DNA from: Deltaproteobacteria bacterium TL4
GTDB lineage: Bacteria; SAR324; NAC60-12
Assembly (NCBI GenBank): GCA_051382335.1
Contig: JBBCAX010000001.1
Location: 1-38,729, forward strand
Direction of reading: 5' to 3'
DNA: 38,729 nt
Below the pieces are notes generated by a model. That model had not been told where the DNA came from. It saw only the letters and a program-made list of their open reading frames with translations, and made no database searches. Below, in pieces: positions 1 to 38,729 of the stretch (position 1 is the first letter of the stretch; each line of letters opens with the position of its first letter). A program made the position numbers and the translations under genes.

Positions 1-11
1 GGATTCGATGG

Positions 12-590
12 TTAATGATCTGAATCATTACCTGGAGCGAAATATCGAGTATGACGCCGAATATTACGATTATTTAGGAGATAAGCAACCGAAGGGGACA
101 GAGGAGCGGAGACAACAGGGACCACAACTTCGGGAAGGGTCCCGGTTTCTAAAAGTTGAACAACGGAGGTATGGCCTTTTTCAGCAGCCAACTCCATCGC
201 CGTCCGGCCTCGATAGTCCAGAGCGCCCAAGTCCGCACCATAATTCATCAGAGCCTGGACTATCTCGATATGTCCTTCATAAGCAGCCCAAAGCAAAGGC
301 GTCATGACTCTTCGTCCGTTCCCACTCGGCTGATTCACCTCTACCCCTTGGGCGATAAGGTACTCTACAATTTCCAGTTTGCCCGTTTTTGCGGCAACCC
401 CCAAAAGCCGTGGCAGATGCTTTTTGCTTTCATTCGGCTGAGTTTCAATAACTTGCTTCAATTTTTCCAAATCATTATCAAGGGTCGCATTATAAAGTTG
501 AGAGGAGGGAGAACTGCAGCCAATCAAACCTAAATGAAGCCCTAATAATGAGATTATTATAATTTTTATAATGAAATGAGTAAGTTTCAT
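12..590 (-). CDS. Ankyrin-repeat lipoprotein
   Basis: Signal peptide MKLTHFIIKIIIISLLGLHLG with lipobox LIGC; ankyrin repeats (AAKTGKLEIVEYLIAQGVEVN, TPLLWAAYEGHIEIVQALMNYGADL, TAMELAAEKGHTSVVQLL). Start taken at ATG 590 rather than 650 because the signal peptide begins there. Confidence 0.8.
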   Translation of the reverse strand: MKLTHFIIKIIIISLLGLHLGLIGCSSPSSQLYNATLDNDLEKLKQVIETQPNESKKHLPRLLGVAAKTGKLEIVEYLIAQGVEVNQPSGNGRRVMTPLLWAAYEGHIEIVQALMNYGADLGALDYRGRTAMELAAEKGHTSVVQLLETGTLPEVVVPVVSAPLSPSVAYLLNNRNIRRHTRYFAPGNDSDH

Positions 591-757
591 CTGTGGGTTC
601 CTATCTTCGTCAAAAGTGTTTCGAGAGAGGAGACTGCTTAAGCCTTCCAATGTCTACAACTTTAATTCACAATCTATTCCTACTTGTATCAATTATTAAG
701 CATAAAAGTTAAGCATTTATTCCATTTAAACAGAAAAATTTTCTGAAAAAATTCAGA

Positions 758-1960
758 CTACATTTTTTGATCGAGATCCTTATCCTTTTCTTCATGTTGA
801 ATTTCAGGAATAGCCATCCGTATCACATCAACAATATCACGTTTTTTCCAGGAGTTAGCCTTTAGAATTTTCTCGAAACTATTCAGTGCCGTCCTTAGCT
901 TTTTGATCTCATGCTTGTTCAATTTTTTATCATGAATAACGCCCACATTCTGATATTTATTTAATTCAACAAGATCCTCGTCCCGATAAAATTCTTCAAA
1001 TAATTTTTCTCCGCTCGTATCGGATTTTGAAAAATAACAAGGCCACTCCTTAGAGAGCGTCCAAGACGTTGCGGCGGTTTTTGCTTCCTCTTCAGTTGAA
1101 AATATTTTAGGTTTTAAGCCCTGTGCGGCCAGCAGACGGGAAATGATTTCAACAAACGTGATCAAATCCTGAGTCTCATCCAATTTAGGAAAATAGACAT
1201 CCCGGTTTTCACCTAAAAAACAGGACAGCAAACATAATTGCCCCGCTTCTTCATGGGAAATAAAATAACGCTTCACATCCGCGGGGGCGGATAAGGGCTG
1301 TTTTTTTTCTATTCGGCGTAGAAATCCATACAGCAAACTGCCCTCTGAAAAAGCAACATTTGCAAAACGGGAAGTAGCGCACTGCACCTGATCCGAGTGC
1401 ATCAACATAACGCGCTCCATCAATAATTTGGACGCACCCATAATACTCACAGGATTCACCGATTTGTCAGAGGAAACAGAAAAAAATTTCTTTGTGTTGG
1501 AAACAGATAATTTTAATAAGAACCTGTCCAGATCATAGACATTGGTTTTAAACATCCTTAACAGCGTGTAGGGATCCCGTTCGGCTCTCACATGTTTCAA
1601 GGCGGCAAAATTCAGAATATAATCGTAACCTTTCTGAATTTTCATAAAAGCCTCAAACTCAACACTCCCCAGGCCGATCGCAAATGTTTTGAAATTTTCT
1701 GGAATGCTCAACACTGAAGATCTCAAGTCCCGGACCAGTTCCACTAAATTGTTTTCACTGATATCCACCAGATGAAGCGTCTTGGGCTCATATCTTATGA
1801 TCTGCTTAACAAAAGCCGAACCGATGGAACCTGCGGCACCAATCACCAAAATTCTCGAATGAGCAACATGCGTTTGAAGCTCCTGATAATGATTCCGCAT
1901 ATCTTGTTCAAACAGAGAAGTATTTCTAAGCAGAATACTACTCAACAAAGGATCATACAT
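758..1960 (-). CDS. UDP/GDP-N-acetylglucosamine 4,6-dehydratase (LegB/LgaA-like, Polysacc_synt_2 family)
   Basis: GAAGSIG Rossmann motif, DISENNLVELVRDLRSS, AALKHVR.E.DP, SSDKSVNP, MGASK, RFANVAFS.GSLL, C-terminal LDQKM; all recalled as typical of legionaminic-acid pathway first enzymes. Confidence 0.85.
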   Translation of the reverse strand: MYDPLLSSILLRNTSLFEQDMRNHYQELQTHVAHSRILVIGAAGSIGSAFVKQIIRYEPKTLHLVDISENNLVELVRDLRSSVLSIPENFKTFAIGLGSVEFEAFMKIQKGYDYILNFAALKHVRAERDPYTLLRMFKTNVYDLDRFLLKLSVSNTKKFFSVSSDKSVNPVSIMGASKLLMERVMLMHSDQVQCATSRFANVAFSEGSLLYGFLRRIEKKQPLSAPADVKRYFISHEEAGQLCLLSCFLGENRDVYFPKLDETQDLITFVEIISRLLAAQGLKPKIFSTEEEAKTAATSWTLSKEWPCYFSKSDTSGEKLFEEFYRDEDLVELNKYQNVGVIHDKKLNKHEIKKLRTALNSFEKILKANSWKKRDIVDVIRMAIPEIQHEEKDKDLDQKM

Positions 1961-1986
1961 ACGCTTTCCTTAAATCAAACCTCAGC

Positions 1987-3411
1987 TCAACTATCTTTTG
2001 AGTTTTGGGGGTTATTATATTCAAACGCAATGATCGAAACATCATCGCCAAAGTAATCAGAATTAACAAAGGCCTTTACGTCATCCAGCAGTAGGGATAG
2101 CGTTATTTCAAGATCCTTCTCTCTGTTTTTTTGCAATAACGCATAGAGCTTTGACTTTCCATATTCTTCTTTTTGTTGAAGGTTCAACGCTTCAGTAACT
2201 CCATCCGTATAAACAAAAACTTTATCGCCTTGCTGTAATTGATAGGTTTGGATTTTGATTTCATTAAAAGCATCTTTAAACAAACCAAGAGGGGGGTTGG
2301 TCGCGTCGAAAGTAATGATTTCATCATTGCCTGCAGGAAGCAACAGTGCTGGAGTCTGCCCTGCATTGACCAGTTGTAACAGTCCCTCTTTGGAGACGGT
2401 ACCATAAATGGCTGTCATGAAACGGTCGTCTGGAAGATACTTTATGAACATTCCATTTAAATGAATCATCGCCTCACACAGGCCATATTCCTTGGAAATT
2501 TCGTCAAGCGCAATATTCGCCATAATGGCGCTCAGCGCCGCAGTCACGCCATGTCCGGTCGCATCCCCTACAAAAAAGTTGAAATTACCCGTTTGATTTT
2601 CTGAAATATAATAGATATCTCCCGAAACATGAGACAGAGGCAAGTAACGAATAGCGATTTTTATGTTGAAGTGATTCAAGTTGCGAGAAGCAAAAATATA
2701 TTTTTGCAGATCCCCCGCGATGAGGAGATCCTGACGTTGCTCTGCCAAAGTCTTTTGGAGTTTTTGCGTTCGTTCCTGAACCTGTTTCGATAAATCACGA
2801 CGAAGCAGTTCCACAGACATCATCGCTTCATAGGTTCGGATACTGGTCATGACCACCGTTTTGATTTTGGTGGCAGTCAGCTCTGTTTTGGTACGATAAT
2901 CGTTGATATCATACAGAATAATCACATCCTCTTCTGGCGCATCGCCTGGTTGTCCCGTTCTTAAAATAATACGAATAAAAGGATTATTCAGGGTTTCCCG
3001 AATATATTTTACGACATTAAACCCCGCATCATGGGATTCCATGACGACATCCAGAAGGACTAAAGCAAAATCGTCATGCATTTTCAACAGTTCACAGGCT
3101 TCGTGCGCAGAATAGGCATCGCTCAGACTCAAGGATTTATGATTAAAGCAAAAATCATCGAGAACCAGATGAGTAATGCGATGAACATCCTCATCATCAT
3201 CGACAACCAGCATTTTGAATTGCAGTGTCAAAAATTGAGGTTCTTCAGCAATATTTTGAGTTTGGTGATCCCATGACGCTTTGGCGTCTGAATCATCTGT
3301 TTTTTTATCCGAAGAAAATAAAAACTCTGAAGGTGAAGCTTCAAAACAAAATAATTCCTCTTCCTCCTTTGTTAGAGCAGAAGGAGAGGTCATTGTTTTT
3401 TGAGAGGGCAT
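1987..3411 (-). CDS. Response regulator receiver fused to SpoIIE/PP2C-type phosphatase
   Basis: VVDDD...LLDVVME...RIILRTGQPG receiver; coiled coil; SGDIY, VGDATGHG, NAGQ, YTDGVTEA, GDDVS PP2C motifs. Confidence 0.9.
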   Translation of the reverse strand: MPSQKTMTSPSALTKEEEELFCFEASPSEFLFSSDKKTDDSDAKASWDHQTQNIAEEPQFLTLQFKMLVVDDDEDVHRITHLVLDDFCFNHKSLSLSDAYSAHEACELLKMHDDFALVLLDVVMESHDAGFNVVKYIRETLNNPFIRIILRTGQPGDAPEEDVIILYDINDYRTKTELTATKIKTVVMTSIRTYEAMMSVELLRRDLSKQVQERTQKLQKTLAEQRQDLLIAGDLQKYIFASRNLNHFNIKIAIRYLPLSHVSGDIYYISENQTGNFNFFVGDATGHGVTAALSAIMANIALDEISKEYGLCEAMIHLNGMFIKYLPDDRFMTAIYGTVSKEGLLQLVNAGQTPALLLPAGNDEIITFDATNPPLGLFKDAFNEIKIQTYQLQQGDKVFVYTDGVTEALNLQQKEEYGKSKLYALLQKNREKDLEITLSLLLDDVKAFVNSDYFGDDVSIIAFEYNNPQNSKDS

Positions 3412-3435
3412 GTTCCATTTCCTTAAAAATCGAGA

Positions 3436-4932
3436 TTAAGCAAGAGCCTTGACTGGGAAACCTATTTCAAACTCTACACCATTTCCCAAAGAAGTGGTAC
3501 ACTTTATCGTTCCATGTAACTTTTGATGAACGATGTTGTAAACAATATTCATTCCCAAACCTGTGCCTTTTTGTTTATTGGTTGTATAAAAAGGATCATA
3601 CATTTTCTCCTGTACTTCTGGAGACATTCCTTTGCCATCGTCTTTATAGGTCAAGACACACTGATTCCCCTGAAGTTCTGCCATGATCTCAATGGAGCCT
3701 GTGTTTTCTGAAAAACCATGCAAAATGGAATTATTAATTAAATTGATCAGAATTTGGGCCAGTAACCCCGGGTAGGTTTCAATCTCAATAGTTGCGTCAC
3801 AGCTGAGTTGGATAGCGATCGATTTATCTTTGATTAAGGGTTGGGTGCTTGTGAGGATGTCATTGAGATATTTATTTAAATTAATCAACCTCAGTTGTTC
3901 TGTCGCATTGTCCACAGAAACTTGCTTAAAACTCTGAACCAAGGTCCCCGCGCGTTCCAGGTTGTGAATCGTTATTTTGCAAGACTCGTAGATCATTTTA
4001 AAAAAATTTTCAATATCGGGTCGTTGAAGTTGGTTGTTTTTGTAGCGTTTTGTCAATTCTTTGGTTTGATCCTGCATATGAGTCGCCGCGATAATTGCGT
4101 TACCGACCGGGGTGTTGATTTCATGTGCAACTCCAGCGACCAGATTTCCCAAAGCGGCCATTTTCTTGGATTCTATCAAGTGGGACTGAGTCTGCTTCAA
4201 TTCATCCATAGACTTTTGAAGGGATTGGTTTGCTTCTATAATTTGTTTCCTCTTTGCTTCAATTTGGAAACCAAAGACATACAGGCCAAGGGCTCCAAAC
4301 AAAAACGCGAGCAGATGGCTTAACCAGAGTTCCCATTTAAAGTCATGTTCTGTCAAAGGCAAGGTCACACTAATCCCACCTCTGACATCGCCCTCTCGAT
4401 AGCCTTGTTTTTCATGACATTTTAAACAACTTTTTTCGGTTCTTAACGGTGCCATGTAACGATACACTAACTGGCCATTGTTTTCTTTTACAAAAAAACC
4501 CACTTCCTCTTTGCCTTTTTCAAAAGCACCCAGTGCTTCGGCTTCCCATGAGGCCGGTTTGTTTTCTGGTCGGATGGGATTCAGGCTCGTAATGTGAAAA
4601 AGAACATTATTGGCTGTTATTGCCAACTCAGCAATCTGACGTGTCATATAAGCAGGATTGATTTTTGTCAGTTTCACACCTTCTTGAGTCATGACCTCTC
4701 TTTGGAGATCTTCGAGATAAGGGTTGGGCTGGACACTTTCTGTCACAGGAACATAGACCCCGCCATGAGCGGAATTCCAGCGTCGAGTCAAAAGTATCTG
4801 CTTATAAAAAGCCTGTGCGCCCTGACGAGCTACACTTTCGATGTTCATTTGATCCACCCTGATATTCCAAGCTAAGGATAGAACCGCTGCCAAGCCCCAA
4901 ACAATGATTGTAATAGAAATGCCTTTATTCAT
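3436..4932 (-). CDS. Sensor histidine kinase with periplasmic heme-c-binding (DUF3365-like) domain
   Basis: Two TM segments flanking WN..HGGVYVP / INPAYMTRQ / CLKCH (CxxCH) / GDVRGGIS; H-box VAHEINTP; N, G1 (DDGKG), F and G2 (GTGLG) boxes. Confidence 0.9.
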   Translation of the reverse strand: MNKGISITIIVWGLAAVLSLAWNIRVDQMNIESVARQGAQAFYKQILLTRRWNSAHGGVYVPVTESVQPNPYLEDLQREVMTQEGVKLTKINPAYMTRQIAELAITANNVLFHITSLNPIRPENKPASWEAEALGAFEKGKEEVGFFVKENNGQLVYRYMAPLRTEKSCLKCHEKQGYREGDVRGGISVTLPLTEHDFKWELWLSHLLAFLFGALGLYVFGFQIEAKRKQIIEANQSLQKSMDELKQTQSHLIESKKMAALGNLVAGVAHEINTPVGNAIIAATHMQDQTKELTKRYKNNQLQRPDIENFFKMIYESCKITIHNLERAGTLVQSFKQVSVDNATEQLRLINLNKYLNDILTSTQPLIKDKSIAIQLSCDATIEIETYPGLLAQILINLINNSILHGFSENTGSIEIMAELQGNQCVLTYKDDGKGMSPEVQEKMYDPFYTTNKQKGTGLGMNIVYNIVHQKLHGTIKCTTSLGNGVEFEIGFPVKALA

Positions 4933-5141
4933 TTTTTTAATTTAGAGGAGAGAGGTTATGAAATTGATCCAACCGAAAAGTCATAATGGACGCCCCAAAT
5001 AAAATACCGCACTGAGGACATCAGATCTTTGGTTTAAAAGCGAAAAACATGCCGTAATCGCAATTTAAACGAAAAGAGAGGAGGATTTCAAGCTAAGGAG
5101 AATCTTAAAGGCAGAAAAAGGAATTTTAAAAGAAGCAGGAA

Positions 5142-5172
5142 ATACCCTTTCAAAATATTCTTGAAAGGGTAT
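5142..5172 (-). terminator. Intrinsic terminator downstream of rpsD
   Basis: Perfect 12-bp inverted repeat ATACCCTTTCAA/TTGAAAGGGTAT 20 nt past the rpsD stop, followed on the minus strand by a pyrimidine/U-rich run. Confidence 0.7.
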
Positions 5173-5192
5173 GAGCATGCATATCAGCAAAA

Positions 5193-5807
5193 TTAACGTG
5201 CGAGGTATTCCACAAATAAATGGTCATCAACCAAAATGGGAATTTCTGCTCTTTCAGGAAGTCGAATCAGTCGCCCTGAAAAATTAGCGGTATCTCGCTC
5301 AAGGTAAGGCAGGTTCGGTACAAAAAACTGGAACCACTCCTTATAGCGTTCAACTTTTTGGTCTTTTTCACGAAGCTGAATCACATCACCGGGCATGACT
5401 TGAATGCCTGGCTTATTAACATTTTTCCCATTAACCAAAAAATGCCGATGAACAACCATTTGCCGTGCGGCTCTAAGCGAACCCGAAAATCCTAAACGAT
5501 GGACAATACTATCCAAACGTGTTTCAAGAGTCTGCACCATCAGCACGTTTGTTTGTCCTCGTGCTTTGAGCGCCTCAGTGAAGTAACGACGTGCCTGCTT
5601 GGAAGAAATCCCATAGTACGCTCTAAGTTTCTGGGTTTCCAGTAATTGTAACGCATATTGCGTTACTTTTTGACGACGATTCGCACCATGTTGCCCAGGA
5701 GGATTCGGACGACGTCCAATAGGACAATTCACCGCGCCACAAACCGAGAGCCCCAAGCGGCGACAGGTTTTATGTCGGAATACTAATTTATTTGCTTCTT
5801 TTGTCAT
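5193..5807 (-). CDS. rpsD: 30S ribosomal protein S4 (stand-alone copy)
   Basis: PPGQHG, YALQLLETQKLRAYYG, LETRLDSIVHRLGF, ARQMVVHRH..VNG..V..P, S4 C-terminus; SD-like GGGGAAAGG upstream. Confidence 0.95.
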   Translation of the reverse strand: MTKEANKLVFRHKTCRRLGLSVCGAVNCPIGRRPNPPGQHGANRRQKVTQYALQLLETQKLRAYYGISSKQARRYFTEALKARGQTNVLMVQTLETRLDSIVHRLGFSGSLRAARQMVVHRHFLVNGKNVNKPGIQVMPGDVIQLREKDQKVERYKEWFQFFVPNLPYLERDTANFSGRLIRLPERAEIPILVDDHLFVEYLAR

Positions 5808-6131
5808 AGGTTCCTTTCCCTTTAGATGACATCTTTAAGGTTTTAGAAAGTGAACATTTGAGTATGCAGGCATAATCATGTTTTATTCTAAGCCCAGCAC
5901 CCAGGATGTCATCCCATAAATGTACCTGACTGGAGCTGGCTATTATATTATCGGCAGATCACAAGGATCCACATTAGCCCTAAATTCAAACTCACGATGT
6001 TATCTCAACATCACTCCGTGGATCCTCCACCAAAGATGCTGAAAAAACTCAAGTTTCTAGACGAAACATTAAGAATAGTCAATAGAAATCTCATTTTCAA
6101 AAGACAGAGCCCCATTTATGGCTTAGTCCTG

Positions 6132-6159
6132 TTGACTCAATATTTCCTGCTGGTACAAT
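6132..6159 (+). promoter_or_regulatory. Sigma70-like promoter pointing into the MITE cluster
   Basis: TTGACT-16 bp-TACAAT with extended -10 TGn; no plus-strand gene follows. Confidence 0.35.
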
Positions 6160-6173
6160 TCGGTCATTGCTCT

Positions 6174-6367
6174 TATAGATGTTCATTTAAATAAATTCAG
6201 AAAACTCATCCTGTTGCGAGATCCGTTTAAACAACGCTGTTTCAGGAGTGCCAAAGCTTGCTTTGGCCAGAAAGGCGAAGGTCTTTCTTTGGCTTTGGCC
6301 AAAGCAAGCTTTGGCACTCCACAGTCGGGGTTAGACTCAAATAAATTTATTTAAATGAACGTCTATA
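6174..6367. mobile_element. MITE family A, copy 1, containing a GGAG-REP inverted doublet
   Basis: 24-bp TIRs TATAGA(T/C)GTTCATTTAAATAAATT (one mismatch) ending in TA; internal perfect 23-bp inverted pair GGAGTGCCAAAGCTTGCTTTGGC at 6245-6267 and 6298-6320; second copy at 36917-37099. Confidence 0.85.
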
Positions 6368-6370
6368 GCT

Positions 6371-6482
6371 ACGAAGAACACAAAGGGCACTAAAAAAATA
6401 ATTTCCAAAATGAATGCCTCCGTGAAATCCTGTTTTTCTTGTTTTCCTATGAATATTCCCTTTTTTACCTTGTGTTCTTCGT
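6371..6482. repeat. Inverted-repeat-bounded miniature element
   Basis: Perfect 13-bp IR ACGAAGAACACAA (6371-6383) / TTGTGTTCTTCGT (6470-6482) directly after MITE A. Confidence 0.6.
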
Positions 6483-6549
6483 GGATAAAGAAAAGCACCT
6501 GCACAGCTCGAAAAATTTCAGTGGTTTCATGGTTGTTTTCAATGCCTGA

Positions 6550-7869
6550 TTAGCCGTTTAAGGCAAATTGAATATAACGGGTTACGAGTTCCCTCCAGTT
6601 GGCGGTGACTTTCATTTTACTAAGATTGCCAATATGCCCTGCAAAGGTCCTGTCGATAAAAATAATATCTTTGGGGAAATCCAGATCCATGGCCTCTTTC
6701 CAAAACATTTTGCCTAACTCGAATATTTTGATATAGAGGTTTTGGTCTTGACCAAAGGTGTAGGGAGGAGCTTCTCGGTAAATTTCCTGAATGAGTTCCA
6801 CATAAGGATCGGTCATTTCAGCGGGCAGCAAGTCTCCGCCGAGTTTGTTAACGCCCATGGATTTAAGAAGTTCAGGAATGGTGTGTTTTTCGTCTTTCAA
6901 AATGGCCTGGATCAACTTTGCCATGGCCTCCGCAATTGCGACAGGAATTTCTTTCATGCAGCCATAATCATAAACGATCACGTTACCGCCTTCTTGAAAC
7001 GCGAAATTGGCAAAATTAGGATCCACATGCAGGTATCGGAAACGAAAAATTCCACTAAGGATAAACTCCCAGAGCGTTTTACCCCAGAGGTCTCTTAAAC
7101 TTTGAGAGTATTGATCCGAACAGGCCTCCTGAGGTGAAATTCCTTGGATAAACTCCATCGTCAACACTTGTTTACTGCTGAGCTCTTCAAGCACCTGAGG
7201 CACGATGATTTCAGGGATATCCGCATAAAAATGCCCCATTTTTTTCATGTGCTGCGCTTCCTGATGGTAATCCAGTTCTTCCATTAAGCGCGCTGTGACC
7301 TCACCCCAAACCGGGTCCAGGGGAATGTCGGAGACCATGGAGAACAGTGTTCCCAAAATATTTTTCAGATTTTTCAAATCGGCGCCTACGACCTGATCAA
7401 TCCCGGGGTATTGAACTTTGATGACGACTTGTCGTCCATCTTTTAATTGTGCGCGATGTACTTGTCCTATGGAGGCAGAGGCATAAGCTTCAGGCTCAAT
7501 GGAAGCAAACAACTCATATTTTTCTTGCAGATTGTTTCGGATCTGGGCCTCAATCACTTCAAAGGGGACACTGGGTGCCTCCTTCTGAAGCATACTTAGA
7601 ACGTGCGCCATCTCAGGCGGCAAGAACCCCTCATGGAGACTCAGCATTTGCCCCACCTTCATGGCCGCGCCTTTTAAACTCCCCAAGGTTTCCACAATGC
7701 GGTGTGCGTTGCGAATCAAGTTTTCGGCCTGACGAATTTTTTGCACGGGCTCCGCACTGAAAAATCCCATGGTTTTCGCTCCAAGCATTGAGGTGCTCAC
7801 TCGTCCAACAAGTCCTCCCAGTTTCATGGCACGGTTGAAAGGCGAGGTGATCAGATTTTTTTGCTTCAT
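6550..7869 (-). CDS. ABC1/UbiB (ADCK/Coq8-like) atypical kinase
   Basis: LKGAAMKVGQMLS (KxGQ), ASASIGQVH, VIKVQYPG, ELDY..EA, HVDPNFAN, YDYGC; ATGA overlap with upstream gene. Confidence 0.92.
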   Translation of the reverse strand: MKQKNLITSPFNRAMKLGGLVGRVSTSMLGAKTMGFFSAEPVQKIRQAENLIRNAHRIVETLGSLKGAAMKVGQMLSLHEGFLPPEMAHVLSMLQKEAPSVPFEVIEAQIRNNLQEKYELFASIEPEAYASASIGQVHRAQLKDGRQVVIKVQYPGIDQVVGADLKNLKNILGTLFSMVSDIPLDPVWGEVTARLMEELDYHQEAQHMKKMGHFYADIPEIIVPQVLEELSSKQVLTMEFIQGISPQEACSDQYSQSLRDLWGKTLWEFILSGIFRFRYLHVDPNFANFAFQEGGNVIVYDYGCMKEIPVAIAEAMAKLIQAILKDEKHTIPELLKSMGVNKLGGDLLPAEMTDPYVELIQEIYREAPPYTFGQDQNLYIKIFELGKMFWKEAMDLDFPKDIIFIDRTFAGHIGNLSKMKVTANWRELVTRYIQFALNG

Positions 7870-9956
7870 ACGTCTCCTGATCTCTTTAAAAGTTGCCGGA
7901 GCCTTTGACTCAGCTCCGGAAGTTGGTAAGGTTTGATTAAAACAGCGTCAACACCAAAGGTTTCAGGTTCTTCTTCATCCAAAATCTCCATATATCCCGT
8001 GGACAGCAAAATCAATACATTCGGTCTGAGGTTTCGAAGGTGTTGTGATAATTGAGCGCCATTCATCTCAGGCATGGTGTAATCGGTCATGATTAAATCA
8101 AAATCAGCGGGATGCGCTTGAAAGGCGGCCAAGGCTTTTGAACCTTCGCTGAAGGAAGTGACCGTGTAGCCCAGTTTTCTTAGCATCATTTGGGTGATAT
8201 TTCTTACAAGGGTATCATCATCCACCAGTAAAATACGCTCTGTTCCTAACTCAATAAGGGTTTCCGCATCCTCCGTTTCCTCTTCAAGGTCTTCAATAAT
8301 TTCGGGGTAGTAGACAAAGAAGGTGCTTCCTTGGCCCAAGGTACTTTCCACTTTAATCAGGCCGCCATTCTGTTCGACAATTCCCAAAACAACGGATAAC
8401 CCCAGCCCTGTGCCTTCTGCTTTGGTGGTGAAAAAGGGATCAAAAATCGAATTCATGGTTAAAGGTGACATGCCGCATCCTGTGTCTTGAACCACAAGGG
8501 TGACAAAAGGGCCTTTGACTTTCTTCTTTTTTGAATTGAAAAAGGATTGTGGCCTTTTCTTGGTAAGCGAGATGGTTAGGGTTCCGCCATCAGACATGGC
8601 TTGGGAGGCATTAATACAGAGATTAATCAGAACCTGGTGTATCTGTTGTTCATTGGCACAAATTCGGGGCAGACTCTCAGGGATGTTCGTTTTGATCGTG
8701 ATGGTTTTAGGCAGCGTTGGTTTTAAAAACTCGATTACGTCTTTCACCACGCTTTGAATTTCAATAGATTCTGTTTTGGGTGTGGTTCTGCGACTGAAGG
8801 CCAACACTTGTTGAACCAGAGTTTTGGCCTGCTGACCTGCTTGCTGAACCTGTTGCAAATACCCTTTTTCCTCATTTTCAGGATGGTCTTGCAAGAGCAG
8901 CCCTGTGTACCCCAAGACCGGAGCGAGCAGGTTATTAAACTCGTGCGCAATGCTTCCGATCAGGGTTCCCAGTTCTTCCATTTTTTGGGCTTGGAACAGT
9001 TGCTTTTCTAATTGAAGCTCGTTGGTGATGTCTCGTTGAACTGCTACAAAATGGGTGACCTCCCCGGTATCGCTCCGGATGGGCGAAATGACAATTTCAT
9101 TTTCGAAAAGGGTTCCATCCTTCTTCTTGTTGATTAAACGCCCATGCCAGGCTTGTCCTGCGGTAATGGTTTTCCACAGGGATTTAAAGACAGAAGGCTC
9201 AACTTTTCTACTATTGAGAATTTTCGGATTTTCCCCTAAAACTTCCTGTGCGGTGTACCCTGTGGTTTGTTCGAAAGAGGGATTCACATATTCAATGTTT
9301 CCTTGTCCATCCGTAATAATGACGACTTCCGCGGATTGCTCAATGGCGGTTGCTAAAATAGCTCGCTTTTTTTCTGATTCCTGATGTTCATTTATTTCTG
9401 TTTGGAGTTGTTGGTTTCGTTCTTCCAGTTCACTATAAGCCTGTTGTAAGTTGTTCTGGGTTCGTTTCAGCTTTGTGTGGGTCAATTCAAATTGCCTGGC
9501 CTTTTGTGTGGACAGCATCAGTTTATCAGAGAGAATGACCGATAAGAGGGGCGAAATTAAGTACTGAATCGTCTGTTTGGTCTCTTCCTGCTCCTGCTTG
9601 AGTGTTTCAAAACTCAGTTTAAGCAAGTGAACTTCACTATCCGCAATAACTGTCCTGGAAGCTTTGTTTTTCCGAATTAAACTCGATTCGCCCAAGATGT
9701 CTCCAACACGCTTCATTTTGAATAAAGGTTCATCTCCTCCGTAGTACGAGACACTTCCTTGAAGCAGGATGTATAAAAATTTATTTTCCTGACTTTCCTC
9801 CAGAATTTTTGTTTTTGCGGGGAACTGTTCATAGGAGAAACAATTCAGGATGTATTCCCAGACAAGTTCTGGAATAAACTCAAAAATACGAGAACGCTTT
9901 AGACCCTTGAGCATTTTCTGATTCATTTTTTGAATGGTTTTCGCATTTTCCTTCAT
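7866..9956 (-). CDS. Hybrid sensor histidine kinase: cNMP-binding - coiled coil - PAS - HisKA - HATPase - REC
   Basis: cNMP-like (LYILLQGSV...GDILGE), PAS (YVNPSFEQTTGY...W.G.L.NKKKDG), AHEFNN, DTGCG, FDPFFTTK, GTGLGL, receiver DLIMTDYTMP; start placed at ATG 9956 behind AAGGA. Confidence 0.9.
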   Translation of the reverse strand: MKENAKTIQKMNQKMLKGLKRSRIFEFIPELVWEYILNCFSYEQFPAKTKILEESQENKFLYILLQGSVSYYGGDEPLFKMKRVGDILGESSLIRKNKASRTVIADSEVHLLKLSFETLKQEQEETKQTIQYLISPLLSVILSDKLMLSTQKARQFELTHTKLKRTQNNLQQAYSELEERNQQLQTEINEHQESEKKRAILATAIEQSAEVVIITDGQGNIEYVNPSFEQTTGYTAQEVLGENPKILNSRKVEPSVFKSLWKTITAGQAWHGRLINKKKDGTLFENEIVISPIRSDTGEVTHFVAVQRDITNELQLEKQLFQAQKMEELGTLIGSIAHEFNNLLAPVLGYTGLLLQDHPENEEKGYLQQVQQAGQQAKTLVQQVLAFSRRTTPKTESIEIQSVVKDVIEFLKPTLPKTITIKTNIPESLPRICANEQQIHQVLINLCINASQAMSDGGTLTISLTKKRPQSFFNSKKKKVKGPFVTLVVQDTGCGMSPLTMNSIFDPFFTTKAEGTGLGLSVVLGIVEQNGGLIKVESTLGQGSTFFVYYPEIIEDLEEETEDAETLIELGTERILLVDDDTLVRNITQMMLRKLGYTVTSFSEGSKALAAFQAHPADFDLIMTDYTMPEMNGAQLSQHLRNLRPNVLILLSTGYMEILDEEEPETFGVDAVLIKPYQLPELSQRLRQLLKRSGDV

Positions 9957-9964
9957 GTTGTTCC

Positions 9965-11524
9965 TTACCAAATTCCAGGAATAAATTTATATTTTACTTT
10001 TTCACAATAGCTTAAGTAGTCCGGATCGTGTTTCAAATGTCTTTCTTCGGTAACGGCCCGGAGCCCATAAATAAGATTCCAGAGGCCTAAGAAGATAAAC
10101 TGCCACGGTGAGGAAAAACCTCTGAGACTTTCGGTCCACCAGGCTAAATTCTTTGAAAGATACGCGGGGTGACGAATCCAGGTATACGGTCCTCTGGTGA
10201 TAATGCCGCGATGAGTAAGATTACTAAAACGCAAACCAAAGGCCATTGTTGCCCAAACATAAACCAAAAAGAACAGGAGGGTCGCAACTTTCAATGTGAT
10301 ATCAAGCCATTCCGCCTGAAAAATAGCGTAAGGTGTTCCGGACCACTGACTGTAAGGCAGGTAGTTGGAGGTCACACCATTAAATGGAGGGTAGCACATT
10401 ACCGCCACCATCCAGCCACTTAAGGTTCCATCAACACTTTTGGACTTATTGGCCAACCATCTTGAAGAGGAGACATACCCAATTAATCCCAAAGCGACAT
10501 CCATGACAAAAATCGCCTCCAACGCGGTATGATAAAAACGATCAAAGCAATCCACCGGATTGAAATTATGATTTTTGAACGTGTTTAAAAAACCTGGAAG
10601 ATGGTTGAACAATTTTCCATACTCACTATAGAGGAATACAATCATTAAGGGAACAAAAAAAAGCTTCACCAACAAATCGCGCAGGGCCATCAAAATACGA
10701 CGGTTGTAGAACGTTCTTCGTATCTGCTTCAAATTTCGATGCAGCAGACTTTTGAGTAGATTATTCCAAATCAACATCAGCACAAAACAGGGATCACTGC
10801 GGTTTTCAAAACGGTGCCCTCGCAAAAGGTTGGTAATGAAGGCATAAGGCCATCCCAGAAAAACATAGGTCCCATACAGGTAACCGCAGGCAATTCTCCA
10901 GTTGAGATAATACGGGTTCAGGTAGAAGGGGTGTTGATGGATCATCAGGACAACCAGGGTAAAAAAGAAAAGTCCTGAGAGCCATCTGAAAAATGAAGTT
11001 CTGAAGGCTCTTTTCCAGGGAGACAGGGTTAGACGCTGACCTTGGAAAAACGCGAACCCTAAACTTCCCAGTCCAATCAGCCCCAAGCCTACCCCCATCA
11101 AAGCAAACACAACTTCAATCCGGGTCCATTCCCAGGTCAGAAAAACGTAAGTGTTTTGGGGAAAAAACCAGAGCGCGTGTTGTGTGACCCTCCAGGTTCC
11201 CCAGATTCCGATGAGGCTGACCGCAAGCGTGAGAACGCGGCTGAATTTATAGTTCAAATGCTCCCATAAAATCATGAATTGAAAGCCCAGCAATACAATG
11301 AACGCAATGTCGTAAAAATCGCGGTTAAGGGAAGAAAAGGCGGTTATTGTTCCCTGAAAAGCATGCATGATTTTGGGACCGCCTCCCGCTAAAATTCTGG
11401 CTTTGAACATGGAATAATTAAGACTGAGTGCCAAAATAAAGACAGCACCCAGCGCACCTGTCCAAGGCGATTGACAGCCCTTGACAGGATCAAAGGTGGA
11501 GTGACGAGGAAAAGGAGATTTCAT
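9965..11524 (-). CDS. Polytopic membrane protein with C-terminal ICMT/PEMT-family methyltransferase domain
   Basis: Many TM segments; RFSNLTHRGIITRGPY.WIRHPAY, RA.TEERHL..DPDY..Y...VKY.FIPG; ATG 11524 lies 1 nt after the patatin stop. Confidence 0.8.
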   Translation of the reverse strand: MKSPFPRHSTFDPVKGCQSPWTGALGAVFILALSLNYSMFKARILAGGGPKIMHAFQGTITAFSSLNRDFYDIAFIVLLGFQFMILWEHLNYKFSRVLTLAVSLIGIWGTWRVTQHALWFFPQNTYVFLTWEWTRIEVVFALMGVGLGLIGLGSLGFAFFQGQRLTLSPWKRAFRTSFFRWLSGLFFFTLVVLMIHQHPFYLNPYYLNWRIACGYLYGTYVFLGWPYAFITNLLRGHRFENRSDPCFVLMLIWNNLLKSLLHRNLKQIRRTFYNRRILMALRDLLVKLFFVPLMIVFLYSEYGKLFNHLPGFLNTFKNHNFNPVDCFDRFYHTALEAIFVMDVALGLIGYVSSSRWLANKSKSVDGTLSGWMVAVMCYPPFNGVTSNYLPYSQWSGTPYAIFQAEWLDITLKVATLLFFLVYVWATMAFGLRFSNLTHRGIITRGPYTWIRHPAYLSKNLAWWTESLRGFSSPWQFIFLGLWNLIYGLRAVTEERHLKHDPDYLSYCEKVKYKFIPGIW

Positions 11525-11525
11525 G

Positions 11526-13010
11526 CTATTTATTATTTTCAGAGTAGGCCTGACACATTTCAAAGCGACGTTTCTTCAATTTCTGAACGCAGTTTTCCAA
11601 GGTTTGACTGATCAAGGTCTGATTTCGAATCGCTGTAATATAATGCCAGGCAGCTCGTTCGCCTTCAAGGATCGCGGCTTTTAATTCCTCTTGTGAAGGG
11701 TTGGAAAATATTTTGAGATATTTTCTAAAGTTAACATTGGGAGCAATCGTGATATCTCCGTAGTAACGTTGTTTCACCATCGCCTGGATGCTGGAAACAA
11801 TGGGGGCCCCCATAATATCGCTCCCGCCTTCATCATGCATCAAATGCAATAATTGACGTCCTCTGTGTTTGGCTTCGGCTTTGAGCAGAATCCTTGCCGC
11901 ATACAAAAGCCTTTGATTGAACGAACGGCGGGTCATTCTACGTTTTTCAATAAAAGGAATCACATGCGGGTTGGTTTGGCTGACAATATAGTGATTGACA
12001 TTATAAAGCTCACTCAGGCGCTGCATGGGGAGATCTTGAAAAATACTGCCATCGACCCATTTGACGTTAGGCATATAAGCAACCATGTTGCCCTGAACAT
12101 CCTTTGCCGCTAACTCAACAGGCTCAAACACGGTAGGAACCGCACAGGAGGCCAAAGCGGCACTCCAAATCATGATATGCGGTGTGGTTAAAAAACTGGC
12201 GAGCCTGGTATTTTGGTTTTCTTCCATGGGTGAAAGGCTAATATTGACAATGCGCTTGCTGCGGTCAAAACCTTCTTCAAAGGTGTATTCTCCAATATTG
12301 TACCTCAGACACGATTCCAGGTGATGAGAACTGAGGACGCTTTTTTGGGTCAGCATTTCTTTCCAGTTCAAGAGCTTGAAGGCGTCGAGATATAACTTTT
12401 CCGGCTCTTGAAAAAGCTCATCCAGTTCTGCATCGGTATGAGAACCCAAGACACTTGCCATGACCGAACCCGCACTGGCTCCTGAAATCACACGAGGCAG
12501 AAGATGTTGTTCCCATAAAGCTTTACAAACACCAATATGAAACATGCCCATGGCGGCACCGCCACTGAGCAACAAAGCGCTTCGTCCGAAACTTTGGCCT
12601 GTATGTTTGAAAAATTTCAGCTTTTCCTCAAAAGGGAACAGCTCATCATCGAGATCATAGAGATATTTCAGGAGGGAACTGACTTCGGTCACATAATCGT
12701 CAATCAGGTATTTGGTCCCGACATGGGTTTTGTGATAGAGTTTCGTGTTCGCCAAATTTCCCAGATTCCGTTTAAGTCCTTCTCGGAGTTGATACGTCAG
12801 TTGGGTGATATCTTTTTTTCGGTAACACTCCTTCAGCTTATCCAGGCGTTCCTGGATCAACAGGTACATGTAACTTGAAGATTCAGGCGTGTTCTTCCAG
12901 TCCTCATGATCCTCAATCCAATCTAATTCTACCGCTGCCGTATACCATGTATAGAAATCGGTGGCAGTATTCATTCTGGTTCTGCATTCTTCCGCAGCTC
13001 GTTTTATCAT
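11526..13010 (-). CDS. Patatin-like lipase with DUF3336-type N-terminus (TGL3/4/SDP1-like triacylglycerol lipase family)
   Basis: W...A.ELD and GTK.LI.DY N-terminal motifs, FGRSALLLSGGAAMG oxyanion loop, GASAG nucleophile, ASCAVP, WVDGS, SQTNPH; SD GGAGA before ATG 13010. Confidence 0.88.
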   Translation of the reverse strand: MIKRAAEECRTRMNTATDFYTWYTAAVELDWIEDHEDWKNTPESSSYMYLLIQERLDKLKECYRKKDITQLTYQLREGLKRNLGNLANTKLYHKTHVGTKYLIDDYVTEVSSLLKYLYDLDDELFPFEEKLKFFKHTGQSFGRSALLLSGGAAMGMFHIGVCKALWEQHLLPRVISGASAGSVMASVLGSHTDAELDELFQEPEKLYLDAFKLLNWKEMLTQKSVLSSHHLESCLRYNIGEYTFEEGFDRSKRIVNISLSPMEENQNTRLASFLTTPHIMIWSAALASCAVPTVFEPVELAAKDVQGNMVAYMPNVKWVDGSIFQDLPMQRLSELYNVNHYIVSQTNPHVIPFIEKRRMTRRSFNQRLLYAARILLKAEAKHRGRQLLHLMHDEGGSDIMGAPIVSSIQAMVKQRYYGDITIAPNVNFRKYLKIFSNPSQEELKAAILEGERAAWHYITAIRNQTLISQTLENCVQKLKKRRFEMCQAYSENNK

Positions 13011-13198
13011 GCTTTTCTCCCTCAACTGTAGTGGGTGTGTGTTTAATTAGGGGCCGTTTTGTCGGGGCATGTTGACTTATAACACATTCATACCGAAAAA
13101 AATAGACATCTTTACCTAAATAAACGCTGGAATCATGCGCCATGAGGATACCTGCAAACCCGCTAAAATTCAGGCTATATTTGGGAAAGAGGTCTATT

Positions 13199-13219
13199 AA
13201 TTAGTCGCTGTCGCGAAAT
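13199..13219 (+). repeat. 21-bp direct repeat, left copy
   Basis: AATTAGTCGCTGTCGCGAAAT, identical to 14024-14044. Confidence 0.9.
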
Positions 13220-13282
13220 AGCTTTTAGCCGTCAGTTTTCAGTTTAAAAACCATACGGATAAAACCTCCTTCCTATCCCGAA

Positions 13283-13696
13283 TTAGAGATGATTCTTCAT
13301 TTCGTCTAAGAAATCTTTGGGGTTTAATACTTTAATCCCAAAATATTCTCGAATCTCTTGTACGGCTTTATCCCCTGAAACGATGTACTTTCCTTTCAAA
13401 GCAACGGCACACTCAAAAAATTTATTGTCTTCGGGATCTTTCGCTACAACTTCAAGTTTTGGTGTATTCGAGGTGAATATCATGTGAAAACTTTTTGAAA
13501 AGAATTCTAATAATTCTTTCAGTTCTGGTTCGTCCTTCAAACCAAGACGATGAAGCACTTCCATATACTCACCAATTATTGAAGGTGTTACACACAGAAT
13601 AACTTTTCCAGATTTCCATAAGTCAATTATTTCCTTGGGATTTCCACCGAAGAATGAAGAAATAAAAACGTTTGTGTCTAACACTATTCTGATCAA
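13283..13696 (-). CDS. PIN-domain (VapC-like, PIN_3 type) toxin
   Basis: IVLDTNVFIS, EY.EVL, DPEDNKFFECA, IVSGDK; overlaps antitoxin stop. Confidence 0.9.
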   Translation of the reverse strand: MIRIVLDTNVFISSFFGGNPKEIIDLWKSGKVILCVTPSIIGEYMEVLHRLGLKDEPELKELLEFFSKSFHMIFTSNTPKLEVVAKDPEDNKFFECAVALKGKYIVSGDKAVQEIREYFGIKVLNPKDFLDEMKNHL

Positions 13697-13938
13697 TTTT
13701 TACTCCTGACATCTTTTATTATTTGGGGAATCTCATTGAGAGTTACTTGTTTATCGAATAGTTTATTGCCTATACGCTCCCATAAATTACTAACATATCC
13801 TCCGACATCTCTATCTTGTACATAACCTTCCAGTAAGCTTCTCACCACTTCACTAGTATTTTTTCCTTCTGCTTTCGCAAATTGATTTACTTTATTTTTC
13901 AATTCAGGATCAATCCGAATAATCATTTGTGCAGACAT
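13693..13938 (-). CDS. Ribbon-helix-helix/CopG-like antitoxin
   Basis: MIIRIDPELK...AKAEGKNTSEVVRSLL RHH pattern, directly upstream of the PIN gene; SD GGAGA before ATG 13938. Confidence 0.8.
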   Translation of the reverse strand: MSAQMIIRIDPELKNKVNQFAKAEGKNTSEVVRSLLEGYVQDRDVGGYVSNLWERIGNKLFDKQVTLNEIPQIIKDVRSKN

Positions 13939-13961
13939 ACTGATCTCCATATTAATTGTTA

Positions 13962-14001
13962 ATATTGTATATACAATATATCAGAATGGAGGACTTGTCA
14001 A
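13962..14001 (-). promoter_or_regulatory. TA promoter overlapped by a palindromic operator
   Basis: TTGACA-17 bp-TATTGT on the minus strand; perfect 18-bp palindrome ATATTGTATATACAATAT (13962-13979) covers the -10 box. Confidence 0.75.
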
Positions 14002-14023
14002 TTTTTCGGCACCTTTCAAAAGG

Positions 14024-14044
14024 AATTAGTCGCTGTCGCGAAAT
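14024..14044 (+). repeat. 21-bp direct repeat, right copy
   Basis: AATTAGTCGCTGTCGCGAAAT, identical to 13199-13219; imperfectly complementary to ATTTTGGTAACGACT just downstream. Confidence 0.9.
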
Positions 14045-14321
14045 GTTTAATGTTGAATTTTGGTAACGACTCAGGCAGAAGGCACAAAGTTGTTGGCGGA
14101 AAAGGACAAAATGTTGAACCCCGTTTGGGCCTCCGGTCTAAGCCGGGCCAAAGGTAGGAATCGTTTGAGGAGAAATGGGGTTAAACTCTTGAGGTTTTTG
14201 TGGTAGACCTTTTTTTTTATGAACTTTGAATTGAGGCATTACAATTGTCATTATTTTTTGTCATAAGGAAGAAGAGGAACCTCATGAAGCATTCTTTGAA
14301 CAGGTTAAAGGTAAGATTTTA

Positions 14322-17300
14322 ATGGAACCACTTTTTCGTTTTGACCGTATTTTCCCCTATGCGCTGCCTCCGGTATTGACGGCCTTGGTGTGTTTATTTC
14401 TGGCTTTGCTGACGATAAAAGCAGGAAAACACAATCGTGAGAACAAACTCTTCACGATTTTGTGCCTGTTGCTGCTGATTTACAATGTTGATTTTATTTT
14501 ACACATCTTACTGATTTCAAAGCAGACGGCGCTTCTCGTTTCACGCTGGAGTTTTGCGCCTTTAATCTTTTCCCTCCCCTTGTGTGTCCAGTTCATACAC
14601 CAGGTTTTAGGGCTCAAACAGCGAAAAAAACTGGAATGGTTTTTATATGGATATTCTGTTCTTTTACTTTCCACAACTCAGACCAATTTCTTTATTTCAG
14701 AGGGCTATGAGTATTATTTTGGACATTTCCCTAAAATAGAATGGGGCTTCATCCTGTTCAGCGGCGCTTCTACTTTAGCAGGAATCTATTATGTGTTTTT
14801 ACTGATTTTTGCTTATCGACGAGCAACGCTCCATGAATTCAAGCGCAAAATCATTTATATATTTATGGGATTCCCCGTGGGTTGGGGCATCATCGGGTTT
14901 AATTTTTTTGCCTATGCGGGCTTTGAGCTTTATCCTCCGGGGACCTACGGCTTTATCCCCCTCTCCTTTTTAGCCTATGGCATGATCCAACATGCGTTAT
15001 TGGATACGAGCCAGTCCTTTTTAAGGAAAGGGTATTGGGGAAATCTCTTGTCTTATGTGGTGCTCTTTCCGTTGCTTGCCGCAACTCTTTTTCTGTTAAC
15101 TTCCGATGCTGTTAATTTGCATAAGGTTTCCAGTTTTATCGGGAAACTCTATCCCTATGGTATTGCGCCATTACTGTCATTACTTGTCTCCATGGGCTTG
15201 TCCGCCTTTTGTCTGCGCAAAGGCTTGAGACGGGTGAACACCATCCTTTTTGGCTTAATTTGTCTGCTGTGGGGGGGGTTGTGCCTGGAGCGGGTTCTGG
15301 GGTTTTTTATTCTCCTTGAATATGCTGAGATCACTTTGCGCTTCGCCAAAACCAGCCATTTTTTGTTTGTTAATCAGTTAGGCCTGTTTTTGCATTTTAT
15401 CTACATTACTATTAAGCATCCCGGTCGGAAGGTTGTGATGTTTTTCTATCTGGTCGGCTTTTTATTAATGATGACCACACAAACCCATTTTTATTTTCAG
15501 GAAGACATGTACCGCTATCCTTTTGGGATTATGCCGATGGGAAATTGGGGGGTTGTGTTCCTGGCGATCTTTGGAGGAATGGGGACCTTATGGGGAAGTG
15601 CTTTATTAGCCAGGGAAGGCTTACGAGAACGGGACGTTTCTCGGAGAACACAGTTATTTTTCATTTTCGTAGGTTTGGTCCTCAGTGCCTTTCTGTTTTT
15701 AGGCAACATGCCTTCGGTTTTAGGTGTTTCCTTAATCCCTTTAGGCGATTTCAGTTTTATTCCGTTAATCATCATGGCCTATGGGATTTTCCGTCATGAT
15801 GTCTTAAAAATTAACATTTACGCCAAAAAGCGTTTTTTCGCGGTGGGTGTCAAAATCGCGTTAATCACAGGCTATGGAGGATCCCTCCCCATGATTCTCT
15901 GGACCGTGGAAGGTCTGGACTCCAGTTATATTTTCAGTCGTATTGTCCCTTTGGGGATCCCTCCACTGCTGTCTTTTCTATGCTGTCTTTTCTTATCGGC
16001 TTTAGCGACGAAGTTAGCGCAAAATCAAAAAGGGGCCTTATTGTTCAGTCTGGTTTGTATTTTATACAGTTGGCTCAACCTGGATATATTTTTGAGTGTT
16101 TTGATTATGGATCCTCAGCGTGCCCTGCAGGTCATGCGCTGGGGACAATTTTTCTTTGTTTTTATTGTGTCTTTAATCTTACATTTCACCTTCATCATCA
16201 CCTACCAACAAAAACGCTGGTATCTCGTTTATACAGCTTATTTCCTCAGTGGGATCTTTGCGCCTTTATCTCAAACAGATTATTATTTTACCGGTCTGTA
16301 CACCTATTTCTGGGGCTATTTCCCACAGGCAGGCCTTGCGTTTATTCCGCTTTGTCTCTATTTCCTTGTGTGTGCGTTGTATAGTGGATGGTTATTAATT
16401 ATAGAATATTTGACCACGAATAGTCGTTTTCAGAAGCATCGGATTCGTTATATCTTAGTCGGCTTTTCCCTCATTACGATGTTGACCTTGGGTGATGTTC
16501 CCGGAGTGTATGGCTTTGAGATCTATCCTTTGGGCAATTTCAGTTTTCTGCCTTTTCTGGTTCTGGCCTATGGGTTATTTCGCCAAAACATACGTGATGC
16601 CATGCAGAGTGTTCGGATTTTAGTCTTTTGGACGGGGGTTTTATTGGCTTTGTGGGGCATGTCCTCGTTCATTCAAACTATTTTCTCACCGCAAAACACG
16701 CTCTTCCAACTCTGGTCTTTTGTCCTGACGACGCTGTTATTCTATCCTCCGATCAAGAGTAGCTGGAACGCGATTCTGGATCTCTTTGTTCGTAATCCGA
16801 CTGATGATTTTGAGTTCCAATTTTTACGTTTGACCGATGAACTGTCGCAGATTCATCACATCGCCGAGCTTTATCAAACGGTGAGTCGTTTATTAATCAA
16901 GGAATTTTTCAGTTCGCGTTGTGCGCTCTTGTTTTTTGACAACAACCATAAAAACTTTTACGGCTGGGAAATTTGGAACAAACAATTTGGTATTTTTGAA
17001 CGGGATATCGACGTTCCTGAAGGTGAGCACGAAGTCACGCTGCTTCCTAACGAATCACTGGTCTTACTGTTCAACATTGAACAGACGCTCATTACCCAAA
17101 CACAGTTGGAGGAAGGCGTTCTGGAGCGGGATATTCCGCTTGCGATCACGGAGCGCTTATTAGAAGCTGAAATCATTCAATCCATATTTTTTCAGGACCA
17201 ACTCACCTGTTTGATCCTCTTGGACGCCAAGATTGACGGGGCGCCTTATTCCAAGGACGAAGCGGCTTTCCTACACCAATTGGGCATGGTTTTGGGACCG

Positions 17301-18383
17301 CATATTGAACATGCGAAACTGTTACAAGACTTGGAAAATCAAGTTCGGCAACGGACGAGTCAGTTGGAGGAATCGAACGAAATCATACAAAGACAAAACC
17401 AGGTGTTTCAATCGCTCCTGGAAATCAGCGCTTCTCTGCACAAAATGCACGAACTCGAACAATTCCTTTTATATACGCTGAATCAGCTCCATGCTTTGTT
17501 TGATCGGTGGGGCTTTGGCTTGGTGGTCCATGGAGAGCGTCCTGAAATTGTCAGTTTTGTCTCTTTCAAAAAAATAACGGAGCCGGAGCAACAATTGATC
17601 CTGGCGAATGCCGCCAAACTTCTGGAACCTAAGGCCCCCGAAATGTTGACCGAAATAACACAACGAACCTTATTACCGGAAGACCTGTCCCGCGAAGAGA
17701 ACCAGGCCACAAAATGGCTGTTATTACCCATGCGAGGCAGAGAGCACCGCCTGGTTGGGAATTTGCTGATCAAAGGTCCTGAGTTAGATCAACAGTCGAT
17801 TAAAACAATCACCCTGTTTTTAGAACAAGTGGCCGCTGTCGCGGAAAATAAGCTGTTGACGCAAGAGTTGGAAAAAATCGCAAATACCGATGGCTTGACA
17901 GGGGCCTATAATCGTCTTTATTACGATCGGGAACTGGAACGGATTATTCAACAAGTTTGTAATTTCCCCAATATCTACTTTTCGATTCTGCTCATAGATG
18001 TTAATGGGTTAAAACGGGTCAACGATATTTTTGGGCATGGCTACGGGGATGCCATGATTGTGATGGTGGCGAAACTGTTGATGAGTGTTTGCCGTAAAAC
18101 GGATATGGTTGTGAGATTGGGGGGCGATGAGTTTGTGGTCCTCTCGCCTTCAACCGGCTATCAAAACGCGCATCGCTTATTAAAACGCATTCGTGAGAAA
18201 GAAAAGGAGACCTTCATGGAATGTACGCTTGAAAATGGTGAAAAAGAAAGGGTTCCTATTCGTGTGAGCATCGGTCTCGCCAGCTCAGAAGATACGCCTC
18301 CCCTCGAGGTCTCAAAAAAAGCGGACCAACGTATGTACGCTGATAAGGAAGCGTATTATGCCCATCGGGAACGTTATCGTTAA
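14322..18383 (+). CDS. Giant membrane diguanylate cyclase 1: three tandem 7TM-like sensor repeats, GAF-like regions, GGDEF
   Basis: Repeats start at 14352 (FPYALPP), 15150 (YPYGIAP) and 15945 (VPLGIPP); TDGLTG.YNR, DVNGLK.VND.FGH..GD, RKTD-x5-GGDEF. Confidence 0.9.
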   Translation: MEPLFRFDRIFPYALPPVLTALVCLFLALLTIKAGKHNRENKLFTILCLLLLIYNVDFILHILLISKQTALLVSRWSFAPLIFSLPLCVQFIHQVLGLKQRKKLEWFLYGYSVLLLSTTQTNFFISEGYEYYFGHFPKIEWGFILFSGASTLAGIYYVFLLIFAYRRATLHEFKRKIIYIFMGFPVGWGIIGFNFFAYAGFELYPPGTYGFIPLSFLAYGMIQHALLDTSQSFLRKGYWGNLLSYVVLFPLLAATLFLLTSDAVNLHKVSSFIGKLYPYGIAPLLSLLVSMGLSAFCLRKGLRRVNTILFGLICLLWGGLCLERVLGFFILLEYAEITLRFAKTSHFLFVNQLGLFLHFIYITIKHPGRKVVMFFYLVGFLLMMTTQTHFYFQEDMYRYPFGIMPMGNWGVVFLAIFGGMGTLWGSALLAREGLRERDVSRRTQLFFIFVGLVLSAFLFLGNMPSVLGVSLIPLGDFSFIPLIIMAYGIFRHDVLKINIYAKKRFFAVGVKIALITGYGGSLPMILWTVEGLDSSYIFSRIVPLGIPPLLSFLCCLFLSALATKLAQNQKGALLFSLVCILYSWLNLDIFLSVLIMDPQRALQVMRWGQFFFVFIVSLILHFTFIITYQQKRWYLVYTAYFLSGIFAPLSQTDYYFTGLYTYFWGYFPQAGLAFIPLCLYFLVCALYSGWLLIIEYLTTNSRFQKHRIRYILVGFSLITMLTLGDVPGVYGFEIYPLGNFSFLPFLVLAYGLFRQNIRDAMQSVRILVFWTGVLLALWGMSSFIQTIFSPQNTLFQLWSFVLTTLLFYPPIKSSWNAILDLFVRNPTDDFEFQFLRLTDELSQIHHIAELYQTVSRLLIKEFFSSRCALLFFDNNHKNFYGWEIWNKQFGIFERDIDVPEGEHEVTLLPNESLVLLFNIEQTLITQTQLEEGVLERDIPLAITERLLEAEIIQSIFFQDQLTCLILLDAKIDGAPYSKDEAAFLHQLGMVLGPHIEHAKLLQDLENQVRQRTSQLEESNEIIQRQNQVFQSLLEISASLHKMHELEQFLLYTLNQLHALFDRWGFGLVVHGERPEIVSFVSFKKITEPEQQLILANAAKLLEPKAPEMLTEITQRTLLPEDLSREENQATKWLLLPMRGREHRLVGNLLIKGPELDQQSIKTITLFLEQVAAVAENKLLTQELEKIANTDGLTGAYNRLYYDRELERIIQQVCNFPNIYFSILLIDVNGLKRVNDIFGHGYGDAMIVMVAKLLMSVCRKTDMVVRLGGDEFVVLSPSTGYQNAHRLLKRIREKEKETFMECTLENGEKERVPIRVSIGLASSEDTPPLEVSKKADQRMYADKEAYYAHRERYR

Positions 18384-18413
18384 GCTCTAACCGTTTATGA
18401 GAATAGTAGGTTT

Positions 18414-21400
18414 ATGGAATCCATTTTTCGTTTTGATCGCCTTTTTCCTTATGGAATCCCTCCACTGTTAACCGCCTTGGCGTGTTTGTTTATGGTGCTG
18501 TTGACCATTAAATCAGGTCGGCACAACCGGGAAAATAAACTGTTCGCGATCATTTGTCTGATGTTGTTCAGTTACAACGTCGACTTCTTATGCCATATTG
18601 TTTTAGCCTCAAAACAAATCGCCAGTATTATTTCACAGCTCAACTTCATGGTTTTGATTTTCTCCGTTCCCATGAGTGTTCAACTGGTTCATTATCTTCT
18701 GGGGATCAGTCACCGCCGTTGGTTGGAGCGGCTTTTGTATGGGGTGTGTTTTAGCTTATTGCCCGTAACCCAAACGGACTTATTCATTTCTGAGGGGTAC
18801 GATTATTACTTCGGCTCTTTTCCTGAGGCACAAACAGGTTTATATCTGTATCTGGTGCTGGGAACCCTTTCCGGGGCGTATTACCTGGCCTTATTGGTGC
18901 TGGCCTACGGGAACGCGCAACGACGAGAGTTTAAACGAAAAATGTTTTATGTGATCATCGGTTTTCCCGTGGGATGGCTGATGGTCGCGGCAAATATGTT
19001 GACCTACTCCGGTTTCGAAATCTACCCGCCCAGTACTTATGCGTTTGTGCCCTTGTCTTTAATGGCCTACGGGCTTTTACAACATTCCTTATTTGATACA
19101 AGTCAGTCTTTCATCAAAAAGGGCTACCTGGGCAGTCTTTTATCTTACGTGGTCTTTGTGCCCTTAATCATGGCCACCATTTTTGTCATTACTTCCGAGG
19201 CCATTAATTTCCATGATCTGCCAACACTCGTGGAACGTTTATTTTCGCATGCTTTTGCGCCCTTCGTTTCGTTGCTTACCTGCATGGGACTTTCGATTTA
19301 CTGTTTGAGCAAGGGCTTACGTCGTGTCGAAACGATTCTTTTTGGGTTGATCTGTCTCTTATGGGGGCTTCTCAGTTTAGATCGGGTTCTGCTGTTTTTC
19401 ATCCTCCCAGGCTATGAATCCATCGCGGTTCAAATTGTACGGACCAGTCATTTCTTTTTTGTCATGCAATCGGCACTTTATTTACATTTTATTTATCTGA
19501 CCGTACAGCGGACGACCCTGCGGATGGTCTTGCTTTATTACGCTCTGGGCTTTTTATTTATGCCTGTCACTCAAACCCGGTTCTACTTTCAGGAAACGCT
19601 GCTGCACTATGAATTTGGGTTATATCCCCGTGGCTATTGGGGGATTCGTTTGCTTGGGGTTTTTGTGACAATCGCGCTGGTGTGGGGGAGTATTCTGATC
19701 TATCGTGCCTGGAGATCCGAACACGAAAATAACCGTAAAAAACAACTGTATTATATTTTTATCGGTCTGATTGTGAGTGGCCTGCTTAACCTCGGCAGTT
19801 TGCCCGCGGCCTTGGGGATTGAGTTCTATCCTACGGGGTATTTTATTTTCCTGCCCATCTTGATTATGGCTTATGGAATCCTGCGGCATAATGTTTTACA
19901 AATCAATATTTACACCAAGAAACGGATTTTTGCCGAGGCGACAAAACTCGTATTGTTTATTGGTTACGGAGCGCCCATCCCGATTGCCTTCTGGGCGTTG
20001 GAAGGTTTATCGTTGGAGACCCTTCTGAACAAAGCCATTCCGATGGGGATTCCTCCCCTTTTATCTTTTATCAGTTGTCTCTTTTTGTCCATTCTGCTCC
20101 TTCGTTTAGCACAAAATTTAAAGGAAGCGCTGCTGTTCAGTCTCATCAGTCTGGTTTATGGGCTGGTGAATCTGGATCTGTTTTTTAATATGATCGTTCA
20201 AGATCCGCTGGTAGGGTTGCAGATCGTCCGTTGGGATCAAAGTTTTTTCGTTTTCATCGGAGGTTTGGGAACCCATTTTTCTTACACCTTTCTCCAAAAG
20301 AAATCGATTTTACCCTGGGTTTATTTGACTTATGCGCTCGGCCTGATTTCACTCCCTTTCATCCACACACCTTACTATTTTAAAGGAACGTACACCTATT
20401 ACTGGGGATACTTTCCCCAAAGCGGAATCCTCTTTGATCTTATTTGTTTCATCTGGTTTAGCGGTTCCGCGTTCATCATCTATATGATTTTCCAAGCGTA
20501 TAAATCGACGGTGGATTTTTTTCAAAAACAGCGCATCCGCGTTCTATTTTCAGGTTTTCTTTTTGCGACGGTTTTAACCGTAGGGGATTTCCCCGCACTG
20601 CACGGAATTGAGCTTTATCCTCTGGGAGCGTTTATTTTCATCCCTGTAACCTTCATCATCTACAGTTTATTTCAGCAGAATCCTCGGGAATCTTTAAAGA
20701 TCCTGCGAGTTGTTATCTTTTGGGTGGGTGTTCTGCTGGCGCTTTGGAGTGCCGCTATTCTGGCTGAAAATGCCTTGGTGCTTGATAGTTTCACGCTGAG
20801 GCAGTGTTTAGCCATCGTGCTGACGTTAAGCTTGTATTCCGTGGTTAAGAATAGTTGGAATACGATCATTGATTTGTTCATTCGTAATCCGGAAGATGAT
20901 TTCCGTTATAAGTTTTATCGACTCACCGACCGTTTGTCTCAAGTTCGTAATTTATTTGAACTCCATAAAACCTTAAGCTCTTTAATCATCAATGAATTTT
21001 ATTGTATCCGCTATGGGATTCTGTTTTATTTCACAGAGCGGCGGAAGTTTGAAGGCTGGGAAATTTGGAATCAACGCCTCGGGGTTTTCAGTGAAGAGAA
21101 GGAGGATAAACATCCTCTGGGGAACGCCAAAATGTTGTATGAGGCTGAGCCCTTTATTTTTAAAACCTTCAGCATGGATACGCCCCTGGTGCCTCAAAAA
21201 CGATTTGAAGAAGCACTCCTTGAGCAAAAAGTTAACTCTCCTCTCGCTCAGCGTTTATTGCAGGCGGAGCTCCTGCAGTCTGTTTTCTTTCAGGAGCAAC
21301 TGACCTGCCTCCTGTTGCTGGATCCTAAAATTGATAATTCGCCTTATACGCCTGATGAAAAAAAAATTCTCAGTCAATTGGGCTTGATCCTGGGGCCCCA

Positions 21401-22478
21401 CATCGAGCACGCGAAACTGTTGTATGGGTTGGAACAGCAAGTTCAGCAACGAACTCATGAACTCAGTGCGTCGAATGATATTGTTGGACGGCAAAATCAG
21501 ATTTTCCGTTCCTTGCTTGAAACCAGTGCGTCCATGCATAAGATGCATGAATTGGAGCAATTCTTTCTGTATACCCTGAATCAACTGCAAACGCTTTTTT
21601 CCCATTGGGGCTTTGGTTTAATCATTCATGGAGAACGCGCGGAAATCGTACAGTTCGTCGCGTTCCAGGGAATTCCGGAAGCAGAACAGCAATTAATCTT
21701 AAAAAACGCGGCCAAGCTTTTGGACGAAAATGTGGAGCGCATGTTGAGTGACCTGCTGGCTCCGGACAATTCGCGTTTTATAAGGAAACGCGATGACGCG
21801 ATGCAAAAGTGGCTCTTGCTGCCGATGAATGGCCGCGAAAAAAGAATTGTGGGCAACTTGTTGATTAAAGGCCCCAAACTGGATCAATTATCCATCAAAA
21901 CGATTACTTTATTCCTGGAACAAGTCACCTCTGTCGCGGAAAATAAACTATTGACACAAGAATTGGAAAAACTGGCCAATACCGATGGATTGACCGGTAC
22001 CTATAACCGAACCTATTACATGACCGCCTTGCAGCGCATTATTCTGCAAGCGGAACATTATTCGGAGATGTATTTTTCAACACTCATGATTGATGTCAAT
22101 GGACTGAAAAAAGTGAACGATGTGTTTGGACATGAAGCTGGGGATGTGATGATTATAAAAGTCGCGGAACTCCTGAGGGAAGTTTGCCGTAAATCGGATA
22201 TCATCGTGCGTCTGGGAGGGGATGAGTTTGTCATTCTTTCACCGTCCACCGGATATCAGAGCGGACGGAAACTTTTAGAGCGCATACGAGAGCGTGAAAA
22301 ACACACCTTCCTTGAGTGTCCTCATAAAAATGGACAGGTTGAAACCCTTCCCGTTCATCTGAGTATCGGGCTTGCGAGCTCCGAAGATACGCCTCCCAAA
22401 GAAGTCATCAAGAAGGCCGATCATCTTATGTATCAGGACAAAGAAGCTTATTATACCACTCATGAACGCTATCGCTGA
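18414..22478 (+). CDS. Giant membrane diguanylate cyclase 2, full-length paralogue of the upstream gene
   Basis: Colinear with 14322-18383 (1354 vs 1353 aa); repeats at 18444, 19242 and 20037; RKSD-x5-GGDEF. Confidence 0.9.
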   Translation: MESIFRFDRLFPYGIPPLLTALACLFMVLLTIKSGRHNRENKLFAIICLMLFSYNVDFLCHIVLASKQIASIISQLNFMVLIFSVPMSVQLVHYLLGISHRRWLERLLYGVCFSLLPVTQTDLFISEGYDYYFGSFPEAQTGLYLYLVLGTLSGAYYLALLVLAYGNAQRREFKRKMFYVIIGFPVGWLMVAANMLTYSGFEIYPPSTYAFVPLSLMAYGLLQHSLFDTSQSFIKKGYLGSLLSYVVFVPLIMATIFVITSEAINFHDLPTLVERLFSHAFAPFVSLLTCMGLSIYCLSKGLRRVETILFGLICLLWGLLSLDRVLLFFILPGYESIAVQIVRTSHFFFVMQSALYLHFIYLTVQRTTLRMVLLYYALGFLFMPVTQTRFYFQETLLHYEFGLYPRGYWGIRLLGVFVTIALVWGSILIYRAWRSEHENNRKKQLYYIFIGLIVSGLLNLGSLPAALGIEFYPTGYFIFLPILIMAYGILRHNVLQINIYTKKRIFAEATKLVLFIGYGAPIPIAFWALEGLSLETLLNKAIPMGIPPLLSFISCLFLSILLLRLAQNLKEALLFSLISLVYGLVNLDLFFNMIVQDPLVGLQIVRWDQSFFVFIGGLGTHFSYTFLQKKSILPWVYLTYALGLISLPFIHTPYYFKGTYTYYWGYFPQSGILFDLICFIWFSGSAFIIYMIFQAYKSTVDFFQKQRIRVLFSGFLFATVLTVGDFPALHGIELYPLGAFIFIPVTFIIYSLFQQNPRESLKILRVVIFWVGVLLALWSAAILAENALVLDSFTLRQCLAIVLTLSLYSVVKNSWNTIIDLFIRNPEDDFRYKFYRLTDRLSQVRNLFELHKTLSSLIINEFYCIRYGILFYFTERRKFEGWEIWNQRLGVFSEEKEDKHPLGNAKMLYEAEPFIFKTFSMDTPLVPQKRFEEALLEQKVNSPLAQRLLQAELLQSVFFQEQLTCLLLLDPKIDNSPYTPDEKKILSQLGLILGPHIEHAKLLYGLEQQVQQRTHELSASNDIVGRQNQIFRSLLETSASMHKMHELEQFFLYTLNQLQTLFSHWGFGLIIHGERAEIVQFVAFQGIPEAEQQLILKNAAKLLDENVERMLSDLLAPDNSRFIRKRDDAMQKWLLLPMNGREKRIVGNLLIKGPKLDQLSIKTITLFLEQVTSVAENKLLTQELEKLANTDGLTGTYNRTYYMTALQRIILQAEHYSEMYFSTLMIDVNGLKKVNDVFGHEAGDVMIIKVAELLREVCRKSDIIVRLGGDEFVILSPSTGYQSGRKLLERIREREKHTFLECPHKNGQVETLPVHLSIGLASSEDTPPKEVIKKADHLMYQDKEAYYTTHERYR

Positions 22479-22527
22479 CGGCATGTCGGGATCGGCTCCG
22501 TGAAGTGGGCCCAAAACACACAAAATC

Positions 22528-22650
22528 GGGCTTGGGTCTAACTTCGGCCAGGGGTAGCCTCGGGTTTCGCCCCGAGGAACAATGTGTGCGGTATCCCCTG
22601 GGACGAAACCCAGGGCTACCATCAAAATGGCCGAACTTACGACCAAGCCC
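22528..22650. mobile_element. MITE family B with 8-bp target duplication, containing a GTAG-REP inverted doublet
   Basis: Imperfect 23-bp TIRs GGGCTTGG...TTCGGCCA; ACAAAATC directly repeated at 22520-22527 and 22651-22658; internal GTAG+hairpin units at 22553-22577 and 22595-22620 in inverted orientation. Confidence 0.85.
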
Positions 22651-22851
22651 ACAAAATCAAATTTATAATCTTGATTACAAAGGATTTGCGGTGAAATGAG
22701 GAACTTTTTTACTCATTTCGAGTGGTTTGTTTAAATATTTCTTGTGTGTTCTTTTGCCCGGGAATATAAAGGCCCCCAAGTAGAATTAGAGAAATAATTC
22801 ATGGCACTTCATCGTAGTCATCATAAAACAAACGAGTCCAAGGGGGAATTT

Positions 22852-25800
22852 ATGCTTAACATTCCAGGTTATCAGATATCAGGTCAGATCCATCAAGATT
22901 CCTCGAAAATACTTTATAGGGGTGTCTATAACGATAAGAACGTTGTTCTTAAAGTCTTGAGACATCTTTCTGCGGTACAGGCCTTGAACCGTTTGACTCA
23001 TGAGTTTGAACTTCTGACGCACCTGAGTGAACTGGCCCCTGTCATCACTCCTTTAGCCTTGGAAAAAAAGGGAAGTGAACCCGCGCTGGTTTGGGAAGAC
23101 TGGGGGGGGCATTCTCTTAAGGCCGTAGTTCGCTCTCAGCTTAGCGACATTCAACAGGATGATTTTTTCTTACTGACCAAAGACAACAGCCTCAGCATTA
23201 ACCTGCAAATGGTCTTGGAAATTGCCATTCAACTCGCGAAGAATTTGGAGATGATTCATCAATCGGAAGTGATTCATCAGGGCATCAATCCCCACAATAT
23301 TTTTTACAATCATCTCACACAACAAGCGTATTTCATCGACTTCAGTCAAGCCTGCCTGACTTCCAAAGAACCGTCGAGCTTGGTAAATTTTGATTGGAGC
23401 GAGGAATGTTTAGCCACCATGTCTCCTGAACAAACGGGGCGAATGAATCGGTCTGTAGATTACCGAACCGATATCTACTCCTTTGGTATGATCCTCTATG
23501 AGTTGCTGGTAGGGACACCCGCCTTTCAAGCAACGACGCCCATTGAGTGGTTTCATCAGCATCTCGCTAAAACACCTCGGGCTCCGCATGAACACGATGC
23601 CTCCATCCCCTTGTTTGTGTCTGCGATTGTGATGAAGTGTCTCTCGAAAACCCTGGAAGACCGCTATCAGAGCGCTTATGGCCTCAGAGTTGATTTGGAA
23701 GACTGTCTGACTCAGTGGAAAAATCAAACCTTAAAGGAGCCGTTGACCCCCGGGCAGCACGATCGCTCCAGTCGCTTTGAAGTTTCTAAAAAAGTCTATG
23801 GCCGTCAGAAAGAAAGAATCCAGTTAATATCCGCCTTCGAACGGGCAAGTCGTGGAGGAACGGAAATTTTACTCATCAACGGAAATCCAGGGATCGGCAA
23901 ATCAACCTTGGTTTATGAAATCAATAAAACTATTTTACAAAGACAAGCCTATTTTACGACGGGGACGTGTGCCCTGTTACATCAACATTCCCCTTACTAT
24001 GTTTTAAGACAAGCGTTACAAAGACTGGTGCAGCAACTCTTGATGGAAGAACCGCAACAGCTTTCCCTGTGGCGAGAAAAGATCCTTGACGCAATTAGTC
24101 CTCATGCGCCCTTGATGCTTGAGATGATTCCCGCTTTGGAATTAATTATTGGTCCACAACTCAGAGGAACCACAGTTTCTGTTGAGAATGCCCCTAATCC
24201 TCTGCCCTGGGTTCTTCATCATTTTTTCAAAGCCCTTACATCTCATAAACATCCCTTGGTGCTCTGTTTAGAGAATCTGCAATGGGTGGATTCCGCTTCA
24301 ATCCAATTCATCGAGGAACTCTGCCTTGAGAACTTACCCTGCTTCCTGATTATTGGGGTTTATCGGGAAAATGAGGTGGGGATAGCCCATCCCCTGTTGA
24401 TTGCGTTTAATGAGGTATTGAGTCAGGGCGGCAGTCTAAAAACCATTCGACTTTCCTCCTTACAATTACCAGAAATTCAACAACTCTTGATGGATACGTT
24501 TCAGTGTTCCGCAAACGAGGTTTTGTCTCTGGCAGAGTTATGTTTGGAAAAAACCAATGGAAATCCTCTTTTCTTGAATCAATTTCTGCAATTACTCCAT
24601 GCTGAAAAAATGATTACCTTCAGTGGCGAACGGTGGTTATGGACTTTGGATGAAATTAAAAATTTGGAAGTCACCAACAATGTCATTCAGTTGATGATTG
24701 ACAAAGTCCATAAGTTTTCTCTGACTACTCAAAAAACTCTGCAATTTGCGGCCTGTATCGGAATGCAGTTTGATTTAAATACCCTGGCGATTGTGAGTGA
24801 GCAAAGTCAACAGCAAACAGCGATGGCTCTTTGGAAAGGCGTTAAAGAAGGGCTCCTTGTTCCGCGGGACACGGGGTATCGTTCTTTGGAAGCGAACCCG
24901 GAGCACTCGGTTGCGTACCACTTCCTTCACGATCAGATCCAGCAGGCGATCTATTCCATGGTGGAAGAAGGGCATCCTCAAAAGATACATAAGGCGATTG
25001 GTCAACTTTTACTTTCGACACTCAACGAAAAGCAACGTGAAGAGCAGTTATTTGATATTGTCCACCATCTAAACCAGGGCACGGCCTTTTTAAAAGCACC
25101 TCAGGAAAAAAAGCAATTAGCCGAATTAAATCTGGCGGCCGCAGAGCGATCCCTGTCCGCGGGAGCGTATGAGTCCGCCTATCGTTTTTTGAAACTGGGA
25201 ATTGTCTTATTGAACGAGCAAAGTTGGCAAGAGGACTATGCCCTGTGTTTGGACTATTATTTAAAAGGGGTACGAGCCGCGTCTTTAATAAATAATGAGC
25301 CGCAAAGGGAGCAATGGTCCACTGAGGCCTTGAGACATATTACGAATTTGTTAGATCAGATCGCGTTTTATGAAATACAAATTCAATCCCTCATTGCCAG
25401 AAATCAATTCAATCAAGCGCTGGAGACAACCTTGACGACGCTTTCTCTTCTGGGTGTCCCTTTTTCCAACCCACCTTCACCGTGGGATATCTTTGGGAGT
25501 TTGTTAAAAACAAAATGGATGTTTAAATGGAAATCCCTGACGCAGTTTGAAACCTTACCCCAAATGGAAGACCCGCATCAATTGGCAATTATGAAAATTT
25601 TATCCAGTGCGGTCAATTTAAGCTTTATGACAGTACCGGCGTTGTATGTTTTGTTTACTTTGAAGATGATTGAACTCTCCTGGAAATACGGAAACGCCCC
25701 TTCCACCGCCTACGGTTATGCCTGTTACGGGATGGCGCTTTGCGGATTTCAGGAGGATCCCCAAACAGGTCAGTCCTGGGGACAACTGGCCTTAAAAATG

Positions 25801-28800
25801 TTGGAAAAATCGGCTCCTAATGAATTCGCGTCCAAAATCATTTTTACCTATCATGCCTTCATTTCCCATTGGGGGCAGTCTCTAAAAGCAAGCTGTGACG
25901 GACTGTTGTCAGGGCACAAACCGGGGCTGGATTCAGGGGATTTGGCCTATGCCTCCTTATCCGCGTTTAGTTATTGTGCCTATCACTTTTTGTCAGGAGA
26001 AAAACTTTCAATCCTGGAGCAGGAAATGCTTCATTACCACCAAGTGCTTTCAAAGTTGAAACAAGAACAAACCTTGGTGCTGATGCGTTTATTTATGCAA
26101 ACGGTCTCCAATCTAAAAAGCCTGGAGGGCAAACCTCAGCACTTACAAGGCCCTTGGTATCATGAAAACAAAATGGTCCCCTTACAACTGAAACAGAATG
26201 ACCAGCATGGGTTGAGCAGTTACCATTGTCTGATGACCTTTCTCTGCTATCTTTTTCAACAACCGCGTGAGGCTTTGGAATATGCCAATCTGGCAAGTCC
26301 ACACCTTGACAGTCTCTCAGGAACCGCGGTTGTTCCCCTGTATTACCTCTATGACTCCTTATCCCGCTTGGCGCTCTATCCGGAACTGTCCGCTCTTGAA
26401 AGACAGCAGGCCTTAATGAAAGTAAAATGGAATCAAAAAAAGCTTAAAAAATGGTATAAGCTTAATTCTGATAATTTCGCACAGAAATATTATCTGGTTG
26501 AGGCGGAACAAAAAAGAGTTTTAGGTCGGAGGCCAGAGGCCAGAACGGCCTACGATCTGGCCATCAATCACGCCCATTACAATGGGTACCTGAATGATGA
26601 AGCGTTGGCCTACGAGCTGGCGGGACAATTCTTTTTGTCGCAAAACAACCGCCCTCTTGCCCAAACCTATCTTCAACAGGCGTATCACACCTATTCGCTC
26701 TGGGAAGCCTGGGCCAAGGTCAAACACTTGGAAGCTCAATACCCTGATTTTGCGTTTCAGAACAGTTACGCTGCCTCAAATAACCCGTCATTGGAGCCAA
26801 GGGTTCCTCATCAAATAGTGGATCTCGCTAGTGTTATTAAGGCGTCTCAGGCGATTTCAGAACAGATTGAAACGGGCGAGTTGTTGGCACACATGCTCCC
26901 TATCGTGATCGAAAACGCGGGGGCACAAAGAGGTGTCTTTGTGCTGATTGAAAATAACCAGCCTGTGATGCAAGCTTATGGCTCAAACCTGGATGATATT
27001 GAGGTGATCCATACTCAAAATCTGGAGTCGGACACGCCTCTCTCCCCCTCGCTCATCCCGCTTTCAATCGTTAATCTTGTTTCCAGAACACGGGAACCGG
27101 TTATTGTCGATGATGTGAGCCAGGAAGCGGCATATTATCATACCGATACTTACTTCATCCATCATCAAACCAAGTCTGTTTTATGTGCTCCGGTTCTTCA
27201 TCACAATAAATTGAGAGGCCTCCTCTATCTGGAAAGTAATGTTCGCTCTGTCTTCACTTCGGAACGAGGCGATATGCTTCAGTTTTTATTGGGACAGGTC
27301 GCGATTTCCCTGGATAACGCAAATCTTTACACCAACGTCAAAGACTCTTTAAAACGTTTGCAGCAAGAAATTGAACATCGTCAAAACGCTGAGAAAAGAG
27401 TCCGAGAAGGTCAGGCGCTGTATCAGATGCTGGTTGAAAACATGAGTGAGGGGCTGGGGCTTCAGAATGAAGAGGGGCTTGTTACCTATGTCAACGATAA
27501 ACTCTGCGCCATTACCGGATACTCCCGTGAACAGATCGTGGGGTTTCCGATGTCTCAGCTCTTGAGTCCTGGTTCTAATCAGACGGTGAGTTCACGGAAA
27601 ATTGAGGCAGACCCTGGAAAATCCAACCGTTTCGAAATGGTAAGCGCTCATAGAAACGGGGGCAACCTCGAAATTCTTGTTTCGACATCTCCGATCTATG
27701 ATGATCAAAAAAAGGTGATCGGCTCGCTGGCGGTGATTACGGATATTACGGAACGAAAGAAACTTGAAAAACAATTAGTTCAATCCCAAAAAATGGAGGC
27801 AATCGGTACGCTTTCAGGAGGAATTGCCCATGATTTCAATAATATTCTGGGAACCATGATGGGCTTTGCGGAAGTTCTTAAAGAACGGTTTACTGAAGAT
27901 ACGATCGAGTATCAATTGCTGCATAAAATTGATCAGGCCGGAGCAAGAGGTGCCGACTTAGTGAAGCAACTCTTAACCTTCAGTCGTCGCAATCAAACAA
28001 AATTACAACCGTTGAATGTCCTTCCAATCGTCAAAGAAACCTTGAAGATGCTTCATGAAACCATTCCTTCAACAGTTGAAATCAAAACCATTATACCTCC
28101 CCAGTGTCCTGAAATTTTTGCGGATCTCACTCAATTTCAACAGATCCTCATCAATTTATGTATGAACGCCGTACAAGCGATGGAGAAACAGGGAGGGTGT
28201 TTGACGGTTCAACTGGAAACGGTTGAAAATTCTGAGGTTAGTAGCGCCGCCAATTCAACAGCAAACGACTGTTTGAAACTCATCGTGCAGGATTCTGTTT
28301 ATGGAAAACATCCTGCTGATCGTGAATTTGAGGCTATCCCTCAACGCTCTCTTCTCGACGGAAATAAAGGAATTGGCTTAGCCATTGTTCATGGAATTGT
28401 AGAACAGCATCATGGGGAAATGGTTGTCGAAAGTGAGATTGGAAAAGGAACAACCATCAGTATTCTCTTTCCTGGTGTAGACCGTTCTTCAGCGTCTGAG
28501 GTTGAGCTTTCCTCAAGAGAACTCCCTCAGGGAGGAGGGCATATTTTGATTATTGACGATGAGCCTGATTTTCTCAATTATTTGAAACAGGCCTTGACGG
28601 GAAAAGGGTATCAAGTCACGGATCATCGTGATTGTTTGCAATGTATTGATGATTTTCGTAAACACCCAGAGGTCTTTGACTTAATCATTACCGATTTGAC
28701 CATGCCGCTTATGGATGGGGTTCAACTGAGCAAAGAACTGAAATCAATCCGCGGGGATATTCCCATTATTCTAACCACAGGGTTTGATACCCTTTACAGT

Positions 28801-28917
28801 GAAGCGGAATTAGCAAGCGTTGGCATCAAACTGATTCTGCGCAAGCCGATACGTATGGTTGATTTGCTCCAAGAGGTGCAACAACTGTTATTTGAATCTA
28901 TGTCTCTGTCCCCTTGA
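22852..28917 (+). CDS. Multidomain signalling protein: Ser/Thr kinase-like - AAA/STAND ATPase - helical region - GAF - PAS - HisKA - HATPase-like - REC
   Basis: MSPEQTGRMNRSVDYRTDIYS, GNPGIGKST, KT.GNPLF, FLHDQIQQA.Y, ENAGAQRG GAF, PAS, AHDFNN, DLIITDLTMP; SD AGGGGGA before ATG 22852. Confidence 0.9.
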   Translation: MLNIPGYQISGQIHQDSSKILYRGVYNDKNVVLKVLRHLSAVQALNRLTHEFELLTHLSELAPVITPLALEKKGSEPALVWEDWGGHSLKAVVRSQLSDIQQDDFFLLTKDNSLSINLQMVLEIAIQLAKNLEMIHQSEVIHQGINPHNIFYNHLTQQAYFIDFSQACLTSKEPSSLVNFDWSEECLATMSPEQTGRMNRSVDYRTDIYSFGMILYELLVGTPAFQATTPIEWFHQHLAKTPRAPHEHDASIPLFVSAIVMKCLSKTLEDRYQSAYGLRVDLEDCLTQWKNQTLKEPLTPGQHDRSSRFEVSKKVYGRQKERIQLISAFERASRGGTEILLINGNPGIGKSTLVYEINKTILQRQAYFTTGTCALLHQHSPYYVLRQALQRLVQQLLMEEPQQLSLWREKILDAISPHAPLMLEMIPALELIIGPQLRGTTVSVENAPNPLPWVLHHFFKALTSHKHPLVLCLENLQWVDSASIQFIEELCLENLPCFLIIGVYRENEVGIAHPLLIAFNEVLSQGGSLKTIRLSSLQLPEIQQLLMDTFQCSANEVLSLAELCLEKTNGNPLFLNQFLQLLHAEKMITFSGERWLWTLDEIKNLEVTNNVIQLMIDKVHKFSLTTQKTLQFAACIGMQFDLNTLAIVSEQSQQQTAMALWKGVKEGLLVPRDTGYRSLEANPEHSVAYHFLHDQIQQAIYSMVEEGHPQKIHKAIGQLLLSTLNEKQREEQLFDIVHHLNQGTAFLKAPQEKKQLAELNLAAAERSLSAGAYESAYRFLKLGIVLLNEQSWQEDYALCLDYYLKGVRAASLINNEPQREQWSTEALRHITNLLDQIAFYEIQIQSLIARNQFNQALETTLTTLSLLGVPFSNPPSPWDIFGSLLKTKWMFKWKSLTQFETLPQMEDPHQLAIMKILSSAVNLSFMTVPALYVLFTLKMIELSWKYGNAPSTAYGYACYGMALCGFQEDPQTGQSWGQLALKMLEKSAPNEFASKIIFTYHAFISHWGQSLKASCDGLLSGHKPGLDSGDLAYASLSAFSYCAYHFLSGEKLSILEQEMLHYHQVLSKLKQEQTLVLMRLFMQTVSNLKSLEGKPQHLQGPWYHENKMVPLQLKQNDQHGLSSYHCLMTFLCYLFQQPREALEYANLASPHLDSLSGTAVVPLYYLYDSLSRLALYPELSALERQQALMKVKWNQKKLKKWYKLNSDNFAQKYYLVEAEQKRVLGRRPEARTAYDLAINHAHYNGYLNDEALAYELAGQFFLSQNNRPLAQTYLQQAYHTYSLWEAWAKVKHLEAQYPDFAFQNSYAASNNPSLEPRVPHQIVDLASVIKASQAISEQIETGELLAHMLPIVIENAGAQRGVFVLIENNQPVMQAYGSNLDDIEVIHTQNLESDTPLSPSLIPLSIVNLVSRTREPVIVDDVSQEAAYYHTDTYFIHHQTKSVLCAPVLHHNKLRGLLYLESNVRSVFTSERGDMLQFLLGQVAISLDNANLYTNVKDSLKRLQQEIEHRQNAEKRVREGQALYQMLVENMSEGLGLQNEEGLVTYVNDKLCAITGYSREQIVGFPMSQLLSPGSNQTVSSRKIEADPGKSNRFEMVSAHRNGGNLEILVSTSPIYDDQKKVIGSLAVITDITERKKLEKQLVQSQKMEAIGTLSGGIAHDFNNILGTMMGFAEVLKERFTEDTIEYQLLHKIDQAGARGADLVKQLLTFSRRNQTKLQPLNVLPIVKETLKMLHETIPSTVEIKTIIPPQCPEIFADLTQFQQILINLCMNAVQAMEKQGGCLTVQLETVENSEVSSAANSTANDCLKLIVQDSVYGKHPADREFEAIPQRSLLDGNKGIGLAIVHGIVEQHHGEMVVESEIGKGTTISILFPGVDRSSASEVELSSRELPQGGGHILIIDDEPDFLNYLKQALTGKGYQVTDHRDCLQCIDDFRKHPEVFDLIITDLTMPLMDGVQLSKELKSIRGDIPIILTTGFDTLYSEAELASVGIKLILRKPIRMVDLLQEVQQLLFESMSLSP

Positions 28918-28933
28918 ACACGATGTAATTTTA

Positions 28934-31900
28934 ATGATTAAAAAAAGTGATATTCAGGATATCTACAGTTTATCTCCAATGCAGCAGGGGATGTTGTTTC
29001 ATGCCATGTATGAGCAGGAACTGTTGTTATATTTTGAACAGTTTGTTTATCGTTTTTATGGAAAACTCAACCTCCAACACTTTCAATCCGCCTGGAATGA
29101 ACTGCTCAAACGGCATGATATTTTCCGCTCGATTTTTGTAACCAAGAATGTCCCTGAGCCTTTGCAGCTTGTGCTCAAAGCCCGTGAGCTTGAGTTTGAG
29201 TTTGAAGATCTTTCCTTCCAAAACCAAAGTGAGCGTGAAGCCTATCTCAACTCTTTTTTGCTCAAAGACCGTCAACGTTATTTTAGGCTGTCCTCCGAGG
29301 TGATGCTGAGGGTTTCTGTGTTTCGTCTGGATGAAAATACCCATACCGTCGTTTTGAGCTGCCACCATATCATTGCCGATGGCTGGTCTTTAGGACCCCT
29401 GATGACGGAACTGTTTCAGTGCTATCAGGCCTTTCAAAAAGGAATAACTCCCGCTTTGTTTCCCGCACCTCAATATAAAGCCTACATTCAATGGCTGGGC
29501 AAACAGGATCAAGCAATTTCCAAAAAATATTGGCAGAATTATCTGGCCGATTATTTAAAACTCAGCACACCTCCCGGACGTCTGGCTGGCTCAAAACATG
29601 AAACCAAAACGGTCGCGCGACATCAGGTGACTTTAAACGCAACTCAGGTCCAGGCGCTGCAAAAGATTGCGGTTCAAGCGGAAGTAACCTTGAATACTCT
29701 GTTTCTCGCTTTTTGGGGAATTGCGTTAGCTCAATACAATGATGCTGAGGATGTGGTATTCGCGGCTACGGTTTCAGGAAGACCCCCTGAACTTCTCAAT
29801 GTTGAAAACATGCTTGGATTGTTCATCAACGCTGTCCCTGTGAGAGTCAAAATAGCCCCCAAGGCTACGTTTCCAGAATTGGCGCGAACCCTTCAAAAAG
29901 ACGCGCGAAACAGTGAGCCTCATCATTATTACTCTTTGGCGGATATTCAGGGAGAAACCCTTCTGAAACAAAAACTTCTGGATCATTTAATCACGTTTCA
30001 AAGTTATCCCCTGGACCAGGCCTTTGCTGAAAAATTAGAACGGGAGTTGGGACTTCGGATTGAACAAACGGCGTCTTTTGAAAATATTAATTACGATTTT
30101 AATATTCTGCTGTTACCTGAAGGCCAGCAATTGAGTATTGTTCTTTGCTATAACCATGCGTTGTACGACTCAGCACAGATCCACACTATTGGAAATCACC
30201 TTTCTTACCTGATTGACTCCATCATCAACGAGCCTTCACGCACGTTAGCGTCACTGGAACTGATCGCGAAAGATCAACGGGAGCAAATCCTGCAAACGGC
30301 CCCGCATCCTTCAGCCTTCTCGCACTTTTGGGGCAGAACGTATGAGGACGCAACCGATGAAGATTCCAAAGTTTATGTTTTGGATCACTTGCTTCGACTC
30401 TCACCTGAAGAAACTCTGGGACGGATTTATCTGAGTGTAAGGAAAGACTCCACTCTCACGGAATACGCTGCTGTTGAAAGTCCTTTTTCTTTAGAATCGA
30501 AGCTCATTAAAACGGATTTCATAGGACTAAGACAAAGGGATAACAAGCTCAAAGTCCTTGGACCGTATGCTGCTTATGAGCAAATGAAAATAAGTCAGGG
30601 AGAATGGTTGGCATTCCCCTCCAAGGCCATGCCTTGTGTGCTTTGCGCCACGTTCACCGCAGATCCTTTTGTTCCCTATCTCGAGTGGTGGCTGAAACAG
30701 TTTGAGCTTGAAGTCTCCGGCCTCCTCGCCCCCTATAATCAAGTGTTTCAACAACTTCTGAACGCGGATAGTGTTTTACGGCAAAACGAGGGACTTAACC
30801 TGATTCTGGTACGTTTTGAAGATTGGATACGGGATTTGGCGTTGGAAACGGATCAGGCTTATGTGAATCATTTGGATCAACATTATTGGCAACTGGTGGA
30901 GGTCATCCAACAGAATTTCGCGGCAGTCACCTTTGTCGGCGTTTTTCCGGTTTCAAAGCACTTGTCTCTCAGCTCAAAGGTCAAAAATAAAATCAGTGAG
31001 TTGAACACCGCTTGGAAAACGTTTTTGTCAAACTCAGAACGCTTTCATTTACTCGATTTTGAACAGGTGGAAACGCTCTATGAGCTGGAAGAAATATTTG
31101 ATCGTCAAAAAGATCAGACCGGGCATCTCCCCTTTTCCGATGAATATTTCGCGGCAGCGGCAACATACGGGGCTAGACAGATTCTTGCCTGGAAAAAACC
31201 TCATTTTAAGGTGATCGCTGTGGATTGTGACAATACCTTATGGAACGGCATTGTTGGGGAGTCGGGTTTGAAGGTGCGGGTTGAGCATGAATATCTGTGG
31301 CTACAGCAGTTTCTTATTGACCGACATCAGGAAGGCTGGTTGATAGTGCTTTGCAGCAAGAATAGCGAAGAGGATGTCTGGGAAGTTTTTGACAAGCATC
31401 CTGACATGCTTCTCAAGCGCGAACATATCGTGGCTCATCGGATCAACTGGGAAAGAAAATCCCGGAATATACGGGAAATGGCAAAAGAACTCAACTTGGG
31501 AGTCAACAGTTTTATTTTCCTGGATGACAGCACTGCGGAGTGCAGTGAAGTCATGCATCATTGTCCCGAGGTCTTAACGTTGTTGCTGCCTCAATCTCCT
31601 TCGCATTTTCCTTCTTTTTTAAAACACGTATGGGCTTTTGACAAATTTCAAGTCACGGACGAAGACCGCAACCGCTCCGCAATGGTTGTGGCAGAAAAAC
31701 AACGGCAGGAACACTCCGAAGCCTTGTCCCTGGAGGACTTCTTAAAAAGTTTGGAGTTGAAAGTCTGGATGAATCCGGTCCAACCCCAGCAGATCGACCG
31801 TGTCGCGCAATTGACTCAACGGACCAATCAGTTTAATTTGAGTACCCTCAGAAGAACCTCCCATGAAATTGAAAAATTGCTCCAGGATGACCATCACCAA

Positions 31901-34900
31901 GGCTGGTCGGTTCATGTTAAAGATAAATTTGGTGATTATGGTCTCGTTGGGGTCGTGATTGCCCGTAAAGAAACAGGGTCCTTGTATTTGGATAGTTTTT
32001 TGCTGAGTTGCCGTGTTTTGGGACGGGAGGTGGAAACCGCTATTTTATCAGGCTTAAGAAAATTTTGTCTTGAAAATCAACTGAAGCACATCGACGCGGA
32101 TTTTAGACCAACCCCTAAAAACCAACCCATGCGTCAAGCCTTGGCTAAAGCCAACTGGCAAATACTTCAACAAACTCCTGAGCAAACACGTTATCAAATC
32201 TCAACAGCTCAACTCCCGGAAAAAGTGGAGCAAATCACGTTTTTCTACAACGAAGCGTTTGAATCCGCACCCATTGTTCCTGAGAAATCAAAGGAACCCA
32301 AGGTTTCTCATAAAACAGAACCCCCGAGGGAGGCGGCATCATCCAGGAAAATGGGGAATCAACATGGGTGGAAGGTCTTATTGACACTGAATGAGAATCA
32401 GGAACATAAAGCTTATTACCTCCCCCTTTTACATCATGAAACCACAGCCCTGATGTCTCTCGCTATTGAAGAACACGAGGCTCAACGCTCAACTCGTTCC
32501 TATGTGGCACCCAGGGATGAAACGGAGGAAAAATTAGTGGACCTCTGGAAAAAACTGTTGAAGCGGGAACTGCTTGGCATTGAAGATGACTTTTTTGATT
32601 TGGGCGGACACAGCTTAACCGCGACACGCTTGGTTTCCAGAATTTATAAAATCTTTGAGGTAGAGTTAGGCTTGAAAGAAGTTTTTGATCACCCGACTAT
32701 CTCACAGTTAAGCTCCTTGATTCAACAAAAAATCACCCTCGGATATCACTCAATTGAGGTGGTTGAGGCACAGGAATATTATGAATTGTCTCACGCGCAA
32801 AAACGCTTATGGGTTCTGAGTCAATTTCAGGATAACGCATTGGTCTATAATATTTCAGGCGCGTTTTTACTTGAAGGAAGTTTGAGTACAGAAAAATTGA
32901 AATTTGCCTTTCAACAATTAATAGAACGTCATGAATCATTGAGAACGACCTTCCTCACTGTTGACGGAGAACCCAAGCAGAAGATCCATTCAAACGCTGA
33001 ATTTCAACTCAAGGAACTTGATGAACGTTCTGCGGAGGATCCCTTGGCTCAGGCAAAATTAGTGGTGTCTCAAGAATTTGAAAACCCGTTTGATTTGGAA
33101 AACGGCCCCTTAATCCGTGGAACCTTACTGACTCTGAACGAAAGTCAATGGGTCTTTCTGTTGTCGATGCATCATATCATTTGCGATGGCTGGTCCTGGG
33201 GGATTCTCGTTAACGAAGTTTTTAAACTCTACAACGCCAGTCTTCAGCGGCAGAACGAAACGCTGGAACGTTTAGGTATTCAGTACAAAGACTATGCGGT
33301 TTGGCAAAATCAACTTTTAGACACACCCAATATTCGAAAAGACCGGGAGTATTGGCATCAGAAATTATCAGGGGAATTACCCTTGCTGGATCTTCCTTCA
33401 GATTTTCCACGCCCGCCTACGATTTCTCATGAAGGAAAAAAATTACACTTTCAGCTCAGTGAAGCACTGACCGCAAGTCTTCATCAACTATGCGGCAAGT
33501 ACCAGGTCAGTCTGTTTATGGCCTTGCTGGGGTTGATCAAAGTTCTGCTCCATCGTTATACAGGGCAGGAGGATCTCATCATCGGTTCTCCAATCGCGGG
33601 ACGGAATCATCCTGATCTTGAAGCTCAAGTCGGATGCTTTGTCAATACACTGGCTTTACGGGATACGATCAAAGGCACCGATACGTTTGCGGACGTCTTG
33701 CGAAAGATGAAACAAACAACAACCGAAGCCTATAACCATCAGCTTTATCCTTTTGACAAACTGGTGGAAGAACTGGAAATTCCACGTTATACGGATAGGA
33801 CTCCTGTTTTTAATGTGATGGTGGTTTTGCAGAATCAGGATATGTTTCAGCCTGAAATCGAAGGACTTTCCATTGCTCCTTTCCTGGAATTTGAAAGCAT
33901 CAGCAAGTTCGATTTGAATCTTCATTTTACTGAAGTCGGTTCCATCCTTAACGCGTCCATTGAATACCGAACCGATTTATTCCAGGAATGGCGTATGCTG
34001 CAACTCTGGACGCATTTGGAACAGTTACTTCACAGTGTGCTTTTGCTTCCAAAAACCGATGGCCGTCATATTCAGCCGCCGATTCGTTCCTTGTCGTTAT
34101 CCTCACAAAACGAAGTCGCGAAAATGCTGGAAACGTTCAATCAAACCAGGGTTTCCTTTCCCGAAACAATCACGATTCTTGATTTATTCGCAAAACACGT
34201 AGCACAGCAGCCCAAAGCGATCGCGGTCGCTTATGAAGAACAACAACTCAGCTATGAGGAGTTAGACGCTTACAGTCATCAGGTGGCACAACATATCATG
34301 GCCAGAGGGATTCAGCCCAAAACATTGGTTGGCTTATTTTTAGAACGTTCCCTGGAGATGCTGGTTGGCATGTTAGGCATCCTTAAATCCGGTGCGGCCT
34401 ATGTTCCGATTGACCCGCTATTGCCTTTAGACAGAATCCGCTTTATTCTCAACGATACTCAAGCGTCTCTGGTTGTCACTCAATCGGCAATGAAACACAA
34501 GCTTCCTGCCATCCCCATCCAGATCCTTTGTTTGGATACGGACCTCAGTGAAAAAGACACACACTCCGCACACAAATTGCCAACGGTTGTGCCTGAAGAT
34601 TTGGTGTATGTGCTGTTTACTTCTGGAACAACAGGACAGCCCAAAGGAGTTCAAATTGAGCACAGGCAACTGTTCAACTATCTTTGTGCCATTCAACAAC
34701 GCCTGGCCTTGCCGGAAAAAGCGAATTACGCGACGGTTTCCACTTTTGCCGCGGATCTGGGAAACACGGTAGTTTTTCCTTCGTTATGCGGTGGAGGATG
34801 TCTGCACATCATTTCTCAAAACCGGATTACGGATCCTGACGCGCTTGCTGAATATTTCAACCGGCATTCGATGGATGTGCTTAAAATCACCCCTTCTCAC

Positions 34901-36652
34901 TTAAAAGCTCTGTTAAACGCGGAATTTCCTGAAAACGTTCTGCCAAGAAAACGCCTGATTCTGGGGGGAGAATCCGCTCCTTGGGATTTAATTCGAGAAG
35001 TCCAGCGCCTCCGTCCAGAGTGTCGTCTGTTGAATCATTATGGACCCACTGAAACAACAGTCGGTGTATTGACTTATGACCTAACCCCTCAATCGCCCCA
35101 TGCTTATTTATCCGCTGTCCCTTTGGGAAAACCACTTGCCAATGTGGAAATCTATATTCTGGATCCTTATCTTCAGCCTGTACCGATAGGTATTCCCGGT
35201 GAGCTTTATATTGGAGGCGCAGCCCTGGCACGTGGTTATTTGAATCGTGAGGAATTGACGCAGGAAAAATTTATGGGACATCCCTTTAAAGCCAAAGCCC
35301 GCCTTTATAAAACGGGAGACTTGGCCCGCTATTTACCTGACGGCAATGTGGTGTTTCTGGGGCGGGTTGATGATCAGGTAAAAATCCGGGGATATCGGGT
35401 CGAACTCCGGGAAATCGAGCAGTGTTTGAAGCAACAGGAACAAATCGATGCCTGTGCTGTGATCGTTAAAGCCAACGCCAACAAGGAAAGTGAGATCTAC
35501 GCTTATTTGACGGGAAAAGGGACAATCAACATGAAAGAGGTCAAAAACGCTTTAAAGAAAAGTCTCCCGGAATATATGATTCCCGCTCAGATGCTGCAAT
35601 TGGAAAAAATTCCTCTCAACGCCAATGGCAAAGTGGATCGAAAAGCCTTACCGGAGATTGCGCTGACTTCGCTTGAGCCTTCAAAAAAAGTTCAGCCTGT
35701 TACAGAAACAGAAAAACAACTGGCGCTACTGTGGGAAGAAGTTTTATCCAACAAGGAGCTTGGCAGGGATGACAACTTTTTTGAAAGAGGCGGAAATTCA
35801 TTAAAGGCGATTAAACTGATCACAAAAGTCAGGGCCGCCTTCAAAGTGCCGATTTCCTTAACGCTGATTTATCAAAAACCTTCTCTCCGGGAAATGGGTG
35901 AATATTTGTCAGCACCCTCCAAGAACGCCCCGGTTTTCAAACAGGAACTTTCCTTTTTGCTCAACCAGGAAGGTGAGCGGAAACTGTTCTGCTTTCCTGA
36001 TATTTCAGGCTATGGCCTGCTTTACAAAAACCTCGCCGATCAGCTTGAGGCTTATGCGTTGTACGCTTTTAATTTTAGAAAAACAGCAAACACGATCGCT
36101 GACTATGTACAGTCTGTCCTGCAAATCCAACCGGAAGGTCCTTACCAGCTTTTTGGCTATTCCGCAGGCGGAAATCTGGCCTTTCAAATTGCCAAAGAAC
36201 TCACCAAACAAGGAAAAGCGGTTTCGGATCTGATTTTGCTGGATTCCAGACGCAGAGTGGAACCGGACGCTTATTCCGAGGAAGATCTAGAGTGGTTGAT
36301 CCACCATTACTTAGCGGCTAAAATTGAGGAAATCCACGAAAATTCAGAGCTCAGGAACGAGTTCAAACACGTCATCACTCAATACGCCCAATTTCTGTCT
36401 GAGCACCTGGAACAGGGGACGATTCCCTCCCGTATCCATTTAATTCGATCCACGGATCCGAATCACGATCCTCACGCAGAACGCTGGGATCAGGTTACTG
36501 AAGGGCCGTTTGCCCTCTATCGTGGTTACGGCAGTCATTTCGAAATGCTGCAACCGCCCAACCTATCGCGAAATATTGCTATTTTGAAAAAGATCTTGCT
36601 AACGATACCTAAACGGGAAAGCATTCAAAATCAAAAAGTCAATTTGTCCTAA
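28934..36652 (+). CDS. Non-ribosomal peptide synthetase C-[A remnant]-FkbH-T-C-A-T-TE
   Basis: C domains HHIIADG and HHIICDG; FkbH HAD motif DCDNTLW, CSKN, FLDDS, QLTQRTNQFN, LLSCRVLGR; T domains GGHSL and GGNSL; A domain FTSGTTGQPKG, NHYGPTE, YKTGD, NGKVDR; TE GYSAG; ATG 28934 is 16 nt after the upstream stop. Confidence 0.95.
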   Translation: MIKKSDIQDIYSLSPMQQGMLFHAMYEQELLLYFEQFVYRFYGKLNLQHFQSAWNELLKRHDIFRSIFVTKNVPEPLQLVLKARELEFEFEDLSFQNQSEREAYLNSFLLKDRQRYFRLSSEVMLRVSVFRLDENTHTVVLSCHHIIADGWSLGPLMTELFQCYQAFQKGITPALFPAPQYKAYIQWLGKQDQAISKKYWQNYLADYLKLSTPPGRLAGSKHETKTVARHQVTLNATQVQALQKIAVQAEVTLNTLFLAFWGIALAQYNDAEDVVFAATVSGRPPELLNVENMLGLFINAVPVRVKIAPKATFPELARTLQKDARNSEPHHYYSLADIQGETLLKQKLLDHLITFQSYPLDQAFAEKLERELGLRIEQTASFENINYDFNILLLPEGQQLSIVLCYNHALYDSAQIHTIGNHLSYLIDSIINEPSRTLASLELIAKDQREQILQTAPHPSAFSHFWGRTYEDATDEDSKVYVLDHLLRLSPEETLGRIYLSVRKDSTLTEYAAVESPFSLESKLIKTDFIGLRQRDNKLKVLGPYAAYEQMKISQGEWLAFPSKAMPCVLCATFTADPFVPYLEWWLKQFELEVSGLLAPYNQVFQQLLNADSVLRQNEGLNLILVRFEDWIRDLALETDQAYVNHLDQHYWQLVEVIQQNFAAVTFVGVFPVSKHLSLSSKVKNKISELNTAWKTFLSNSERFHLLDFEQVETLYELEEIFDRQKDQTGHLPFSDEYFAAAATYGARQILAWKKPHFKVIAVDCDNTLWNGIVGESGLKVRVEHEYLWLQQFLIDRHQEGWLIVLCSKNSEEDVWEVFDKHPDMLLKREHIVAHRINWERKSRNIREMAKELNLGVNSFIFLDDSTAECSEVMHHCPEVLTLLLPQSPSHFPSFLKHVWAFDKFQVTDEDRNRSAMVVAEKQRQEHSEALSLEDFLKSLELKVWMNPVQPQQIDRVAQLTQRTNQFNLSTLRRTSHEIEKLLQDDHHQGWSVHVKDKFGDYGLVGVVIARKETGSLYLDSFLLSCRVLGREVETAILSGLRKFCLENQLKHIDADFRPTPKNQPMRQALAKANWQILQQTPEQTRYQISTAQLPEKVEQITFFYNEAFESAPIVPEKSKEPKVSHKTEPPREAASSRKMGNQHGWKVLLTLNENQEHKAYYLPLLHHETTALMSLAIEEHEAQRSTRSYVAPRDETEEKLVDLWKKLLKRELLGIEDDFFDLGGHSLTATRLVSRIYKIFEVELGLKEVFDHPTISQLSSLIQQKITLGYHSIEVVEAQEYYELSHAQKRLWVLSQFQDNALVYNISGAFLLEGSLSTEKLKFAFQQLIERHESLRTTFLTVDGEPKQKIHSNAEFQLKELDERSAEDPLAQAKLVVSQEFENPFDLENGPLIRGTLLTLNESQWVFLLSMHHIICDGWSWGILVNEVFKLYNASLQRQNETLERLGIQYKDYAVWQNQLLDTPNIRKDREYWHQKLSGELPLLDLPSDFPRPPTISHEGKKLHFQLSEALTASLHQLCGKYQVSLFMALLGLIKVLLHRYTGQEDLIIGSPIAGRNHPDLEAQVGCFVNTLALRDTIKGTDTFADVLRKMKQTTTEAYNHQLYPFDKLVEELEIPRYTDRTPVFNVMVVLQNQDMFQPEIEGLSIAPFLEFESISKFDLNLHFTEVGSILNASIEYRTDLFQEWRMLQLWTHLEQLLHSVLLLPKTDGRHIQPPIRSLSLSSQNEVAKMLETFNQTRVSFPETITILDLFAKHVAQQPKAIAVAYEEQQLSYEELDAYSHQVAQHIMARGIQPKTLVGLFLERSLEMLVGMLGILKSGAAYVPIDPLLPLDRIRFILNDTQASLVVTQSAMKHKLPAIPIQILCLDTDLSEKDTHSAHKLPTVVPEDLVYVLFTSGTTGQPKGVQIEHRQLFNYLCAIQQRLALPEKANYATVSTFAADLGNTVVFPSLCGGGCLHIISQNRITDPDALAEYFNRHSMDVLKITPSHLKALLNAEFPENVLPRKRLILGGESAPWDLIREVQRLRPECRLLNHYGPTETTVGVLTYDLTPQSPHAYLSAVPLGKPLANVEIYILDPYLQPVPIGIPGELYIGGAALARGYLNREELTQEKFMGHPFKAKARLYKTGDLARYLPDGNVVFLGRVDDQVKIRGYRVELREIEQCLKQQEQIDACAVIVKANANKESEIYAYLTGKGTINMKEVKNALKKSLPEYMIPAQMLQLEKIPLNANGKVDRKALPEIALTSLEPSKKVQPVTETEKQLALLWEEVLSNKELGRDDNFFERGGNSLKAIKLITKVRAAFKVPISLTLIYQKPSLREMGEYLSAPSKNAPVFKQELSFLLNQEGERKLFCFPDISGYGLLYKNLADQLEAYALYAFNFRKTANTIADYVQSVLQIQPEGPYQLFGYSAGGNLAFQIAKELTKQGKAVSDLILLDSRRRVEPDAYSEEDLEWLIHHYLAAKIEEIHENSELRNEFKHVITQYAQFLSEHLEQGTIPSRIHLIRSTDPNHDPHAERWDQVTEGPFALYRGYGSHFEMLQPPNLSRNIAILKKILLTIPKRESIQNQKVNLS

Positions 36653-36718
36653 AAAATGTTTTTTAAGGATTTCTTTCAAAACGCTTTGATCAAGGGAAAA
36701 TTATGAAGTGTCCAGTAT

Positions 36719-36912
36719 CTCGACTTTGAACAATTTGCTCAATATTACTCCTGAATAAAATCAGAGACTTATAAAGTCGTATTAGAATTAATGATAGGTT
36801 TGGCCTGAAAAACGGGAAATAATAACCTTGCATTAATTCATTCATAAAATAAAACCACTGATATTATTGAATAATTAAAACTAAAACCATGAATCAAATG
36901 TTCAAAGTCCAG
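36719..36912. mobile_element. MITE family C with IHF-like sites
   Basis: Imperfect TIRs CT(C/G)GACTTTGAACA..TTTG at both ends; internal WATCARnnnnTTR match at 36759-36771 and an opposed near-match around 36850-36870. Confidence 0.65.
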
Positions 36913-36916
36913 CTTT

Positions 36917-37099
36917 TATAGATGTTCATTTAAATCTATTCAGAATGTATATTTTTGATGATCCATTTAATCGACTCATTATTAGGAGTGTCAAAGCTTG
37001 CTTTGACCAGAAAAGCCAAAGCTTTTCTTTTAATTTTGCCAAAGCAAGCTTTGGTACTCCACATTGATTCCAATGAATTTATTTAAATGAACGTCTATA
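36917..37099. mobile_element. MITE family A, copy 2
   Basis: Same ends as 6174-6367 (TATAGATGTTCATTTAAAT ... ATTTAAATGAACGTCTATA) and same internal GGAG-REP doublet (36985-37007, 37038-37060). Confidence 0.85.
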
Positions 37100-37232
37100 G
37101 GTGAAAATTATGTTTTGCTACCCATAATTTCATACCAAAAGAACACCATTTATGCTACCTCCATTAATTTGCAGAGACGACCAATAATTTCGTACTGGTG
37201 GATTCCTCCCCAAATAAAACATGTTCAAATAC

Positions 37233-37275
37233 TTGCACATCCTTCAAAGATTCAATATACTTGTACAATATTAAT
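37233..37275 (+). promoter_or_regulatory. yefM-yoeB promoter/operator
   Basis: TTGCAC-17 bp-TATACT followed by palindrome TTGTACAA (TGTACA is the established YefM operator core). Confidence 0.75.
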
Positions 37276-37296
37276 GACAACCAATAGGAGGATGAT

Positions 37297-37551
37297 ATGA
37301 GAGTAGTTAATTTTAGTGAAGCACGAAACAATTTAAAATCGGTTTTGGATCAAGTTTCAGATGATGCTGATTATACAGTCATCACTCGTAGAGACTCACA
37401 AGACGCTGTTGTCATGTCTTTAGAGACATTTAATAGCTATATGGAAACGTTTCATCTTCTTCGTTCTCCCGCAAATGCATCTCATTTAGCAAAATCCATT
37501 GAACAGTACAAAAATGGAAAAATTCATGAAAGAGAGTTAGTGAATGAGTAG
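37297..37551 (+). CDS. yefM: YefM/Phd family antitoxin
   Basis: NFSEARNNLK.VLD.V..D, VITRR...AVVMSL, MET.HLLRSPANA.HL; SD AGGAGG. Confidence 0.95.
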   Translation: MRVVNFSEARNNLKSVLDQVSDDADYTVITRRDSQDAVVMSLETFNSYMETFHLLRSPANASHLAKSIEQYKNGKIHERELVNE

Positions 37552-37804
37552 AAAACTAGCATGGACAGATGAAGGATGGGATGGATATATTTACTGGCAA
37601 TCTCAAGATAGAAAAACATTGAAAAGAATTAATAAGCTGATTGAGGATTCCAAACGACAACCTTTTGAAGGTATAGGAAAACCCGAACCATTAAGAGAAA
37701 ATCTATCAGGCTTTTGGTCAAGAAGAATTGATGACACAAATCGTTTGGTTTATGCGGTTGATGATGAATTTATTACAATTATTTCATGTAGGTACCATTA
37801 CTAA
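37544..37804 (+). CDS. yoeB: YoeB/Txe family mRNase toxin
   Basis: Y.YWQ.QDRKTLKRINKLI, PFEGIGKPEPL, WSRRIDD.NRLVY, C-terminal CRYHY. Confidence 0.95.
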   Translation: MSRKLAWTDEGWDGYIYWQSQDRKTLKRINKLIEDSKRQPFEGIGKPEPLRENLSGFWSRRIDDTNRLVYAVDDEFITIISCRYHY

Positions 37805-38052
37805 AACTTTTAAAAGAGGTTATCAAAGATTTCAATGAAAAGATTACGGAACAGTTCGGCGATAACTTTAAACAATTGAATCAAGCAGTGGGAGCTTTGC
37901 TATAGTTTTTCATGTAGTTAATGGCATTTCTGCCTGTTTCTTATTTTTAATAAACTCAATAATATCAGTTACTTAAAAAATAGACAGTGCGGATTCCTCC
38001 TTAGTTGGTCAGTTTGTCCTTTTTAGAGAGCAAAATGAATTGCCTAGAAATT

Positions 38053-38729
38053 CTAAACAAGACCTGCTTGAATTCTTAGCTTTTTCATTACAGTCAGCAC
38101 TTTACTCGCCTCATTCATATAGCCTTCAAAGGTCTGGATCACTGCTGTTCTTAAGTCCTCAAAAGATTGAAAATATTTGAGATGAGTGGCATCTCTTTTA
38201 GTGTTTTTCCAGAGTTTTTCAATAGGATTAAGCTCTGGAGAAAATGTGGGGAATCGAACGATGGTTAAGCGATTCTTGTTTTTCTCTTTAAAGTCATTTA
38301 CTGAGCTTTCACGATGATAGGAGGCTCCATCTTCAATGAGAATGATCTTGGAATTAAATTTTTGCAATAATTGTTGAAGAAACTGAATATATGAATTCCC
38401 GTTAAATCGACCGGAGGTTTCCGTCGCTTTAAGAATTTGCGTTTCGTATTTTTGGGTATTTTCAGGGCCAAGAGTTTTATTTAAATCCTCTAAGAAACTT
38501 TTCAACGTTTGATATTCCAGATTTTTCAAGGGTTTGAGTTTTTTGAGAAGTTCAATCTCCATTTTTTCTTCTTTGAGAAGTTTAAGCGATTTGGGTCGGA
38601 TACTGTAAATCAAAGACTCACGATATTCAAATTTCCCTCCAAAAAACTCGATGGCCCCAAACATTTTAGCGCCTTTACGAATTCCTTTGGTTTTCACTAC
38701 CGGTTGTTCTCCAGTTCTGGACCAGGTTC
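38053..38729 (-). mobile_element. IS630-family transposase, 3' part (5' end beyond the window)
   Basis: Frame stays open to the window edge (TWSRTGEQPVV); GAI, FN...Y..FL, EDGASYH, P..SPELNPIE.LW...KR DDE_3 motifs. Confidence 0.85.

Follow-up and report, generated by a model that had tools for sequence, protein, structure and literature searches.

A putative cystomanamide-type terminal NRPS subunit with an Asp-type adenylation domain and its dispersed candidate partner genes in Deltaproteobacteria bacterium TL4

The window, i.e. the whole stretch of DNA that was analysed, is one complete contig of 38,729 nt from the genome of Deltaproteobacteria bacterium TL4 (6.59 Mb in 445 contigs). It contains a single stop-free NRPS reading frame (Table 1), in which Pfam and NCBIfam identified two Condensation domains, FkbH, two PP-binding domains, AMP-binding with its C-terminal subdomain, and Thioesterase. 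The FkbH domain (aa 758–1073) matches TIGR01686 with about 297–302 bits, well above the cut-off of 147, and contains DCDNT at aa 764 and SCR at 1025, i.e. the DxDxT and catalytic Cys motifs of FkbH glyceryl transferases, both of which are invariant in 14 of 14 aligned sequences. A previous interpretation made from the DNA letters alone (the sequence-only reading) had described the motifs of both C domains, FkbH, both T domains and TE as intact, and all of them were located: HHIIADG at aa 144 in C1, HHIICDG at aa 1413 in C2, GGHS and GGNS in T1 and T2, and GYSAGG at 2408 in the TE, with Asp2437 and His2535 as further candidate catalytic residues. The gene is uninterrupted, and its domain order and motifs are real. 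The N-terminal extension of FkbH (FkN) has no Pfam match at E 0.05. A promoter scan was uninformative, with 23 sites compared with 21.7 in shuffled sequences.

Table 1. Features of the NRPS gene and the adjoining repeat (positions in the window).
Feature	Positions	Strand	Evidence
NRPS terminal subunit, 2572 aa: C(DCL)-[A remnant]-FkbH(N+HAD)-T-C(LCL)-A(Asp-type)-T-TE	28934..36652	+	ORF, Pfam/NCBIfam, motifs, C. fuscus collinearity
N-terminal docking-type segment and DCL-type condensation domain C1	28934..30292	+	PF00668 match 28955-30292; PDB matches; trees
Degenerate adenylation remnant (A6-A8 region)	30365..30562	+	hmmsearch 7.2 bits; weak ApnA A1 match E 0.064
Conserved N-terminal extension of FkbH (FkN)	30626..31204	+	36-50% identity to relatives; no Pfam family
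FkbH glyceryl transferase/phosphatase domain (DCDNT, SCR)	31205..32152	+	TIGR01686
Carrier domain T1 (Ser1227)	32528..32722	+	PF00550
LCL-type condensation domain C2	32771..34060	+	25-row tree: sister of C. fuscus AID65225.1 C2 (98/97)
Adenylation domain, code DLTKIGHVGK (Asp-type)	34187..35632	+	code extraction, Pfam
Carrier domain T2 (Ser2289)	35705..35902	+	motif
Thioesterase (GYSAGG)	35978..36577	+	PF00975
196-bp multicopy repeat with inverted ends	36717..36912	.	genome-wide matches

The other genes of the window have signalling and housekeeping functions, and the 196-bp repeat 3′ of the NRPS gene is followed by a second repeat, YefM-YoeB and a DDE transposase. As had been noted before, no tailoring, export, PPTase or acyl-ligase gene was detected within the window by Pfam or NCBIfam. 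The start codon of the NRPS gene lies 16 bp past the stop codon of a gene for a Ser/Thr kinase-AAA-GAF-PAS-HK-REC protein. The link to signalling that the sequence-only reading had seen in these neighbours was rejected, as a histidine kinase gene is directly upstream at one of 12 loci of relatives (G187), and the kinase of the window has 10 paralogues in the TL4 genome.

The specificity code of the A domain was read with motif anchors at PheA-style positions, which we assume to apply, and DLTKIGHVGK was obtained, identical to the code that had been extracted by hand. The same script yielded standard codes in other proteins, which we take to be those for Thr, Ser, Gly, and Asn. In the literature search the exact code was not found. 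The code DLTKVGHVGK was found; the available parts of two sources report it for Asp/Asn, mostly Asp (PMC12283262), and for OH-Asp (PMC10391617). In a set of 816 A domains, the window domain is 46% identical to an unrelated DLTK-code domain versus 38% or less to any of the 52 domains with DAST/DAAT codes (see below). It shares 31–39% identity with the A domains of its relatives, and the identity to one of them (P0011) falls to 21% over the substrate-binding part. The closer similarity to an unrelated DLTK domain and the low identity in the substrate-binding part fit an exchange of the A domain. In addition, a degenerate A-domain fragment lies between C1 and FkbH (aa 478–543), which scored 7.2 bits against the A-domain profile, compared with 1.1 bits for the best of 200 shuffled sequences. 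Neither this fragment nor the DCL type of C1 (see below) had been noticed in the sequence-only reading. It is likely to be a trace of an A domain, in line with FkbH having replaced one.

The best PDB matches of C1 are BacC, TycB, and SrfAC (9rde, 9bfd_B, 8f7h, 2vsq; E values from ~5e-94 to 1.5e-85); they align with C1 from residue 3–6, and C1 has a TycB-like N-terminus. The E value was 3e-25 for an LCL domain of TycC, 6e-5 for CDA-C1 (4jn3), 0.05 for 7c1h, and 0.07 for EntF. We take the latter three entries to be of the starter type, and by these poor scores C1 does not resemble an acyl-CoA-using starter (lipo-initiation) C domain. Trees were calculated with C domains from the proteins of this analysis, which were classed by context. 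In a quick tree of 81 rows, C1 and most other N-terminal C-FkbH domains (21 of 24 in all) were on the same side as all 14 domains that follow an E domain, while both FAAL-T-C-FkbH domains (n = 2) were on the opposite side. In a careful tree of 25 rows, hand-picked from the 81, C1 joined six of six after-E domains with a support of 100/100. According to the available part of PMC8949500, C domains that follow an E domain are of the DCL type and have a D-residue donor. C1 is thus a DCL-type domain, the class that follows an epimerase. It is predicted to esterify a chain with a terminal D-aminoacyl residue onto glycerate; as the acceptor would be a glyceryl group, an ester is expected instead of an amide.

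The sequence-only reading had proposed that the synthase stands alone: C1 would attach a fatty acyl group to glycerate as an ester, as in vioprolide biosynthesis, and an acyl-glyceryl-Asp aminolipid or signal molecule would result. FAAL-ACP-C-FkbH-T arrangements with an ester-forming C domain are indeed described for vioprolide and corramycin (available parts of PMC8949500 and PMC10099666), and the TL4 genome encodes a FAAL-ACP on contig C43. However, the latter is fused to a PKS module, and no FAAL-ACP is present on the NRPS itself or in the window. Forcing C1 together with the two FAAL-T-C-FkbH domains costs 262 lnL units (p-AU 4e-82); this grouping was chosen after inspection of the quick tree, and the comparison is made up of these two rows, VioA and ComK not being part of the tree. 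Together with the poor scores against starter structures and with the E-terminated NRPSs that the same subunit follows in relatives (see below), this makes a stand-alone acyl-glyceryl-Asp synthase very unlikely. Of the product X-O-glyceryl-Asp that had been put forward, glycerate loading by FkbH, an ester made by C1 and Asp as the last residue are retained on the basis of homology, whereas the fatty-acyl donor is abandoned.

The FkbH-T region is common to at least 2246 proteins of 1414–4501 aa. Among the best 120 of these, 19 start with DCL-FkN-FkbH. The 18 proteins other than the query comprise 14 with Tyr-like DAST/DAAT codes, three with other codes, and one without an A domain. That DAST/DAAT stands for Tyr is our assumption, made from recall and from the match to a published Tyr module. 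Modules of this type are widespread and already described in the literature, and the gene therefore does not represent a novel way of making a phosphorus-free lipid. The literature search retrieved no paper on the DCL-FkN-FkbH family or on DUF697 together with NRPSs, and the code DASTIAAVCK was not found; most subscription papers were outside its range. A search of 87 further genomes from the phylum found no orthologue of the subunit; six of them had FkbH matches, and the ones fetched were stand-alone or PKS-linked. A metagenome scan with the relative P0016 retrieved mostly generic NRPS loci, and a full FkbH domain was present in two of 73, in addition to L116, where the gene is cut.

The published cystomanamide line has the organization (C-A-T-E)(C-C-A-T)(C-A-T-E)(C-FkbH-T)(C-A-T-E-TE) for Asn-Asn-Phe-GA-Tyr (available part of PMC9581180). 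The Cystobacter fuscus NRPS AID65225.1 has the layout C-FkbH-T-C-A(Tyr)-T-E-TE, which equals modules 4–5 of this line, and is by organism and layout presumably CtmD. It is collinear with the window protein (37% identity over 1776 aa), the domain values being 40% for C1, 36% for FkN, 54% for FkbH, 45% for T1, 44% for C2, and 31% for the A domain. The window NRPS likewise carries C-FkbH-T, one amino-acid module and a TE on one protein, and its first C domain has the DCL class expected after an E-terminated module; the E-terminated NRPS pieces of TL4 are not adjacent to it. We are therefore highly confident that it is a CtmD-type terminal subunit. It is not the cystomanamide synthetase proper, which is excluded by the Asp-type code, the missing E domain and differing upstream codes. 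Judged from its sequence, the gene represents a variant line and not a cystomanamide producer. The low identity of the A domain to those of relatives and the loss of the E domain and of an adjacent hydrolase gene (see below) indicate that the window copy has diverged from the family.

For comparison, 12 loci of Tyr-type members were inspected (L012, L116, L126, G089, G090, G092, G178, G181, G182, G187, G190, G197); the organisms are partly kin (seven Magnetococcia), and the counts are thus not independent. An E-terminated NRPS is encoded directly upstream of the FkbH subunit in G090, and beyond a DUF697 gene in G089. G090 is a complete chromosome and has the whole line in one cluster, with the order KS-AT-AMT-C-A-T-E, C-A(Thr)-T-C-A-T-E, C-FkbH-T-C-A(Tyr)-T-E, hydrolase, FAAL-PKS, and including DUF697, exporter and TEII genes. 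Seven loci (L012, L126, G178, G181, G182, G187, G190) have no NRPS gene within at least 7 kb upstream, while the contigs of L116, G092, and G197 end too soon to reveal one. In five of five Magnetococcia genomes searched, an E-terminated NRPS was found at a second locus, and in the four that were fetched it consists of KS-AT-AMT-C-A-T, followed by C-A(Thr-like)-T-C-A-T-E. In G182, about 83 kb of the same contig separate the FkbH subunit from the E-terminated NRPS. In a Thiomargarita genome (G041), E-terminated subunits are on other contigs, amid housekeeping genes, and in a more distant member (L013) the subunit also follows an E-terminated NRPS. An isolated chromosomal position is thus common in relatives and does not imply that the subunit works alone, contrary to the stand-alone assignment.

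The TL4 genome was searched for corresponding partners, and likely candidates were found on several contigs. C43 encodes a DUF697 protein, a FAAL-ACP-KS-AT-DH-KR-ACP protein and a KS-AMT protein. On C342 there is a gene start that encodes the ACP and the linker located ahead of AMT. C122 (5257 bp) and C278 (1522 bp), both open from end to end, encode AMT end-C-A-T-C-A start and A(Thr-type)-T-E start, respectively, and C199 contains half a C domain, then A-T-E and a donor-type tail. The FAAL-PKS-aminotransferase start for a β-amino fatty acyl group is thereby represented by domains on C43, C342, and C122, in fragments. The NRPS pieces add up to three amino-acid modules, the second being for Thr and the last one ending in E, which is also the arrangement in relatives; three amino-acid modules before glycerate are also found in G090, in the four fetched Magnetococcia genomes and in cystomanamide. 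Cyclic-peptide exporters are encoded on C137 and C93, a TEII on C25, and an Sfp-like PPTase on C250; the trio of exporter, SPFH and DUF697 genes on C137 equals a trio near the line in G182 (40–42% identity). GC3 of the window gene (0.465) matches that of the fragments on C122 and C199 (0.462 and 0.469). The sequence-only reading had itself listed, as a refuting case, that the gene might be the last subunit of a system whose parts are scattered over the genome, and the likely partner genes on other contigs match this case. No partner is adjacent to the window gene and none is assembled whole, which counts against a line that still works.

The condition of these genes raises the alternative that the line has the same origin but is decaying, so that the window gene would be an intact leftover terminal subunit, with donors broken by repeats and deletions and no product at present. 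Several observations are in line with this. C138 and C199 represent a single NRPS copy that the 196-bp repeat has split; a short target duplication is present, as is an in-frame deletion. The third-module copy on C199 is N-terminally truncated and fused to a Thr A-domain piece; a second copy of module 3 was not found in the genome, and about 1.4 kb expected between the start of the C278 E domain and the C199 half C domain were absent among the 10 condensation matches. The KS-AMT protein on C43 has neither AT nor ACP and ends beside a repeat, and C312 has a DNA copy of T2 and the TE start (93% identity), in which the TE is truncated and cut by a repeat. NRPS pieces overlap as 93–98% identical duplicates, which may be paralogues, strain variants or the result of binning loss; their differences comprise 12 synonymous and 13 non-synonymous, and 4 and 6 codons, respectively, i.e. 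these small counts contain no synonymous excess. Repeats are very numerous in TL4; the 196-bp repeat alone has 74 matches, 25 near full length and 41 at contig ends. On the other hand, C122 and C278 are open throughout, C342 provides the ACP missing from C43, no multicopy repeat is inside the 7.7-kb window gene, exporter, TEII, and PPTase genes are kept, and dispersal with long open frames is also seen in relatives. Decay is rather improbable, but it is the likeliest of the alternatives.

It is also conceivable that the subunit has been repurposed without a donor, FkbH starting on T1, C2 adding Asp and the TE freeing N-glyceryl-Asp, possibly controlled by the upstream kinase gene. The short distance to this gene would be compatible with such a function, as would the A domain and C-terminus, which are unlike those of the family. 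Without a donor, however, C1 would be needless, yet it retains its catalytic motif and 38–44% identity to relatives; the kinase neighbour is confined to one of the 12 loci, and donor-side genes are kept in the genome. We consider repurposing quite unlikely.

We favour the view, with a probability of about 0.6, that the intact C-FkbH-T-C-A-T-TE protein, likely a cystomanamide-type terminal subunit, acts in trans with still-working partners from other genomic loci. In this scheme, FkbH would use 1,3-bisphosphoglycerate to charge T1 with glycerate, as published for the vioprolide FkbH. Upstream subunits, as reconstructed from the fragments on C43, C342, C122, C278, and C199, would build a β-amino, polyketide-extended fatty acyl tripeptide, X1-Thr-X3, with X3 epimerized and perhaps aromatic. 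The N-terminus would be the docking site of the E-terminated donor, and C1 would form an ester between the D-residue and a hydroxyl group of glycerate. C2 would add Asp, and release by the TE would probably yield a free acid. The predicted product is β-amino-acyl-X1-Thr-D-X3-O-glyceryl-Asp.

At nine of the 12 loci (L012, L116, L126, G090, G178, G181, G182, G190, G197), a gene of the PF00144 beta-lactamase family is directly adjacent to the subunit gene; in G187 it probably also lies next to the subunit gene but is cut off, in G089 about 9 kb lie between the two, in G092 none is seen, and a search within L013 found none. Several of the hydrolases have lipoprotein-like N-termini, as read from their sequences. 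According to the available part of PMC9581180, cystomanamide B contains Tyr and glyceric acid, which are missing from cystomanamide A. The adjacent hydrolase and this pair suggest a cleavable ester tail, for which didemnins X/Y are an ester-prodrug precedent (available part of PMC10391617). We tentatively propose that in cystomanamide-type lines of different phyla the ester-linked glyceryl-amino-acid tail might be a pro-tag that is cleaved after export by the co-encoded hydrolase, and that such lines run from subunits at distant loci, which would escape cluster-mining tools; of the lines compared here, that of TL4 would be the one with the widest dispersal and the sole one with an Asp tail. 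This idea is less likely than not, and it may not apply to the window copy, since no beta-lactamase-family gene is beside it and no close orthologue is present in the TL4 genome (best match 22–27%). The recurring hydrolase neighbour and the absence of the GA-Tyr of cystomanamide B from cystomanamide A make the cleavable-tail model directly testable. The window NRPS, in which nature has exchanged Tyr for Asp specificity and dispensed with the E domain, would lend itself to tests of ester-forming DCL domains, and the TL4 line exemplifies how an isolated gene of an NRPS scattered over many loci can be misread as stand-alone.

In comparison with known systems, the closest resemblance is to cystomanamide. 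The terminal subunits share an N-terminal DCL C domain, FkbH with an N-extension, T, an LCL C domain, A, T, and TE; the lines share a C-A-T-E module before this subunit, three amino-acid modules before glycerate, and FAAL/aminotransferase start genes, which in TL4 are fragmented, cystomanamide carrying a 3-amino fatty acid (available part of PMC9581180). They differ in that the window NRPS has an Asp-type instead of a Tyr-type A domain, has no E domain before the TE and bears an A-domain remnant, and in that the TL4 partner genes are unclustered and partly broken and the predicted upstream residues are different (Thr-type at position 2 in TL4). The vioprolide and corramycin starters also have FkbH in place of an A domain, which loads glycerate, and a preceding ester-forming C domain; however, they open the line with a fatty acyl-ACP donor in cis, whereas C1 is DCL-type and N-terminal, at the end of a line. 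The post-E DCL domains of TycB, SrfAC, and BacC are the closest solved structures to C1, but they form amides with aminoacyl acceptors, whereas C1, with a glyceryl acceptor, would form an ester.

The member of the NRPS family at locus L122 (Table) lacks FkbH, and one of its modules is A-less and would have to be loaded in trans. Two proteins, P0122 and P0124, carry an E domain followed by an extra C domain at the end, in place of the TE, and many other members have E as the last domain, without a release domain. A second type of FkbH subunit, PKS...C-FkbH-T-C-A-T-E-TE, is found in Thiotrichales, at loci L101 (G041:C133, Thiomargarita) and L210 (G121:C18).

Upstream of the NRPS gene, the two diguanylate cyclases are 54% identical to each other, and a Pfam search yielded no confident family for their N-terminal ~1000 residues. 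The hybrid kinase is one of 10 paralogues; its G1/F-box region looks degenerate on inspection by eye, and its ATPase may therefore be impaired. The gene for ribosomal protein S4 is located away from the remaining ribosomal genes. Downstream of the NRPS gene, the first and second repeats have 74 and 133 matches in the genome, respectively. The first is found at 41 contig ends, and it also breaks one copy of an NRPS gene, where the insertion is accompanied by a short duplication of the target.

Features of the window and of additional NRPS loci
Feature	Location	Strand	Remark
Ribosomal protein S4 gene	window 5193-5807	-	
Apparent operon: DUF3336-patatin, PEMT/ICMT-like membrane protein, cNMP-PAS hybrid histidine kinase, ABC1 kinase	window 6550-13025	-	
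Diguanylate cyclase paralogue pair	window 14322-18383 and 18414-22478	+	tandem; 1353/1354 aa
Ser/Thr kinase-AAA-GAF-PAS-HisKA-HATPase-REC hybrid	window 22801-28917	+	
Two neighbouring short multicopy repeats	window 36717-37100		ends inverted
YefM-YoeB toxin-antitoxin pair	window 37297-37804	+	
DDE_3 transposase	window 38053-38729	-	truncated by contig end
A-less C-T protein, KS-AT-T-TE, O-methyltransferase-like gene	G000:C302:14491-21536		separate small cluster
C(DCL)-T-C-A(Tyr-like)-T-E	L122:3185-9541		family member without FkbH

DUF697 is repeatedly encoded beside the cystomanamide-type NRPS family, across phyla, i.e. at L189 (contig C137 of the source genome, G000), L199 (G182, Magnetococcia), L110 (G090), L113 (G089), and L115 (G092), and it is often accompanied by an SPFH/Band 7 gene. 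A literature search found no paper on DUF697 and NRPS together. Genes for a carbamoyltransferase, a KamA-like radical SAM protein, a PKS, and a stand-alone FkbH are further components of the Magnetococcia loci L199-L200 (G182). Elsewhere in the source genome, on contigs C397 and C313, there are homologues of the carbamoyltransferase (43% identity) and of the radical SAM gene (40%).
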